DNA from: an uncultured archaeon
Lineage (GTDB): Archaea > Thermoplasmatota > Poseidoniia > MGIII > CAYLMJ01
DNA: 64,000 nt
Direction of reading: 5' to 3'
Assembly (NCBI GenBank): GCA_964384995.1
Contig: CAYLMJ010000008.1
Span: forward strand, 1,158-65,157
Below the pieces are notes generated by a model, which was not told where the DNA came from, did no database searches, and worked only from the letters and a program-made list of their open reading frames with translations. The position numbers were made by a program, and so were the translations under genes. Shown piece after piece: positions 1 through 64,000 of the stretch; within the stretch, counting starts at the first letter, position 1, and each line of letters opens with the position of its first letter.

Positions 1-411
1 TCCACCATCCCGGACCTCAGCGTCCTGGACCATCGGCTCATCCAGCTCTGGCCGGGCATCCAGGAGAAGACCAGCAACTGCGTGGCCCTGGCCCTCAGCC
101 TGGCCCTGCCACCCCACCAGGTCCCAAAAGCAAGGGAGGCCATCCTGGACCATGTGGCCGCAAACTCAGCCTCACCCGAGGCGGCGGTGGCCCTCTACGA
201 AGGCATCCAGGTCCCCCATCAGCTCACCGACCTCACCCACACAGCCAGGAGAGAGCGCGTGACCCTGGAGGATGTCACCAAGATAGCCAGAGCAAATCGA
301 GTGGTGCTGGAGCCGGTGGTGGGCTCAAGAGGACTCATCGGAGCCACCGCCGCCCTGGGCGGTCTCGATCTGGGTCCCGACATGGCCGCACCAGCCACCG
401 GCGTCCATTGA
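1..411 (+). CDS. Hypothetical protein, C-terminal part (ORF open at the 5' window edge)
   Basis: Frame 1 is open from nt 1 (STIPDLSVLDHRLIQLWPG...) into the listed 82-411 ORF. Codons are GC3-rich. No family recognised. Confidence 0.45.
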   Translation, partial: STIPDLSVLDHRLIQLWPGIQEKTSNCVALALSLALPPHQVPKAREAILDHVAANSASPEAAVALYEGIQVPHQLTDLTHTARRERVTLEDVTKIARANRVVLEPVVGSRGLIGATAALGGLDLGPDMAAPATGVH

Positions 412-542
412 ACTGCCCAAAGTCTCACCTCCTCCTGCCATTTAAGCATAGAACAACGACCAAGCGAAAGAAAACAGGGCGGGTAAGATTGTTTATTGGC
501 AACTATCACATCCTTTTAATACAATAACGTATACAGGAGGGT

Positions 543-884
543 ATGAATTCCATCCAGCACATCGATGATAGCAACTTCGAGGCCTTCATGGAACACGACC
601 GCGTGGCCCTGCTTCTTACCCGGAGCACCTGCGGCAACTGCGTCAACTACACCCAGGAGATCCAGGAGCTCATCGAGAAGGGGCGACTGGAGGACCTTCA
701 CATCGGCAAGGTCATCCTGGACCAGGCCGGCTCGGTGAAGCTGAAGAAGGCCAATCCCTGGATCAAGGACCTGGATTTCGTGCCCTACACCGTGCTCTAC
801 GACAAGGGGCAGAAGGTGGAGGAGTTCGCCGCCTCCAGGGGCGACTATCTCAGGCTCAAGGCCAGCATCGTCTGGGCCGACTGA
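543..884 (+). CDS. Thioredoxin-fold protein (CxxC = CGNC)
   Basis: 113 aa. Contains LLLTRSTCGNCVNY redox-motif context. AGGAGG Shine-Dalgarno 5 nt upstream of the ATG. TATA-like TTTTAATA at about 515-522. Confidence 0.7.
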   Translation: MNSIQHIDDSNFEAFMEHDRVALLLTRSTCGNCVNYTQEIQELIEKGRLEDLHIGKVILDQAGSVKLKKANPWIKDLDFVPYTVLYDKGQKVEEFAASRGDYLRLKASIVWAD

Positions 885-1131
885 ACCGCCTCAGCCTGCC
901 TTGCCTTTCCCAAATGCACTTCCTCACATCATTTGCCTTAAGCAGACGAACCACATGTGCCTCCCTTGCCTTTGCCGATAGCACAGGTTCCAATGCCATG
1001 GCTTCCATCAGCTCCACCATAAGCAGGGGCAGGGCCTGGGCCTAAAGAACGGAACAGAACAACAAAGCATGCGCTGAACAAATCAAGTGAGCCGCCAGGT
1101 GAGGGTCCTCAGGAAAGTGTGAGATGCCGCC

Positions 1132-1365
1132 TTACATCCCCATGCGCAGGAATCCCTGGGGGTTGGAGACCAATGCCTCCCACTGGTTGGTGGGCGCGCC
1201 TTCCTCGTACTCGCCGTCGTCCTGCTCGATGATTATCTCCAGGAGCATGTTGACGGTGTTGCGCAGGGAGTCCACTTCCTCTCGCAGTTTGGAGATGGTA
1301 TCGTTCAACTCGTTGATATCTTTGGAAGGGGTACTCTTGCTTGGCATGGTGGCGCATCCTGGCAT
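1132..1365 (-). CDS. Small acidic coiled-coil protein, unknown function
   Basis: 77 aa with GC3-rich codons and a heptad-like segment (INELNDTISKLREEVDSLRNTVNMLLEII). TATA-like CCTTTTATAGGG on the coding strand about 33 nt upstream. Alternative start at 1347. Confidence 0.5.
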   Translation of the reverse strand: MPGCATMPSKSTPSKDINELNDTISKLREEVDSLRNTVNMLLEIIIEQDDGEYEEGAPTNQWEALVSNPQGFLRMGM

Positions 1366-1539
1366 TGCTATATTGATTGTAGTTTGGAGCCCTATAAAAG
1401 GACTATGTCAGTAGCCTTCACACATATGTGATATTCACGGTCGAGAACCTCCCGGGCCGAGGAGCATGTTCGCTCCCACCCTCACCATGGCCCAATGCAG
1501 GACCCCGCACGGATAGGCAGAGACCCAGAGCCAGGAGCC

Positions 1540-2124
1540 TCAGTTCCCGGCCATCTTTACCAGCAGTTCCCGGCTGGCTCCCGGACCCCGGGCGAAGAGA
1601 TTGTCACCGGCGAACAGATGCGTTCCAGAATCTGGGCCGATGATCCACTCACCGTCCCGCTGGATGGCCACCACCCGCGCACCGACCTCCGAGGCCAGGC
1701 GCTGTTCACCCAATGTGGTGCCGTCCATCGGCGAACCGCTGGCGATGCAGACCTGGTAGATGTTGGCGTCGGCCTCGGCCGTGGCCAGGCGCAATACCGG
1801 ATGGGGCCCCACGTCCCGCAGCACAACGTCGGCTATCTCCCGGGCGGCGTCGCCGATGGCCTCCAGTGACTCGGCCAGGCGGATGATGGTCAGCACCCGG
1901 TCTATCTCCTTGGAGGCCACGTTGGCCAGGGCCTGGCGCTGGAGCTTGAACTGCTGTTCATCCATCCAGACCTCCAGGTCCACCACGGCCTGGGCCAGCT
2001 GCTCGTTGTCAGCCAGCAGGGCCGAGTAGGCCAGGTCCAGCATGAGCTCCGAGCGGTTCTTCATGGCCAAAAGCTCGGTGCCGATGGGCCCCAGGTTGGG
2101 GTCTATCTCCCTGTCCGCGCTCAT
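1540..2124 (-). CDS. PhoU-like plus TrkA-C (RCK C-terminal) domain regulatory protein
   Basis: Start taken at the internal Met (MSADREIDPN...), whose ATG overlaps the upstream stop by 1 nt. N-terminal PhoU-like helices (MLDLAYSALLADN). C-terminal TrkA-C pattern (GSPMDGTTLGEQRLASEVGARVVAIQRDGEWIIGP). Confidence 0.7.
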   Translation of the reverse strand: MSADREIDPNLGPIGTELLAMKNRSELMLDLAYSALLADNEQLAQAVVDLEVWMDEQQFKLQRQALANVASKEIDRVLTIIRLAESLEAIGDAAREIADVVLRDVGPHPVLRLATAEADANIYQVCIASGSPMDGTTLGEQRLASEVGARVVAIQRDGEWIIGPDSGTHLFAGDNLFARGPGASRELLVKMAGN

Positions 2125-2747
2125 CACAACGCCTCCTCGCCCCGGGCGAAGCGGAGCAGATGGGCAAAGCCGTCGGCCGTCCCGGCGCAGAGCATGACAT
2201 CCCCCTCCAGCATCTGAAAGTGGGATTCGATGCCAAAGTGCCACTTATCCTGCCGGCGCACCGCCACCACCCGGTTGCCGGTCTCGGTCTCCAGCTGCAA
2301 CTCGCCCACCGTCCGACCGGAAAGGGGTGAACCTGACGCCACCGGAAGGCGGTTTATCTTCTCGTCGGCCTTGGCTATCAGTCCCGGGATGAACGACAGG
2401 TCCGACCCTGTGTCCACCAGCTGGGCGATGTCGCTGGCGGCGTTGGAGATGGACTCCACGGCCCGGGCCACCTGGAGCACTCCCGACAGGGCCTCGGCCT
2501 CGTCGATGTTCTGGGCGGCCAGCATGGCGCTGATGCGCATGTGGTAGAGCAGGGTGTCCATCCTGCGCTCAAGATAGGTCACCTCCTCGGCTATCTCCTT
2601 GTCGTCCAGCAGCAGGGCGGAGTAGGCCAGGTCGGCCACCAGCTTGGAGATGTCCAGCATCTCGGTCAACAGCTCCCTGACGGAGGTGGGCGTGTACTCT
2701 ATCTCGCGGAATTGCTCGCCCTTCTCTCTCTGCCAGAAGCCTCGCAT
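2124..2747 (-). CDS. PhoU-like plus TrkA-C domain regulatory protein (paralog of 1540-2124)
   Basis: Start at MRGFWQ..., 12 nt after the upstream stop. Same architecture as its neighbour (MLDISKLVADLAYSALLLDD ... GSPLSGRTVGELQLETETGNRVVAVRRQDKWHFG). Confidence 0.7.
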   Translation of the reverse strand: MRGFWQREKGEQFREIEYTPTSVRELLTEMLDISKLVADLAYSALLLDDKEIAEEVTYLERRMDTLLYHMRISAMLAAQNIDEAEALSGVLQVARAVESISNAASDIAQLVDTGSDLSFIPGLIAKADEKINRLPVASGSPLSGRTVGELQLETETGNRVVAVRRQDKWHFGIESHFQMLEGDVMLCAGTADGFAHLLRFARGEEAL

Positions 2748-2758
2748 TCGTTTCAGTT

Positions 2759-3316
2759 TCAAATTACCAGACCTACCATCATTACAAGACACACGATGCC
2801 CGCCACGTCGCAACCGGTGGTCACGGCGGGAGGCACCAGATTATCGGGATCGAAGCCCCGGCGATAGCCCCAGAGGGCCACACCCACGGCCAGGAAGACC
2901 ACAAAGAGGATCAGCAGGAGACCGGTACCGACCATTATCACCATCAGCTGGAAAAAGGAAAGTTCCAGTTCGATGGGTAAAACCAGGGCTCCAAGGTATA
3001 TAAGGATAGCCAGGCCGGTGTAGGCCAGCACCCCCAGCAGCCCCGCCTCCTGCATCTCCTTTCTCAACGCCTCTGCCGCCAGCTTTGGCTCCATGGTACC
3101 ACCGTGCAGACCCGAGCTCAGCCGCGCCCCCAGGATTGAACCAACATTGCCTCCGGTGGCGTTGAGCAGGGGTAGCAGGGCCAGCAGGGCGGCGGTCTCC
3201 AGCAGGGCCGAGGCCGAATGGAGCAGGACCCGGCCGGCCAGGAGCTCCAGCAGCAGGGTCACCATCAGCAGGGGCAGGCTCTCGGCCACTATCCTCTCCC
3301 ACCGGTAGGCGTTCAT
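2759..3316 (-). CDS. MgtE/SLC41-family divalent-cation transporter membrane domain (half-size)
   Basis: Start at MNAYRW..., an ATGA overlap with the upstream gene. Motifs: NATGGNVGSILGARLSS and the C-terminal RRGFDPDNLVPPAVTTGCDVAGI typical of the MgtE TM domain. Confidence 0.75.
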   Translation of the reverse strand: MNAYRWERIVAESLPLLMVTLLLELLAGRVLLHSASALLETAALLALLPLLNATGGNVGSILGARLSSGLHGGTMEPKLAAEALRKEMQEAGLLGVLAYTGLAILIYLGALVLPIELELSFFQLMVIMVGTGLLLILFVVFLAVGVALWGYRRGFDPDNLVPPAVTTGCDVAGIVCLVMMVGLVI

Positions 3317-3870
3317 GTCACACCCCCGAAGAAGAGGGCCACGGCCACCATCAGCCAGAAGAGGCCCACCATGTCCCCGGCGGTGGTCAGCATGGGGGCC
3401 GTCACGTTGTCGGGGTCCAGTCCCCGGCGATGGCTCAGCCACACCACGCCCACGGTCACGCCCATCAGGCTCACCCCGGCGCCCAGCCCCGCCATCAGGG
3501 CCACGGCCATGAACACCAGCAGACCAGTCTCGGTCCTCCCGTCCTGGGCCACCAGACCGTAGCCCAGCAGGCCCACCATCAGGGAGCCCACCAGGGTCAG
3601 GACCAGGGCCGCCAGCAGGTTCTGGGCCAGCTCCCGGTTCCAGAACCGGCCGGGACCCCAGAGACCCAGATGCAGGGTGGAGCCCAGACGCGAGCCCAGT
3701 GCCACCTCCACCGAACCCTTCAATCCCAGCAGCGCCGGCACCATCACCAGCAGTTCCGGCCGCTCCCTGAACGGCTCAACCAGAAGGCCCAGGAGCGTCC
3801 CCGAGCCCAGTTGCATCAACCCGGCCAGCACTACAAGAGGCAGGCTTTGACGCAGGAGGGGGCTCAACAT
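3313..3870 (-). CDS. MgtE/SLC41-family divalent-cation transporter membrane domain (half-size, paralog)
   Basis: Start at MLSPLLRQ... (ATG at 3868-3870). Motifs: PALLGLKGSVEVALGSRLGS and HRRGLDPDNVTAPMLTTAGDMVG. The long N-terminal extension of the listed ORF is translation of a tandem repeat. Confidence 0.75.
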   Translation of the reverse strand: MLSPLLRQSLPLVVLAGLMQLGSGTLLGLLVEPFRERPELLVMVPALLGLKGSVEVALGSRLGSTLHLGLWGPGRFWNRELAQNLLAALVLTLVGSLMVGLLGYGLVAQDGRTETGLLVFMAVALMAGLGAGVSLMGVTVGVVWLSHRRGLDPDNVTAPMLTTAGDMVGLFWLMVAVALFFGGVT

Positions 3871-4025
3871 CGGCGGGGTCTCCCATTGATTTCTACTGCC
3901 CGAAAGTACCCTCGTTATAAGGATTGCCGACCCGGGACCAAACCTTAAGGCGACCTGCCCGCCTTGCCCCTTGATGCTCTCCCGGGGTACCGACCAAAGC
4001 CGACCATGGCGCCCAGCCACCTCAT

Positions 4026-4151
4026 GCGGAACCTGCGGAACCTGCAGAACATGCGGAACACGAAGAACACGCGAATCACGCGGAACATGGAGCCCAACTA
4101 CCTCATGCGGAACCTGCGGAACATGGGGAACACGCAGGAAATGGAGAACTG
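4026..4151. repeat. Degenerate 9-bp tandem repeat (about 14 units, consensus GCGGAACMY) in a divergent promoter region
   Basis: Read directly: gcggaacct gcggaacct gcagaacat gcggaacac gaagaacac gcgaatcac gcggaacat ... gcggaacct gcggaacat ggggaacac gcaggaaat ggagaactg. The block CTCATGCGGAACCTGCGGAAC recurs at an 81-bp offset (4021 and 4102). Confidence 0.85.
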
Positions 4152-4154
4152 GGC

Positions 4155-4183
4155 CCACCCTTTCCACCCTTTCCACCCTTCCC
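4155..4183. repeat. 9-bp tandem repeat CCACCCTTT x3 (C-rich on plus strand, G-run-rich on minus strand)
   Basis: ccacccttt ccacccttt ccaccctt ccc read directly. The minus strand reads GGGAAGGGTGGAAAGGGTGGAAAGGGTGG. Confidence 0.85.
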
Positions 4184-4206
4184 ATCGTGAACGGGCCCGG
4201 GGGTGA

Positions 4207-5124
4207 GTGAAAATGGCCGGAGGCGCAAGGATCGTGGTCCTGGCGGCCCTCTTTGGCAACGGGGCCATCTTCATCGTCAAGCTCGCCGCGGCCCTTATCT
4301 CTGGCTCATCGGCCATGCTGGCGGAGGCCTTCCACTCGCTGTCGGACACCCTCAACCAGGTCCTCCTGCTCATCGGTCTCAAGCTGGCCACCCAGCCCCC
4401 CGACGAGCGCCATCCCTTCGGCTATGGCCCCGAGCAGTACTTCTGGTCCCTCATCGTGGCCATGGCCCTCTTTGGCATCGCCGGCGGGCTATCGGTCTTC
4501 GAGGGCATCAAGCGGCTGGCCGACCCCCACGAGATCGAGGACCTGAAACTGATCTACGGCGTCCTGGCCGTGAGCTTCATCTTCGAGAGCTTCACCTTGT
4601 ACGTGGCCTGGCGCGAGGTCCGCCACTTCCAGCACGAGAACGGCTACTCCACCATCCGCGAGGCGGTGGCCGGCTCCAAGGACCCCGTGACCACCACCGT
4701 TCTGGTGGAGGACTCGCTGGCCCTGAGCGGGCTGGCCATCGCCTTCGTGGCCATCCTGGGCGTGGACAAGCTGGACATCATCTGGCTGGATGGTCTGGCC
4801 TCCCTGGTCATCGGCCTCTTGCTCATGAGCTTCAGCCTCTTCCTGGCCCGCAAGGTCAAGGGCCTGCTCATCGGCGAGGCGGCACGACCCGAGAAGGTGG
4901 CGGCCCTCAAGGAGGCCATCACGGCCCTGGAGCAGGTGGACAAGATCGAGGAGCTCAGGACCATGCACCTGAGCCCCGACCTGGTCCTGGTGAACCTGGA
5001 GGTGGTCTACGTCGATGGCCTGGACACCGATGGCGTAGCCCACGCCGCCAAGCTGGTGGACCGCACGGTCAGCTCTATCTTCCCCCACAACCTCTGCTAC
5101 GTCGAGGGCCAGCAGGAGGATTGA
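4207..5124 (+). CDS. Cation diffusion facilitator (CDF) family metal efflux transporter
   Basis: 305 aa. Motifs: SGSSAMLAEAFHSLSDTLNQVLLLIG and PDERHPFGYGPEQYFWSLIVA, with six TM segments and a C-terminal cytoplasmic domain. GTG at 4207 or ATG at 4213. Confidence 0.85.
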   Translation: MKMAGGARIVVLAALFGNGAIFIVKLAAALISGSSAMLAEAFHSLSDTLNQVLLLIGLKLATQPPDERHPFGYGPEQYFWSLIVAMALFGIAGGLSVFEGIKRLADPHEIEDLKLIYGVLAVSFIFESFTLYVAWREVRHFQHENGYSTIREAVAGSKDPVTTTVLVEDSLALSGLAIAFVAILGVDKLDIIWLDGLASLVIGLLLMSFSLFLARKVKGLLIGEAARPEKVAALKEAITALEQVDKIEELRTMHLSPDLVLVNLEVVYVDGLDTDGVAHAAKLVDRTVSSIFPHNLCYVEGQQED

Positions 5125-5192
5125 ACCAACCCCCTTTCCCTTCCTTCATCCCCTTCCCATCATCCTCCCTTCCCTTCCCTTCCCATCATCCC
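5125..5192. repeat. 68-nt G-free polypyrimidine tract with CCCTT repeats
   Basis: No G between 5125 and 5192. CCCTTCCCTTCCCTTCCC lies at 5167-5184. The 15-mer CCCTTCCCATCATCC occurs twice (5151-5165 and 5177-5191). Confidence 0.85.
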
Positions 5193-5609
5193 GGGTCCAC
5201 TCATCTCATAAGCAAGGCTCAGGCCAGGGCAGGTCATCCTACCGGTCCGACCCCTTGTCAGGACCCGTCGTCGGTTCCAATTAACTAAACTCCTTCCTTC
5301 TCATGACTCGAGCTCCTCCTCTGCTCCTCCTCCGTTCCTCCTTCCATCATCACTTCCAATTTCTCATCCAAATCTCTCCTACACTAACTTTATATAAGAC
5401 GAAACCCAACAACCTCTTGCTGGTAGCAAATGTCCTACACCCGTGCGAGGCTATTGCCTCAATACAGCGGCGTTGCAGAGCGAAGGCGCCCCAAGCCCTC
5501 GCTGGCCGAGTTGGTCAAATATCAACTGGGTCTGCTCGCCCCCTACTTTCGCAAGACGTGATCGTTCAGCCAGCCAAAGGGCTATTAGCCCGGTCCGGCT
5601 GAAGGCGGC

Positions 5610-8387
5610 GTGAAACCCAAGACAACGGTCCGCCTGAAGGTCGGCACCCTGGGGCTCAACGAGCCCGAGAACCTGGGCGTGGTCCTGGCCCTGAAGAAGG
5701 CCGGCAAGAAGCGTCTGGTAAAGGTCGCTACCATCAAGGGCAAGGCCACCCTGGGCCGTGAGAGGATCAAGGCTGGCAAATTCCCCAACTACCAAGGAGA
5801 GCTTTCCGACGACAAGGATATAAAGGAACACCTGAGGCAGACAGCCCGGGCCAGTCCATCTACAACAGCCTCCAAAGGCCCCGGCCAGGCCAAAGTCCAG
5901 CTGACCGAGAGGGAGCTGTGGGAAAGGGTCCACCGTCACTCCCTCCAACAGGATTCCAAAAGCAAAGAAGAGCCGCCCAACCTGAGCCTGACCAACCTGG
6001 CCGCCATCTGGTTCGACTCCCCCTCCCCTTCCGGCGCCCAGGTGAACGAGCTCCAAACAGCCCTGCAGGAATGGCGCCAGCGCGGCTTCGAGCTCTTTGG
6101 TCCCCACGGTCGCGGCTTCGTACCCCTGACCGCAGACCAGCAGAAGGCGAATCGACGGCAGGCCCAGGAGCTGAAGGAGCTCATCGGCGTTTTCAGGCAG
6201 GCCCGGGGCCTGGCCGAGGAGGAACTGGAAGAACAGGAGGAGGCGGGCGAGAACGAGGCAGGCGGTGATGATGGGAAGGACAGGAAGGACAGGAAGGACG
6301 AGAAGGAGCAGGAGGAGGACCAGCGACGCGCCACCTTCGCCTTCCCGCTGAAGGAGGTGGCACTCTCACCGGACCAGGAAGAGCTGGTACGACGGCTGTG
6401 TCCCCTGATGGCCGCCCACGTTCAGGAGGGTCATTGGCCCGACCACGGCCCCTTCGGCCAGGGGTTGGCATTGGCCGCCGGCTTCGACTGGAGAACGGGT
6501 CTGGAACGGCTGGCCAAGCTCCAGTCGGGCTCCAGGTACACCACCGATGCCACCGCCAAGTTCCTGCTCTGGCAGGGCCACTGGGAACCCTTGCAGGCCA
6601 TCGCGGCCCTCACCGAGCGCCATGGTGGCAGCGAACTGTTCCCCTTTGACCTGGATTACCCCGGTTACCTGGTGGGTCACACCGATCGACTGCCCGAGTC
6701 CATCGACGATGAGACCATAAAGGACAGGACCGACCTGCGCCATCTGACCTGCTACACCATCGACCCCCCCACGGCCAGGGATTTCGATGATGCCATCGGC
6801 CTGGAGAGCGAAGCTGAGGGCCTGAAGGAGGGTCAGACCGCACTGTGGGTCCACATCGCCGATGTCTCCCACTACGTGGAACCCGAGACCGAGCTGGACC
6901 AGGAGGCCTATAGAAGGGCCACCTCGGTCTACCTGCCCGACCGGGTCCTGCCCATGCTGCCACCCCGGCTATCCGATGACCTCTGCTCCCTGAGAGCCCG
7001 GGTGGACCGATTGGCCATGTCGGTCAGACTGGTGGTGGATGAGGCGGGTCAGGTGGTTGACGCCCAACCCTGCGACTCCGTCATCCGTGTCACCGAGAAC
7101 CTGGCCTACGATGAGGCCCTTGAGCGCGCCCATGCTGGCGACCCTCACCTGACCCCGCTCTTCGAACTGGCGCGGCTGATGAGAGTTCCCCGGCAACGCC
7201 TGGAGGTTGAGAGCAAGGAGCGCAAGATCCATCTGGACCCTGACCTCATCCGGCTGGAATGGAAGGAGCCCACCGAGGCCACCGAGGCCATCGAGACCTT
7301 CATGGTGGCCGCCAACGAGGCGGTTGCAGATTGGTTGACCGGACGCAAGGTTCCGTTGCCCTATCGCTGTCACGACCGGCCGGGTCGCAGTGCCATCGAG
7401 GAGCTCAACGAGACCCTGCGACTGGCCCAGCTGGACCTGGAGGTGGACCTCGACTGGGAGGCCATAGAAAGACTGCGAGAGGAGCTGGAACAGACCGGTT
7501 CCAAGACCGATGGCACCGACGAGGAAGGCGGGGATCTGGGAGCTACCCTGGCCGAGATGGCCACCACTTTTGGCGGCAACATCTCCCTCAAGCTTCCCGA
7601 GGGGATGGAGCAGCTGCTGGGGGACTCGGACGAGGCCGATGGCGAGACCGGGAAGAGTGAGGCCGACCTCTATCCCTCGGAAACGGAACTGGCCCTGGCC
7701 GAACTCTACCGGCAGGGTCTGAACCGGACCCTGAACCATCTCTATTCCCATCTTCCAGCCGACCTGGTCCCGGTGGTCCTGGGCCGCGTCCTGCGCACTG
7801 CCGGGGAGGCCTACTACACCACCTCGAACACCGGACACTTCGGCCTGGGGTCCCGGGGCTACTGTCACTTCACCTCCCCCATTCGCCGCTACCCCGACCT
7901 GCTGGTCCATCGCCAGCTGAAGGCCGCCCTGAAGGATGATGGGCCGCCCCATTCCCTGGAGGAGCTGGCCGAGATGACCGACCACTGCTCCCAGCGCTCG
8001 CGCCAGGCGGCGGCCTTCGAGTATCAGATCATCGACATCTGCCTGGCCCTTTTGGGCCATCTGGAAGGTCTGGTTGGCCACACCATCTCGGGACGGGTTT
8101 CGGGACTCATCCCGGCTCGCGTCTTCCTTCAGCTGGAGAATGGTTGCGAGGGCGCCCTCTCCACAAGGTCATTGGGAGCCAACCTGGAGGTGGACGCCAG
8201 TGGCGCTCTGCTGCTGGGTCCCGATCGGGCGATGACCGACAAGATGAGCCACCTCCCTTCGGGCCGAGAGCATGAGATGGAAGGTCCCTTGACCGAGGCC
8301 GTCCTCCGTCTGGGTCAGAAGCTGACGCTAAGGGTCGTTGGCACGGATCTGCTGGAAGGCAGGCTGGAAGTGATACTGGTCAAATGA
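5610..8387 (+). CDS. rnr: RNase II/R-family 3'-5' exoribonuclease (RNB domain) with long N-terminal extension
   Basis: RNB motifs: DPPTARDFDDAIGLE, SVYLPDRVLPMLPPRLSDDLCSLRARVDRLAMSV and HFGLGSRGYCHFTSPIRRYPDLLVHRQL. C-terminal S1-like segment. GTG start; the true start is uncertain. Confidence 0.85.
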   Translation: MKPKTTVRLKVGTLGLNEPENLGVVLALKKAGKKRLVKVATIKGKATLGRERIKAGKFPNYQGELSDDKDIKEHLRQTARASPSTTASKGPGQAKVQLTERELWERVHRHSLQQDSKSKEEPPNLSLTNLAAIWFDSPSPSGAQVNELQTALQEWRQRGFELFGPHGRGFVPLTADQQKANRRQAQELKELIGVFRQARGLAEEELEEQEEAGENEAGGDDGKDRKDRKDEKEQEEDQRRATFAFPLKEVALSPDQEELVRRLCPLMAAHVQEGHWPDHGPFGQGLALAAGFDWRTGLERLAKLQSGSRYTTDATAKFLLWQGHWEPLQAIAALTERHGGSELFPFDLDYPGYLVGHTDRLPESIDDETIKDRTDLRHLTCYTIDPPTARDFDDAIGLESEAEGLKEGQTALWVHIADVSHYVEPETELDQEAYRRATSVYLPDRVLPMLPPRLSDDLCSLRARVDRLAMSVRLVVDEAGQVVDAQPCDSVIRVTENLAYDEALERAHAGDPHLTPLFELARLMRVPRQRLEVESKERKIHLDPDLIRLEWKEPTEATEAIETFMVAANEAVADWLTGRKVPLPYRCHDRPGRSAIEELNETLRLAQLDLEVDLDWEAIERLREELEQTGSKTDGTDEEGGDLGATLAEMATTFGGNISLKLPEGMEQLLGDSDEADGETGKSEADLYPSETELALAELYRQGLNRTLNHLYSHLPADLVPVVLGRVLRTAGEAYYTTSNTGHFGLGSRGYCHFTSPIRRYPDLLVHRQLKAALKDDGPPHSLEELAEMTDHCSQRSRQAAAFEYQIIDICLALLGHLEGLVGHTISGRVSGLIPARVFLQLENGCEGALSTRSLGANLEVDASGALLLGPDRAMTDKMSHLPSGREHEMEGPLTEAVLRLGQKLTLRVVGTDLLEGRLEVILVK

Positions 8388-8718
8388 TGGATGTCAGTCA
8401 GTTCCGTGGCACAGATCGGTGACGAACTCGGTGAGACTGGACCTCAATGGTAAATCATAAAATTCTTCCAACTTGAACGGACCCACGTTCGGTATGGGGC
8501 CCGTCACAAAACGGACTGGAACGTATGCTGGTCCCTACGGTGGTGCCACAGGAGGCCAATCTTCTTCAGATTTCTTGGCCTTGCGGAAGGATTCCTCATC
8601 GGGTTGATAGTGGAACATCAAACAAATCGTCGGCGGGTTCTTATTAAAGGCCTCTGCCCTGTTGTTTCACTTCACTCTGACGGATGTTTTCCTGCAAATG
8701 GCAGGCAGGCCCCCCCGG

Positions 8719-9672
8719 TTACTCCACAAGCTTTGCAAAATAGGGGATGGTGAGCTCAAGGCCCTCCTTCAGCGGCACCGTGGGCTCCCAGCCCAGTCGC
8801 TCTCTGGCCCTGGAGATATCCGGGCAACGGCGTACCGGGTCATCCTGGGGCAAGGGCTCGAACCTCAGCTCCGAACCGGACCCAGTCAGCTGGAGCACGT
8901 TCTCAGCCAGTTCCAGCATGGTGAACTCCACGGGATTGCCTATGTTCACCGGAAGGTGGGCCTCATCATCGGAGGGGCTCTCGAGAAGGGCGATCAGCCC
9001 CGCGATGAGGTCCGAGACGTAGCAGAAGGAGCGGGACTGCTCCCCGTCGCCGTAGATGGTCAGCGGCTCCCCGCGCAGGGCCTGGACGATGAAGTTGGAG
9101 ACCACCCGGCCGTCATCGAGGTCCATGAAGGGCCCGTAGGTGTTGAAGATGCGGGCCAGACGGATGTCCACCCCCTCCCGCTGATGGTAGGCCATGAAGA
9201 GGGCCTCGGCCACCCGCTTCCCCTCGTCGTAGCAGGCTCGCGGTCCGATGGGATTGACATTGCCCCAGTAGCCCTCGGTCTGGGGGTGGACCGCCGGGTC
9301 GCCGTAGACCTCCGAGGTGGAAGCCTGCAGGATGGGGAGGCCCAGGCGCCGGGCCATGCCCAGCACGTTGTAGATGGCCGTGGTCCCCATCTTCAGTGTC
9401 CGGATGGGATTGTACTGGTAGTGCACCGGTGAGGCCGGTGAGGCCAGATTGTAGATGGCCGCCAGGTCCTCGGGAAAGTAGGGGTCCACCAGGTCCCATT
9501 TGAGGAACTCGAAGCCCTCGCGGTTCTGCAACCGTTGAACATTGGACAGCTGACCCGTGGAGAGGTTGTCCAGGCAGAGCACCCGATGACCCCGGTCCAG
9601 CAGGGTCTCGCATAGATGGGTGCCCAGAAAGCCGGCCCCGCCGGTGACCAGGATCCTCTTCGCCTCAGTCAT
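8719..9672 (-). CDS. UDP-glucuronate decarboxylase (UDP-xylose synthase), SDR family
   Basis: Motifs: [40 protein letters not shown], and [14 protein letters not shown]. Confidence 0.85.
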
Positions 9673-10558
9673 GTTCCAGTCCCTTCAGATATTCAGCATA
9701 ATCCTTGCCATACTTCGAATCCAGCGATAGCTGGGTGTGGGCCGCCAGCCAATCGGGGATGTTGCCGATGTCGTATCGCTGGCCGGTGTAGGTCAAGGCC
9801 AGCATATCATGGTCGTGCTGGGTGGCGCAGGCCGCCATGGCATCGGTGAGCTGGATCTCGCCCCCCACCCCAGGTCCGGTCTTGCGCAGTTCGTCGAAGA
9901 TGCACGAAGTGAACAGGTAGCGACCCAGGATCCCCAGGTCGGAGGGGGCCTTCTCCGGCGGTGGTTTCTCCACCATGCGGTCCACCTTCATCAGGCCGTC
10001 ACCGACGGGTGTTCCGCCCACGATGCCAAAGGAGGTGGTCTTCATGGGCGGCACCTTGAATACCGAGAAGATCGGCTTCCGGTGTTCCTTGAAGACCTCC
10101 ACCAGCCTGCCCGTGCAGGGCTTGGAATCGATGCAGATGGTGTCACCCAGCATCACGGCGAATGGTCTGTCCCCGATATGGCGGGCACCACACAGGACGG
10201 CGTCACCAAGCCCCTTTTGTTCCTTCTGGCGAATGTAATGGATGTCAGCCAGCTCGGCCACGGCCCGGACCCGCTCCAGCTCCCTGGTCCGTCCCGCCTT
10301 TTCCAGGGCCAGCTCCAGCTCCACCGAGCGATCGAAATGGTCCTCGATGGCCCGCTTGCCCCGACCGGTGACGATGAGGATGTCGGTGATGCCCGAGGCC
10401 ACCGCCTCCTCCACCACCCATTGGATGGTCGGCTTATCCACCACTGGCAGCATCTCCTTGGGCTGGGACTTGGTCAGGGGCAGGAAGCGAGTGCCAAAAC
10501 CGGCGGCCGGTATCAGAGCCACCAGGTCCAGATCAGAGCTTGGCTTCGAGGAGGCCAT
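9665..10558 (-). CDS. galU: UTP--glucose-1-phosphate uridylyltransferase
   Basis: Motifs: [49 protein letters not shown], and VEKP. Overlaps the downstream SDR gene start by 8 nt. Confidence 0.85.
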
Positions 10559-10712
10559 AGGGGCCAGGCAGGGTCAGGGCTTACAAAGGCTTTTTCGCCT
10601 CCTGGTGAACCGAGCCACGATAGTTCATCGCAATACCACTCCATGGAACGGCCCCATCGACCGGCCGGGCAACAGGGGGTCATTATATCATCGAGCGGAC
10701 TGGCCAGGGACC

Positions 10713-12050
10713 TTGCCCCCACCCGAACCCGACAGCCCCTATGCCAATCCCAACGTCCGCTGGCTCCTTGTCGGCGGCTTTTTTCTGGCCATAGCCATCT
10801 CCATCTTCTGGTTCTCTCCCACCTGGCTGGTCTACAGCCTGGGCGGTTCCAATACCGACCTGGGTCTGGTCATGGGTCCGGCCATCCTGCTGGCCATCGC
10901 CCTCTCCATCGTCGCCTCCCGCATCGCCGACCGCTACCGCACCGACCTCGTCCTCTGGCTGGGAAGCCTCCTGGCGTTGGTCGGGGGTCTGACCCTCTCC
11001 ACGGCCCATAGCCTGGAGATGATCTTCGTTGGCGTGGTGGTGGCCCAGACCGGCTTTCTCACCCTTAGGGCCTCGGCCACCGCCCTGCTCTCCAACTCCC
11101 TGCCGGCCGCCGCCCGCAACCGGGTCTTTGGCACCCAGTTCCTCCTCAACACCTCCGGCTGGGCCATCGCCAGTCTCATCCTCTTTGTCATCTACCAGGG
11201 CCAGGGAACCGACATCGAAGAGCTGGACAGCGATCTCATCCGACTCTCCCTGCTCGTCGGTGCGGCCTTTGCCATGGTGGGCGTCACCCTGAACTTCCTG
11301 GTCCGGGACCGGCAGACCCTCAGCGAGGAGGATGAAGGCAGTGTGGCCACCGACCATGACCGCAACAGGCCATCGGGCGATGAGCCCGGGAGCACCGGCT
11401 GGCAGGCCCTCAGGGAACGTTTCGCTCCAGGGGCTTTGCCCATCATCATGATCAGTCTGACGGCCCTGGTGATTATCGGTTTCGGGGCTGGCACCTCGGT
11501 CCCCTACTTTCCCCGCTTCTTCTTCGACATCTACGAGCTGGACCTGTCGGAGCTCAGCCTGGCCTTCGCCGCCCTCACCGTGGCCACCGCCATCTGGGGC
11601 AAGATGACCGCCAATCTCGCCGATCGTTTCGGCCGGGTGGAGGTCATCGTGGCCAATCAGGTCGTGGCGGTGCTGCTGCTCTACTCCCTGGCCGCCTATC
11701 CCCCTTTCTGGCTGGCCCTCTCCACCCTCCTGTTGCGCAACGCCCTGATGAACGGGGCCTGGCCGGTGCAGAACTCGTTGCAGATGGAGTACACCCCCCG
11801 CCGCTATCGCAGCCAGATCTCGGCCCTCTCCCAGAACTGCTTCCAGGTCACCTTCGCCGTGGGGCAGATCAACGGTGGCCTCATCATCGATGGTCCTGGA
11901 TTCCGCTACGCCTTCATCATCACCGCCTCCACCTACCTTGTGGCCACCATGCTCATCTGGCGGATCAAGGGCCTCATGGCCGCGGCCTCGAAGGCCCGGA
12001 TCCCTCCCACCAGGAAGGGCCCCTCCGTTCTGAACCTTGCATCCAAATGA
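10713..12050 (+). CDS. MFS-type transporter (start uncertain)
   Basis: About 12 hydrophobic segments. The listed ORF opens at 10242 but is antisense to galU up to 10558. There is no in-frame ATG before the first TM helix, so TTG at 10713 is proposed. Confidence 0.6.
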   Translation: MPPPEPDSPYANPNVRWLLVGGFFLAIAISIFWFSPTWLVYSLGGSNTDLGLVMGPAILLAIALSIVASRIADRYRTDLVLWLGSLLALVGGLTLSTAHSLEMIFVGVVVAQTGFLTLRASATALLSNSLPAAARNRVFGTQFLLNTSGWAIASLILFVIYQGQGTDIEELDSDLIRLSLLVGAAFAMVGVTLNFLVRDRQTLSEEDEGSVATDHDRNRPSGDEPGSTGWQALRERFAPGALPIIMISLTALVIIGFGAGTSVPYFPRFFFDIYELDLSELSLAFAALTVATAIWGKMTANLADRFGRVEVIVANQVVAVLLLYSLAAYPPFWLALSTLLLRNALMNGAWPVQNSLQMEYTPRRYRSQISALSQNCFQVTFAVGQINGGLIIDGPGFRYAFIITASTYLVATMLIWRIKGLMAAASKARIPPTRKGPSVLNLASK

Positions 12051-12102
12051 GAACAGGTTCAGGTTCAAATATCAGGACCCGCTCATCAGGTCCGGTGAAC
12101 TG

Positions 12103-12819
12103 ATGCCGGAGATATCCGACTTCGAGGGCTTCCCTGAGGAGGCCATCGAGTTCTTTGCCGATCTGGCGGTGAACAACAACCGCGAGTGGTACAACCCCCG
12201 CAAGGAGCAGTACCGGGAACTGGTGCTCAAACCGGCCCAGGCTTTCGTGGTGGCCCTTGGCGAGGGTCTCCAGGAGCTCTCCGAGGATATCCAGTACGAC
12301 CCCCGCACCAGCGGCTCGGGCTCCATCAAGCGCATCTATCGCGACACCCGGTTCGCCAAGGACAAGACCCCCTACAAGACCCACCTGGGGATCCATTTCT
12401 GGAAGGGGTCCCACGATCGCAAGATGGACAATCCCGGCTTCTTCTTCCACATGGGTCTTGACGGCTCGTGGCTCTACGGCGGTCACTATAGGTTACCCAA
12501 ACCCCTTCTCGCGGCCTACAGGCAGGCCATAGTCGATGAACGGCTGGGCACCGAGGTGGTATCCATCATGGAACGAATCCTGGCCCAGAAGGGTTTCGAG
12601 ACCGGAGGCGAGCATTACAAACGGGTCCCCCAGGGGATCGACAAGGAGCACCCCCGGGCCGATTACTTGCGCTACAACGGTCTCTGGGCCGCCTCCGATT
12701 GGATCTCAAAGGAGGCTCTGACCTCGCCCGAACTGGTGGAAGTGTGCCTGGACCATGCTCGGATCATGCTGCCTCTGATAGACTGGCTCAACCGGGTTGA
12801 CAGAACAGCCCAATGGTAG
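12103..12819 (+). CDS. DUF2461 (TIGR02453) family protein
   Basis: Motifs: FFADLAVNNNREWYNPRKEQY and RIYRDTRFAKDKTPYKTHLGIHF. Start taken at MPEISDF. Confidence 0.7.
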   Translation: MPEISDFEGFPEEAIEFFADLAVNNNREWYNPRKEQYRELVLKPAQAFVVALGEGLQELSEDIQYDPRTSGSGSIKRIYRDTRFAKDKTPYKTHLGIHFWKGSHDRKMDNPGFFFHMGLDGSWLYGGHYRLPKPLLAAYRQAIVDERLGTEVVSIMERILAQKGFETGGEHYKRVPQGIDKEHPRADYLRYNGLWAASDWISKEALTSPELVEVCLDHARIMLPLIDWLNRVDRTAQW

Positions 12820-12884
12820 AATGCCCGTACACCAGGATAGATCCCGGGTGAACCAATAAATAACCGGCCGGGGCCTTGCTGTCC

Positions 12885-13700
12885 ATGGGTCGCGGAATCG
12901 GGACCGAGCTTGCCGTGCTGACAATGACAGCCTGCCTGCTTGTTGCCTGCTCCCTGTCCGAACCTGCCCTGGCCCACAGTGGTGATGAGATAGAAGGGCC
13001 CAATGGTTCGACACCCACCATCGATGGGCGGCCTGGAGCCAGCGAATGGGAGGATGCAGGGTCAATGACCATCACCGTCGAGGGCGACGACTGCGACATC
13101 CACTTCAAGCATGACCGGGAGAGCTTCTACGTGGCCTTCGACATCGATCACGGTCACAGCACCAACGTGCCCGACACCCGGGTCTACCTGGACGTGGACC
13201 ACGACGCCACCGATGAGCCCGAGACCGAGGACTTCCAGCTCTACATCAATCCCGACAACGGCGGCCTGAGGGAGCGCCGGGGCGATGGTTCGGGAGGCTG
13301 GGAGGAGGCCGACATCGAGGACTGGGACGGCGACTGGGACGACGGCGAGTCCGACCGCTGGTCCACCGAGTACGACATCCTGGCCGCCAAGCTCGACGAC
13401 CCCGAGGGAGAGAACGTCAGCTTCGGTCTGGCCTTCCTGGTCTACGGCAACTACGGCGGCGTCACCCTCTGGCCCGACAGCGCCGACCCCGACGATCCAT
13501 CCACATGGGGCGACATCACCCTGGCCCAGTGGGAGGACCCGCCCGACCCCGACCCGGAACCGGACCCCCAGGGCAACAACACCGACACCAACCAGACCGG
13601 CAACCAGACCGAAGAGGACGATGAGGAGGGGATGTTGCCGGCTGTGGGCGCTCTTGGAACGGCCATCATCCTGGTAGCGGTGGGCCGAAGGTCCTCTTAG
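12885..13700 (+). CDS. Secreted acidic protein with lipobox-like signal peptide and C-terminal LPxxG-TM-RR anchor
   Basis: N-terminal signal LAVLTMTACLLVAC|S. Very acidic body. NxT-rich linker. C-terminal MLPAVGALGTAIILVAVGRRSS. Confidence 0.65.
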   Translation: MGRGIGTELAVLTMTACLLVACSLSEPALAHSGDEIEGPNGSTPTIDGRPGASEWEDAGSMTITVEGDDCDIHFKHDRESFYVAFDIDHGHSTNVPDTRVYLDVDHDATDEPETEDFQLYINPDNGGLRERRGDGSGGWEEADIEDWDGDWDDGESDRWSTEYDILAAKLDDPEGENVSFGLAFLVYGNYGGVTLWPDSADPDDPSTWGDITLAQWEDPPDPDPEPDPQGNNTDTNQTGNQTEEDDEEGMLPAVGALGTAIILVAVGRRSS

Positions 13701-13734
13701 TCCCGTTTTTATCATCCTCTCCCCTTGCCCCTCC

Positions 13735-14115
13735 ATGTCCCGGCCTCCCCTCGCCAAGGCCTCCCTGGCCTCCAAGTTCGACCGAATAGATGAGCCCTGG
13801 CAGCCCAGGATAATCGCCAGGGTCAACGACACCCACGTGAAGCTGGTCAAGTTCCACGGTTCATTCGTCTGGCATCATCACGACACAGAGGACGAGATGT
13901 TCCTGGTGGTGAAGGGCCGCATGTCCATGGAGCTGAAGGGACAGGACCCGGAGGCGATGGGCGAGGGGGATTTCATCAACGTGCCCGCCGGAGTGGAGCA
14001 CAGACCCGTGGTCCCTGAAGGCGAGGAGGCCCAGGTCATGATGATCGAACCGGCGACGACGGTCAACACCGGTTCCACCGGCGGCGACAGGACCACCGAG
14101 GCCAAGTGGATCTGA
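13735..14115 (+). CDS. Cupin-domain protein
   Basis: 126 aa. Two-motif cupin pattern: WHHHDTEDEMFLVVKG ... GDFINVPAGVEHRP. Confidence 0.75.
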   Translation: MSRPPLAKASLASKFDRIDEPWQPRIIARVNDTHVKLVKFHGSFVWHHHDTEDEMFLVVKGRMSMELKGQDPEAMGEGDFINVPAGVEHRPVVPEGEEAQVMMIEPATTVNTGSTGGDRTTEAKWI

Positions 14116-14934
14116 TCAACCACCCCTGGGCCACAGGTAACAACCCACCTCGCAGTGGGCCTCGAATCCCAGCTTCCTGTACATCTCGATGGCTTCGCTG
14201 GAGGAGTACAAGACCCCTGTCCGACAGCCCCGACGCCTTGCCTCCCTCAGGGCCGCCTGAGTGATGGCCGAACCGATACCCCGACGCTGATACACCTCCC
14301 GGGTCCCCACGTAGGTGAGGCCCGCAACCTCACCGCTGACAAAGAGGGTGGCGGTGGCCACCGGCTCACCATCCAATCGGGCCAGCAGATGCTGCAAGGG
14401 CCGCCCCTCATCCAGACCCCGGGAGGCCAGCAGTTCGAACCAGGCCTCGCCGGCCAGGTCCGGGAACTCGTAGAGGGGAATGACGAGGTCGCACCAGGTC
14501 CTGAGGGTCTCTGCATCACGAACCGGCTCTATGGAGAGACCATCGGGTCCCATCTCACCGGTTGGCACCTCGGCCAGGTCCATGGCCATTCCCAGACCCG
14601 TGAACCACATCTCAAAGCCGACCGCCTCCAGTTGGCTGGCCAGATCAGGGGGGCGGGTTGAGGGGCCGATCCACCAGCGCAGAGGTACCTTGCGCGATCT
14701 GCCAAGGTCAAGGACACCATCGATGGCTGGCTTCACCCTATCGGGTCCCAGGTCGGCGAGGAAGACGTTGTTGAACAGGGCGAACGGGATGTTCGAAATG
14801 GTCCATGTGTATTCGTCCCCCTCGATCCATTCCACCTCCGACCATTGGGCCCAATGCCTCCAGTTCTCGATGTGGTTGGTCTCGATGATACGGGACATTT
14901 CGTCGATGGTCCTTGAATGCGCGTTGCAGGCCAT
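14116..14934 (-). CDS. GNAT-family N-acetyltransferase
   Basis: C-terminal acetyl-CoA motif VYQRRGIGSAITQAALREARRRG ... EMYRKLGF. Alternative start at 14898. Confidence 0.7.
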   Translation of the reverse strand: MACNAHSRTIDEMSRIIETNHIENWRHWAQWSEVEWIEGDEYTWTISNIPFALFNNVFLADLGPDRVKPAIDGVLDLGRSRKVPLRWWIGPSTRPPDLASQLEAVGFEMWFTGLGMAMDLAEVPTGEMGPDGLSIEPVRDAETLRTWCDLVIPLYEFPDLAGEAWFELLASRGLDEGRPLQHLLARLDGEPVATATLFVSGEVAGLTYVGTREVYQRRGIGSAITQAALREARRRGCRTGVLYSSSEAIEMYRKLGFEAHCEVGCYLWPRGG

Positions 14935-14936
14935 GG

Positions 14937-15407
14937 CTACCAGTAGTCGTTGAACCGGTAGGTCAGGGTCTCTGCGTCGTCACGCACCTTGGAGGCCACA
15001 ACCTCACCCACCACCAGGAAATGGTCCCCTGCCGGGAACTCGTCCACCAGCCGACACTCCATCCAGACACTGGCCTCATTCAGCAGGGGCACACCCCGCT
15101 GGGCTCCAGGCTCCCAATCCACCTGGGCCATCTTGTCCATCTTGCGACCCGAGTTCAGGCCGAAAAGCCGCCCCAGCTCGATGCCCCGCTCACCCTCGGC
15201 CATTACGTTGAGGCCAAAGCTCCCGGCCTTGCGGATGAGCTCCAGAGTGTATCGGGCCGGCGCGATGGAGACCACCACCATGGGCGGCTTGTGGGAGGCC
15301 TGGGTGACCCATGCGGCCGTGAGACCGTTGTGACGCTCCCCTGCCGAGGCGGTGATGACGTAGATGCCCAGCTTGAGGCGGCGCAGGGCTGTGGTGGTGA
15401 CGCTCAT
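14937..15407 (-). CDS. Flavin reductase-like FMN-binding protein
   Basis: 156 aa. Motifs: GIYVITASAGERHNGLTAAWVTQASHKPPMVVVSI and HFLVVGEVV. Confidence 0.75.
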   Translation of the reverse strand: MSVTTTALRRLKLGIYVITASAGERHNGLTAAWVTQASHKPPMVVVSIAPARYTLELIRKAGSFGLNVMAEGERGIELGRLFGLNSGRKMDKMAQVDWEPGAQRGVPLLNEASVWMECRLVDEFPAGDHFLVVGEVVASKVRDDAETLTYRFNDYW

Positions 15408-15470
15408 GATGCTCTAGGCTTCAATGATCTGACTCTTAAGACCTTGATGGAGGTCCCGATGATTAGCGGT

Positions 15471-17924
15471 TCAGCTGGACTCGCGCAGTTTTGCGGCCGG
15501 GGGTGTGTAGCCCTTCAGGAGCAGGGAAAGGGTGACCACGGTGACCGAGCTCAGGGCCATGGCCAGGCCGGCCAGTTCCGGTTCGAAGGTGAAGCCGTAG
15601 AAGGGATGCAGGAGGCCCGCGGCCGCCGGGATCAGGGCGGTGTTGTAGGCAAAGGCCCAGAAGAGGTTCTGCTTGATGCGGCCCATGACCTTGGTGCTCA
15701 GCTGAACCGCCGCCACGGCATCCAGCAGGTCATCCTTCATCAGCACGATCTCCCCGCTCTCAACCGCCACATCGGTGCCACTGCCAAGGGCGATCCCCAC
15801 ATCGGCCTGGGCCAGGGCGGGAGCGTCGTTGATCCCATCTCCCACAAAGGCCACCACCTCACCCCGCTCCTGAAGCTCCCTCACCTTCAGGGCCTTGTCA
15901 CCAGGCAGGACCTGGGCCAACACCTCGTCGATGCCCACCTGAGCGGCGATGGCTTTGGCCGTGCCGGATGCGTCCCCGGTTATCATCACCACATTCAGTC
16001 CCATCTGCTTGAACTGGGAGATGGCCTCCTTGGTGGTGGGCTTGAGTGGGTCGGCGATGGACAGGATCCCCGCCGGCTTGCCCTCCAGGGCCATCAGGAC
16101 CGTGGTCTTGCCCTCCCCTTCCAGCCGGTCCAGGTTGGCCAGGATCCCATCATCGATCTCGATGTTCCGCTCCTCCATCAGGGCGCGATTCCCCATCAGG
16201 ACCGGTCTCTGCTCCACCAGGGCCCCAACACCCAGGCCGCCGAAGGTGTCGAACTCCCGACTTTCGGCTGGTTCTATCCCGGCCTGGCTGGCCTTTCGGA
16301 CCACCGCCTTGGCCAGGGGATGCTGGGAGTTCCGCTCCACGCTGGCCGCCATCCTCAACAACTCCTTCTCATCGAGTCCCAGGCAGATGACCTCGGTGAC
16401 CTCGGGCCGTCCCAGGGTCAGGGTGCCGGTCTTGTCGAAGACCACTGTGGTCAGCTTCCCCGGGCTCTCCAGAGCGTCGCCGCTCTTGATCAGGACCCCC
16501 AGTTCGGCCCCCCGGCCCAGGCCCACCGTGACCGCCGTGGGGGTGGCAAGGCCCAGGGCGCAGGGACAGGCCACCACCAGGATGGCGATGAGGGCTGTCA
16601 GGGCAAAGAGCAGGGTCTCGTCGAAGATCAGGTACCAGCCGATGAAGGTCAGAAGGGCAATGGTCAACACCGCCGGGATGAAGTATCTCACCGCCCTGTC
16701 GGCGATGCGCTGGATGGGAGGCTTGGAGCCCTGGGCCTGCTCCACCAGCCTGATTATCTGGGCCAGGACCGTATCCCTGCCCACTTTTGTGGCCTCGAAC
16801 CTCAGGACGCTGTTGGTGTTCAGGGTGCCTCCCACCACCGGGTCGCCCTCCTGCTTGAGCACCGGGATGGGCTCGCCGGATATCATCGACTCGTCCACGT
16901 AGCTCTCACCCGAGAGCACCACTCCATCCACCGGTACCTTCTGCCCGGGTTTGACCAGCAGCACATCCTTGGCCCTGACCTTGGCGATGGGTCTCTCCAC
17001 TTCCTTTCCGTCCACCACCACCAGGGCGGTCCGGGGCTGCAGGCCCATGAGCTTGGTGATGGCCTGGGAGGTCTTGCCCTTGGCCCGCTTCTCAAGGTAG
17101 CGACCCATGGTGAGGAAGGCCGCCAGCATCACCGAGGTCTCGTAGAACAGGAAGTCGCCGTCAAGGATGATATCGAAGGTACCCATCAGGCTGGCGAGGT
17201 AGGCGGTTCCGATGCCCATGGAGTACATGACATCCATGTTCAGGGTCCCGTTGCGCAGGGCCCGGAAGGCGGCCTGAAAGATGGGTTGACTGAGATAGGC
17301 GAAGGGCAGAAGGGTGACGGCCAGCATGAAATGGGCCATGGAGAGGTCAAAGGGCGGCATCACCTCCAGCTGCATCATGGCCATCAGCGGGAAGGCCACC
17401 GCGAATCCAAGTAACGTCCGCGCCATCAGCCCCTTCAAGGCTCTTGTCTGCAGGAGGGCCTCCTCGTCCGGGCCCGTCTCCTGGTCCTCGCCTTCAAGTC
17501 CCAGGTACTGGTAGCCGGCCTCCTCGATGGCCGACCGGAGATCAGCTGGTCCCATCTGGCTGGAGTTGTAGACCACATTGACCTTCTCGGCGGCCAGGTT
17601 GACCTTGGCCTCCATGACCCCTTCCAGACCGTTCAGGGCCTTCTCGATGGCACCCGAGCACATGACACAGGTCATGCCTCCCACCTTGACCGTGACCTGG
17701 TCCCTGATGACCTGGTAGCCCGCCTCCTGGACGGCCTCTTCAAGTTGCGTAGCCTCGACCTTGCCGGGTTCGAACTCCACCGTCGCCGTCTCGTTCCCCA
17801 GATTCACCTGGGCGGAATGAACACCGTCCACCCTTCGAAGGGCCTTCTCCACCGCGCCCACGCAGTTCACACAGGTCATGCCTGAGACTTTCAGCCGGAC
17901 TTCTTGTTTGGTATCGGAGGCCAT
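15471..17924 (-). CDS. copA: Copper-translocating P1B-type ATPase
   Basis: Two HMA domains ([15 protein letters not shown] and [15 protein letters not shown]). CPC motif ([11 protein letters not shown]). [17 protein letters not shown]. Start taken at MASDTK. Confidence 0.9.
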
Positions 17925-18048
17925 CGGGCAACCATCGGGTGGGTTCACTTCATCGGTTCAAGGGTAAGAATCTTTGTGCGGATCATCAATGACTTGCGAT
18001 CATCCATTCTCCAGGTTATTCAGCCAAGGTCAGATGTGAACCTTGACC

Positions 18049-18906
18049 TCACGTCTCCAGGGGTTTGACCGCCTCGATGGTGGCCGATACCACATAGTCT
18101 GCCAGCGAGGTTCCCGGGGCCCATTCCTTCATCAGTTTGCCGCTGAACTCCTTGGGTGTTATCCGGATCTGGTGAAAACCGGCCTGGGCCAGCCAGCTCT
18201 CCTGGTTGGCGATGGTCTCGGCTCCCGCCACACAGCCGGTGAGCAGCTTCTCGTCGGCGCGCACCTCCGGCGGCAGTTCGGCGGTGGCCACGATATCGGA
18301 GATGGCCAGGCGGCCTCCCGGTCTCAGGACCCGAAAGGCATCCCGGTAAACGGCGGGCTTGTCGGGTGACAGGTTGACCACGCAGTTGGAGATGATGACA
18401 TCCACCTGACCGTCCTCCACCGGCATGCTCTCGATCTGACCCTTGCGAAATTCCACATTGTCAAAATCACCCTTGGCGGCGTTCTGGCGCGCCAGGTTCA
18501 GCATGTCATCGGTCATGTCCACGCCGATGACCTTGCCCGAGGCCCCTACCTTCCGGGCCGAGAGGAAGCAGTCGATGCCGGCCCCGCTACCAAGGTCCAG
18601 GACCGTCTCGCCCTCCTGAAGAGCGGCGATGGCCCCGGGATTCCCACAGCCGAGACCCAGGTTGGCCTCAGCAGGAATGGAATCCATAGTTTCGGCGTCG
18701 TATCCCAGGAGCTCATCCAGCCCCGGTCCACCGACCGCGGTGTCGCAGCATGAGGTCGGGGGTGTGGTGGGTCCGCAACACGATGGTTCGGCAGAAGGGG
18801 GGGTGCAGCAGCTCTCCGAATGAGCCTCTTGGGCCTGGGCCTCCTTGGCGGTCTGTCCGTATCTCTTCCTCACCAGCTCATGTACCTTGTCTTTGTCCAT
18901 GTTCAC
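18049..18906 (-). CDS. arsM: Arsenite S-adenosylmethionine methyltransferase
   Basis: Motifs: VRKRYGQTA, Cys-pair-rich N-terminus, LGCGNPGAIAALQEGETVLDLGSGAGIDCF, and VIISNCVVNLSPDK. Confidence 0.85.
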   Translation of the reverse strand: MNMDKDKVHELVRKRYGQTAKEAQAQEAHSESCCTPPSAEPSCCGPTTPPTSCCDTAVGGPGLDELLGYDAETMDSIPAEANLGLGCGNPGAIAALQEGETVLDLGSGAGIDCFLSARKVGASGKVIGVDMTDDMLNLARQNAAKGDFDNVEFRKGQIESMPVEDGQVDVIISNCVVNLSPDKPAVYRDAFRVLRPGGRLAISDIVATAELPPEVRADEKLLTGCVAGAETIANQESWLAQAGFHQIRITPKEFSGKLMKEWAPGTSLADYVVSATIEAVKPLET

Positions 18907-19244
18907 TCCTCGTGCGGATCATCGTACAGTTGAAAGAACCTGCTCAGCTTGATCAGAACATCCGGTTCCACCCAGCAGTCCACGTACTTGCCCTGCTTCT
19001 CCATCCGCAGCAGGCCCGCGATGCGCAACTCCTTTAGATGGTGGGACAGGGTCGAGGGCGCCACATCACAGCATCCGCTGATCTCGGAGACATGCCATGA
19101 AGCCTCATTCTGAGGTGATTCGCAACAAGGACCCGCGCTGCAGCACTGCTCCATCAATTGACGGAAGATGGTCAGGCGGTGGGGGTTGGAAAGGGCCTTG
19201 AACATGGCCGCGTAGTCTTCAACATCGTTTCGATGATTCGACAT
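18903..19244 (-). CDS. arsR: ArsR/SmtB-family metalloregulator
   Basis: Motifs: FKALSNPHRLTIFRQL and ISGCCDVAPSTLSHHLKELRIAGL (wHTH with Cys pair at the alpha-3 metal site). 4-nt overlap with arsM. Confidence 0.85.
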   Translation of the reverse strand: MSNHRNDVEDYAAMFKALSNPHRLTIFRQLMEQCCSAGPCCESPQNEASWHVSEISGCCDVAPSTLSHHLKELRIAGLLRMEKQGKYVDCWVEPDVLIKLSRFFQLYDDPHEE

Positions 19245-19256
19245 ATTTCGAAATAT
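19243..19256. promoter_or_regulatory. Perfect 14-bp palindrome ATATTTCGAAATAT at the arsR start codon (candidate ArsR operator)
   Basis: Read directly. Overlaps the last two bases (AT) of the arsR ATG. Confidence 0.5.
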
Positions 19257-19297
19257 AGAACTGAGTTACTTAAGTCTTTTCATGACGATCCCAGCAC

Positions 19298-20548
19298 CTA
19301 CATCCCGTCGACAACCACATCTCCACCCACGATCACCGTGCGAACCAGATTCACCCCGAAATGATAGGCGAGGTGGAGATGATTGGGGACCTTCAGAAGC
19401 AGAACATCGGCCCGCTTGCCTTGGGCCAGGCTCCCCCTGTCCGGGAGTCCCAGGGAATGGGCCGGGTTCAGGGTGGAGGCCACGATGGCCTCGGCCGGGG
19501 TCATCCTCATCCTGAAGACCCCCAGCTGAAGAGCCAACAGCATCGATTCGCTGTAGCAGTTGGGATTGAGGTCGGTGGCCAGGGCAACCGGAAGGCCCTC
19601 CTCGATCATGGTCCTGGCCTCCGGATAGTGGTCCGAAAAGAGGGCCAGGGGCGTCCCCGGCAGAAGGACACCCAAGGTACCCGCCTCCCTCATGGCCCCC
19701 ATGCTGGCCCGGGTGGTGAACTCCAGATGGTCGGCCGAGGCCGCACCCAGTTCGGCGGCCAGGCCACTGCCGCCCGAGTCGGCCAGCTCATCGGCGTGGA
19801 GCCTGGGGATCAGGCCAAGTTCCCGCCCCGTCTCAAGGATGCGCCTCGATTGGTCAACGGTGTAGACACCCTCCTCGCAGAAGACATCGCAATACCGAGC
19901 CAGCCCCTCCCGGGCTATCTGGGGGAGCATCTCGTTCACGACGAGATCTATATAAACCTCAGGTTCCACCTCAGGTGGAAATGCATGGGCTCCCAGGAAG
20001 GTGGGAACCAGCTCCACCGGCTGGTCCTGAGCCTCGTTCAGCGCTCTGACGACCCTCAGCTGTCGCACCTCGGTCTCCAGCTCAAGACCGTAGCCCGACT
20101 TGGCCTCGGCGGTGGTGGTGCCGTGGGCCAGCATGGTCTCCAATCGCTGGCGAGCCTGGGCTTCCAAGTCGGCCTGGGAGGCGGCCCGGGTCATCTTGAC
20201 GGTGGAGAGGATGCCGCCGCCCTCGGCCAGGATCTGGGAGTAGCTCTTGCCCTCCAGCTTCCATTGAAGTTCATGCTCCCGTGATCCGGCGAAGGGCAGA
20301 TGGGTATGACAGTCCACGAAGCCGGGCATGACCGTCATACCCGTGGCGTCCAGGACCCTCTCGGCCCGCCAACGAGCCTTCACCTCGTCGGTACCGCCCA
20401 CCTCCATGATGGTGTCGCCCCTGATTGCCAACGCCCCGTTGCGGATGATCTCCAGCTCTCCCTGGAGCTCACCTCCCTTGGCCTGACCGGGGTCGGGAAT
20501 GGTCAGCAGTTCGCTGGCGTTGCAGATGAGCAGGTCGCACTGGTCCAT
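19298..20548 (-). CDS. hutI: Imidazolonepropionase
   Basis: 416 aa. Motifs: PGFVDCHTHLPFAGSR and HGTTTAEAKSGYGL. Amidohydrolase fold. Confidence 0.85.
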   Translation of the reverse strand: MDQCDLLICNASELLTIPDPGQAKGGELQGELEIIRNGALAIRGDTIMEVGGTDEVKARWRAERVLDATGMTVMPGFVDCHTHLPFAGSREHELQWKLEGKSYSQILAEGGGILSTVKMTRAASQADLEAQARQRLETMLAHGTTTAEAKSGYGLELETEVRQLRVVRALNEAQDQPVELVPTFLGAHAFPPEVEPEVYIDLVVNEMLPQIAREGLARYCDVFCEEGVYTVDQSRRILETGRELGLIPRLHADELADSGGSGLAAELGAASADHLEFTTRASMGAMREAGTLGVLLPGTPLALFSDHYPEARTMIEEGLPVALATDLNPNCYSESMLLALQLGVFRMRMTPAEAIVASTLNPAHSLGLPDRGSLAQGKRADVLLLKVPNHLHLAYHFGVNLVRTVIVGGDVVVDGM

Positions 20549-20608
20549 GGCCGGTCATCCCCCAACCCATAAATAACGCCCACGGCCTGCCAACCCTCGA
20601 GGGCCCGC

Positions 20609-21898
20609 ATGCTCCCCATCAGCATCTTCCGCGATTCTCCCCAGCTGATCCTGGATGACCTGAAGAAACGAGGTCTCGCCCTCGAACTGGCCCAGGCGGT
20701 CATCGATGCCGACCTCCAATGGAGGCAATTCATCGATGAGGGCAACCATCTGCGCGCCCAGCGGAACAAGCTGTCCAAGCAGGTGGGACAGGCCTACAAG
20801 GATGGCGACACTGAAGCGGCCGAGGCCGGGAAGAACCAGATGGCCCAGATCAAGCAGAGACTGCCAGAGCTTGAAGGGGAGACCAAAGCGGCCCTGGAGA
20901 GCCGCGACGTCGCCAGGATGAACGTTCCCAACCTCCTTCACGAGTCGGTTCCGGTGGGCGAAGGAGAGGAGGACAACGTGGAACTGCGGCAGGTGGGCAA
21001 GAGACCCAGGTTCGACTTCGAGCCCCGGTCCCACAACGAGCTGTCGGATATGGTGGGCGGCGTTGACCTGGAGCGGGGGGCCAAGGTGGCCGGTGCCCGC
21101 TTCTTCTACCTGACCGGTGACCTGGCCCGACTGGACTTCGCCCTTCAGATGTACGCCATCGACCAACTTAGCCAGGCCGGCTACGGCCTGATCATCCCCC
21201 CCTATGTGATGAACCGGGACGCCTACGAGGGCGTCGTCTCCCTGGAGGATTTCCAGGAGGTGATGTACAAGGTTGAGGACCAGGACCTCTACCTCATCGC
21301 CACCTCCGAGCATCCCCTCATCGCCCGCTTCAAGGACGAGATCATCGAGCCCGCCTCTTTGCCCCTCAAATGCTGTGGCCTTTCAACCAATTTCCGCAAG
21401 GAGGCCGGGGCCCATGGCATGAGCGACCGGGGCATCTGGCGGGTGCGTCAGTTCAACAAGGTGGAACAGGTGGTCATCTGCGAGCCGGACGTATCATGGG
21501 ATATTCACGAGGAGCTACTGGCCAATGCCGAGGCCCTGTTCACCGGACTGGGACTGCCCTATCGCGTGGTCAACGTCTGCACCGGTGACATCGGCACCAT
21601 CGCCGCCAAAAAATACGACATGGAGGCCTGGATGCCCCACACCGGCGAGTACAAGGAGGTGGTCAGCGCCTCCAACTGCACCTCGTACCAAGCGGTCAGG
21701 CTCAACCTACGCTACCGGGGCAAGGGCGAGGAGGGCAATCCCCATCCTCACACCCTCAACTCAACGGCCATCGCCACCAGCCGGGCCCTGTGCGCCATCC
21801 TGGAGAACTGCCAGGAGGAGGACGGCGGCGTGGTGGTCCCCGAGGTGCTGAGGAGTTGGATGGGCGGGACTGAGAGGCTGGAACCCCTGTCCTGTTGA
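20609..21898 (+). CDS. serS: Seryl-tRNA synthetase
   Basis: N-terminal coiled-coil arm. Class II motifs: GARFFYLTGDLARLDFAL, FRKEAGAHG, and TLNSTAIATSRALCAILE. Confidence 0.9.
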   Translation: MLPISIFRDSPQLILDDLKKRGLALELAQAVIDADLQWRQFIDEGNHLRAQRNKLSKQVGQAYKDGDTEAAEAGKNQMAQIKQRLPELEGETKAALESRDVARMNVPNLLHESVPVGEGEEDNVELRQVGKRPRFDFEPRSHNELSDMVGGVDLERGAKVAGARFFYLTGDLARLDFALQMYAIDQLSQAGYGLIIPPYVMNRDAYEGVVSLEDFQEVMYKVEDQDLYLIATSEHPLIARFKDEIIEPASLPLKCCGLSTNFRKEAGAHGMSDRGIWRVRQFNKVEQVVICEPDVSWDIHEELLANAEALFTGLGLPYRVVNVCTGDIGTIAAKKYDMEAWMPHTGEYKEVVSASNCTSYQAVRLNLRYRGKGEEGNPHPHTLNSTAIATSRALCAILENCQEEDGGVVVPEVLRSWMGGTERLEPLSC

Positions 21899-21968
21899 AC
21901 CCGTCACCTGTGAACTGGCCGGGTCAGGATCCCTGGAAGCTGTCTGTCCCCATGAACGCCACAATCCC

Positions 21969-21978
21969 TTTTATTTTA
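21969..21978 (+). promoter_or_regulatory. TATA-like box (TTTTATTTTA) about 29 nt upstream of the ATG at 22003
   Basis: AT-rich element in GC-rich DNA at archaeal promoter spacing. Implies a leaderless or short-leader mRNA. Confidence 0.4.
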
Positions 21979-22002
21979 GGCCACCCTAAAACATTTGATA
22001 CA

Positions 22003-22560
22003 ATGGCCAGAACCTCAAAGCAACCATCACATGAACCGATAAACACCAGATTGCTGGGAGGCGCGACCCTCTCCGTCATCGGCGTGGTGGCAGTCGTCCT
22101 GCTGTTCGTCTCGCCCGGATACCTGCTGAGCTCGACCCCCGACGTGGGCGATCCCGCTCCCGACTTCACCGTGGCGACCTCCGATGGTGGCGAGTTCACC
22201 CTATCCCAGCAGAAGGGCAACGTGGTGGTCGTCGAGTTCATGGCCATCTACTGCAGTGTCTGCCGCAACCAGCAGGTGCCTGCCCTCATCGACCTTCAGG
22301 AGGAACTGGCCAACGAGTCCGTCATAATCGTCTCGGTCACAACCAAGGATGACGACACGGCCGGTGAGCTGGAGCAGTACAAGCAGGACACCGGCGCCAT
22401 GTGGCCCCACGGCCTCTACGACAGTGAGGCCAAGGACGATTATGGTGCCATCGGTACACCCACCATGGCCGTTGTGGACAGCGAGGGCGAGCTGGCCTTC
22501 ATTGAGCGGGGCTTTGTAGGCAAGGATGAGCTCACGAGTGTGATCGAACCATTGCTCTGA
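22003..22560 (+). CDS. Membrane-anchored TlpA/ResA-like thioredoxin (CSVC)
   Basis: Start at MARTSKQ. One TM helix. Motif: APDFTVATSDGGEFTLSQQKGNVVVVEFMAIYCSVC. Confidence 0.75.
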   Translation: MARTSKQPSHEPINTRLLGGATLSVIGVVAVVLLFVSPGYLLSSTPDVGDPAPDFTVATSDGGEFTLSQQKGNVVVVEFMAIYCSVCRNQQVPALIDLQEELANESVIIVSVTTKDDDTAGELEQYKQDTGAMWPHGLYDSEAKDDYGAIGTPTMAVVDSEGELAFIERGFVGKDELTSVIEPLL

Positions 22561-22925
22561 TGCGAATATGCGAAGATGCTATGATGCTGTTATCCCAGAA
22601 GTTTGTCCCACGATGTCGACTGGTCTCGATGCGCAATCTGCTACGCTTGTCCCCCCTTGTCATCCATATTTCCATCCCCGCTCCGTTGGATGTTCATGTC
22701 CAGCATTTTGAACAAACCCTTAACATCGAGAAGGCCCGATGAAGGTCCGATAGGATGAGCAAGTACCGTTCTCGTTCCGGTGCCCGTCCCCGCGCCCGCT
22801 CCCATCCCCCTCCCTCGGTGAGAAGCCGGCGGAGATCAGGTGGCAGGCCCGGTCATCCCTTCCCCCATACCCTTCAACAGCCATCCCGTCGGGGACGAGC
22901 GAGACAGGAGGCTCGCGAGTACCAC

Positions 22926-23468
22926 ATGAAGCGCGCAGGAATGCGCTGGGGGTCTGTCATCGGGGGCACATTGCTGACCCTGGTGCTCCTGGTGGCCCTC
23001 GCCGCTGGGGTCCAGTACTACCTGGATCTGCCGACCGATCCCGAGCCGGAGAAGGAGTATGCCATGGCCGCCGATTTCACCGTGCAGACCTCCGACGGTG
23101 GCTCCTTCACCCTTTCCCAGCAACGAGGCAAGGCCGTTCTCGTTGAGTTCATGTGGACCGGCTGTTCGGCCTGTGAAACCCAGTTGACGGCCCTGAAGAA
23201 CATCCATGCCGATTACCAGGATCGCGAGTTCGAGCTCTTCGCTCTGAGTGTCAGCACCTCGGACTCGGCACAGGACCTGGAGGACTACAAGTTCGACCAC
23301 GAGGCTTCCTGGCTTCACGGCCTCCACCAGTCACAGCCCGTGAATGATTACGGGGTCCAGGGCACACCCACCCTGGCACTTGTGGACCAGGAGGGCCATC
23401 TGGTCAAGAAGTGGAGCGGGGTCAGGTCAGAGGACGAACTGCGGGCCGCCATCGAGGAGCTAATGTGA
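22926..23468 (+). CDS. Membrane-anchored TlpA/ResA-like thioredoxin (CSAC), paralog
   Basis: Start at MKRAGMRW with ACAGGAGG upstream. One TM helix. Motif: ADFTVQTSDGGSFTLSQQRGKAVLVEFMWTGCSAC. Confidence 0.75.
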   Translation: MKRAGMRWGSVIGGTLLTLVLLVALAAGVQYYLDLPTDPEPEKEYAMAADFTVQTSDGGSFTLSQQRGKAVLVEFMWTGCSACETQLTALKNIHADYQDREFELFALSVSTSDSAQDLEDYKFDHEASWLHGLHQSQPVNDYGVQGTPTLALVDQEGHLVKKWSGVRSEDELRAAIEELM

Positions 23469-23548
23469 TATCCCTCGGTTGACCTATCGAACCACTGACC
23501 CATTTGATCCATTGATCCATTACACAATTGTTCCGTTGACCCCCAAGG

Positions 23549-23556
23549 TATAATAT
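23549..23556 (+). promoter_or_regulatory. TATA-like box (TATAATAT) about 24 nt upstream of the ATG at 23577
   Basis: Position and composition only. Confidence 0.4.
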
Positions 23557-23576
23557 CGAAACAGGCTGGCCTCCCC

Positions 23577-24305
23577 ATGTCCTGCCTGCTGGAGGCCCGG
23601 GGCCTCGGCTACACTACACCTGACAGAACCAGACTGCTCCATGAAGTGAACTTCGCCCTCCACCAGGGCGAGACCCTGGCAGTGGTCGGCCCTTCGGGTG
23701 GCGGCAAGACCACTCTCCTGCGCTGTCTCAACCGGCTGCTGGAGCCCACGACCGGCACCCTGCGGCTCCACGAGCGCGATTACGATGAGTATCCGGTGAC
23801 CCAACTCCGGCGCAAGATCGGCCTGGTCTTCCAGCTGCCGGCCCTCTTTCCAGGCACAGTGGCCGACAACGCCGCCTTCGGGCCCCGACTGCGGGGTCTC
23901 GAGGATGAGGCCGGGACCGAGCTGGCCCGCAAAGCCCTGGAGGATGTGGGACTGGCCGACCGGGCGGACCAGCAGGCCGACACTCTCTCGGTGGGGCAGG
24001 CCCAGCGGCTCTGCCTGGCCCGGGCCCTGGCCAACGGCCCCGAGGTCCTGCTTCTGGACGAGCCCACCGCCGCCCTGGACAAGGAGTCGGCGGCGACTGT
24101 CGAGGCCCTGCTGTTGAAGCTCAAGGCCGACTGGAACCTGGCCTGGGTGGTGGTCTCCCACGATGAGCCCCAGGGACTCCGCCTGGCCGACCGGGCCCTG
24201 CGTCTTGAGGAGGGCCGGATGGTAGCTGAGGGTCTTGCCGACGAGATTCTAAGGGTCGGCGGCACCGACGAGGGACCGTCCGATGGAAAGGGGGTCGGAC
24301 CATGA
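23577..24305 (+). CDS. ABC transporter ATP-binding protein (FetA/YbbL-like)
   Basis: Walker A GPSGGGKTT. Signature LSVGQAQR. Walker B LLLDEPTAALD. Confidence 0.85.
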   Translation: MSCLLEARGLGYTTPDRTRLLHEVNFALHQGETLAVVGPSGGGKTTLLRCLNRLLEPTTGTLRLHERDYDEYPVTQLRRKIGLVFQLPALFPGTVADNAAFGPRLRGLEDEAGTELARKALEDVGLADRADQQADTLSVGQAQRLCLARALANGPEVLLLDEPTAALDKESAATVEALLLKLKADWNLAWVVVSHDEPQGLRLADRALRLEEGRMVAEGLADEILRVGGTDEGPSDGKGVGP

Positions 24306-25105
24306 TCCCCGGCGACTGGTGGGATGGTGGCCTCTGGAATCTGGTGGTGACCCTGGCCCTGGCCATCACCGTGCTTCTGCTGGTCCGCTGGCGCAAGCTG
24401 CAGGTGGAGCCGGAGCTGGCCATCAGCGGCATCCGGGCCACGGTCCAGTTGCTGGCGATGGCCCTGCTCCTGGTGGCCATCTTCAACGCCGATTCCCTCT
24501 TCGAGCTCATGGGCACAGGGGCCGATATCTGGTTCTCGGTGGTGGTCCTCATCTGCATGGGTCTCTTCGCGGCCCACACCTCGGCCCAGCGGGCAAGGCC
24601 CATGCCCCGGCCCCTTCAACCCGCCCTTGTCGGGGTGTTATGCGGTCCCGGTCTGGTACTGCTCTTTCTGGCCCTCACCGGAGGCCTGCCCCTGAAGGCC
24701 ACCTTCATCATCCCCGTGGGCAGCATGGCCATCGGCAACGGCATGGTCATCAACAGCCTGACCCTGGACCGGCTCAAGGCCGAGGTCAGGTCCAACAGGG
24801 CCCGATTGGAGGCCACCCTGGCCCTGGGCGCAACCGGGGTCCAGGCCCTGGCCCCCCAGCAAAGGGAGGCTCTCCAGGCCTCGCTCATCCCCTACCTGGA
24901 CCGGCTAAAGACCCTGGGACTGGTGTGGATCCCGGGAGCCATGACCGGCATGCTCCTGGCCGGGGAGGACCCCATCTGGGCCGCCACCTTCCAGGTGCTC
25001 ATCATGTTCATGGTGATGCTCTCGGGCCTGGCCAGCGCCATGGCCACCGCCATCCTCATGGGACGGAAGCTCTTCACCGAGAACGAGCAGCTTGTGGAGT
25101 TCTGA
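24302..25105 (+). CDS. UPF0014/FetB (YbbM)-like ABC permease
   Basis: ATGA overlap with the ATPase gene. Motif: GSMAIGNGMVINSLTLDRL ... LGLVWIPGAMTGMLLAGEDP. Confidence 0.75.
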   Translation: MIPGDWWDGGLWNLVVTLALAITVLLLVRWRKLQVEPELAISGIRATVQLLAMALLLVAIFNADSLFELMGTGADIWFSVVVLICMGLFAAHTSAQRARPMPRPLQPALVGVLCGPGLVLLFLALTGGLPLKATFIIPVGSMAIGNGMVINSLTLDRLKAEVRSNRARLEATLALGATGVQALAPQQREALQASLIPYLDRLKTLGLVWIPGAMTGMLLAGEDPIWAATFQVLIMFMVMLSGLASAMATAILMGRKLFTENEQLVEF

Positions 25106-25220
25106 ACCAGGCCAGCAACGGCTGTATCGGTATCAGTAGGGAGGGAGGCTTCTGGATGATGGGGAGCCCTGGGTTTACGGGGGATCAGGGTGCTCACTGG
25201 CTGGGATGGACCCGGTCTGC

Positions 25221-27608
25221 CTAATCCTTCTCGTCCTCTTCGGCCTCGTCCCCTTCCAGGTAGTAGTAGCGGTCCTCGTAACCCGGGTCCAGGGGCAGGG
25301 CCACCTGCAGTTCCAGGGTGTCCAGGTCGTGGACGGTGACGCCGCCGGCGCCGATGGCGTAGATGTAGTCGCCCATGAAGATGGAGCGCCGGATGTTGTA
25401 ACCCCAGCTGTACTCCCAGAGCCGGTCGGTGTCATCGTAGAGGCCTGACTGGTCCACCTCGCCGTAGACCGTGAGGTTCTCGCCGGGCACCGCGTTGATG
25501 AGCATCAGCTTGCTGACGTACTCGTAGTGGTAGCGGTAGTAGCCCCGTTCATCATCGTAGTCGTAGTAGTAGTGATAGGTGGACAGGGGGATGGCCAGCA
25601 GGTCCTTGGGGGCCCAGTACTGGAAGGCCTTGTGCTCGTAGGTGGCCTCGCTGTTGGACCAGGACCACTCCTTGGTACCATCGTCCACCACCGGTGTCAG
25701 GGGCAGGGCGTTCATCAGCTGGGGGTCGGAGAAATCGGTGACATCGAACTGGGATACCTGGGTGATGCGCCAGTCCAGGTTGTCCCCCTCGGCGTTGGGG
25801 CCGATACCGATGGTCAGCAGGTGCTCGTCGCCCATGGGATGGATGTAGGTGGAGACCCCGGGGACCTCCAGCTCGCCCTTGATCTCGGGCTTCAGGGGGT
25901 TGGAGAGGTCGATGGTCCACAGGGGGTCGATGTTGCGGAAGGTGACCAGGTAGGCCTTCTCTCCCACGAAGCGGGAGGACCAGATGCGCTCGCCGATGGC
26001 GATGCCGCTAAGATGTGACATCTGGGCCAGGTAGCCCTCGCCCTCCTGGGTCTCATGCTGGGCCGGGGCCAGGACCCAGATGTGGTTCTCGGGTCCGGTC
26101 TGCTCCTCGGCGTCCAGCCACCAGCGGTTCCATTGACCGGAGGTGGTGGCGATGCGCAAGAAGCCCTGGTACTCGGAGAGGGAGAACTGGTCCAGCACCG
26201 TGCCTTTCACCCGGCCGCTGCCCACGTAGGTCGTGACACCAGGCTCCTTGATGTTGAAGCTGTGGATGTTGGTGGCCTCCTCGTAGGCGTCGTTGCGCCA
26301 GAACCACCACCAGTCCTGGGCCCGCTCGGCGATGAGCAGGGTGTCGGTGGAGGCGTAGACCTCGGCCCAGTTGGACATGATGTGGTCGGCCTCGTAGCCG
26401 AAGGCATCGCCGTAGAGGTCCAGGGTGAAGATGGAGGTGAATCCACGGCTCATGCCGTCCTCGGCGATGACGAAGTCGGAGCACTCGTTGGCCGTGTACT
26501 TGTGGATGTGGAGGTTGCCATCAGGCAGTCTCTCGTAGATCTGGGGCACCAGTTCGTCCAGGGTGTAGCCGGCGATGACCTCCTCGTTGTGGGCTATGGT
26601 GGCGGCGATGCTCTCATTCCAGGCACGGTCGAGCTCGTCCTCTTCCAGCTCCCAGTATCGCTCGGGCATGAATGAATAGGGTGAATAGTAAAGATCGTAG
26701 GTGTCCAGGTAGCCGTAGGTGACCATGCGCACTGTGCCCTCCACTTCCCGGGCCGTCTTGTACCAGCCCTCCATGTAGAGCTCCCGGGCCACCTGGGGAG
26801 TAGTGCGGTCGGTGACATCGATGACGGTGACCTTGGTGAGGGTGGTGGTGCGCCACCAGTACTGCTCATCGTCGCGGACCAGCAGGTCGCGCAGGGGACC
26901 CTCGGGAAGGTTGTAGCCGTAGACCGAGGAGAAGACCACCAGCCAGTCGTTGGCCATGAGCATCTGGGTGGGTGAGCCCTCCAGATCGGTGGTGGATTCG
27001 TGGTTCAGCTGGCCGAACTCGGGTACCCCCAGGATCTCCAGCTTGCGGCCGTTGATCATGTAGATGTAGTAGCCATCGGTCTTGACGAAGTCGGCCTCGT
27101 CCACGCCCTGCTCCTGGTTGTTGGTCCCTGAGTAGTCCTCGCCCTCGACGCGCTTCTCGCCGCCGCCGGCCTGGGGTGCGCCGCCATCCATGGCGTTCTC
27201 CTCAAGGTCACCCCCCAAGAAGACATCGTCATCGCCCCAGCGCCAGTAGCTGTAGCGGGAGGTGCCCACATCGACCAGCATCTCCTCGCGGATGTTCTCC
27301 CTGAGGTCCTCCTCCATCACCGCGCAGGAGTCGTAGCCCCTCAGGTTGGCCGAGCTCATCTGACGTTCGGCCAGCAGGGGGGCGATGATGTCGGCCGGGT
27401 CGTCCGCCGGTCCGAAGTAGGGTCCGTCCTCGTCGGAATCGAGGTAGTACATTACTCCCAGGCTGCTTGCCAGCAGGGTGACCAGCATGCAGGTGGCCAG
27501 CAGTTGGGTGAACTGGGGCCTGGGCCTGGGAACCGGCCAGGGATGTTCAGGGCGCATCGCTCGGGGGGTCTGGAGCGTTTCACCGAATATCTGGATGGGG
27601 TTGGACAT
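25221..27608 (-). CDS. Large membrane-anchored/secreted beta-propeller-domain protein
   Basis: Start at MSNPIQ with GGAGG upstream. N-terminal TM anchor. W/Y/D-rich repeats with an acidic C-terminus. Resembles the Beta_propel (PF09826-like) family, by eye only. Confidence 0.6.
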   Translation of the reverse strand: MSNPIQIFGETLQTPRAMRPEHPWPVPRPRPQFTQLLATCMLVTLLASSLGVMYYLDSDEDGPYFGPADDPADIIAPLLAERQMSSANLRGYDSCAVMEEDLRENIREEMLVDVGTSRYSYWRWGDDDVFLGGDLEENAMDGGAPQAGGGEKRVEGEDYSGTNNQEQGVDEADFVKTDGYYIYMINGRKLEILGVPEFGQLNHESTTDLEGSPTQMLMANDWLVVFSSVYGYNLPEGPLRDLLVRDDEQYWWRTTTLTKVTVIDVTDRTTPQVARELYMEGWYKTAREVEGTVRMVTYGYLDTYDLYYSPYSFMPERYWELEEDELDRAWNESIAATIAHNEEVIAGYTLDELVPQIYERLPDGNLHIHKYTANECSDFVIAEDGMSRGFTSIFTLDLYGDAFGYEADHIMSNWAEVYASTDTLLIAERAQDWWWFWRNDAYEEATNIHSFNIKEPGVTTYVGSGRVKGTVLDQFSLSEYQGFLRIATTSGQWNRWWLDAEEQTGPENHIWVLAPAQHETQEGEGYLAQMSHLSGIAIGERIWSSRFVGEKAYLVTFRNIDPLWTIDLSNPLKPEIKGELEVPGVSTYIHPMGDEHLLTIGIGPNAEGDNLDWRITQVSQFDVTDFSDPQLMNALPLTPVVDDGTKEWSWSNSEATYEHKAFQYWAPKDLLAIPLSTYHYYYDYDDERGYYRYHYEYVSKLMLINAVPGENLTVYGEVDQSGLYDDTDRLWEYSWGYNIRRSIFMGDYIYAIGAGGVTVHDLDTLELQVALPLDPGYEDRYYYLEGDEAEEDEKD

Positions 27609-27702
27609 GGAATGGCCTCCGCCAATGGTCAATTCAGCCCCTGGAACTATATAATAAAATGCCAAAGAATTTTGGAGGTCCGCAGGGGTGTCCAGCCCTA
27701 TA

Positions 27703-27728
27703 TAGCCCAATAGCCCAATTAGCCCAAT
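27703..27728. repeat. Tandem TAGCCCAA(T) x3 upstream of the beta-propeller gene promoter
   Basis: tagcccaa tagcccaat tagcccaat read directly. A TATA-like element (TTTTATTATATAG on the minus strand) lies at about 27644-27658. Confidence 0.8.
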
Positions 27729-27754
27729 AACAGCCCTCTAAGTGCCCAGGCCCT

Positions 27755-28165
27755 CTAGGGGTACTCGTCCCGCAGGCGGATGGTGAAGAGGCGCAGAAGG
27801 GTCAGTATGGACTCCTCCAGGACCTCGTTGTCGGGCACCGTCTTCTGGCTCAGGTCCAGTCCCCTGGCTATCTGCTCGATCATCTTCTGGGAGATGAGGG
27901 TCTTGGTCAGGTTCTTGTACAGCTTCCGGTCGGAGAAGGCCGCCTGGGCCCGGTACAGCTTGCCGTCGAAGAGCAGTTGACCGTTGGCCACCAGCTTGTC
28001 GATGTGGTAGTCCACCAGCTGGGAGGAGATGTCTGCAACCTCAGCAATGCGCCGCTTGGAGGCCGGCTCACCGAGCTTGATGGCGGCGAACAGTATCTTG
28101 AAGAGGGCGTCGCTCATCGGCGGCTGGTTGCGCAGGAGCAGTTCGATGTTACCTGACTCATCCAT
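27755..28165 (-). CDS. Winged-helix DNA-binding protein (putative transcription regulator)
   Basis: 136 aa. wHTH pattern: LFKILFAAIKLGEPASKRRIAEVADISSQLVDYHIDKLVANGQL. Confidence 0.55.
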   Translation of the reverse strand: MDESGNIELLLRNQPPMSDALFKILFAAIKLGEPASKRRIAEVADISSQLVDYHIDKLVANGQLLFDGKLYRAQAAFSDRKLYKNLTKTLISQKMIEQIARGLDLSQKTVPDNEVLEESILTLLRLFTIRLRDEYP

Positions 28166-28311
28166 GGTTGGATTCTACCCAAATGGCGACATTACCATTT
28201 GAAGTTTGCCAATGGACCCCGCGTTCAGCAAGGAAACCGGCCAACCGGCCTCCTGAGCCGCCTCCAATGCCCCCGAACCGCCCCATGAAAGGTTGCAATG
28301 CCGATCCGGCG

Positions 28312-29304
28312 ATGGACTCAAAGGTTAATGAGTGCCCGCCCTTGCCCTGGCTGATGCCCCCGGGCTCCCCCGATGTTGCCGATACTGCTGATGCCACCTA
28401 TCCGACCGAGATTGCCGACCCTGACCCCTCATCCAGCCCCGATTCCGATGCTGATGGTGATATCCATTCTGATGATGAGGCTGAACCCGAACCCGATCAA
28501 GATACTGAAGCAGATGCTGAACCCAAACCCGAAGCAGATGCCGAGGCTGATGCTGGTAGGGAAGCGGACACGGATACACCCTCCCGCGAAGAGAGCCCTG
28601 CACCTCCCGCCAACCTGGGGGAACAGCTGACCCGGGCCTGGCGCAGATTGCCCAAACGGCAGAAGGTCCTTGGGGCCATCTGCCTCTTCAACGGCGTGGT
28701 GGTGGCCATGATCATCGTGGCGCCCCTGATGCTCCCCGCTGATTCGGTGGACTTTGGCGATGAGGGTCTGGTCACCGGCAACGACTTTGCCCAACAGCGG
28801 GAGGCGGCGGGCATGGCCGGCTGGGTGGACTTCATCTACTGGATGGGGGACCTGAACTGCCACCAGAAGCACTCCCGCACCTACGAGCTCAAGGGCAACC
28901 AGATGCCCTTTTGCGTGCGAGACCTGGCCATATTCACCGGCCTGCTGGTGGGGATGCTGCTCTTCTTCCGCCGCTCCCACCCCCTGCCCTTCATCGCCAT
29001 CGTCGCCGGTCTGGTACCCCTGGCCATGGACGGCGGCACCCAGCTTGTGACCTCCTACGAGTCCACCAACAACATGCGCCTGCTCACGGGAATGGTGACC
29101 GGTGTGACCCTGGGAATGGTCATCGCCCACATCGGCACCGACATCTCCTACTCCCGCACCCTGCGCAAGGCCTGGGAGGAGGGCAAGCCCTTTGTCAAGC
29201 CGCCACCTGAGATGCCCCGGCGATACTACCATGTCTTCATCGGAATGATCGTCGCCTCCTGCTGGATGACCGCCCTCAACATCGGCTGGCAGGCCCTGAG
29301 CTGA
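28312..29304 (+). CDS. DUF2085-family membrane protein with acidic low-complexity N-terminus (start uncertain; ORF opens at 28168)
   Basis: Motifs: NCHQKHSRTYELKGNQMPFCVRDLAIFTGLLVG and PLAMDGGTQL. N-terminal E/A/D/P repeat. Confidence 0.6.
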   Translation: MDSKVNECPPLPWLMPPGSPDVADTADATYPTEIADPDPSSSPDSDADGDIHSDDEAEPEPDQDTEADAEPKPEADAEADAGREADTDTPSREESPAPPANLGEQLTRAWRRLPKRQKVLGAICLFNGVVVAMIIVAPLMLPADSVDFGDEGLVTGNDFAQQREAAGMAGWVDFIYWMGDLNCHQKHSRTYELKGNQMPFCVRDLAIFTGLLVGMLLFFRRSHPLPFIAIVAGLVPLAMDGGTQLVTSYESTNNMRLLTGMVTGVTLGMVIAHIGTDISYSRTLRKAWEEGKPFVKPPPEMPRRYYHVFIGMIVASCWMTALNIGWQALS

Positions 29305-29467
29305 GCCCCCATCGGCTCCCTGTCGCCTGGACCCTCCATTGCCCGAGCTCCGATGATCCGGGCCTAACTTTTTATCCCGGCCGGTCTCAACGGTATCATC
29401 CCGGTCCCCGTCCGCTCCGTTTTCCGGAACCTTGACGGCGACCCGACCTTCCCATCAACGTGATCCC

Positions 29468-30049
29468 ATGCACCCTGACAATCCCGCCGGCCTCAAGCCC
29501 GCCGCCTCCCCCAGATCGGCCCTGACGCTCCTGGCATTGGTGGCCTCATGCCTGCTCCTGCTCTCGCTGGGCGCCTCCGCCCGGGCCGAGACCCCCGAGT
29601 TCCTGGACGCCTTCCACGACCCCGATGACCCTGAGAAGAGCGATGATGTGGAGGTGACCCTGCTGATAGACAACGTGGATAACGTGACCGGGGTCGAAAT
29701 GTACGTCTGCTCCATCACCGAGGGGCAGTGCTACGCTCCGGTGGACATGACCAGCTCCGACGACGAGACCTGGGAGGTCTACAACGAGGCCACGCTGAAG
29801 CCGGGCCACACCTACGGCTACAAGTTCATCGTTGAGACCAACGACGGCAACGACACCGAGATACCCGACAAGGACAACCTGGGCGATTACAGCAGCTACG
29901 ACATCGAGGAGCTGTCGGGCACCTACTACTTCGGTTTCGAGATCGAGGCGGAGCCCGAGGACGATGACGACGGTGGTCTACCCGCCCCCGGCCTGCCCCT
30001 GGTCATCGGCGGTCTGGCCCTGGCCCTGGCCCTGCGGCGTCGCCGTTGA
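29468..30049 (+). CDS. Secreted acidic protein with C-terminal LPxxG-TM-RRRR anchor
   Basis: Signal peptide LTLLALVASCLLLLSLGASARA. C-terminal DDDDGGLPAPGLPLVIGGLALALALRRRR. Confidence 0.6.
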   Translation: MHPDNPAGLKPAASPRSALTLLALVASCLLLLSLGASARAETPEFLDAFHDPDDPEKSDDVEVTLLIDNVDNVTGVEMYVCSITEGQCYAPVDMTSSDDETWEVYNEATLKPGHTYGYKFIVETNDGNDTEIPDKDNLGDYSSYDIEELSGTYYFGFEIEAEPEDDDDGGLPAPGLPLVIGGLALALALRRRR

Positions 30050-30095
30050 ACAGACCTCTTAGCGCCTCCTCCCGTTTGTCGTCCGCGCGGTCGGA

Positions 30096-30132
30096 CTTGA
30101 GACGTGCTCTGCTGTTGTGTCGCAGTCTCAAG
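30096..30132. promoter_or_regulatory. 8-bp perfect inverted repeat CTTGAGAC-N21-GTCTCAAG just upstream of a TATA-like ATTTAAAC before copZ
   Basis: Read directly. The TATA-like element is at 30139-30146 and the copZ ATG at 30185. Confidence 0.4.
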
Positions 30133-30184
30133 ACTAGCATTTAAACACCCGGAAGGCCTGCCTGCCATTGACGGAGTAAATAGC

Positions 30185-30412
30185 ATGTTCTCAAAGCAAC
30201 AGGAATTCAAGCTCAAGGTGGGTGGCATGTCCTGCAACCACTGCGTCGGCCGGGTCTCCAAGGCCCTGGAGAGCGTCGAAGGCGTGACCAAGGTCAAGGT
30301 GGACCTGGAGGGTGGCCAGGCCACGGTCAAGGCCAGGGCCGATCAGACCAGCCGGGACGCCCTGATGAACTCGCTGTTGAAGCTGGGCTACCAGGTCAGT
30401 CCCCTGGAGTGA
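30185..30412 (+). CDS. copZ: Heavy-metal-associated (HMA) copper chaperone
   Basis: 75 aa from MFSKQQ. Motif: GMSCNHCVGRVSKAL. Confidence 0.8.
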   Translation: MFSKQQEFKLKVGGMSCNHCVGRVSKALESVEGVTKVKVDLEGGQATVKARADQTSRDALMNSLLKLGYQVSPLE

Positions 30413-30547
30413 GAGGCCTTCCCTCGGGCGCGGCCCCGTACTCATCGAATCCCCCGTTCCATCCCCGCTCGACCACCTCTTGTTCGTAACTCCTTCGTAG
30501 GTTGTTTGTAGCCGGTATGGCTTTCTCACTGCCTTTTCCTGAGTAGA

Positions 30548-30600
30548 CACGGATTACACTGATTTCACGGATAAGAATTATCTGTGTAATCCGTGAAATC
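30548..30600. repeat. Interlocked inverted repeats built on CACGGAT (two alternative 12-bp stems)
   Basis: CACGGATTACAC (30548-59) is complementary to GTGTAATCCGTG (30584-95). GATTTCACGGAT (30561-72) is complementary to ATCCGTGAAATC (30589-600). Confidence 0.8.
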
Positions 30601-30668
30601 TGTGTCAAGAACGAAACCACACCCCATCAACATCACCCCTCTCAAGTATCATGATCTGTTCGGTCGAT

Positions 30669-30685
30669 CTCGCCCGCAGGGCGAG
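30669..30685. terminator. 7-bp GC hairpin CTCGCCC-GCA-GGGCGAG downstream of the SRP RNA (possible 3' end or processing signal)
   Basis: Perfect stem read directly. Its function is inferred from position only. Confidence 0.3.
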
Positions 30686-30719
30686 CATCGGCCCACCACC
30701 GCGTATCGATTGAGCGGTC

Positions 30720-31070
30720 AATCGAGTGCCGGAAAGCCACCGTTGACACCCTGGTCACCAACAACGGGTCCCGCCCCCTTCCTCAGCCCCGTGACCCCGC
30801 AAGCGTCAGCAGTCCATAGTAAGGCTGCTCCCTTCCGGGCCTGACCCGATCCCTACGGCAAAGGCGGTATACTTGCCCTCCGGCAGGCAGGGACCTCCAC
30901 CTAAAACCAAGCGGGACAGGGCGTCGACGGTCAGAAGCGGATCGTTGAAGGCGCTGGTTGCGCCGCCGGTGGTGTTCGGCCCCTGCTGTAGACGATAGGG
31001 CAAGTCACAGGGCACGCCTAGCTCCCCGGCCTATTCCGGCCCCGCAGCATGACCGCCAGGGGTATTTGGC
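30720..31070 (-). ncRNA. Signal recognition particle (7S) RNA, archaeal type (ends approximate)
   Basis: Minus strand reads GGGUCAGGCCCGGAAGGGAGCAGCC (helix-8 consensus; GGAA loop is the complement of 30833-30836). 45 nt upstream is UGCC-GGAG-GGCA (helix-6 GNAR loop; complement of 30878-30881). The 5' CCCUGGCGGUCA can pair with the 3' UGACCAGGG. TATA-like GATAAAGG lies about 27 nt upstream. Confidence 0.75.
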
Positions 31071-31087
31071 CTTTTGCCATCCATGGG

Positions 31088-31096
31088 CCTTTATCG
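31088..31096 (-). promoter_or_regulatory. TATA-like box (CGATAAAGG on the minus strand) upstream of the SRP RNA
   Basis: Position relative to the predicted 5' end only. Confidence 0.35.
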
Positions 31097-31200
31097 TGAA
31101 CGCAGGGGCAGGCAAGCGGGCGGGCAGGCCGGCTTGTGCCAACTTCTTATTTAGGGTCCCCAATCCCTGGCGGTCTTCCCTCCCTCACCGGGTGCCATGC

Positions 31201-33528
31201 ATGACCTACGCCATCCTCATCACCGAAAGCCTGCAGAAGGATTTTGTGGGCCCCCTGGGCCGCTTCGACCCGCTCCCCAACTTTCTCCATGTGGGCCACG
31301 AGGAGGCCCGCCGGCTCATGGGCGAGAACCCGGCCGAGGGTCCCGTCTCCAAGGTCATCGAATGGGCCTACGGTCAGCCCGATAACAAGCTGGCCATCAT
31401 CCACATCCGGGACTGGCATGCCAGCGACGATGAGAGCGATGCCGAGCATATCGAGCGCTTCAAGCCCCACTGCATCGAGAACACCACCGGAGCCCAGTTC
31501 GCCTTCCCCATCTTCGACGAGCATCGCCATGTCGAGATCGTCAATTCCAAGAGCCTGAACGACTTTGTCGGCACCAACCTGGCCCAACTGCTGAAGCCCT
31601 ATCGCGGCCAGAAGGTCAAGGTGGGGCTGATGGGCGTCACCACCGATGCCAAGGTCACCTTCCTGGCCTACGAGCTTCACTCCCGCTACCCCCAGATGGA
31701 GATCGCCGTCTGCCCGGCCATCACCGCCAGCTCCTCCCGGGCCCAGCACTACTTCGCCCTGGAGCAGATGGAGCGTTTCTTCGGCGTCACCATCCTGCCC
31801 TCCATCGGCGAGTTCATCGATTTCCTGAGCAAGGAGGACACCGATTTCACCCTCCCCGCTCCCAAGATCCGCGACCTGCCCGAGCTGACCTTCGAGACCG
31901 AGCACGAGATATCCGACATCGACCGGGGCCTCGTCAGCTACCTCTTCCGCGACTGCTCCAGCGTCGTCCTCTTCGAGCTGTCTGGCGGCTACTCGGGCAA
32001 CATGGTCCTGGCGGCCGAGAGCATCGACCTCAACGGCCATCTGCAGGTGCCCCACGTGGTCAAGGTCGGCCATCACGGCCCCATGGGCCAGGAGCGGATG
32101 GTCTTCGAGCAGATCGAGGCCGTCCTGGGCAACAACGCCCCCCGCATCGTGGACTTCGCCGACTACGGCGACCGCGGCGCCCTCAAGTACCGCTACACGG
32201 CCATGGGCGGCGGCTTCTCCACCACCTTCGACAAGCTCTATCAGTCGGGACTGGAGGACGAGAAGGTCGAGCGCTACCTGCGGGCGGTCTTCCAGGACCA
32301 GCTGGGACGCCTCTACCGGGCGGGGCAGAAGGAGCACATCAACCTGCTGGAGTACTACGGCATCGACCCCGATTACGCCCCCCGGATGCGGGAGAAGGTG
32401 GAGCGGGTCTACGGTGCCCCTGCCGAGGGCAAGGTGCTTACCCTGCCCACCGGCCAGGAGTTCCCCAATCCCTGCGTCTTCTACGAGAAGCATTTAAAGG
32501 AGCTCTATCCCAAGGCCGACAAACCCACCTACCTGTCATTCATCCATGGCGACCTCAACGGCGCCAACATAATCATCGACGATTTCGAGAACGTCTGGAT
32601 CATCGACTTCTTCAGCACCCACCGCGGCCACATCCTGCGGGACTTCATCAAGCTGGAGAACGACCTGCTCTACATCTACACCCCGGTGAAGAACGAGGAG
32701 GACCTGCGGGAGGCCACCAAGCTCACCGACATACTGCTGGGCGTGCAGGACCTGAGCCGCATGCTGCCCCCGGTGGAGGAGACGGGACTGACCAACCCCG
32801 AGATGATCCGCACCTACAAGACCATCAGCCTGCTCCGCTCCATGTACGAGATCCTCATCCACGAGGACCGCAACACCCTGCAGATGCTGGTGGGTCAGCT
32901 GCGCTATGCCGGACACACCTTCTCCTTCTTCGAGGCTGATGAATGGCAGAAGAAATGGGCCCTCTACACCACGGGTCGCATCAGCCACATCCTGACCAAG
33001 CGACTGCGGGACCGGGGCCCCCTGCGCATCGAACTGGTCAAGGGGAAGTACGTTTTGCCCGGTCGGCTGGGGATCACCCTCCTGCCTGGACGCAAGGATT
33101 ACAACCGCAAGATCAGGGAGGACATGGCCACCATGCGGAACAAGGGGGTGACCCACGTGGTGACCCTCATCATGGGCGACGAGTTCGCCCAGTACGGTGT
33201 GGATGATCTGCTGGAGAATTACCGGGAGGGCGGTTTCACGGTCCGTCATTTCCCCATCAAGGACCAGCGCATCCCCACCGTGCGTCATGTCATGGAGCTG
33301 ATGGAGTGGATGGACGATATCATCCAGCAGGGCAACACCATCCTGGTCCACTGCGTGGGAGGCCTGGGCCGGGCGGGCCTGGTGGCGGCCTGCTACCTCA
33401 TCTACCGGGGTCAGACCCCCGAGGACGCCATCGCCGAGGTGCGGCGGGTCCGCTCCGCCAGGGCTGTCGAGACCAAGGTCCAGGAGGAGTTCGTCTACCA
33501 GTTCGCCAGGGAGCTCAAGGCTCGATAA
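31201..33528 (+). CDS. Three-domain fusion: isochorismatase/nicotinamidase-like (Cys to Lys) + APH/protein-kinase-like + dual-specificity phosphatase (HCX5R)
   Basis: Start at MTYAILITE. N-terminal motifs: LQKDF, IRDWH, KPHCIENTTGAQF, VNSKSLNDF, and GVTTDAKV. Middle: LSGGYSGNMV, VVKVG, and FIHGDLNGANIIIDDFENVWIIDF. C-terminal: VHCVGGLGRAGLVAACYL. Confidence 0.7.
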   Translation: MTYAILITESLQKDFVGPLGRFDPLPNFLHVGHEEARRLMGENPAEGPVSKVIEWAYGQPDNKLAIIHIRDWHASDDESDAEHIERFKPHCIENTTGAQFAFPIFDEHRHVEIVNSKSLNDFVGTNLAQLLKPYRGQKVKVGLMGVTTDAKVTFLAYELHSRYPQMEIAVCPAITASSSRAQHYFALEQMERFFGVTILPSIGEFIDFLSKEDTDFTLPAPKIRDLPELTFETEHEISDIDRGLVSYLFRDCSSVVLFELSGGYSGNMVLAAESIDLNGHLQVPHVVKVGHHGPMGQERMVFEQIEAVLGNNAPRIVDFADYGDRGALKYRYTAMGGGFSTTFDKLYQSGLEDEKVERYLRAVFQDQLGRLYRAGQKEHINLLEYYGIDPDYAPRMREKVERVYGAPAEGKVLTLPTGQEFPNPCVFYEKHLKELYPKADKPTYLSFIHGDLNGANIIIDDFENVWIIDFFSTHRGHILRDFIKLENDLLYIYTPVKNEEDLREATKLTDILLGVQDLSRMLPPVEETGLTNPEMIRTYKTISLLRSMYEILIHEDRNTLQMLVGQLRYAGHTFSFFEADEWQKKWALYTTGRISHILTKRLRDRGPLRIELVKGKYVLPGRLGITLLPGRKDYNRKIREDMATMRNKGVTHVVTLIMGDEFAQYGVDDLLENYREGGFTVRHFPIKDQRIPTVRHVMELMEWMDDIIQQGNTILVHCVGGLGRAGLVAACYLIYRGQTPEDAIAEVRRVRSARAVETKVQEEFVYQFARELKAR

Positions 33529-33607
33529 TGAGGGAACGGACCGTCGAGCTTTCGTGTTTTCGGACCATCGGTCATCAGAGGATCAAGCTATCGGATCATC
33601 GTTCGCT

Positions 33608-34471
33608 CTATTCCAGGACGGCGCTGATCACGTACCGGTCAACGTGGTAAGTCCCATCCAGTACCACGAAATCGGCCATGTTCCGCTCCTTCAGCTCGCA
33701 AAGGTGCTCGATGGGATACCAGTCCAGGAACCTCTCCCTGGCCCTGGCCACGATCTCCGGACGGTAACCCAGACGCCTCAGATTGTCCATGGACCGGTCC
33801 AGGCCGCACAATGAGCTGTGGACCAGGACCAGCCTGCCGCCGTCGGTCAGGAAATCCCTGGCCGACCGCTGGATGACCTCGTGGAAGCGGCGACCCTCGG
33901 GCCCTCCGTTGTAGGGAGGCGCCAGGTCCAGTTCCGGGGGGCAGGGCATGGAGGGTGGATTGGCGATTATCTGGTCGAACCGGCGGTCGGCCAGGGGTTC
34001 GAAGAGGTCCCCGATGATGATCTCGATGTCCTCCTGCCGGTTCAGGGCCATGTTCTGCAGGATATCCTCCCTGGCCGAGGGGACCACCTCCAGGGCCGTG
34101 ACGGATCCGGCCCCCAGCATCCTGGCGGCGAGGGCCACCGCCCCGGTCCCGGCTCCCAGGTCCAGCACCGCATCCCCCGGTGTGATATCCAGATTCTCGA
34201 TGGCCAGCTGGGTGCTCAGGGTGGGGCGCATGGTCTCATCGCTGTCGGCCAGTCGAAGGGTGACCTGGGTCCGCCCCGGCCTGTTTTGATACCGGTACTC
34301 GAGAGCCTGTTCTCCATCGACCCGCACCTCCATCGGCACCACTTTCATCGTACTGTTCAGCGGGGCATCGGCCAGCTCAGCAGGAGGCATATCGTGGTTC
34401 GCGGGATCGGTTATCCAAAGACCTCCATCGGAGTGCGCAGGACATGACCGTTGGGTTAAGTGCCTTGCCAT
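33608..34471 (-). CDS. Class I SAM-dependent methyltransferase (HemK/Mtq2-like, NPPS variant)
   Basis: Motifs: VLDLGAGTGAVALAA, FDQIIANPPSMP, and GGRLVLVHSS. Confidence 0.7.
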   Translation of the reverse strand: MARHLTQRSCPAHSDGGLWITDPANHDMPPAELADAPLNSTMKVVPMEVRVDGEQALEYRYQNRPGRTQVTLRLADSDETMRPTLSTQLAIENLDITPGDAVLDLGAGTGAVALAARMLGAGSVTALEVVPSAREDILQNMALNRQEDIEIIIGDLFEPLADRRFDQIIANPPSMPCPPELDLAPPYNGGPEGRRFHEVIQRSARDFLTDGGRLVLVHSSLCGLDRSMDNLRRLGYRPEIVARARERFLDWYPIEHLCELKERNMADFVVLDGTYHVDRYVISAVLE

Positions 34472-34498
34472 GACCTACCTGGTCAATCCCTGTACTTT

Positions 34499-34538
34499 CT
34501 TGCCTTGCCTTGTTTGCTTGCCTTGTTTGCTTGCCTGG
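34499..34538. repeat. 13-bp tandem repeat TTGCCTTGTTTGC x2.6 directly upstream of the methyltransferase start
   Basis: Full copies at 34505-17 and 34518-30, with partial copies flanking. Read directly. Confidence 0.85.
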
Positions 34539-34828
34539 TTCCGGGCCGGGGTTCGTTGGTGAACTCGAAAGGTGGTAATGCTGGAAAATGTGTGGAATCC
34601 TCCCCCTTCCCAGGTCAAAAATAGGTATTTTGTCGCACATACCTTAATATACCAGCCTTGGTGGTCTGGCGTCCACAAGGTCTTTTCCCTGACCGACGCC
34701 CGCCTCCGATAGCTTCTCGATTCAGTTTTTGGGATTTCGCTTTCACGACTCACTGTACTGCTCAATTGGCTTGAAGGCAGTTGGCATGAGGGGCCAGGAC
34801 CTTCGATCAACCGAGAAGGCTGACCGAT

Positions 34829-35155
<327 letters not shown>

Positions 35156-35306
35156 TACGGCATCGACACCATCCGATCCACAGACTCTCTCAATTGAAGC
35201 CAGGGAGCGGTCTTGCTCCTGGCAGTCATCCGTTCGAACCAGCATCAGCTGGAACGTTGTCGGTGAATTGCAACTCTCTCCCATTGCCCGGAGGGTCTCG
35301 TTACCT

Positions 35307-35317
35307 CATTTTTAACG
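35307..35317 (+). promoter_or_regulatory. TATA-like box (CATTTTTAACG) about 27 nt upstream of the ATG at 35339
   Basis: Position and composition only. Confidence 0.4.
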
Positions 35318-35338
35318 TTCCACTTCTGTGAGCGCCAC

Positions 35339-36082
35339 ATGACCGGTCCCGAGACCCTTGGCGCTCTGACGCCCGACCAGAAGAGGGAGCTGCCCACCCT
35401 CTACCTGCGATTGGTCCTCATCCACCACAGCCTCTGGTTCACCGAGACCCAGAAGCGCCTGGGTCTGGAGGCCGCCCTGGAGGCCGAGTCCCAGGCCTGG
35501 CGGCGTCTCCATCCCCGGGTCCGGAAGCGGATGACCCCCCATCTGCGTGCGGCCCTGCAGTCAAAGGACGATATCGAGGCGGATCCCTACCTATCCGACG
35601 AACGGCTGGAAGCCCTGTGTGTGGACCTGGCCAAGACCTGGCTGGCCATGGACGGGGTGTGGTTCCAGGCCGTTGAGAGCATGCAGGACATGGAGACCGC
35701 CATGGCCTGCAACGAGGCCTCCTGGCACAGCTTCGCCTTTGCCGAGGCCCGCCGCCTCCGTGACCTCCTGGACCTGGGACCCAACAGCGGACTGGACGGC
35801 CTGGCCCGGGCCCTGGACCATCGCCTCTACGCCTGGCTCAATCGCCAGAGCTGTCACCCGGTGGATGACCGGACCCTGGATTTCGAGATGAACGAGTGCC
35901 GGGTCCAGACGGCCCGGGAGCGACGGGGCTTGCCCGATTACCCCTGCAAGCAGGCCGGACTCATCGAATACACCCGCTTTGCCCAGGGACTCGACGACCG
36001 GCTCACCACCGAGTGTCTGGGCTGTCCTCCCGACCCCCACCCGAAGGACTGGTACTGCAGGTGGCGCTTCAGCCTTGAATGA
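35339..36082 (+). CDS. Hypothetical protein with Cys-rich C-terminus
   Basis: 247 aa with GC3-rich codons. Contains WLAMDGVWFQAVE and C-terminal C...C...CLGC...C cysteines. Family not recognised with confidence. Confidence 0.5.
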   Translation: MTGPETLGALTPDQKRELPTLYLRLVLIHHSLWFTETQKRLGLEAALEAESQAWRRLHPRVRKRMTPHLRAALQSKDDIEADPYLSDERLEALCVDLAKTWLAMDGVWFQAVESMQDMETAMACNEASWHSFAFAEARRLRDLLDLGPNSGLDGLARALDHRLYAWLNRQSCHPVDDRTLDFEMNECRVQTARERRGLPDYPCKQAGLIEYTRFAQGLDDRLTTECLGCPPDPHPKDWYCRWRFSLE

Positions 36083-36159
36083 AAGCCACATCGGTCCCTT
36101 CGACCCACCCCTCCAACCAATCCTTTAAAAGCCTCAGCACCCTCAACGCTCGAACAGCC

Positions 36160-36936
36160 ATGGTATCGGTCAACATCGAAGAGTGGGAGATGCTCGACTG
36201 CAAGGACGCGGTGATCATCGACGGCTTCCCCAGCGTGGGCGCCGTATCGACCATCGTCGCCTCCTACATCATCGACGCCCTGGGCTTGAAACAGGTGGGT
36301 GTCGTTGAGAGCGAGCTGGTGCCTCCGGTGGCCATCATCAAGGAGGGTCAGCCCCTGTCGCCCATTCGCATCTACGCCTCCCCCACCCGCGAGGGCGAGG
36401 ACCCCCAGTCCACCGAACGGACGGTGGTGGTCTTCATCTCCGAGTTCCCCCTCCTGGCCGAGATGGTCCGACCCATGGCCGAGGCCATGGTCAAGTGGGG
36501 TCTCAGCCGCGGATGCAGTCTGCTAATCTCTCCCGAGGGCGTGGGCAACCAGAACGGCGACGGTCCCGTGGAGAATGGCGATCGGGAGGTGGAGGCCTTC
36601 GGCGTGGCCTCGACGCCCCGGGCTCGCGAGCTGATGAAGGAGACCGATTGTCAGGGCTTCCGCTATGGCACCATCACCGGTGTCACCGGTGTGCTCCTGG
36701 GACTGGGTCGTCAGCACTCGTTCGATGTCATCGCCATGCTGGCCGAATCCCGGGAGGACATGCCCGACGCCCGCGCCGCGGCCAAGCTCATCGAGTGCAT
36801 CAACCCCCTGCTCTCCAAGGTCAACATCGTTCCCGGCCCATTGCTGGATGAGGCCTCCCGCATCGAAGACTCCATTCCCAAGGTCATGACCATTGGCCAG
36901 GTGGTGGAGGAGGACGAGGTCCCGCTGTACGGCTGA
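36160..36936 (+). CDS. PAC2-family proteasome-assembly chaperone (PbaA/PbaB-like) with C-terminal HbYX (LYG)
   Basis: Start at MVSVNIEEW, with TTTAAAA about 33 nt upstream. Motif: IIDGFPSVGAVSTIVASYIID. Protein ends ...EDEVPLYG. Confidence 0.7.
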   Translation: MVSVNIEEWEMLDCKDAVIIDGFPSVGAVSTIVASYIIDALGLKQVGVVESELVPPVAIIKEGQPLSPIRIYASPTREGEDPQSTERTVVVFISEFPLLAEMVRPMAEAMVKWGLSRGCSLLISPEGVGNQNGDGPVENGDREVEAFGVASTPRARELMKETDCQGFRYGTITGVTGVLLGLGRQHSFDVIAMLAESREDMPDARAAAKLIECINPLLSKVNIVPGPLLDEASRIEDSIPKVMTIGQVVEEDEVPLYG

Positions 36937-37062
36937 GGCAATTCCCACCTTGTCGTTCTTCGCCTTGAGCTTATAAGACATAGTATATAGCGGATTGCGG
37001 GAGTTTTAATAATCCGAAGTCCCTGAGCGGATAACTTTCCCTGTTTGCCGAGCGAGGGCCCT

Positions 37063-38385
37063 ATGGAAACAGACCACACGTTCCCCCTTTCACCAGCCCA
37101 GGTTCGCGAGGTGCTAAATGAGCTGCATTTCGATCCCGAACGCCTCTCCATCCGCGAGGTCAACCGCCTGGTCTTCAAGCTGGAACAGCAATTGGGTGTG
37201 CAATTCATCCGCATGGAGTTCGGCATCCCCAACCTCCCGGTATCCAATATCGCCACCCAGGCCGAGCAGGAGGCCATTGCCAAGGGCGTCGTGGCCCGCT
37301 ATCCCCCATTCGATGGCATCCCCGAGGTCAAGGAGGCCGGGGCGGCCTTCATCAAGGCCTTTTTGAACGTGGACCTGCCCATCCATTGCGTGGTCCCCAC
37401 CGTTGGCGCCATGCAGGGCGGCTTTGTGGCCCAGGCCATCGCCGGACGACGCTTCGATGATCGCAAGACCATCCTCTTCCTTGAGCCCAGCTTCCCGGTG
37501 ACCAAGCTCCAGACCTCGTTCCTGGGTCTGCGCTACGATGCCCTGGACCTCTACACCTACCGGGGCGAGGCCCTCATCGAGGCCGTGCGTCAGCGGTTCG
37601 AGGCGGGAGGCGTGGGGGGCATGATCTGGTCCAGTCCCAACAACCCCTCATGGATCTGCCTCCAGGAATCTGAGCTGGATGGTCTGGGAAAGCTCTGCGA
37701 CGAATTCGATGTGCTGGCCATCGAGGACCTGGCCTACATCGGGATGGACTTCCGCCGCGACTACAGCCAGCCCCATGAACCCCCCTTCGTCCCCACCATC
37801 GCCCGCCACACCCAGAACTACATCATGATCATCAGCAGTGCCAAGGTGTTCAACTACCCCGGCCAGCGCATCGGCATCGTGGGCATCTCGCCGGAGCTGT
37901 TCTACAAGTCCTACCCCGATCTGCGCCCCTGGTTCCAGACCGAGTTCCTGGGTCACGGTTACGTCCATGGCGGCATCTACTGCACCACCGCCGGGGTGGC
38001 CCACTCCGCCCAGTGGGGTCTGACGGCCCTGCTGAGAGCCGCGGTGTCGGGTGATATGGAGTTCCTTCAGGACGTCAAGGTCTACGGCGACCGGGCCCGC
38101 GAGTGCAAGAAGCTGTTCGCCGACCACGGTTTCAGCCTGGTCTACGACAATGACCTGGGCGAGCCCCTGGCCGACGGCTTCTACCTGACCCTGTCCTACC
38201 CCGGCATGGACGGCCGCAGGCTCCTGCTGGAGCTCATCCGCTATGGCATCAGCACCATCACCCTGGCCAGCACCGGCTCCATCAGGACCGAGGGGGTTCG
38301 CGCCTGCGTCTCCTTCACCACCGAGAACGAGTTCCCCCTGCTTCACGAACGTTTAAGCCAATTCCAGGAGGACCATCCGATATGA
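37063..38385 (+). CDS. PLP-dependent aminotransferase, class I/II
   Basis: Motifs: WSSPNNPSW and ISSAKVFNYPGQRIG (Lys-PLP motif). Alternative TTG start at 37045. Confidence 0.8.
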   Translation: METDHTFPLSPAQVREVLNELHFDPERLSIREVNRLVFKLEQQLGVQFIRMEFGIPNLPVSNIATQAEQEAIAKGVVARYPPFDGIPEVKEAGAAFIKAFLNVDLPIHCVVPTVGAMQGGFVAQAIAGRRFDDRKTILFLEPSFPVTKLQTSFLGLRYDALDLYTYRGEALIEAVRQRFEAGGVGGMIWSSPNNPSWICLQESELDGLGKLCDEFDVLAIEDLAYIGMDFRRDYSQPHEPPFVPTIARHTQNYIMIISSAKVFNYPGQRIGIVGISPELFYKSYPDLRPWFQTEFLGHGYVHGGIYCTTAGVAHSAQWGLTALLRAAVSGDMEFLQDVKVYGDRARECKKLFADHGFSLVYDNDLGEPLADGFYLTLSYPGMDGRRLLLELIRYGISTITLASTGSIRTEGVRACVSFTTENEFPLLHERLSQFQEDHPI

Positions 38386-39410
38386 TCCCGCCCGACAAGA
38401 TAGACTGGAACAGCCTGACCTTCTCCCACACCGCGACCCGCTCCATGTTCATGGCCCATTGCCAGCTGGATGGCGAGTGGGAATCCCAGGGAATCGTACC
38501 CTTTGGCGATATCAAGATCTCCCCGGCCGCAGGGGTGCTCAACTACGGCCAGGGCCTCTTCGAGGGCATGAAGGCCTATCGTTGCGAGGACGGACGGGTC
38601 CTGCTCTTCCGCCCCACGGAGAATGCCTTTCGTGCCGCCGCCGGCTGCCGCCGCCTCTGCATGCCAGAGGTATCGGAGGAGCTCTTCATGGAAGCGATCC
38701 ACAAGGTGGTCAAGGACAATTCAGACTACCTCCCCAAGCCCGGCAAGGGTGCCCTCTACATCCGCCCCGTGGTCTGGGGCACCGGACCCATTCTGGGCGT
38801 ATCACCGGCTCCATCGTACACCTTCTGCGTCTTCGTCAGTCCCGTGGGACCCTACTTCAAGACCGGCTTCCGCCCCATTCGCCTGCTGGTCACCACCGAT
38901 TATCATCGCGCCGCCCTGAAGGGCATCGGAGGCATCAAGGCCATCGGCAACTACTCCGCGGGGATGCTGCCGGCCAAGGGAGCCAAGGCCCAGGGCTATG
39001 CCGAGGTCATCTACCTCGATTCGGTCCGCGAGCGCTACGTTGAGGAGGTGGGCGCGGCCAACTTCTTCTGTCTCAACGACAACACGCTCATGACCCCCGC
39101 CCTCACCGGCTCCATCCTGCCCGGCGTGACCCGCAAGTCGGTGCTCCACCTGGGTCGCCACCGCTTCGGTCTTAACACGGTGGAGAAGCGCATCGACATC
39201 GATGAGGTCATGACCTCCGATGAGGCCTTCGGCACCGGAACGGCGGCCGTCATCACCCCCATCGGCTGGATTACCTATCGCGGCACCGAGCAGGCCATCA
39301 ACGAGGGCAAGGTTGGGGACATGTCACGAAAACTGTACGACGCCCTCACGGCCATCCAGACCGGTGAGGCCGAGGACGAGTTCGGCTGGACCGAAGAGGT
39401 GAAGGTCTAA
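38382..39410 (+). CDS. ilvE: Branched-chain amino acid aminotransferase (class IV)
   Basis: ATGA overlap with the upstream gene. Motifs: NYGQGLFEGMKAYR, LYIRP, GGIKAIGNYSAG, EVGAANFF, and ILPGVTR. Confidence 0.85.
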   Translation: MIPPDKIDWNSLTFSHTATRSMFMAHCQLDGEWESQGIVPFGDIKISPAAGVLNYGQGLFEGMKAYRCEDGRVLLFRPTENAFRAAAGCRRLCMPEVSEELFMEAIHKVVKDNSDYLPKPGKGALYIRPVVWGTGPILGVSPAPSYTFCVFVSPVGPYFKTGFRPIRLLVTTDYHRAALKGIGGIKAIGNYSAGMLPAKGAKAQGYAEVIYLDSVRERYVEEVGAANFFCLNDNTLMTPALTGSILPGVTRKSVLHLGRHRFGLNTVEKRIDIDEVMTSDEAFGTGTAAVITPIGWITYRGTEQAINEGKVGDMSRKLYDALTAIQTGEAEDEFGWTEEVKV

Positions 39411-39466
39411 TACCGGACCCTGGGACCCTGATATTCCATCCCGATCCGAACTGACAGTTCACTCCG

Positions 39467-39904
39467 CTACCTCGGGTCCCGGTCCCCAGATTCCTCGATG
39501 GCTTTGACCAGCTCCGCTTGGAGCTCTTCGGCTCGCCCCTTGGGATAGGGACTGCCCTTCCAGCCCCAGGGACGCTGGTCGTCCTTGTACCTGGGAAAGA
39601 GGTGGAAATGGATGTGGAACACCACCTGACCCGCCGCCGGTCCATTGTTTTGCAACAGGTTCACGCCATCGGCCCCCCAGCCCTTGAGCCCCCTGGTGAT
39701 CCTGGCCGCCGTGGTCATGCAGGCCTCAAGCACCTCGGTGGGAGCGTCGGTGAGGTCGGTGCAATGCTCCTTGGGGATGACCAGGGTGTGACCCTCCACC
39801 GCCGGACTGATGTCCAGGAAGGCCAGGGTGTGTTCATCCTCGTGGACCTTGGAGCAGGGTATCTCGCCGGCCACTATCTTGCAGAATATACAGTCAGTGC
39901 TCAT
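39467..39904 (-). CDS. HIT-family nucleotide hydrolase/transferase
   Basis: Start at MSTDCIFCKI. Histidine triad HIHFHLFP. Confidence 0.85.
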   Translation of the reverse strand: MSTDCIFCKIVAGEIPCSKVHEDEHTLAFLDISPAVEGHTLVIPKEHCTDLTDAPTEVLEACMTTAARITRGLKGWGADGVNLLQNNGPAAGQVVFHIHFHLFPRYKDDQRPWGWKGSPYPKGRAEELQAELVKAIEESGDRDPR

Positions 39905-39905
39905 G

Positions 39906-40454
39906 TTATTTCGCCTCATGTTCAGGGCCCTTAAAGGGCAGATGGACACCTGCTTTTACGAAAGCCCGGGTGACCTGCTCCAGGGTCTCATCGACGGTGC
40001 GGGCGGTCGTGACCCCTTCTATCTCCCAGCTGGAGAGGGCGATCACCGGCCGGCCGTAGATCTTGGCGAAGCCCAGCTCGGTGAGGGTGCCGTAAGCGCC
40101 CCCCACAGCCACCACCACATCACCGTTGAGGGCCACCATCTGGTTCCTGGCGTGGCCCAGGCCGGTGGCGATGCTAACCTCCACCCAGGGGTTCGCCTCC
40201 TCACGTTCAAAGCCCGGCAGGATCCCCAGGGTCAGGCCTCCCTCCTCCCTGGCCCCCCGGCAGACACCCTCCATGACCCCGTCCAAGCCACCGCAGACAA
40301 CTTCCACGCCCAACCGGGCCAGACCGCGTCCCAGCTGCCGGGCCAGCTCATAGAGCTCATCATCGGCCGAGCCGGCACCGATCACGGCAACCCTGGGGCG
40401 TGTGATGGACTCGCCCTCCCTGGGTCCAGAGGTCTCATCAAGTTCTGGGGTCAT
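39906..40454 (-). CDS. TIGR00725/LOG-like (SLOG) Rossmann-fold protein
   Basis: Motifs: VAVIGAGS, VVCGGLDGVMEGVCRGA, and VAVGGAYGTLTELG. Confidence 0.75.
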   Translation of the reverse strand: MTPELDETSGPREGESITRPRVAVIGAGSADDELYELARQLGRGLARLGVEVVCGGLDGVMEGVCRGAREEGGLTLGILPGFEREEANPWVEVSIATGLGHARNQMVALNGDVVVAVGGAYGTLTELGFAKIYGRPVIALSSWEIEGVTTARTVDETLEQVTRAFVKAGVHLPFKGPEHEAK

Positions 40455-40553
40455 GACCCCGCAGAGGTCTTCTGTCGATTAGCTTTGCGGATGTTGGTCC
40501 TTGGATTGCAACGGTCATTTTTCCAACGTTGACGCCCCAGGGCCCCTTCGGGT

Positions 40554-41675
40554 TCAGCAGATCCGGGGCAACTGCTCCCCCGACAGCATGTCCACGATGC
40601 GCGAGCCGCCGATCTTGGACCGCTGGACCACCTGGCCGGAATGGGCCGATACCACCCGCCCCACGGCGGCTGCCCCCTCACCACCGGGTACTTCCCGCAT
40701 GGCCCGCAGGACGGTTTCCGCCGAATCGGCTGGTACAAAGGCCACGAAGCGTCCCTCGTTGGCCACGTAGAGGGGGTCGAATCCCAGGATCTCACAGGCC
40801 CCCTGCACTTCCTCCCGAACCGGGATATCAGCCTCCTCGATCTCGATGCCCACACCGGCGGCAGTGGCTATCTCGTTGAGCCCGCTGGCCAGACCCCCCC
40901 GGGTAAGGTCTCGCAGGCAGTGGAGGGGCTCACCGGTGTTCAGCATGGCTTCAACCAGGGGCCACAGCGGAGCGGTGTCCGACTCGATGGAGGTCTCGAA
41001 CTCCAATCCCTCCCGCACCGAGATTATGGCCACGCCGTGGCTTCCGATATCACCCGATACGATCACCACATCACCTGGTCGTACCGACGAGGGATGGATG
41101 GTCTGACCATGCTCCACGACCCCTACCCCGGCGGTGTTGATGTAGACCCCGTCACCCTTGCCCTGGTCCACAACCTTGGTGTCTCCGGTGATGATGGTGA
41201 CCTTGGCTTCCAGGGCCGCCCGGGCCGTGGCTTCCACCACCCGTTGCAATGTCTCCATGGGCAGGCCCTCCTCCAGGATGAGACCCAGGCTGAGGTAGAG
41301 CGGACGGGCTCCACACATGGCCAGATCGTTGGCCGTTCCGTTGATGGCCAGATCGCCGATGGAGCCACCGGGAAAGAAGAGCGGATGGACCACGTAGGAG
41401 TCGGTGGAGAAGGCCAGGCGGCCGGTATCGCCGCCATCGCGGTCGGCAAGGCCAAGGGCCGCCTGGTCCAGCACCGCGCCATCGTGGGTATTGGTCAGAC
41501 CGATGTCGGTGGTGTCGGCGGGGGCGAAGGCCGGGCGCAGGAACTCCTCGATGAGCTCGTTCATCAGGTGTCCTCCGCCGCCATGGGCCAGCTGGACCTT
41601 GTCGTACCTTGAGATGGGCAGGGGACAGGAGATCCCGGCCATATCGGGCTTTTTAACCTCATCGTCGTGACTCAT
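40554..41675 (-). CDS. hypE: [NiFe] hydrogenase maturation protein HypE
   Basis: Start at MSHDDE, an ATGA overlap with hypD. Motif: [19 protein letters not shown]-synthase fold. C-terminal ...GEQLPRIC. Confidence 0.9.
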
Positions 41676-42775
41676 GCTCTCACCTCGGCCTCGGTTCCCC
41701 GGTATCGATAATAGGCCGCGCAGGCTCCCTCGGCCGATACCATCGTGGCTCCCAGGGGATTCTCGGGAGTGCATTTGGTCCCAAAGGCTGGACACTCGGG
41801 TGGCTTCAGGAGGCCCTGGAGCACCAGGCCGCTCTGGCATTCGGGAGGCTCGGGCACCTCGATGTCGGCCAAGCCAAATCGGGTCGAGGCATCATAGCTG
41901 GCGTACTCATCGGCCAGCCCCAGTCCAGAGCCCGGTATCTCACCGATGCCCCGCCACTTGCGGTTGACCACCACAAAGACCTTCTCGACCACACTCCGGG
42001 CCTGGGGATTCCCTTCGGCCTTCACCGCCCGCAGGTACTGGTTCTCCACCTCGGTGCGCCCCTCTTCCAGCTGACGCACGGTCATCAGAATGCCCTGGAG
42101 CAGGTCCAGTGGTTCGAAACCGGTGACCACTATGGGCACCTTGTACCTGGCGGCTATGGGCCGATACTCGGTGTATCCCATCACCGTGCAAACGTGTCCT
42201 GCCGCCAGAAATCCCTGGACCAGGCAATCGGGCGAGGACAGCAGGGCCTCCATGGCCGGAGGCACCAGGACATGGCTCATCAGCAGGGAGAAATTATCCA
42301 GCTTCTGCTGGGCCGCCTGCCACACCGCCATGGCGTTGGCCGGAGCCGTGGTCTCGAAGCCCACGGCAAAGAAGACCACCTGACGGTCGGGATTCTCACG
42401 GGCCAGCTTCACCGCCTCCAGGGGCGAGTAGAGGATCCGGATGTCGCCTCCCTCTGACTTGACGGTGAAGAGGTCCTTGGCCGAGCCTGGCACCCGCAGC
42501 ATGTCACCGAAGGTGGTGAAAATGACCTCGGGCCGGGAGGCGATGTCGATGGCGGCGTCGATGAGCTCCAGGGGTGTGACGCAGACGGGACAGCCCGGGC
42601 CATGGACCATGGTAATCTTGTCGGGCAACAGCTCGGGGATGCCGTAGCGCATCAGGGCATGGGTCTGCCCCCCGCACACCTCCATGATGGTCCACGGCCG
42701 GGTGGTTATCCGGTGCAGGGCCTCGCTGTACTCGCGGGCCTTGTCGGGGTCGCGGTACTCCTCCAGGTACTTCAT
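41672..42775 (-). CDS. hypD: [NiFe] hydrogenase maturation protein HypD
   Basis: Motifs: [20 protein letters not shown], and FETT. Confidence 0.9.
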
Positions 42776-43053
42776 TGGCCGCTCCCGCCATCCGCTCCGG
42801 TCTCAGCGGCCAGGGCCTCTTCCAGTTCACCCAGCTCCTCAAGGTAGGCGAAGACCTCGTTGGCCTCCTCCTCATCCAGCTTCTGCAGGGCAAACCCCAC
42901 ATGGACGATGACGTAGTCGTTCACCTCGACATCGGGTACTGCGGCGATGCAGACCTCCTTCAGGATGCCGCCGAAGCTGACCTTGGCCATTCGGCTTTCA
43001 GGGGGGGTTGAGGCGTCGATGGACACGACCTTGCCGGGCACTGCCAAGCACAT
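42772..43053 (-). CDS. hypC: [NiFe] hydrogenase maturation chaperone HypC
   Basis: N-terminal MCLAVPGKV, with essential Cys2. 4-nt overlap with hypD. Confidence 0.9.
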
Positions 43054-43192
43054 TCAGAGAACCTCCTGGTTCCAGGTTCTTCTGCATTCTGGGATTGGGC
43101 ACATGGTGAGAGGCACCGCCGATGAAGGCTCACTATCGGCTTTAATACTAACCCTGTCACAGTAAGGTCTTTTAGAACTCTTAGAGATCAAT

Positions 43193-45520
43193 TCAGGACT
43201 TGGAAATGTAGGCTCCGATCACAGCCTGACCCAGGGCGATGCCGCCGTCGTTGGGCGGTACCCGCTGATGGGTGTAGACCGCGAATCCCTCCTCATTGAG
43301 CCGTGTGACCGTCCGCTCCAGCAGGTAGCGGTTCTGAAAACAGCCTCCCGATAGCACCACGTTGTGTTCATCGATATGCTGGGCGGCGCTCACGATGCCC
43401 TCCACCAGGCCATTGTGGAAGCGGGCCGCTATCTTGGCCGGTTCGACCCCCTTGCCCAGGTCGTTCCTGACGTGTTCCACCATCCGCCACCATTCCAGCT
43501 GGAACCTGGCCTTCCGCCTGCTGGGAGAGATCGGCATGGGATAGGCCCACTGTTTGGCCGCCTCACTGGCCGGCGGCAGGATGAACTCCAGGGCCATGGC
43601 CGCCTGTCCCTCAAAGGCATTCTTCCGCTTTAGTCCCAGCAGAGCCGATACCCCATCGAATAGACGACCCGCGCTGGTGGTCACCGGGGCGTTGTAACCC
43701 TTTTCCAGCATCGCCGTGAGGGTGGCCAGTTCCGAGGCACCAAAGCCCAGGGCTTCAGTTCCCCCTTCGGCCTCGATATCCATCTCATGGAGCAGGGCCA
43801 GCGCCGATCGCCGGGGCTCCCTGGCCGCCATGTCGCCTCCCGGCAGACGGAAGGGTTGCAGGTGACCCACTCGCTCGAAACCGGTGGGGTCTCCCAGCAG
43901 GAACTCACCGCCCCACACCGTGCCATCGGGACCGTAGCCGGTGCCGTCCCAGGAGACTCCCAGCACCGGGCCGGTCAGGTCGTTCTCGGCCATGGCCGAG
44001 GCGATGTGGGCCTCGTGATGCTGGACCTTGATCAAGGTCAGGCCACGTTGGGTTGCAAGCTCCCGGGCAAAGCGGGAGCAGAGATGATCGGGATGCAGGT
44101 CGCAGGCCACCAGCCCGGGCTCGAACTCCAGCAGTTCGCTCAGGTCCTGGATGACCCGCTCGAAGGCGTTGTAGGCCTCGGTGGTGGCCAGGTCCCCGAT
44201 ATGCTGGGAGAGGAAGACCCGGCCGCCGGTGGCAAGGGCCACGCTGTTCTTCAGGTGGGCTCCCACCGCCAGGACCTCGCTGTTGGCCAGGGTGTCGGCC
44301 AAGAGGCCGGGACTGAAGGTCAGGGGCAGGGGAGCGTAACCGCGGGCCCGGCGGAGTACCAGCTCCCGTCCGTTGACGAAGCGCACGATGGAGTCATCCA
44401 CATGGCGCAGGATGGGCCTGTCGTGGACCAGGAACACATCGGCGATGCTTCCCAGCCGTTCCAGGGCCTCCCGCTCCCCGATGGCCATGGGTTCCTCCGA
44501 CAGGTTGCCCGAGGTGGCCACCACCGGGTAGCCCAGCTCGGTCATGAGCAGGTGATGCAGGGGGGTGTATGGCAGCATGACCCCCAGGTAGGGATTGCCC
44601 GGTGCCACATTGGGCGCCAGGCCCTCATGTTGGGCCCTCCTTCGCAAAAGAACGATGGGGCTCTCCGGGGCCTGGAGCGAGCGGGCCTCATCCACCGAGA
44701 CCCGGCAGGCCTCCTTCACACCCTTCATGTCAGGGAACATCAACGCCAGGGGCTTCTCCTCGCGATGCTTGCGCTCCCGCAGTCGTGCCACCGCCCTCTC
44801 ATCCCGCGCGTCCACCAGCAGTTGGTAGCCGCCAAGTCCCTTGAGGGCCACGATCCTGCCCTGGCCGATGGCGGTGGCAGCCTCCTCCAGGGCCTCCTCT
44901 CTCCGTGCCAGTACCTCACCCTGTTCATCCCATAGCTCCAACCGGGGTCCACAGGCCGGGCAGGCGTTGGGCTGGGCATGGAACCGGCGGTCCTCGGGAT
45001 TTTTATACTCATCGTCGCAAACAGGACATAACTTGAAACCAGCCATGGTGGTCATGGGCCGGTCGTATGGCAGACCCGAGATGATGGAGTAGCGGGGACC
45101 GCAGTTGGTGCAGTTGGTGAAGGGATAGCCACAGCGCCGGTTGCCCCTTTCGAGGATGTCGGAGCGGCAGTCGGCACAGGTGGCCACATCGGGCAGGACC
45201 AGCACCGTGGGCGCCCCTTCCCCCGCACTCTCTTCGATCCTGAATTCGGTGAAACCCACCGCGTCAAGCCATGAGGCCTCCAGGCTCAGGATGACGGCCA
45301 AGGGCGGCCTTTCGGCCTCCAGGCGGGACAGGAGATCCCGCAGCCGTTCGACCGGTCCTTCCACCTCGATCTGGACCCCGGAGGCGTCGTTGATGACCCA
45401 GCCGGCGAGGTCAAGCTCGGTGGCCAGACGGTAGACGAAGGGTCGAAAGCCGACACCCTGGACGGCCCCGTGGATGATGACCCTCAGCCGGTGTCCATGA
45501 CCTTCCTCGGGACCCATCAT
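43193..45520 (-). CDS. hypF: Carbamoyltransferase HypF
   Basis: Acylphosphatase domain (VQGVGFRPFVYRLA). Two CxxC-x18-CxxC zinc fingers. YrdC-like and Kae1-like domains. Confidence 0.9.
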   Translation of the reverse strand: MMGPEEGHGHRLRVIIHGAVQGVGFRPFVYRLATELDLAGWVINDASGVQIEVEGPVERLRDLLSRLEAERPPLAVILSLEASWLDAVGFTEFRIEESAGEGAPTVLVLPDVATCADCRSDILERGNRRCGYPFTNCTNCGPRYSIISGLPYDRPMTTMAGFKLCPVCDDEYKNPEDRRFHAQPNACPACGPRLELWDEQGEVLARREEALEEAATAIGQGRIVALKGLGGYQLLVDARDERAVARLRERKHREEKPLALMFPDMKGVKEACRVSVDEARSLQAPESPIVLLRRRAQHEGLAPNVAPGNPYLGVMLPYTPLHHLLMTELGYPVVATSGNLSEEPMAIGEREALERLGSIADVFLVHDRPILRHVDDSIVRFVNGRELVLRRARGYAPLPLTFSPGLLADTLANSEVLAVGAHLKNSVALATGGRVFLSQHIGDLATTEAYNAFERVIQDLSELLEFEPGLVACDLHPDHLCSRFARELATQRGLTLIKVQHHEAHIASAMAENDLTGPVLGVSWDGTGYGPDGTVWGGEFLLGDPTGFERVGHLQPFRLPGGDMAAREPRRSALALLHEMDIEAEGGTEALGFGASELATLTAMLEKGYNAPVTTSAGRLFDGVSALLGLKRKNAFEGQAAMALEFILPPASEAAKQWAYPMPISPSRRKARFQLEWWRMVEHVRNDLGKGVEPAKIAARFHNGLVEGIVSAAQHIDEHNVVLSGGCFQNRYLLERTVTRLNEEGFAVYTHQRVPPNDGGIALGQAVIGAYISKS

Positions 45521-45628
45521 GCCTCCTCTTGGTAACTTCTGCCGCCTCCCCCTCGGAGCCCGGTGACCTTGGCGCCTCGATCGCGTACAATGGATGTGAC
45601 AGCGACCAGAAGCACCGACGGGGACATC

Positions 45629-46009
45629 CTACTTTTCCAGCTCCAGCTCCATGTCCCGTACAATGACCCCTGAGCCGCCGATGACCTCGGGCACCTCGCC
45701 GCATTTGGGGCACTCCAGTGGAGGCAGGTTGTGATGGTCCTCCTCGGCGCCGGGCGGCAGCTCCACCGGACCCTTGTAGTCACAGGCCGAACAGCCCACG
45801 GTGGCCGGGACCCGGACTATCTCCAGCTCGCAGCCCTCCAAGGGCGAGTCGGGGGCGATCATCTCGAACGAGTGGCGCAGGGGCTCGTTGCCCACGAACG
45901 ACAGCTCCCCCACCTCCAGCTTGAGCCTGATGACCCGCAAAGCCTTGTGCTTCTTGGCCAGGGCCAGGGCCGAGTCAAAGACACTCTGGGCCATGGAATA
46001 CTCGTGCAT
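45629..46009 (-). CDS. hypA: Hydrogenase nickel-insertion protein HypA
   Basis: Start at MHEYSMAQSV. Zinc site CSAC...CPKC. TATA-like CTTTAAAG about 35 nt upstream. Confidence 0.85.
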   Translation of the reverse strand: MHEYSMAQSVFDSALALAKKHKALRVIRLKLEVGELSFVGNEPLRHSFEMIAPDSPLEGCELEIVRVPATVGCSACDYKGPVELPPGAEEDHHNLPPLECPKCGEVPEVIGGSGVIVRDMELELEK

Positions 46010-46122
46010 GTGTATCACGCAGGCCAGCGGCCCGGGAGGCTTTAAAGGGAGGTGGGCGCAGTTGTTTCCATCAGGGTCTTGCCTGGGACCTGGACCGCGT
46101 CCCACCCCAAAGCTTATTACGG

Positions 46123-46142
46123 ATTTCCCACTTGTGGGAAAT
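46123..46142. promoter_or_regulatory. Perfect palindrome ATTTCCCAC-TT-GTGGGAAAT in the hypA / RadB-like divergent intergenic region
   Basis: 9-bp arms read directly. Confidence 0.45.
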
Positions 46143-46286
46143 TCCGTGAAACCCGACAGTGAGACAACACCAGCCAGTATAGCCCGACAGCCGCCCCGCC
46201 GCAGTGGCAATGCGGGCCCCACCCTCGGCCCTGGGGCTGAGACGGCCTCCGACAACGATCCCGGAGAGGCTCCTTCGGAGACCGTC

Positions 46287-47114
46287 ATGAAGCGAGGGCG
46301 GTTGATGCCAGTGGCCCTGCCGGCGGCGGCCCTCTACCAGTGGCTGGCCCAGGGCGTCATGGAGCTGGACTGTCACGGAGTGATGGTGGACGGCGCCAGC
46401 ACCGCCAACCCCTACGCCCTGGTGGCGGCGGCCAAGGCCCTGGACCTTCCGGTGGACGAGGTGACCCGGCGGGTCCATGTGGTTCGGGGCTTCACCGCCC
46501 ACCAGCTGGAGCGGCTCTGCACCCATGACCTGCCCGAGCTGGCCCTGGAACTGGGAGCCCAGGGGCGGCGACTGGGCCTGGTCTGGCTCTCGGGGCTGAG
46601 CCTCTTCGAGGGCGATGACCAGCTCCAGCCCTTTGAGGGCGAGGCTCTGCGCGGCCGCTCCCTGAAGGCCATGGCCCGGCTGGTGAATCGGAACTGGGCC
46701 TTCGGCATCCTGACGGCCGCCGCCGGCCGCGGCTACGGCCACACCGGTCCGGGAGGGCCCGGGACCAGGTATCGGATAGAGTTCACACAGGAGGAGTGCA
46801 GAGTGGGACGTAGCTTACCCTCGTATCGCAATCAGCTTGAACACACCCTGGGCCGCTGGCAGGCCTACCGCCGGGCCCTCTCGCCCCGCGAGCGACCCTT
46901 CTTCGACCGGGTGACGGCCATGGCCCGGGCCCATGCCGCCCAGGGCGCTTACCTGGGCTCCGTGGACCCCATCGAGCCGGTGCTGCTGGCGGTCCTGGTG
47001 GAGCAGGAGAAGCGGCTGGAGGCCCTGGAGGGCCGACGGACCTTGGAGGCCCATTCGGCCCCGCGCACCGACGAGGAAACCCCGACCAGGGTGACTCCGG
47101 GCGACCGGGGATGA
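46287..47114 (+). CDS. RadA/RadB (RecA-superfamily)-like protein lacking Walker A and B, with helical C-terminal extension
   Basis: Pattern match to RadB. VMVDGASTANPYALVAAAKALDLPVDEVTRRVHVVRGFTAHQ resembles V.VDTEG.F.PERL...A...GL...E.L..I.V.RA....Q. GLVWLSGLSLF sits at the Walker B position. No GxxxxGK[ST] is present. Start at 46287 or 46305. Confidence 0.55.
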   Translation: MKRGRLMPVALPAAALYQWLAQGVMELDCHGVMVDGASTANPYALVAAAKALDLPVDEVTRRVHVVRGFTAHQLERLCTHDLPELALELGAQGRRLGLVWLSGLSLFEGDDQLQPFEGEALRGRSLKAMARLVNRNWAFGILTAAAGRGYGHTGPGGPGTRYRIEFTQEECRVGRSLPSYRNQLEHTLGRWQAYRRALSPRERPFFDRVTAMARAHAAQGAYLGSVDPIEPVLLAVLVEQEKRLEALEGRRTLEAHSAPRTDEETPTRVTPGDRG

Positions 47115-47180
47115 GGGGCGGGGGGCGAGGCCATCGAGGGCTGGCTGCTGGACGTCCACGCTCTGCCCCGCCGGGAGAAG

Positions 47181-49415
47181 ATGGCCCTGTGGCTCTGGCG
47201 CGGTCCCGGCGATGTTGTGCGACTTCTGGAGGACCATGACAACACCTTCTACGTCCAGGCCCTGGAGGGAGATCACCGGGAGCTGGAGCGGCTCTGCACC
47301 GAGGCCGGGGCGCCTTGCGAGCGGGTGGGTGTCAAGCTGGAGCTGGGCCGTGAGAGGGAGACCGAGGTCCTGAAGGTCCACCTGGGCCTGCGGGACGAGC
47401 GCAGCTTCGTGCGGGCCCTGAACCAGCGGGGAGGGTTCGGTCGCTACCGTTTCTTCGGTCTGGACCCCGATCTGGAACAGCGCTTCCTCCAGTCCCTGGG
47501 ACTCTATCCCCTGGCCCGGGTCAGTTGCTACCGCCACCGCTACGAGACCCTGGGCAGCCGACGGGGAATGGTGCGGCCCCCGCCCCTGCAGGTGGCCGAG
47601 CTGACCGTGGAGCCACGCATGATGACCAGCGCGCCCCACCTGCTGGACCCCCTGGGCCGGCTGGAGCTGGTCCGCCTGCCCTCTCCCGGCCTTGCCGGCG
47701 ACGGGACCAGCAGTTCGGCCCCTCGGACCGGGAGCAGGGCCGACCGCTGGGAATGGCTGGCCCCTGAAGGGGAACATGGGGGGCGCGGCCCCACCACACC
47801 CGCCGAGAGCGAGGCCCTGGAGCAACTGCAGGAGGTCCTGGACGAATGGGAGGTGGACGTGGTGGTGACATGCGGTGGTGACCAGTTCGACCTGGGCTAC
47901 CTCTGGGCCCGGGCCGACCTGGCCGGCCTGAGGTCCTTTCGCCTGGGCCGTCAGTGGCAGCCTCCCCGGCCCCGGCGCGGCGCCAGCTCCTACACCACCT
48001 ACGGCGAGGTGCGCTACCAGGCCCCGGCCTGGCACCTTCACGGCCGGCTTCACATCGACGTGCGCAACTCCTTCTTCTTCCAGGAGGGAGGCGTCTCGGG
48101 GCTCATCCACCTGGCCCGGCTCTCGGGAGTGCCCCTTCAGACCCTGGCCCGCTCCATGCCCGGCACCGCCATCTCCACCATCCAGATCCACGAGGCGGCG
48201 CGGCGGGGCTATCCCGTGCTCTGGAAGAAGAACCATCCCGAGCAGCCCAAGACCATGGCCGACCTGGCCTGCGCCGACCGCGGCGGCTACATCTGCGACC
48301 CGCAGGTGGGGGTCCATGGCAACGTGGCCGAGGTGGATTTCATCTCCCTCTACCCCTCCATCATGGTCCAGTACAACATCTCCCCCGAGACCCTGGACTG
48401 CCCCTGCTGTCCCGATTCGAGGCTGGCCATCCCCGGACTGCCCTATCGCTATTGCGAGCGCCAGGAGGGCATCGTCCCGGCCTCGCTGCGCCCCCTGCTG
48501 GCCACCCGCCGGGTGTGCAAGGCCCTGAGCAAGTCTCCCGACGACCACTATAAAAAGGTGGCCGATGTCCTGAAGTGGTTGTTGGTGTGCAGTTTCGGCT
48601 ACCAGGGCTACCGCAACGCCCGCTATGGCCGCATCGAGTGCCACGAGGCCATCCAGGCCGCGGCCCGGGAGACCATGGTGATCTCCATCGAGCTGGCCGA
48701 GGAGGCCGGCTACCGGGTGCTCCACGGCATCGTGGACTCCCTCTGGCTCCAGGGTCCGAAGAGGGACCTGCCGGCCCTGGTGGGCCGCATCAGCAAGGCC
48801 ACGGAACTGCCCCTGGCCCTGGAGGCCCTCTACCACTGGATCGCCTTCCTGCCCAACCGCTCCACCGGCCAGGGCTCCCTGACCCACTACTACGGCCTGA
48901 AGGTGACGGGCCAGGTGAAGTACCGGGGCATCGAGCTGCGCCAGCACGACACCCCCGCCTACCATCAGCGGGCCCAGAAGGCCATGCTGGCGGCTCTGGC
49001 CCGGGCCGACACCGTCGATGGCTTCCACCGCCAGATACCCGAGGCGGTGGCCGTGTTGCGCGACCATGCCGGCCCCCTGCGCCGCGGGGAGGTGGAACCG
49101 GGGGAACTGCTGATGCGCCGCCGCCTGACCCGCTCCCTGGAGGCCTACCACAACTTCAGCGACAACAGCGCGGCCATGGAGCAGCTGCTGGAGGCGGGCG
49201 TGGAGGCCCGACCGGGCCAGAGGGTGCGCTACCTGGTGGCCAACACCCGCGGCCGCACCCACCTGGAACGGGTCCGCATCGAACAGCTCATGCGGGGTGA
49301 CGAGACCTACGATAGGGCTTATTATTACAAGACCCTCCTGCGCTGTGGCGAGTCGCTGTTGTTGCCCTTCGGCTGGGACGTCGAGCGGCTGGACGCGGCG
49401 GTCCGCAGTCAGTAA
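47181..49415 (+). CDS. polB: Family-B DNA polymerase, PolB2-like with degenerate Exo I, Exo III and motif C (annotated from the first ATG; homology begins upstream at about 47127)
   Basis: Motif A DFISLYPSIMVQYNISPETL. Motif B KWLLVCSFGYQGYRNARYG. Motif C position reads VLHGIVDSLWL where Y.DTD is expected. Exo I position reads LTVEP where DIE is expected. Exo II GGDQFDLGYL is retained. Confidence 0.8.
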   Translation: MALWLWRGPGDVVRLLEDHDNTFYVQALEGDHRELERLCTEAGAPCERVGVKLELGRERETEVLKVHLGLRDERSFVRALNQRGGFGRYRFFGLDPDLEQRFLQSLGLYPLARVSCYRHRYETLGSRRGMVRPPPLQVAELTVEPRMMTSAPHLLDPLGRLELVRLPSPGLAGDGTSSSAPRTGSRADRWEWLAPEGEHGGRGPTTPAESEALEQLQEVLDEWEVDVVVTCGGDQFDLGYLWARADLAGLRSFRLGRQWQPPRPRRGASSYTTYGEVRYQAPAWHLHGRLHIDVRNSFFFQEGGVSGLIHLARLSGVPLQTLARSMPGTAISTIQIHEAARRGYPVLWKKNHPEQPKTMADLACADRGGYICDPQVGVHGNVAEVDFISLYPSIMVQYNISPETLDCPCCPDSRLAIPGLPYRYCERQEGIVPASLRPLLATRRVCKALSKSPDDHYKKVADVLKWLLVCSFGYQGYRNARYGRIECHEAIQAAARETMVISIELAEEAGYRVLHGIVDSLWLQGPKRDLPALVGRISKATELPLALEALYHWIAFLPNRSTGQGSLTHYYGLKVTGQVKYRGIELRQHDTPAYHQRAQKAMLAALARADTVDGFHRQIPEAVAVLRDHAGPLRRGEVEPGELLMRRRLTRSLEAYHNFSDNSAAMEQLLEAGVEARPGQRVRYLVANTRGRTHLERVRIEQLMRGDETYDRAYYYKTLLRCGESLLLPFGWDVERLDAAVRSQ

Positions 49416-49430
49416 CTAACCGGCGTTGCC

Positions 49431-49820
49431 ATGTACGACAACGAGGTCCTGGGTACCGGATTCATCGATCGCATCTACCGCATCGTGGTGCCCCGCAAGG
49501 CCCGGGACCTGGTGAAGCTGGAGGCTGGCCGCAACAGCGCCGTCTGGTTCGTGGACGAGTTCGACCTCTGTGTGAAGTTCCTGGAAGGAGCGGAGGAGGT
49601 GGAGCTGGCCCGGGACCGGTACGAGGTTCTGGACACCTCCACCATGGATGGCAAGTTCCGTCTGGTCGTGCCCAAGAGGATCCGCAGCCAGGTGGGGCTC
49701 TCCACCGAGGACCAGGTGGTGTGGTACACCGACGGCTTCAACCTCTGTGTCAAGTTCCTGTCGGCCAGGGACATGCACCGCCTGCTGGTGGCCATGGACC
49801 GGGAGCGGGAGCGCCATTGA
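49431..49820 (+). CDS. Tandem SpoVT/AbrB-domain (MraZ-like) protein
   Basis: Internal duplication: IDRIYRIVVPRKARDLVKL..AVWFVDEFDLCVKFL versus MDGKFRLVVPKRIRSQVGL..VVWYTDGFNLCVKFL. Confidence 0.65.
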   Translation: MYDNEVLGTGFIDRIYRIVVPRKARDLVKLEAGRNSAVWFVDEFDLCVKFLEGAEEVELARDRYEVLDTSTMDGKFRLVVPKRIRSQVGLSTEDQVVWYTDGFNLCVKFLSARDMHRLLVAMDRERERH

Positions 49821-49894
49821 CGGCGAGTTGGACCCCATCTCCTGGAGTTGAAAAGAAAGGGTGATTAACCAGATGTTGTTGGGGGGCCGAACCC

Positions 49895-52048
49895 ATGTCC
49901 GAAGAGACCCGTGAGGTATTCTGGAACATCCCGGATATCGGCCGTCCCATCATCTACCTCTTGAGTTTGGTGGCGATGGCCCTCTTTGCCTGGGGGATGC
50001 ATCACCGGTTCGTACGGTACTGGATGCGGGGCAAGGGGGCGCCCGAGGGACTGAGAGCTCAGGTGGGCCTTCTGTTGAGCGAGCTCAGGCGGGAGCCCCG
50101 GCGGCGGTTGAGCCGGTTGCGCAGGTTCGCCCTCTGCCAGTCTTGGTCGGGCCGCAGGCTCCTGGGCCGCATCATGCACCTGATGATCTTCTGGGGCTTT
50201 GTGGCCCTGTTCATCGGCACCCTCATCATCACCATCCAGGAGGACCTCACCCTCCCGCTCTTCGACTACGAGTTCTGGAAGGGCACCTTCTACCTGGTCT
50301 ACGCCGTCATACTGGACCTGCTGGGTCTCTTCTTCATGCTGGGCCTGCTCATCGCCCTGTGGCGGCGCTACGTTGCCAGGGCCCCCGAGCTGGAGCGGGG
50401 CATCGACGATCTGGTGGCCATGGGCCTGCTCTTCGTCATCGGCCTGACCGGCTACCTGGTGGAGGGTCTGCGCATCGCCGCCCGGGACCCGGTGAACTCG
50501 GATGTGGGGGCCTGGGAGTTCGCCGGCCAGGGCTTTGCCGCCCTCTGCACGGCCCTGGGGATGTCCGAGGGGGCGGCCGAGCTGCCCCATGCCATCCTGT
50601 GGTGGTCCCACTTCCTCCTGGCCATGGCCTTCATCGTCTACCTGCCCCACAGCAAGCTGATGCACATCATCACCGGGCCGGCCAGCATCCTCTTTGCCGA
50701 TCTCAAGCCTCGGGGACAGCTCACCAAACCCAGCGACCTGATGGCCCTGATGGAGCAGGACGACTTCGAGGAGGAGGACCTGATGATCGGAGCCGGGAAG
50801 CTGGAGGACCTCACCTGGCAGGAGCATCTGAGCTTCGACGCCTGCACCATGTGCGGCCGCTGTCAGGCGGCCTGCCCCGCGTATGCCAGCGACAAGCCCC
50901 TGAACCCCAAACGGCTGGTCCTGGACCTGAGAGGACTGCAGGAGACCAGCTACGGCAGGCTCTGGCGTTCACCGCCCGCCCCCGAACCCGTGGACCTCCA
51001 TGGCGCAACCATCGCCGCCGACACCCTGTGGGCCTGCACCACCTGCATGGGCTGTGTCGAGGCCTGCCCGGTGCTCATCCCCCACGTGGACCTCATCGTC
51101 GCCATGCGGCGCCACCTGACCATGACCGGCGATATCGTCGGCGAGCTCCAGGGGGTCTACCGCAACCTGGAGAACAACGGCAATCCCTGGGGCCTCGGCT
51201 GGGCCGAGCGGGCCGACTGGACCGAGGAGCTGGAGACCCCGGTGAAGCTGGCCTCGGAGGGCGATTTCGACTACTTGCTCTGGGTGGGATGTGCCGGGTC
51301 GTTCGATGCCCGGGCCCGCAAGGTGACGGTGGCCCTGGTGAAACTGCTCCAGGCCGCCAGGGTGGACTTCGCCATCCTGGGCACCGAGGAGAAGTGCAAC
51401 GGCGAGTTCGCCCGCCGCATGGGCAACGAACTGCTGTTCCAGATGCTGGTCACCGAGAACGTGGCCAACCTCAACGGCCATGGCGTGAAGAGGATCATCA
51501 CCGCCTGCCCCCACTGCTTCAACACCCTGAGCCACGATTACCCCCAGTTCGGCGGACATTACGAGGTGGTCCACCATTCCCGGTTCCTTCAAGACCTCAT
51601 CGATGTGGGAAAGCTCAAGGTGGACCCGGAAGCCGCTCGAGTCACCGGAACCGACGGACCCCTAACCTTCCACGACCCCTGCTACCTGGGCCGCTACAAT
51701 GGGGAGTACGAGGCCCCCCGTCGGGTCCTGAAAAGGGCTGGGATCGATATGGTGGAGATGGAACGCTCACGGACCGATTCCTTTTGCTGTGGCGCGGGGG
51801 GCGGCCGCATGTGGCTGGAGGAGGAGGCCCACCAGCGGGTCAACACCCTGCGGGTCAGGGAGGCTCTGGCCACAGGAGCCGGCACCATCGGCGTGGGCTG
51901 TCCGTTCTGCCTCACCATGCTGGAGGATGGCGTGAAGGAACAGGAACAGGGACAGGAGCAAGAGCGGGAGCTGGGGCGGGAAGGGGCCCCGGAGGGTGCA
52001 GTTAAGGTTTTAGACCTGGCCGAGCTTCTGGCCTTCAATATCCAATGA
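49895..52048 (+). CDS. Membrane-anchored Fe-S oxidoreductase (NarI/DsrM-like TM domain fused to 2x[4Fe-4S] and CCG domains; COG0247/DsrK/HdrD-like)
   Basis: About 5 N-terminal TM helices with conserved His (WWSHFLLAMAFIVYLPHSKLMH). Motifs: CTMCGRCQAACP, CTTCMGCVEACP, DPCYLGRYN, and CCGAGGG. Confidence 0.8.
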   Translation: MSEETREVFWNIPDIGRPIIYLLSLVAMALFAWGMHHRFVRYWMRGKGAPEGLRAQVGLLLSELRREPRRRLSRLRRFALCQSWSGRRLLGRIMHLMIFWGFVALFIGTLIITIQEDLTLPLFDYEFWKGTFYLVYAVILDLLGLFFMLGLLIALWRRYVARAPELERGIDDLVAMGLLFVIGLTGYLVEGLRIAARDPVNSDVGAWEFAGQGFAALCTALGMSEGAAELPHAILWWSHFLLAMAFIVYLPHSKLMHIITGPASILFADLKPRGQLTKPSDLMALMEQDDFEEEDLMIGAGKLEDLTWQEHLSFDACTMCGRCQAACPAYASDKPLNPKRLVLDLRGLQETSYGRLWRSPPAPEPVDLHGATIAADTLWACTTCMGCVEACPVLIPHVDLIVAMRRHLTMTGDIVGELQGVYRNLENNGNPWGLGWAERADWTEELETPVKLASEGDFDYLLWVGCAGSFDARARKVTVALVKLLQAARVDFAILGTEEKCNGEFARRMGNELLFQMLVTENVANLNGHGVKRIITACPHCFNTLSHDYPQFGGHYEVVHHSRFLQDLIDVGKLKVDPEAARVTGTDGPLTFHDPCYLGRYNGEYEAPRRVLKRAGIDMVEMERSRTDSFCCGAGGGRMWLEEEAHQRVNTLRVREALATGAGTIGVGCPFCLTMLEDGVKEQEQGQEQERELGREGAPEGAVKVLDLAELLAFNIQ

Positions 52049-52076
52049 TCCCTCATTGAAACCCCGAGGAGATTGC

Positions 52077-52832
52077 ATGCAGATCGTAGTTTGTGTCAAA
52101 CAGGTACCCGATTCGGAGTCCAAGATAACCATCAAGGAGGACCAGGTCGACGACAGCGGTTTCTCCTTCATCCTCAATCCCTATGACGAGTACGCCATCG
52201 AGGAGGCGGTACGGCTGAAGGAGCAGCATGGCGGCCAGGTGACCCTGGTCTCCCTGGGCTCGGCCGACCCCGGCATCGTCATCAAGAACGGCCTGGCCCT
52301 GGGCGCCGACGAGGCCCTGATCCTCAAGGACAGCGCCTACGACCGCTTCAACAGCGACACCGCCGCTCGCCAGCTGGCCGAGGCCATCAAGCCCCTGAAC
52401 CCCGACCTTGTCCTTTGCGGTCAGTCGGGCATCGATTTCAACCTGGGGCTCACCGGTCCGGCCCTGGCCGAGCACCTGGACCTGCCCCACGTGAGCTTCA
52501 TCCAGAAGCTGGAGGTGGAGGGTGGCAAGGCCGAGGCCCACCGCCAGATCGAGGGCGGCCACGAGGTGGTCGAGACCTCCCTGCCCGCTCTCGTCACCTG
52601 CCAGAAGGGTCTCAACGAACCCCGCTTCCCCTCCCTCATGGACATCATGAAGGCCAAGAAGAAGCCGGTCAACGAGCCCGAGGCGGCGGCCGGGGGTGAG
52701 CCCACGGCGATCATCGGCAAGGCCCGGATGCCCGAGGCCCGCACCGGCGGCTACCTCATTGAGGGCGAGACGGCCGCCGAGAAGGTGGTCAAACTGGTCG
52801 GCCATCTCAAGACCGATGCGAAGGTGATCTAG
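52077..52832 (+). CDS. etfB: Electron transfer flavoprotein beta subunit
   Basis: Start at MQIVVCVKQVPD with GAGGAG upstream. Motif: NPYDEYAIEEAVRLKE. Confidence 0.85.
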   Translation: MQIVVCVKQVPDSESKITIKEDQVDDSGFSFILNPYDEYAIEEAVRLKEQHGGQVTLVSLGSADPGIVIKNGLALGADEALILKDSAYDRFNSDTAARQLAEAIKPLNPDLVLCGQSGIDFNLGLTGPALAEHLDLPHVSFIQKLEVEGGKAEAHRQIEGGHEVVETSLPALVTCQKGLNEPRFPSLMDIMKAKKKPVNEPEAAAGGEPTAIIGKARMPEARTGGYLIEGETAAEKVVKLVGHLKTDAKVI

Positions 52833-53792
52833 ATGAGCCACCACGATCTGGTCGTGGCCGAGCAGAAGGAGGGCGTCCTGCGCCCGGTGACCGCAGAGAT
52901 CATCGGCCAGCTGGCGACCCAGGGCTCCGTCGAGGCGGTGATCGTAGGTGACGGAGCGTCCATCGAGGCGGTGGCACCTCAGCTGGCCGCCTTGCCGGTG
53001 GAGCGGGTCCACACCATCGACAACGCGGCATTCTCCCATTATCAGATGGAAGGTTACATGGCCGCCCTGAACGGCCTGGTGCAGGCCAACCAGCCCGAGG
53101 CCGTCTGGATGGGCGCCACGGCCCGGGGCCGTGATCTGGCCCCCCGCCTGGCCACCCGCCTGGGAGGGGCCTACATCCCCGACATCATCGGTTTCGAGGA
53201 GGGCCACTACCTGCGCTCGGTGTACGGTGGCAAGGCCCAGATCCTGGTGAACCGGAACGGGACCGGAGGCGCTCCGGTCCTGACCCTGCGACCCAACATC
53301 TTCCCGGCCGCGGAAGCTTCGGGCGGTGACGCGCCCATCGAGCCCTTTGCCTTCGAGATGCCCGACCTGCGGGCCCAGGTGAAGGAGGTGCTGCTCTCGG
53401 CCGAGGGCGGTGTCGACCTCACCGAGGCCAGGGTCATAGTTTCCGGTGGACGGGGCATCAAGGGACCCGAGAACTACAAGATCATCGAGGAGCTGGCCAG
53501 CCTGCTGGGCGGTTCCGCCGGCGCCTCCCGGGCCGTGGTGGATGCCGGCTGGGTACCCCACGCCAATCAGGTGGGTCAGACCGGCAAGGTGGTCAGTCCC
53601 GACCTCTACATCGCACTGGGTATATCGGGGGCCATCCAGCATCTGGCGGGCATGAACTCATCCAAGTGCATCGTGGCGGTCAACAAGGACCCCGAGGCTC
53701 CCATCTTCAAGATCGCCGATTACGGCATCGTGGGCGACCTGTTCGAGGTGGCCCCCATCCTGCAGGAAGAGCTGGCCAAAGTGGTGAACTAG
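52833..53792 (+). CDS. etfA: Electron transfer flavoprotein alpha subunit
   Basis: Motifs: [54 protein letters not shown], and [13 protein letters not shown]. Confidence 0.85.
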
Positions 53793-53837
53793 GGCGGGTA
53801 TGAACTAGGGCGGGTAAGCCCCCAATCCCTAGTTCAC
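53784..53837. terminator. Direct repeat GAACTAGGGCGGGTA x2 plus inverted CCCTAGTTCAC (hairpin spanning the etfA stop codon)
   Basis: Direct copies at 53786-53800 and 53802-53816. The complement arm is at 53827-53837. Terminator role is inferred only. Confidence 0.35.
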
Positions 53838-54237
53838 GCTCGTCCCTGTTGGCCAGGTCACCCCTCTTCGCTGAACGGCCCGGTCAGTGAGTAGCCCGGC
53901 CCAGTACCATCCCAGGGCATTGACAGTTGAGCCCAAGGCTCCAGGATTTTCCAAGCTCATTGATGGGTTTTTCAATTGCCCGACCCGAGATCCTGGCTGA
54001 TGGTGTGATAGAAACGAGTGAGATCCCGATCCTTCCACGATCATTGCCCAAAACATCGCCAGAACATCCGGCGAGGGCACTGATGAAATTAGCATCCCAA
54101 TAATATCATCAAATAAAAAGCATTTACTGTAAATAAATCGTGAGCTCTGCACTCCCTAGTGTACAATAATATGCGGGAATCGTAAATACATTAGTGACAA
54201 GGAGTTCTTATTAACTTTAAGAATTGCTCGAACCGAA

Positions 54238-54267
54238 CAACGATGGAGCTTAGACTCTCTATCGTTG
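54238..54267. promoter_or_regulatory. 11-bp imperfect inverted repeat CAACGATGGAG-N8-CTCTATCGTTG upstream of the etf/hdr/mvh operon
   Basis: One mismatch. Lies 28 nt before the ATG at 54295, inside a low-GC spacer. Confidence 0.4.
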
Positions 54268-54294
54268 CATTGCAGCAGCCGGGGGTTTCCTATA

Positions 54295-55536
54295 ATGCAA
54301 GACGAGCCGACTACCCAATCTTTACTTCCGGAGATTACCATAGACCCCGCCTCCAAGGAGGCCACCCGAGATTATCTACGCCGAGTGATCGCTCTGCCGG
54401 AAGGCCAGAAGATCCAGAACTGCATCCAGTGTGGGACCTGCACCGGCGGGTGTCCCCACGGCCATGTGATGGATTTCGCCCCCCGGAAGATGATCGCCGC
54501 CCTGCGAGCGGGATGGATCGATGAGATCCTGACCAGCGACACCATCTGGCTGTGCGTGGCCTGTTACACCTGCGCCCACCGTTGCCATGCCGGGATCGAA
54601 CTGGTGGACCACATGATCACCTCCATGCGCGAGGAGTTCCTGATCAAGGGCGCCGGTGTCCCCACCGAGTTGCAATCCGCTTTCGAGCGTTCAGGCCGCT
54701 ACGGCAACCCATTCGGCGAGTCTCCGCGCAAGCGGGGCAAATGGACCAAGGGCACCGACCTCGAGGTCAGGGAGCTCAAGGCCGGCGATTCGGCCGATGT
54801 GCTCTGGTTCGTGGAGTGCTTCCCAGCCTTCCACAAGCGCAACCAGGAGGCCTCCCGCGACTTCGCCCGGATCCTCAATGCCCTCAAGGTCGATTACGGC
54901 ACCCTGGGCAAGGACGAATGGTGCACCGGCGACGGCCGACGCCTGGGCGGTGAAAAGGGACTCTTCGAGGTGCTGTACGAGCACAACGCCGCCGAGCTGG
55001 CCAAGCGGGAGTTCAACGAGATCCTGGTCACCGACCCCCACGCCTACAACGCCCTGGTCCGTGAATACCCGACTCTGGGCAGCACCTACAAGGTCACCCA
55101 CTACTCCCAGTTCCTGATGGACCGCATCGAGGAGCTGAAACCCCTGATGACCAAGTCCCTTGACCTCAAGGTCACCTACCATGATCCCTGTTACCTGGGC
55201 CGGCGCAACGACATCTACGAGCCTCCCCGCGAGCTCCTGGCCAGCATCCCCGGCGTCAAGCTGGTGGAGATGGACCGCAATCGCGAGGACGCCCTCTGCT
55301 GTGGTGGCGGCGGCGGCGGAGTCTGGCTGGACAGCTTCATCTGGGAGCACACCGAGGTCCCTCTGCCCGAACAGCGGGTGAAGGAGGCGGCCCGAACCGG
55401 TGCCGATGTGATGGCTGTGGCCTGCCCCCTGGAGGTGTCCCGTTTCGAGGACGCTGTGAAGACCGCGGGGCTGGAAGGTCAGCTGGCGGTCAAGGAGATA
55501 ACCGAGTTGATAGCAGAGGCTATGGAACCCTCATGA
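54295..55536 (+). CDS. Soluble Fe-S oxidoreductase, HdrD/GlpC-like (2x[4Fe-4S] plus CCG domains)
   Basis: Start at MQDEPT. Motifs: CIQCGTCTGGCP, CVACYTCAHRC, HDPCYLGRRN, and CCGGGGG. Confidence 0.8.
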   Translation: MQDEPTTQSLLPEITIDPASKEATRDYLRRVIALPEGQKIQNCIQCGTCTGGCPHGHVMDFAPRKMIAALRAGWIDEILTSDTIWLCVACYTCAHRCHAGIELVDHMITSMREEFLIKGAGVPTELQSAFERSGRYGNPFGESPRKRGKWTKGTDLEVRELKAGDSADVLWFVECFPAFHKRNQEASRDFARILNALKVDYGTLGKDEWCTGDGRRLGGEKGLFEVLYEHNAAELAKREFNEILVTDPHAYNALVREYPTLGSTYKVTHYSQFLMDRIEELKPLMTKSLDLKVTYHDPCYLGRRNDIYEPPRELLASIPGVKLVEMDRNREDALCCGGGGGGVWLDSFIWEHTEVPLPEQRVKEAARTGADVMAVACPLEVSRFEDAVKTAGLEGQLAVKEITELIAEAMEPS

Positions 55537-55546
55537 GGTGAGTCAA

Positions 55547-56314
55547 ATGGATCTGATAGTTCTGATGAAACAGGTGCCCGATGTGGTGGAGGAGCTGGTA
55601 ATCGATGATGATGGCAAGGCTCTCGACACCGACGAGGTAATGTACATCCCCAACGAGCTGGACGAGCACGCCCTGGAGCAGGCCCTGCTGCTAAAGGAGC
55701 AGCATGGCGGCAAGATCACTGTGATATCCGTGGGCGGCGACGAGGCCAAGGATGCCCTGGCTTCCGCCGTGGCCAAGGGTGCCGATGAGGCGGTCTACGT
55801 CGAGGCCGAGATGGAGGGCCAGTGCGACAACCACAAGCTGGCCTCCCACCTCGATGGGATCATCAAGGGCCGCACTTTCGACATGCTCCTCACCGGTGTC
55901 CAGGCCGTGGACGATATCGACGGCAGTGTGGGCAGCCTCCTGGCCACCCATATGGACCTGCCCTACGTGGGAGGGCTGGCCAAGGTCAGCGCCGACCCCG
56001 GCCGGCGCGTCACAACCGTCGAGAAGGAGTTTCCCGGCGGCCTGCTGGGCGAGATGGAAGTGACCTTCCCCGCCATCCTGGGCGTCCAGTCGGCCGAGCA
56101 GCCTCCCCGCTACGTCCCGGTCAGCAAGGTCATGCAGACCAAGAAGACCCTGGAGGTCGAGGAGCTTGGTGACGAGCTTCCCGAGGTCTCGGGCCTGGCC
56201 ATCCAGGAGATGGTCCTGCCAGAACCCGCCGAGCGCGCCGAGATGCTTGAGGGCGACGGGGAAGATGTGGCTGCGAGGATCGTCGAGCTCTTGCAGGAGC
56301 GTGGTTTGTTATGA
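55547..56314 (+). CDS. etfB: Electron transfer flavoprotein beta-subunit-like (divergent)
   Basis: Start at MDLIVLMKQVPD with GAGGTGA upstream. Motif: NELDEHALEQALLLKE. Confidence 0.75.
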   Translation: MDLIVLMKQVPDVVEELVIDDDGKALDTDEVMYIPNELDEHALEQALLLKEQHGGKITVISVGGDEAKDALASAVAKGADEAVYVEAEMEGQCDNHKLASHLDGIIKGRTFDMLLTGVQAVDDIDGSVGSLLATHMDLPYVGGLAKVSADPGRRVTTVEKEFPGGLLGEMEVTFPAILGVQSAEQPPRYVPVSKVMQTKKTLEVEELGDELPEVSGLAIQEMVLPEPAERAEMLEGDGEDVAARIVELLQERGLL

Positions 56315-57288
56315 GCCAGTCCGATATTGTTGTTATCGCCGAGCACCGGCAGGGCCAGATAGCCGAGATAACCTACGAGCTGGTGGCCTGCGGTCGCAAG
56401 CTGGCCTCCGACCTTTCGGGGACCTTGACCTGCCTGCTGCTCACCAGTGCGCCTGACACCTTCAAGGGTTGCAACCTCAACGTTGATCGGCTTGAGGTGA
56501 TCGAGGATGCCAGCCTGGGCGAGTTCAACCCGGAGGCCTATCACAAGGTCCTCGCCCCCATGCTGAAGGGGCTGGCCCCAGGCCTGGTCATCCTGGGCAA
56601 CACCGGCTCAGGCATGGACCTGGCCTCTTCCCTTTCCCTGGCCTGCGACGCCACCCTCATCGCCAACTGCACCGAGATCACCGCGGCGGGAGGCGCTCTC
56701 TCCGCCACCAGCCAGCTCTACGGCGGCAAGGTCATGGCCACCAGCCAGTTCTCCTCCCCCATGGGCATCGCCCTGCTGATGCCGGGCAACTACGCCCAGG
56801 AGGAGGGCCAGGCGGCTCCCGGAGCGGTCAATGTCCAGGCACCCCCTGAGCCCCTGGGAACCCTGCGAACAACCTTCAAGCGTTTCATCGAACCCGAGGT
56901 CACCGATGTGGACATCACCAAGGTCCCGGTGCTCATCGCCGCCGGTCGAGGCGTCGATGGTGAGGACAACCTGGAGGACATCGAAGAACTGGCCGAGGCA
57001 CTTGGCGGGGCCACCTGCGCCTCCCGGCCTGTGGTGGACCAGGGCTGGATGGACCGCGCTCGCCAGGTGGGTCGTTCCGGCATGATCGTCAAGCCCAGGT
57101 TCTACCTGGCCCTTGGCCTCTCCGGAGCCCCCGAGCACGTGGAGGGCATGAAGGACTCCGAGCTCATCATCGCCATCAACACCGACGAGACCGCCCCCAT
57201 CTTCGACGTGGCCCACTTCGGCTCAACCGAGGACCTGTTTGACGTGGTCGAGCCCCTGGCCGAGAAGATCGAGGAGCTGCGAGGTTAA
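56311..57288 (+). CDS. etfA: Electron transfer flavoprotein alpha-subunit-like (divergent FAD motif)
   Basis: ATGA overlap with the upstream gene. Motifs: ASRPVVDQGW, QVGRSGMIVKPRFYLALGLSGAPEHVEGM, and IIAINTDETAPIF. Confidence 0.75.
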   Translation: MSQSDIVVIAEHRQGQIAEITYELVACGRKLASDLSGTLTCLLLTSAPDTFKGCNLNVDRLEVIEDASLGEFNPEAYHKVLAPMLKGLAPGLVILGNTGSGMDLASSLSLACDATLIANCTEITAAGGALSATSQLYGGKVMATSQFSSPMGIALLMPGNYAQEEGQAAPGAVNVQAPPEPLGTLRTTFKRFIEPEVTDVDITKVPVLIAAGRGVDGEDNLEDIEELAEALGGATCASRPVVDQGWMDRARQVGRSGMIVKPRFYLALGLSGAPEHVEGMKDSELIIAINTDETAPIFDVAHFGSTEDLFDVVEPLAEKIEELRG

Positions 57289-57291
57289 TTG

Positions 57292-59370
57292 ATGTCCGCT
57301 CAGGAGGGCCCGGACATCGGTCGTGAGGCCTTCGACCATTTCCCCCACTGGATGCACCTGAGCTTCTACGCCATCTCGGCCCTGGCGGTGGTCATTTTCC
57401 TCTTCGGGATATGGCTTCACGCCCGGCGCTACTGGGCGGCCCGGCGCAACATCGGCCGGTTCGATCTTCGCAGCATGCCCCTGAAGCTCTGGGTGGCGTT
57501 CCAGAAGTTGACCCTGCAGCGCTCACGGCTCTGGCGCAACGACCGCTTTGCCGGCATCGCCCACGACCTGGTGCTTTGGGGCTTTGTGGTCCTCGTCATC
57601 GGCACCGTCATAATGACCCTGGAGGAGGATGTGGCCGAGCTGTTCTTCGGGGTCCACTTCCTCAAGGGCACCTTGTACCTTGTCTACTCGTTCGTGCTGG
57701 ACGTCTTCGGCATAGTCTTCATCGTCGGCATGATGATGATGTTCTACCGCCGCTCGGGCGACCGCACCCCCAGGCTCGATTACAGCGACGAGGACAGCAC
57801 CGATGGGTCCGAGGGCAGGGGTGCCTCCCTGGGCACCTTCCTGATGGACGACAAGCTCTTCCTGTTCCTGCTGGTTATCGCGGGTTTCACCGGCTACTTC
57901 GCCGAGGGCATCCGCATCTACCGTGATGATACTCCCTTCGCCGACGAGTGGTCCCCCATCGGTGTGGGTCTGGCGGCCCTCGTGGGTGTGGCGAACCTGA
58001 GCGCAGATACGGCTACCGACATCCACCAGGTGTTGTGGTGGATCCACGCCATCGGCGCCCTGGCCTTCGTGGCCTACATCCCCCACTCCAAGGCCATGCA
58101 CATGCTGTCCGGATTCGGCAGCCTCGTGTTCCACGATGAGCAGGCCGGCAAGCGCCTGGAAGCCCCGATCAACGAGGAGCCCTCCGGCTTCACCCAGCTG
58201 TCAGACTTCTCCTGGGTCCAGCTGATGCAGATGGACGCCTGCGTCCGATGTGGGCGCTGTCACGAGAGCTGTCCCGCCCAGGCCAGCGGCCTGCCCCTGT
58301 CGCCCCGGGGTCTCGTCCTCAACTTCAAGGCCCACAGTCAGGGCCTCAACGGCAATGGCGGCGAAACCCAGCCCCTGGTTGGGGACTCCATCGGGCAGAC
58401 CACCCTCTGGTCCTGCACCACCTGCATGGCCTGCATGGACGCCTGCCCCTTGCACATCGAGCATCTGCCCCTCATCGTCGAGGGCCGTCGCTACCTGGTG
58501 AACCAGGGGATGCTCGACGGTGGCGTGCAGACCGCCCTGGAGGCCCTGGGACGCTACGGCAACTCGTTCAAGCGTCCGGCCAAGGGTCGTGCCAAGTGGT
58601 CCAAGAAGGCCGAACCGGCCGTCAAGGACGCTCGCAAGGAGCCGGTGGAATACCTGTGGTACCTGGGTGACTACGCCACCTACGACAAGCGGTGCCAGGA
58701 TGTGACCAAGGTCACCGCCGGTGTCATGGTCAAACTGGGTATCGACTTTGGCACCCTGAAGGAGGGCGAGAAGAACTCCGGCAACGATGCTCGACGCATC
58801 GGCGAGGAAGGGCTCTTCGACATGCTCCAGGAGCAGAACCTGGAAGCCCTCCAGGCGGCCGAGTACACCCATCTGGTGACCACCGATCCCCATACCTATC
58901 ATACCTTCAAACATGAGTATCCGACCCTCAACAAGGGCCGGATCCTTCATTCCAGTGAGCTACTGGCCGAACTCCTCCAAAACGGTCAACTAAAGTTCAC
59001 TAACCAACTCAAAGGCAAAGTGACCTTCCATGACCCCTGTTATCTGGGGCGCTACAACTCGGTGTACGACGCACCCAGAGATGTGCTGAAGGCCACCGGC
59101 CTCGATCTGATCGAGATGGAACGCTGTCGCTCCAACAGCTACTGTTGCGGGGCCGGCGGTGGCCGCATATGGATGGAGGAGTTGGAGGGCGAGACCGAGC
59201 GTCCCGCCGAAAGCAGGGTCAAGGAGGCCGCCAGTCTTGGAGACGTGGACACGTTGGTCGTGGCCTGTCCCAAGGACTATGTGATGTTCCAGGACGCGGT
59301 GAAGACCGCTGGCCTGGAGGATTCCCTCCAGATCAAAGACCTGTTCGAACTAGTGGAGGAGGCGTTATGA
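57292..59370 (+). CDS. Membrane-anchored Fe-S oxidoreductase (DsrM/NarI-like TM + DsrK/HdrD-like), paralog of 49895-52048
   Basis: TM helices with WWIHAIGALAFVAYIPHSKAMH. Motifs: CVRCGRCHESCP, CTTCMACMDACP, HDPCYLGRYN, and CCGAGGG. Confidence 0.8.
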   Translation: MSAQEGPDIGREAFDHFPHWMHLSFYAISALAVVIFLFGIWLHARRYWAARRNIGRFDLRSMPLKLWVAFQKLTLQRSRLWRNDRFAGIAHDLVLWGFVVLVIGTVIMTLEEDVAELFFGVHFLKGTLYLVYSFVLDVFGIVFIVGMMMMFYRRSGDRTPRLDYSDEDSTDGSEGRGASLGTFLMDDKLFLFLLVIAGFTGYFAEGIRIYRDDTPFADEWSPIGVGLAALVGVANLSADTATDIHQVLWWIHAIGALAFVAYIPHSKAMHMLSGFGSLVFHDEQAGKRLEAPINEEPSGFTQLSDFSWVQLMQMDACVRCGRCHESCPAQASGLPLSPRGLVLNFKAHSQGLNGNGGETQPLVGDSIGQTTLWSCTTCMACMDACPLHIEHLPLIVEGRRYLVNQGMLDGGVQTALEALGRYGNSFKRPAKGRAKWSKKAEPAVKDARKEPVEYLWYLGDYATYDKRCQDVTKVTAGVMVKLGIDFGTLKEGEKNSGNDARRIGEEGLFDMLQEQNLEALQAAEYTHLVTTDPHTYHTFKHEYPTLNKGRILHSSELLAELLQNGQLKFTNQLKGKVTFHDPCYLGRYNSVYDAPRDVLKATGLDLIEMERCRSNSYCCGAGGGRIWMEELEGETERPAESRVKEAASLGDVDTLVVACPKDYVMFQDAVKTAGLEDSLQIKDLFELVEEAL

Positions 59371-61346
59371 CAGACGAACTGAAAATAGGTGTCTATGTCT
59401 GTGACTGTGGCACGAACATCGCTGGCGTCGTTGACGTTCCAGCGGTAGTAGAGCATGCAAAAGGGCTCGCGGGAGTGGCTGTGGCCAGGGAGTACAAGTA
59501 CATGTGCTCCAGCCCGGGACAGGACCTGATCAAGGATGACATCCGGGATCTGGGGATCAACCGCGTGGTTGTCGCCTCCTGTTCACCCCACCTCCATGAG
59601 ACCACTTTCCGAAATGCCGTGGAAGAGGCTGGAGGCAATGCCTTCATCATGCACATGGTGAACATCCGCGAGCAGGTCTCGTGGGTCACAACCGACCATG
59701 CCGAGGCCACCGAGAAGGCCAAGTCCCTGGTCAGTGCAGGAGTGGCCCGGGTGGGTCACCATGAGGCCCTGGACCGTCGGCAGGTCTCGGTGCGGGACGA
59801 GATCCTCGTCCTCGGCGGGGGTATCGCCGGCATCCAGGCCGCGCTGACAGCGGCCGAGGCCGGTCGTCAGGTCTACCTGGTGGAGAAGGAACCCACCATC
59901 GGCGGCCACATGGCCAAGTTCGACAAGACCTTCCCCACCCTGGACTGTTCGGCCTGTATCCTGACCCCCAAGATGACCACCGTGGGCAGCCATCCCAACA
60001 TCAACATGCTGACCTACTCCGAGGTCACCGAGGTCGAGGGTTACACTGGCAACTACAATGTCACCATCAAGCGCAAGCCCCGCTACATCAAGGAGGACGC
60101 CTGTATCGGCTGCTTCCAGTGTGTAGAGGACTGCGTCTTCAAGGAAGCCAAGGTCCCCAGCGAGTTCGACGAGGGCCTGGGCAAGCGCAAGCCGGTCTAC
60201 ATATCCTTCCCCCAGGCTGTGCCCCAGATCGTCACCATCGATCCCGCCACATGTCTGCAGCTCAAGGTCGGCAAGTGCAAGCAGACCTGCGTGGACGCCT
60301 GTGGCGAGCGCAACGCCATTGACTTCGACATGCAGGAGGAGCTCATGGAGGTGGAGGTGGGAGCCATCATCGTCACCACCGGCTTCAAGACCTTCGACGC
60401 GGCCCAGACCACCAATTACGGCTACGGCAAGTATCCCGAGGTCTACACCGGCCTGGAGATCGAGCGCGTCCTGTCCTCAAGCGGACCCACCGGCGGCGAG
60501 CTGGTCATGAAGAACGGGGAGGCCCCCGAGACCGTGGCCATCATCCACTGTGTCGGCTCCCGGGACGAGAATTACAACATCTACTGCTCCAAGGTCTGCT
60601 GCATGTACTCGCTGAAGTACGCACACCTGGTCAAGGAGCGCACCGGTGCCGAGGTCCACGAGTTCTACATCGACATGCGGACCCCCGGCAAGGGCTACGA
60701 GGAGTTCTACCTCCGTCTGATGGAGGAGGGCACCAACATGGTCCGGGGCAAGATCGCCCATATCACCGACATCGCCCAGACCGACGAGGAGGAGGGCAAG
60801 CTGGTGGTCGTGGGTGAGGACACCCTGCTGGGCGTGGTTCGCCGAACCCCGGTGGACATGGTCATCCTGAGCACCGGCCTGGAGGCCTCACCCGAGAAGG
60901 AGGATGTCCGTCGGATGCTCAACATGTCCTGCTCCTCTGAGGGCTTCTTCATGGAGAAGCACCCCAAGCTGGCTCCGGTCAACACCGTCAACGACGGCAT
61001 CTACATCGCCGGCGCCTGCCAGGGTCCCAAGGACATCCCCGAGACCGTGGCCCAGGCCGAGGCCGCGGCCGCAGAGGCCATCGCCCTGACCTCCAAGGGT
61101 TTCATCACCCTAGAGCCCAACCTGGCCTCGGTGAACGAGGACCTTTGTTCCGGTTGCCACGTATGTATCTCGCTCTGTCCCTACACGGCCATCGAGTACG
61201 ACGAGGAGAAGAAGGTCTCGGTGATCAACGACGTGCTCTGCAAGGGTTGCGGCGTCTGCGTGGCGGCCTGTCCCAGTGGAGCCATCAGCCAGAAGCTGTT
61301 CGAGTATGACCAGATCATGGATGAACTGAAGGCGGTGCTAGCATGA
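59367..61346 (+). CDS. hdrA: Heterodisulfide reductase subunit A-like flavoprotein
   Basis: Start at MTDELKIGVYVCDCGTNIAG, an ATGA overlap with the upstream gene. Motifs: ILVLGGGIAGIQAAL, FPTLDCSACILTPKM, and multiple ferredoxin CxxCxxCxxxCP motifs. Confidence 0.9.
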   Translation: MTDELKIGVYVCDCGTNIAGVVDVPAVVEHAKGLAGVAVAREYKYMCSSPGQDLIKDDIRDLGINRVVVASCSPHLHETTFRNAVEEAGGNAFIMHMVNIREQVSWVTTDHAEATEKAKSLVSAGVARVGHHEALDRRQVSVRDEILVLGGGIAGIQAALTAAEAGRQVYLVEKEPTIGGHMAKFDKTFPTLDCSACILTPKMTTVGSHPNINMLTYSEVTEVEGYTGNYNVTIKRKPRYIKEDACIGCFQCVEDCVFKEAKVPSEFDEGLGKRKPVYISFPQAVPQIVTIDPATCLQLKVGKCKQTCVDACGERNAIDFDMQEELMEVEVGAIIVTTGFKTFDAAQTTNYGYGKYPEVYTGLEIERVLSSSGPTGGELVMKNGEAPETVAIIHCVGSRDENYNIYCSKVCCMYSLKYAHLVKERTGAEVHEFYIDMRTPGKGYEEFYLRLMEEGTNMVRGKIAHITDIAQTDEEEGKLVVVGEDTLLGVVRRTPVDMVILSTGLEASPEKEDVRRMLNMSCSSEGFFMEKHPKLAPVNTVNDGIYIAGACQGPKDIPETVAQAEAAAAEAIALTSKGFITLEPNLASVNEDLCSGCHVCISLCPYTAIEYDEEKKVSVINDVLCKGCGVCVAACPSGAISQKLFEYDQIMDELKAVLA

Positions 61347-61765
61347 GTCCCGACAACTTCGAACCCAACATCGTGGCCTTCGTGTGCAACTGGTGCACCT
61401 ACATCGCCGCCGATACCGCCGGGGTCTCCCGGGCCAAGTACGCTCCCAACGTGAAGCTGATCCGAACCATGTGCTCGGGTCGGGTCGATCCCCAATTCGT
61501 TCTGACCGCCCTGCAGAAAGGGGCCGACGGCGTCCTGGTCTGCGGCTGCCATCCCGGCGACTGCCACTACAAGGAGGGCAACTACAAGGCCCTCCGGCGC
61601 CACACCCTGCTGAAGAAGATGCTGGGACAGCTCGGTGTCGAGGACCAGAGGGTGCGACTGGAATGGATATCGGCTTCCGAGCCGGAGAAGTTCAAGGAAG
61701 TGGCCAATGAGATCACCGAGCAGATCAGACAGCTTGGCCCATTCCAGAACAACGGAGGTGAATAG
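61343..61765 (+). CDS. mvhD: Methyl-viologen-reducing hydrogenase delta subunit (MvhD/FlpD)
   Basis: Motifs: IVAFVCNWCTY, MCSGRVDP, and VLVCGCHPGDCHY. ATGA overlap with hdrA. Confidence 0.9.
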   Translation: MSPDNFEPNIVAFVCNWCTYIAADTAGVSRAKYAPNVKLIRTMCSGRVDPQFVLTALQKGADGVLVCGCHPGDCHYKEGNYKALRRHTLLKKMLGQLGVEDQRVRLEWISASEPEKFKEVANEITEQIRQLGPFQNNGGE

Positions 61766-62770
61766 ATGGCTGAGAAATTGAAAGTGGCACTTCACTGGCT
61801 GGCCTCCTGCGGCGGCTGTGAAGTGGCCGTGGTCGATGTGGACGAGAAGATCCTGGATGTCGTGGCTCTCATGGACATCCTGTTCTGGCCCGTGGCCCTG
61901 GACGGCAAGTACTCCGACATCAAGGCCATGGAGGACAACTTCCTGGACATCGCCATCATCAACGGCGGGGTCCGTACCACGGAACAGGAGGAGCACGCCA
62001 AGCTCTTCCGTGACAAGGCCAAGGTGGTCGTGTCCTTCGGCTCCTGCGCCTGCACCGGCGGAGTTCCGGGGCTGGCCAACTGCACCACCAAGGAGGCCAT
62101 CCTCCAGACCGCCTACCACGACACCGTGTCCACCTCCAACGAGGCCGGGACCCGCCCGCAACCCAAGTGGGATGATGAGGTCACCGGTGAGACCATGACC
62201 CTCCCGACCCTGTACGAGGAGGTCAAACCGTTGGACCAGGTCATCGATGTGGATTACTACCTGCCGGGATGCCCCCCCTCGGAAGCCCGTATCCTGGACC
62301 TGGTCGGCGTGGCCGCCAATTTCGCCGAGACCGGTGAACTGCCCCCCAAGGGCGCCATCATCGCCGCCGAGAAGTCGGTGTGCGACGAGTGTGAGCGCGA
62401 GAAGGGCGAGAAGAACATCACAGAGATCAAACGGCCTCACAGTTTCGACGCCGACCGCGAGCAGTGCCTGCTGGAACAGGGCATCATCTGCCTGGGCCCT
62501 GCCACCCGGGGCGGATGCGGCGCCCCCTGCATGGACGCCAACATGCCCTGCCGGGGCTGTCAAGGCAAACCCGAGCAGGTCGATGATCAGGGACTCAAGA
62601 TGCTCTCGGCCCTGGCTTCCATCATGGGCGTGGAGAACGAGGAGGAGAGATCCTTTGAGGAGGTCGAAGAGATGATCGACCAGGTGGTCGATCCACTGGG
62701 AACCTTCTATCGCTTCAATCTCCCGGTGGCGATAATCAACAAGACCCAAGCTAAGACGGAGGTGAAATGA
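61766..62770 (+). CDS. mvhG: [NiFe] hydrogenase small subunit (MvhG-like)
   Basis: Motifs: LASCGGCEVAVVD and SFGSCACTGGVPG, with C-terminal Cys clusters. GGAGGTGA upstream. Confidence 0.85.
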   Translation: MAEKLKVALHWLASCGGCEVAVVDVDEKILDVVALMDILFWPVALDGKYSDIKAMEDNFLDIAIINGGVRTTEQEEHAKLFRDKAKVVVSFGSCACTGGVPGLANCTTKEAILQTAYHDTVSTSNEAGTRPQPKWDDEVTGETMTLPTLYEEVKPLDQVIDVDYYLPGCPPSEARILDLVGVAANFAETGELPPKGAIIAAEKSVCDECEREKGEKNITEIKRPHSFDADREQCLLEQGIICLGPATRGGCGAPCMDANMPCRGCQGKPEQVDDQGLKMLSALASIMGVENEEERSFEEVEEMIDQVVDPLGTFYRFNLPVAIINKTQAKTEVK

Positions 62771-64000
62771 TGACCGAGGACCTAGAGAAGCAGGCCCGCG
62801 AGACCAAGCGGGTCACCATCGACCCCATCACCCGACTCGAGGGTCACGGCAAGATCGAGATATTCCTCAATGACGCAGGCAACGTGGCCAACGCCTACCT
62901 GCAGGTTCCTGAACTGCGCGGTTTCGAGCGTTTCTGCGTGGGCCGTCCCGGCGAGGAGATGCCCCGCATCACCCCCCGCATCTGCGGGGTCTGCCCCATC
63001 GCCCACCACTTCGCCTCCACCAAGGCCCTGGACGCCTGTTACAGCACCCCGCCCACCTCGGCCGCCGCCAAGTTGCGGGAGCTCATGTACGCAGGCGCCT
63101 ACCTCTACGACCACACCCTGCACTTCTACTTCCTGGGGGGTCCCGACTTCGTTGTCGGTCCCACGGCACCCAAGCTGGAGCGCAACATCCTGGGAGTGAT
63201 CGGCAAGGTGGGCCTGGACATCGCCGGCGAGGTCATCAAGCATCGCTCCTACGGTCAGAACATCCAGACCATCCTGGGAGGCAAGGCGACCCATCCGGTC
63301 AACGGCATCCCGGGCGGGGTGTCGAAGGGGTTGAACGATGAGGAGGTGGCCCAGATCAAGGAGTGGGCCGATTCCTCCGTGAAGTTCGCCCAGTTCACCC
63401 TGCAGGTATTCAACGATGTGGTCCTGAAGAACAAGGATTACGTGGATGTCATCCTGTCCAAGGCCTACAACTTCCCCACCTACTACATGGGGATGGTGGA
63501 CGAGAACAACAAGGTAAACTTCTACGACGGCAAGATCCGCGTGGTCGACCCCGAAGGCAAGGAGTTCGCCAAGTTCGAGGCGAAAGATTACCTGGACCAC
63601 ATCGCCGAGGCCGTGGAGCCCTGGACCTATGTGAAGATCCCCTACCTGAAGCAGGTGGGCTACAAGGGCCACGTCACCGGCATGGATTCGGGCATCTACC
63701 GGGTCGCCCCGCTGGCACGGCTGAACGCCTCGGACGGCATGGCCACACCCCTGGCCCAGGAGGCTCACGATCAGATGTACGAGGTGCTGGGAGGCAAGCC
63801 GGTCCACGCGACCCTGGCCACCCATTGGGCCCGCCTGGTGGAGTTGCTGTACGCAACCGAGCGGTTGCAGGAGCTGATCAACGACCCCCAGATAACCTCG
63901 GATGACCTGCGCGCACCCCTGGGCAAACCGGGGGAGGGTGTGGGCGTCATCGAGGCGGCCCGGGGTACCCTGTGGCACCACTACAAGCTCGATGACAACG
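62767..64000 (+). CDS. mvhA: [NiFe] hydrogenase large subunit (MvhA-like), N-terminal about 411 aa; continues past the window
   Basis: Not in the ORF track because there is no stop in the window. Own translation: MMTEDLEKQARETKRVTIDPITRLEGHGKIEIFL...RITPRICGVCPIAHH (N-terminal Ni-binding RxCGxC motif). ATGA overlap with mvhG. Confidence 0.85.
   Translation, partial: MMTEDLEKQARETKRVTIDPITRLEGHGKIEIFLNDAGNVANAYLQVPELRGFERFCVGRPGEEMPRITPRICGVCPIAHHFASTKALDACYSTPPTSAAAKLRELMYAGAYLYDHTLHFYFLGGPDFVVGPTAPKLERNILGVIGKVGLDIAGEVIKHRSYGQNIQTILGGKATHPVNGIPGGVSKGLNDEEVAQIKEWADSSVKFAQFTLQVFNDVVLKNKDYVDVILSKAYNFPTYYMGMVDENNKVNFYDGKIRVVDPEGKEFAKFEAKDYLDHIAEAVEPWTYVKIPYLKQVGYKGHVTGMDSGIYRVAPLARLNASDGMATPLAQEAHDQMYEVLGGKPVHATLATHWARLVELLYATERLQELINDPQITSDDLRAPLGKPGEGVGVIEAARGTLWHHYKLDDN

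Follow-up and report, generated by a model that had tools for sequence, protein, structure and literature searches.

A probable H2-fed, HdrA-type bifurcating system with a dedicated ETF as possible high-potential outlet, encoded by a conserved archaeal operon

Towards its 3' end the window, that is the whole 64,000-nucleotide stretch of archaeal DNA analysed here, carries an operon that we read, with moderate confidence, as encoding an H2-fed HdrA-type bifurcating system whose high-potential outlet would be a dedicated ETF, not a disulfide. The earlier note had proposed H2-linked HdrA bifurcation with an ETF or quinone partner in place of a heterodisulfide, and conserved gene linkage, His-blocked motifs in the HdrD-like proteins and the precedent of the Bam complex support this proposal as far as sequence allows. 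If it is correct, H2 in these non-methanogens would charge ferredoxin and the respiratory chain together, without disulfide reduction. Full-text literature searches returned no description of the cluster.

Operon layout and encoded proteins

ORF listing, translation and domain calls with Pfam and NCBIfam models bear out the previously described arrangement of eight co-directional genes, which overlap or nearly abut and encode an HdrD-like protein, EtfB, EtfA, a membrane Fe-S protein, HdrA, MvhD, MvhG and MvhA (Table 1). ATGA start/stop overlaps occur at 56311, 59367, 61343 and 62767, and the remaining intergenic gaps measure 10, 3 and 0 nt. Internal promoters that might split the cluster were looked for by A+T content. 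Scanning positions 49000 to 64000 for at least 65% A+T in 40 nt revealed a sole AT-rich island, peaking at 85%, which precedes the first gene and is a candidate promoter for the whole operon; no such island lies inside the cluster. An accessory [NiFe] maturation block, hypE-D-C-F-A, occupies 40554..46288 of the opposite strand, and the same block adjoins the operon in a 75%-identical relative (L169).

Table 1. Coordinates of the operon genes, the candidate promoter region and the maturation genes
Feature	Position	Strand	Description
hypE	40554-41840 as listed, true start probably later	-	Pfam AIRS/AIRS_C
hypD	41672-42775	-	Pfam HypD
hypC	42772-43053	-	read from translation
hypF	43193-45520	-	Pfam HypF domains
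hypA	45629-46288	-	Pfam HypA
AT-rich island	54074..54247		5' of g1; candidate archaeal promoter region of whole operon
g1 HdrD1	54295-55536	+	413 aa; soluble HdrC-like di-cubane domain fused to HdrB-like non-cubane-cluster (CCG) domain
g2 EtfB	55547-56314	+	255 aa; small subunit of dedicated ETF; alternative GTG start 55538
g3 EtfA	56311-57288	+	325 aa; FAD-carrying large subunit of dedicated ETF
g4 EMO/EtfD-type ETF:menaquinone oxidoreductase	57292-59370	+	692 aa; variant subfamily
g5 HdrA	59367-61346	+	659 aa; probable bifurcating FAD/Fe-S flavoprotein
g6 MvhD	61343-61765	+	140 aa; [2Fe-2S] adaptor, hydrogenase to HdrA
g7 MvhG	61766-62770	+	334 aa; [NiFe] hydrogenase small subunit
g8 MvhA	62767-64000	+	[NiFe] large subunit, cut by window end; would run to ~64263
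HdrD2, BamD-like	equivalent to ~64358-65500	+	seen on L001, L002, L004
HycI	equivalent to ~65565-66116	+	seen on L001, L002, L004

The rest of the operon is seen on contigs that share 3.5-10.4 kb with the window and differ there at 3 to 46 bases. On these near-identical contigs the full mvhA product measures 498 aa, a 380-aa gene with Fer4 and two CCG domains (HdrD2, or g9) starts 94 nt 3' of mvhA, and hycI follows after a further 64 nt. The claim that stand-alone hdrB and hdrC are absent beside hdrA thus holds inside the window but not past its end, where a fused HdrCB-like gene lies directly 3' of mvhA. This HdrCB-like gene is BamD-like and not of the catalytic type.

HdrA scores 807 bits against the HdrA2 model and, over its full length, 705 bits against methanogen HdrA 8RVU_a and 676 bits against 5ODC_A; the alignment takes in the whole of its inserted and C-terminal ferredoxin domains, and the residue aligned to K409 of 5ODC_A is a Lys. 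MvhD matches Pfam FlpD over the full model (186 bits) as well as VhuD (132 bits), while MvhG carries Pfam Oxidored_q6 and matches VhuG over its full length (215 bits). The windowed part of MvhA scores 396 bits against VhuA, and the full-length product (L001) best matches the Vhu/Mvh large subunits 9SFI_g (401 bits) and 5ODC_F (390 bits). With an N-terminal RICGVC motif and a C-terminal DPCYGCATH motif followed by a cleavable tail, both Ni-binding CxxC motifs are present, and the protein is best described as a group-3c-like [NiFe] large subunit. Full-length HdrA, the K409-equivalent Lys and the Ni-binding motifs together indicate that HdrA/Mvh is probably a competent bifurcase.

The ETF encoded by the operon appears to be a specialised one. 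EtfB (Pfam ETF, 87 bits) has its closest solved relative in 1O94_C, the beta subunit of the M. methylotrophus ETF (113 bits), which is of the AMP-binding, non-bifurcating type; the operon's EtfB matches bifurcating EtfBs with 82 and 70 bits. EtfA shows Pfam ETF and ETF_alpha domains and matches 6FAH_A, 5OL2_A and 1O94_D with 166, 160 and 158 bits. Orthologues of this EtfB travel with the cluster, and it is just 28% identical to its neighbouring paralogue u2. Because a separate canonical EMO-EtfBA set adjoins in the same window, the in-operon ETF/EMO pair would not be needed for ordinary beta-oxidation.

HdrD1 consists of a Pfam Fer4 dicluster (Fer4_8) and two CCG domains, with no TM helix predicted, and matches PDB HdrC chains as well as EtfD 9OJN. 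Against the HdrC model TIGR03290 it scores 76 bits, compared with 60 bits for HdrD2 and 30 bits for the operon EMO, so that among the three candidates HdrD1 has the cubane domain closest to HdrC. HdrD1 retains two of the five distal-motif cysteines, four proximal-motif cysteines plus a Glu, and the His of the CPHC position, a residue that in EMO and BamD obstructs the CoM site. In both HdrD1 and HdrD2 the proximal motif is His-blocked and the distal motif incomplete, and the full 10-Cys catalytic pattern is lacking. The same combination is reported for BamD and EMO, the clusters of which pass electrons to or from ETF without disulfide reduction. Bacterial versions of the cluster have split, fully 10-Cys hdrC-hdrB beside hdrA. 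No 10-Cys HdrB was found in the archaeal core clusters, where HdrD1 is the only HdrBC equivalent. Its orthologous family adjoins etfBA-EMO in every context examined, and HdrD1 is proposed as the link between HdrA and ETF.

The variant EMO and conservation of the cluster

The membrane Fe-S protein combines a NarI-like haem-b membrane domain (four strong hydrophobic helices and a weaker fifth within residues 1-270) with two cubane motifs in a Fer4 dicluster and a single non-cubane-cluster motif in its one CCG domain. It scores 231 bits (E 2e-67) against M. smegmatis EtfD (PDB 9OJN), whereas the DsrK model gives 64 bits, its cut-off being 400; the description "DsrMK-like" is therefore replaced here by EMO/EtfD. 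Three invariant histidines, H91, H252 and H270, match H87, H233 and H251, the haem ligands of S. aciditrophicus EMO. None of the five distal-motif cysteines is kept (D, N, S, D and T stand in their place), and an Asp takes the position of the last proximal-motif cysteine; the protein belongs to a distinct subfamily of EMO/EtfD without any distal non-cubane cluster cysteine.

This subfamily keeps particular company. Counting homologues at least 50% identical, HdrD1 and/or HdrA are adjacent at 19 of 37 EMO loci with Asp at the last proximal-motif position, rising to 11/15 when the flanks are long, and at none of the 119 loci that keep the cysteine (Fisher p = 1.4e-14, with no correction for common descent). 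Among the long-flanked variant loci, roughly one in four lacks both genes in its neighbourhood.

The order HdrD1-EtfB-EtfA-EMO-HdrA-MvhD-MvhG-MvhA(-HycI-HypA) recurs in the archaeal MAGs L167 (Euryarchaeota archaeon RBG_16_68_13), L170, L172 and L169, and the same parts are found in Armatimonadetes CSP1-3 (L009), in Anaerolineales/Chloroflexota (L010, L011, L171) and in about ten metagenome contigs. The ATGA coupling of EMO to hdrA is kept in archaea. Several relatives have HdrD1, or kinases together with hdrCB, between EMO and hdrA; one Dehalococcoidia genome has HdrA without Mvh. When the relatives were checked for separation of the etf/Fe-S genes from hdrA-mvh, the opposite was observed, the two halves lying together across Archaea, Chloroflexota and Armatimonadota.

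Proposed electron flow and competing explanations

From gene order, motifs and the analogy below, we infer the subunit contacts, ETF as acceptor, which way the electrons run and which quinone they reach. MvhA and MvhG would oxidise H2, and MvhD would hand the electrons to the FAD of HdrA. There the flavin would split the pair, sending the low-potential electron through the HdrA ferredoxin domains to ferredoxin and the high-potential electron through the two cubanes and the remaining non-cubane cluster of soluble HdrD1, possibly of BamD-like HdrD2 too. The HdrD-like protein would reduce the FAD of the dedicated EtfAB, which could then diffuse to the co-encoded EMO variant and pass electrons via Fe-S clusters and haem b to menaquinone. 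The net reaction would be 2 H2 + oxidised ferredoxin + menaquinone -> reduced ferredoxin + menaquinol.

Precedent comes from class II benzoyl-CoA reductase, in which the high-potential electron travels from HdrA-type BamE via BamD to an ETF; docking of this ETF was seen by cryo-ET and its reduction in vitro, EMO and menaquinone further downstream being the route proposed by the authors (bioRxiv 10.64898/2026.04.10.717634). The Bam complex is cytoplasmic, with ETF as its shuttle, and the BamOP ETF has a potential near +16 mV (bioRxiv 10.64898/2026.04.10.717634). For H2 at ~10 Pa the potential is near -300 mV, and that of ferredoxin is -450 mV. Taking the BamOP value for the ETF, the mean of the two acceptors is ~-217 mV, and H2 oxidation would therefore be downhill.

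The cluster might also comprise two independent modules side by side, EtfAB-EMO serving acyl-CoA dehydrogenases and menaquinone, and Mvh-Hdr reducing a (hetero)disulfide with H2 through its HdrD-like or HdrBC subunit. We consider this unlikely. Each module is known to function alone, sensor-kinase genes part the halves in L010, L011 and L171, and some variant EMO loci lie away from Hdr and Mvh genes; in the bacterial relatives, where canonical hdrC-hdrB directly precedes hdrA, a disulfide-reducing Mvh-HdrABC may exist with the ETF module merely co-regulated. Against it, the adjacency is held across two domains of life, with ATGA coupling of EMO to hdrA in archaea, and the EMO and ETF form a dedicated subfamily, the sole one seen beside HdrD1 or HdrA, next to a canonical set that is present separately. 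The archaeal core clusters offer non-catalytic, His-blocked HdrD-like proteins in place of a 10-Cys HdrB, and the clusters inspected contained no annotated or recognisable acyl-CoA dehydrogenase.

In the reverse, confurcating direction, dehydrogenase-reduced ETF and reduced ferredoxin would drive proton reduction by MvhAG, a fermenting or syntrophic archaeon thereby shedding high-potential electrons as H2. The chemistry of HdrA and Mvh can in principle run either way, syntrophs are known to need a means of passing ETF electrons on to H2 or formate, and for the related Ca. Yaplasmales lineage the degradation of alkanes, fatty acids and aromatics has been described. The earlier note had suggested such a role, in which the oxidation of acyl-CoA or amino acids is coupled to H2 formation, but it finds no support here: the clusters inspected held no recognisable ETF-reducing dehydrogenase, and the direction is thermodynamically poor if the ETF potential is BamOP-like, as at the calculated mean H2 would have to stay near 0.02 Pa, under typical environmental levels. 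The in-operon EMO would have no role in H2 evolution, and the cytochrome c maturation and multihaem cytochrome genes neighbouring the L172 cluster point to respiration. We rate confurcation as somewhat less probable again than two modules.

Least probable, in our view, is that HdrA docks directly on the EMO variant, at its cytoplasmic cubane domain, giving a membrane-bound Mvh-HdrA-EMO that bifurcates H2 electrons to ferredoxin and, without a carrier between, to menaquinone, with ETF/HdrD1 as a separate second input. Such an arrangement would fit the overlap of the EMO stop with the hdrA start, the homology of the soluble EMO part to HdrC plus HdrB, and the loss of the distal cluster, which in the solved complex is one of the two that lie closest to the flavin of the docked ETF. 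Structural reasoning speaks against it, as the first cubane of solved EMO faces the membrane haem, the place HdrA takes on HdrC. Moreover, the EMO cubane domain is far less HdrC-like than that of HdrD1, the two genes are not contiguous in several relatives, and the Bam complex works in the cytoplasm through a shuttling ETF.

Several observations count against the preferred reading, with ETF as outlet: the 10-Cys hdrC-hdrB of the bacterial versions, the variant EMO loci that lie apart from HdrD1 and HdrA, and the Dehalococcoidia genome with HdrA but no Mvh. In the source organism, two HdrD-like proteins compete for the HdrA-to-ETF role; of these, HdrD2 is missing from the clusters of the archaeal relatives L167, L170 and L172.

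Gene layout and genomic surroundings

The ORF list and translations place eight genes on one strand up to the end of the window, joined by ATGA start/stop overlaps at 56311, 59367, 61343 and 62767 and separated at the other junctions by gaps of 10, 3 and 0 nt. ORFs, overlaps and Pfam and NCBIfam domains agree, bearing out the eight-gene layout that an earlier note had read from the sequence, in which an Etf pair, an HdrD-like protein and a membrane Fe-S protein are joined to HdrA and MvhDGA. GC3 is 0.80-0.88 across all eight frames. An A+T profile, rather than a scan for sigma-70 promoters and terminators, was used because the host is archaeal. The sole AT-rich island within 49000-64000 lies directly upstream of the first gene, a position from which we infer that a single promoter and a single transcript could serve g1 to g8.

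The exact MvhG sequence is also present on other contigs. Three of these, L001, L002 and L004, show 3 to 46 base differences in the 3.5-10.4 kb that they have in common with the window. On contigs extending past base 64000, the full mvhA encodes 498 aa, with a C-terminal ...DPCYGCATH followed by a 27-residue tail. The reported lack of hdrB and hdrC beside hdrA holds within the window, but a fused HdrCB-like gene, encoding HdrD2, lies downstream of mvhA outside it. A maturation protease beyond base 64000 was also looked for on the near-identical contigs and is present there.

Features of the operon, its continuation on near-identical contigs and its neighbourhood (window coordinates; domains from Pfam and NCBIfam)
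Feature	Position	Strand	Description
Operon, g1 to g8	54295 to window end	+	eight genes
g1 (HdrD1)		+	HdrD-like, soluble; Fer4 dicluster and two CCG domains
g2		+	EtfB
g3		+	EtfA
g4 (EMO variant)		+	692 aa; hydrophobic helices in first ~270 residues, Fer4 dicluster, one CCG domain
g5		+	HdrA
g6		+	MvhD (FlpD)
g7		+	VhuG/MvhG-like small subunit
g8		+	VhuA/MvhA-like large subunit; truncated by window end
g9 (HdrD2)	94 nt after mvhA, past window end		380 aa; Fer4 and two CCG
Maturation protease	a further 64 nt after HdrD2		HycI-type
AT-rich island	54074-54247		upstream of g1
Second EMO-EtfB-EtfA set, u1 to u3	49895-53792	+	502 nt before g1
u2	52056-52832	+	second-set EtfB
u3	52833-53792	+	second-set EtfA
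hypE-hypD-hypC-hypF-hypA	40554-46288	-	complete maturation block, upstream of operon
hypC	42772-43053		within the block
SRP RNA	30727-31041	-	archaeal
856-aa ORF	30958-33528	+	multidomain
815-aa ORF	46815-49262	-	opposite the polymerase gene
DNA polymerase gene	47181-49415	+	family B

The window is archaeal because it carries an archaeal SRP RNA (168 bits), the only RNA family match in it, as well as genes for a PAC2 family protein and a family-B DNA polymerase. No tRNAs and no methanogenic genes were found in the 64 kb, and the remainder consists of housekeeping genes only, without metabolic context. The closest named genome carrying the cluster is Euryarchaeota archaeon RBG_16_68_13, which, going by the order's name, probably belongs to the order RBG-16-68-12 (Ca. 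Yaplasmales). Within the hyp block, hypC falls under the size threshold of the ORF list and was taken from the translation; the hypE ORF as listed overlaps hypD by 169 nt, so that its true start is probably later. The neighbouring second set begins with u1, a 717-aa EMO of canonical cysteine pattern (9 Cys and the His, two CCG stretches, a weak NarI match), and its three proteins are just ~28-35% identical to their operon counterparts. No such second set was seen beside the operon in the relatives L167, L169, L170 and L172.

Two further ORFs call for care. The listed TTG start of the 856-aa ORF overlaps the SRP RNA by 84 nt and is probably wrong; the frame combines an isochorismatase-like region, a TCAD9 domain and a dual-specificity phosphatase domain, TCAD9 being a domain of NTP-dependent conflict systems. 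The 815-aa ORF is, by its codon-position GC (0.89/0.48/0.72), a shadow ORF of a high-GC genome, with many like it across the window.

An EMO variant and two HdrD-like proteins

EtfD, or EMO, is an ETF:(methyl)menaquinone oxidoreductase built from three domains. The NarI-like one binds haem b, the HdrC-like one carries two cubane clusters, and the third, which resembles HdrB, carries two non-cubane clusters and serves as the docking site of ETF. The membrane protein g4 matches M. smegmatis EtfD (PDB 9OJN_A) over both its membrane and its soluble parts (231 bits, E 2e-67). The DsrMK label that it had been given was dropped, as the DsrK model reaches 64 bits against a curated cut-off of 400. Residues H91, H252 and H270 of g4 are invariant in the alignment and correspond to the haem ligands H87, H233 and H251 of S. 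aciditrophicus EMO, with the same 18-residue spacing as between H233 and H251. The hydropathy profile agrees with an N-terminal NarI-like five-helix domain, with a weak match to the QmoC membrane domain, so that both the hydrophobic helices and the haem-ligand histidines sought in this protein are present. Both cubane [4Fe-4S] motifs, CVRCGRCHESCP and CTTCMACMDACP, are found as well, and etfB and etfA lie directly upstream of the gene in the window and in relatives. Taken together, the EtfD match, the low DsrK score and the histidine correspondence identify g4, at the level of sequence, as an EMO and not a DsrMK.

To compare the non-cubane sites, the ten cluster cysteines and the CPHC histidine, which blocks the CoM site in EMO and BamD, were mapped onto the 9OJN sequence. 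None of the five distal cysteines is left in g4, where the positions read D, N, S, D and T, and Pfam recognises a single CCG stretch. Its proximal motif retains four cysteines and the histidine, with the fifth cysteine replaced by Asp in every Hdr-linked orthologue. The EMO literature that we found describes loss of one distal cysteine only. Haloarchaeal EMO homologues (L013-L086), ~40% identical to g4, lack all five distal cysteines and keep the five proximal ones.

Cysteine signatures at the distal and proximal non-cubane motifs
Protein	Distal motif	CPHC His	Proximal motif
u1, neighbouring EMO	C C N C. C (canonical)	kept	C C C C C
g4 and all Hdr-linked orthologues, archaeal and bacterial	D N S/A D. 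T/S (zero Cys)	kept	C C C C D
HdrD1 (g1) family, most members	C C x D. A	kept	C C C C E (Asp in L168)
HdrD2 (g9)	C C C S. C	kept	C C C C C

The two HdrD-like proteins retain six (HdrD1) and nine (HdrD2) of the ten cysteines and both have a histidine at the CPHC position, so neither shows the complete ten-cysteine catalytic HdrB pattern. The split HdrB of bacterial relatives has all ten cysteines, and the histidine is absent. HdrD2, with four cysteines in one motif and the histidine and five cysteines in the other, has the count per motif and the change from Cys to Ser that were reported for BamD, in which the distal cluster is a [3Fe-4S] cluster and the proximal one has five cysteines and one histidine (bioRxiv 10.64898/2026.04.10.717634). 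It shares 45% identity with an HdrD-like protein encoded in the metagenome cluster L165. In all-against-all BLAST, HdrD1 proteins score 340-580 bits among themselves, about 200 bits against HdrD2, 200-250 against the soluble halves of EMO and 40-90 against true split HdrC and HdrB. Judged from these scores and motifs, HdrD1 is an HdrD family different from BamD, with an even more reduced distal motif.

Flavoproteins, hydrogenase and conservation of the cluster

HdrA aligns end to end (residues 3-658) with its methanogen homologues, scoring 705 bits against 8RVU_a and 676 against 5ODC_A. The protein is full-length: its FAD domain is thioredoxin-reductase-like, Fe-S domains stand at both termini and as an insertion, and a lysine occupies the flavin position. 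This lysine aligns with K409 of 5ODC_A, which we take to be the one beside flavin N5 in methanogen HdrA. Profile scores for the hydrogenase side are 186 bits for FlpD (MvhD), 215 for VhuG and 396 for VhuA. Among large subunits, MvhA scores best against those of Vhu/Mvh (401 and 390 bits), ahead of the NAD-reducing group (331) and the periplasmic enzymes (<=143), and both Ni-binding CxxC motifs, RICGVC and DPCYGCATH, are present. With Vhu/Mvh subunits as closest solved relatives, the sequence comparison points to group 3c, as had been expected. In the Bam system, the equivalent of the HdrA lysine is described as a hallmark of Hdr-type bifurcating flavins (bioRxiv 10.64898/2026.04.10.717634).

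In bifurcating (group 2) ETFs, EtfB binds a second FAD where its non-bifurcating counterparts bind AMP. The operon EtfB scores best against Methylophilus ETF 1O94_C (113 bits), presumably an AMP-binding, non-bifurcating protein, and reaches 82 and 70 bits against bifurcating EtfBs. The stretch GRQAIDGDTAQVG, common to two bifurcating EtfBs in the alignments and in our assumption diagnostic for that type, reads TGVQAVDDIDGSVG here. EtfA scores about equally against both kinds. The ETF partner in the solved EMO complex contains AMP. The ETF pairs of clusters in relatives are of the g2/g3 type and not of the u2/u3 type. The clusters inspected contain no annotated or recognisable acyl-CoA dehydrogenase or other ETF-reducing dehydrogenase, and the operon has a canonical EMO-EtfBA set as its neighbour, which argues for a dedicated shuttle rather than a general beta-oxidation ETF. 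The suggested coupling to acyl-CoA oxidation thus finds no evidence in these clusters.

Relatives were gathered by a scan of a genome collection with g4, a metagenome scan with the alignment and tblastn with all cluster proteins, and the gene context of six HdrD1 homologues was looked up. The gene order proved to be conserved, with the core kept in archaeal MAGs, Chloroflexota, Armatimonadetes and metagenome contigs. In RBG_16_68_13 (L167), L170 and L172 it is exactly HdrD1-EtfB-EtfA-EMO-HdrA-MvhD-MvhG-MvhA-HycI-HypA, with HdrD2 absent, and a 75%-identical relative (L169) has the hyp block upstream and HdrD2 downstream, like the window. The contig of an uncultured archaeon (L007) ends after HdrD1-EtfB-EtfA-EMO-HdrA. 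In Armatimonadetes CSP1-3 (L009), EtfBA-EMO-HdrA-MvhDGA form an unbroken run, and the genes for HdrD1 and two sensor kinases, together with split hdrC-hdrB, lie immediately upstream of it. In Anaerolineales and Chloroflexota (L010, L011, L171), HdrD1-EtfBA-EMO is followed by kinases, hdrC-hdrB and, where the locus reaches, HdrA-MvhDGA; the L171 contig ends within hdrA. The same core is found on the metagenome contigs L093, L094, L095, L096, L100, L101, L102, L103, L112 and L142, with HdrD1 sometimes between EMO and hdrA. In Dehalococcoidia CP070630 (L168, 5987-15244), HdrD1-EtfBA-EMO follows genes for a full-length HdrA, a universal stress protein and a response regulator, and no hydrogenase lies within 10 kb of the locus.

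Sorting 156 EMO loci by cysteine signature gave 37 with Asp at the last proximal position and 119 with Cys. HdrD1 and/or HdrA (>=50% identical) adjoin 19 of the 37 Asp-type loci and none of the 119 Cys-type loci, which include ~75 haloarchaeal EMOs also without distal cysteines. Where Asp-type loci have long flanks on both sides, 11 of 15 have HdrD1 and/or HdrA and 7 of 15 have Mvh. Fisher's exact test gives p = 1.4e-14 for the association, a value that ignores relatedness and is to be read as an indication, not a probability.

Beyond the core, the bacterial clusters that were scanned contain split hdrCB and sensor kinases with a Cache domain. Genes for a sensor histidine kinase of this Cache type and for a hybrid kinase/receiver lie inside the clusters of L009 (3140-6328), L010 (11964-15144) and L171 (15097-18651), which suggests regulation by an extracellular small molecule; archaeal clusters have no sensor kinases. 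In L172 (2454-9093) the operon adjoins cytochrome c maturation genes and a multihaem NrfA-like cytochrome, hinting at an anaerobic respiratory lifestyle. Upstream of HdrD1-EtfBA-EMO in L106, L108 and L113 (e.g. L108 133-3296), the full HdrA-Mvh is replaced by a 355-aa HdrA-like flavoprotein (Pyr_redox_2 only, 34-38% identical), together with a one-CCG 407-aa protein and a 265-aa protein without family assignment. By sequence, these short HdrA genes may belong to another input module that feeds the same ETF outlet.

Proposed electron path, alternatives and known counterparts

Gene order and motifs lead us to favour, by a modest degree, a wiring in which MvhAGD, HdrA, HdrD, ETF and EMO connect H2 to menaquinone. 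H2 would be oxidised at MvhAG, and its electrons would pass through MvhD to the FAD of HdrA. From this flavin one electron would go to ferredoxin, and the other via HdrD1 (and/or HdrD2) to EtfAB, EMO and menaquinone. In methanogens, the ferredoxin domains of HdrA reduce free ferredoxin. HdrD1, rather than EMO, is the likely partner of HdrA: it is a soluble protein, neither of the other two candidates has so HdrC-like a cubane domain (76 bits, with 60 for g9 and 30 for g4), and the equivalent face of EMO carries the membrane domain. By analogy, H2-linked HdrA bifurcation with ETF or the quinone pool as high-potential partner, as proposed in the earlier note, is supported by conservation, motifs and the precedent of the Bam system.

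That precedent is the class II benzoyl-CoA reductase of Geobacter metallireducens, with a BamE of HdrA type, an MvhD-like BamF, an HdrD-like BamD and the ETF BamOP. From the BamE flavin, the high-potential electron is reported to reach the ETF by way of BamD, first its cubanes and then its His-liganded non-cubane cluster. The ETF was seen docked on BamD in cells and could be reduced in vitro, and in the authors' proposal its reoxidation by EMO feeds menaquinone (bioRxiv 10.64898/2026.04.10.717634). Both systems have an HdrA-type bifurcating flavoprotein with the conserved lysine, an MvhD-type adaptor and an HdrC/B fusion in which the proximal non-cubane cluster has a His ligand and the distal one is disrupted. 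An ETF as high-potential acceptor with EMO as its reoxidant is the authors' proposal for Bam and would apply here by analogy. The systems differ in their input, a [NiFe] group-3c hydrogenase in contrast to BamGHI (NADH and reduced ferredoxin), and in their low-potential outlet, presumably free ferredoxin via the HdrA ferredoxin domains as opposed to the tungsten enzyme BamBC. None of the ten operon genes has domains of the tungsten AFOR-family BamB, of BamC or of a NuoEFG/HydABC-like input module such as BamGHI. Moreover, HdrA is single here (659 aa) and a fused double HdrA in Bam, the HdrD1 family is distinct from BamD, and etf and emo lie inside the operon.

In comparison with MvhAGD-HdrABC (PDB 5ODC, 8RVU), HdrA, MvhD, MvhG and MvhA are full-length homologues and the bifurcation chemistry is presumably the same. 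However, archaeal clusters have no HdrB with two complete five-cysteine motifs, the HdrC/B equivalents are fused, His-blocked and Cys-depleted, etfBA and emo are added, and the host has no recognisable methanogen traits within the 64-kb window. As in EtfABCX, a mid-potential donor would be split between ferredoxin and the quinone pool, with an ETF taking part. Here HdrA would hold the bifurcating flavin, with H2 as donor and an ETF that looks closest to the AMP-binding, non-bifurcating type, whereas in EtfABCX the ETF itself holds that flavin, with EtfCX as quinone reductase. EtfABCX/FixABCX of T. maritima bifurcates NADH electrons to ferredoxin and menaquinone (PMC10734219). Compared with EMO/EtfD itself (9OJN; S. 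aciditrophicus, bioRxiv 10.64898/2026.08.18.745454), g4 shares the three-domain architecture, the haem-ligand histidines, two cubane motifs, a proximal non-cubane motif with the histidine and four of its five cysteines, and the adjoining etfBA. It differs in lacking the five distal cysteines, in the change of the last proximal Cys to Asp and in translational coupling to hdrA; its subfamily accompanies HdrD1, HdrA and Mvh, not beta-oxidation genes. HdrDE of cytochrome-containing methanogens, whose closest architectural relative is EMO according to the EMO paper, likewise joins a membrane haem-b subunit to an HdrD (HdrC/B fusion). There, electrons run from a membrane carrier to a catalytic ten-cysteine site reducing CoM-S-S-CoB, in contrast to the path from ETF to quinone, past a non-catalytic non-cubane site, that is envisaged here.

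The alternatives concern the partners and the direction. Docking of HdrA directly on EMO is kept as a minor rival but seems very improbable on structural grounds, since reasoning from the published EMO structure places the membrane domain on the face matching HdrC's HdrA-binding side. As for direction, H2 at ~10 Pa lies near -300 mV and ferredoxin at -450 mV. Combining this ferredoxin value with a BamOP-like ETF, whose potential of +16 mV is borrowed (bioRxiv 10.64898/2026.04.10.717634), the mean of the two outlets is ~ -217 mV. Because H2 lies below this mean, we infer from standard potentials and the borrowed value that H2 oxidation would be the thermodynamically easier direction. The same machine running towards H2 evolution would, by this calculation, need H2 near 0.02 Pa, and we consider it quite unlikely.

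It is also unlikely, in our estimate, that the cluster consists of two independent modules that are simply adjacent. The bacterial versions speak for such a separation, as their split hdrC-hdrB, with ten cysteines and no histidine, stands directly before hdrA; a conventional disulfide-reducing Mvh-HdrABC may exist there, with the ETF module perhaps only co-regulated, and some variant EMO loci have no Hdr nearby. The window organism itself has two HdrD-like candidates, HdrD1 and HdrD2, for the same role. A thiol/disulfide shuttle, in which thiols formed from a disulfide by Mvh-HdrABC would be oxidised again through HdrD1-ETF-EMO, was set aside in view of the non-catalytic pattern of HdrD1 and the lack of a ten-cysteine HdrB in archaeal clusters.

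Every part of the preferred H2-to-menaquinone wiring belongs to a known family, and an ETF outlet of an HdrA bifurcase is already known for Bam. Full-text searches, which cover subscription journals thinly, returned no published description of an etfBA-emo-hdrA-mvhDGA operon, and the literature searched held none of a hydrogenase-fed version with an ETF outlet, of the HdrD1 family or of the linked Cys-less EMO subfamily. The Ca. Yaplasmales paper describes an MvhADG/HdrABC complex only, and Mvh-linked clusters go unmentioned in the EMO and Bam preprints. With slightly more doubt than confidence, we regard the system as the first hydrogen-fed HdrA bifurcase whose high-potential acceptor would be a dedicated ETF, which EMO would reoxidise with menaquinone, in place of a disulfide. 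Such a soluble, bifurcating uptake hydrogenase would charge both ferredoxin and the respiratory quinone pool, and the system would include two new Fe-S subfamilies, HdrD1 with its last proximal Cys changed to Glu and the EMO variant with a single non-cubane motif and Asp at that position.

Mvh-Hdr genes have been reported in many non-methanogenic MAGs, with the acceptor routinely given as an unknown heterodisulfide. For these, the operon names a concrete and testable candidate acceptor, the dedicated ETF, and a candidate sink, the EMO variant. If this is true, it would answer the long-standing question of what Mvh-Hdr reduces without CoM-S-S-CoB in Thermoplasmata-like archaea, Chloroflexota and Armatimonadota. 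The ETF outlet would then be a general, modular output of HdrA bifurcases, tying a cytoplasmic hydrogenase directly to quinone-based respiration. Group 3c hydrogenases are often taken as a methanogen-like or disulfide-linked trait; here they would signal respiratory H2 use. The ten operon genes form a defined set for joint expression and assay, and the cysteine signatures are simple sequence markers to detect such systems.

The searches also returned loci that bear on the Bam system. L165 (851-14065) encodes, from first to last, an AFOR-family protein, a 179-aa protein, an HdrD-like protein, a long HdrA-like protein, an MvhD-ferredoxin fusion, two DUF3795 proteins, a canonical EMO and EtfBA, and is by its gene content a Bam-like cluster; it is unrelated to the operon, which has no AFOR gene. 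Together with L164 and L129, it is genomic support, at the sequence level, for the ETF-EMO outlet proposed for class II benzoyl-CoA reductase. L164 and L129 are similarly Bam-core-like, with a canonical EMO and EtfBA directly after, and L164 adds an alcohol dehydrogenase and an enoyl-CoA hydratase.
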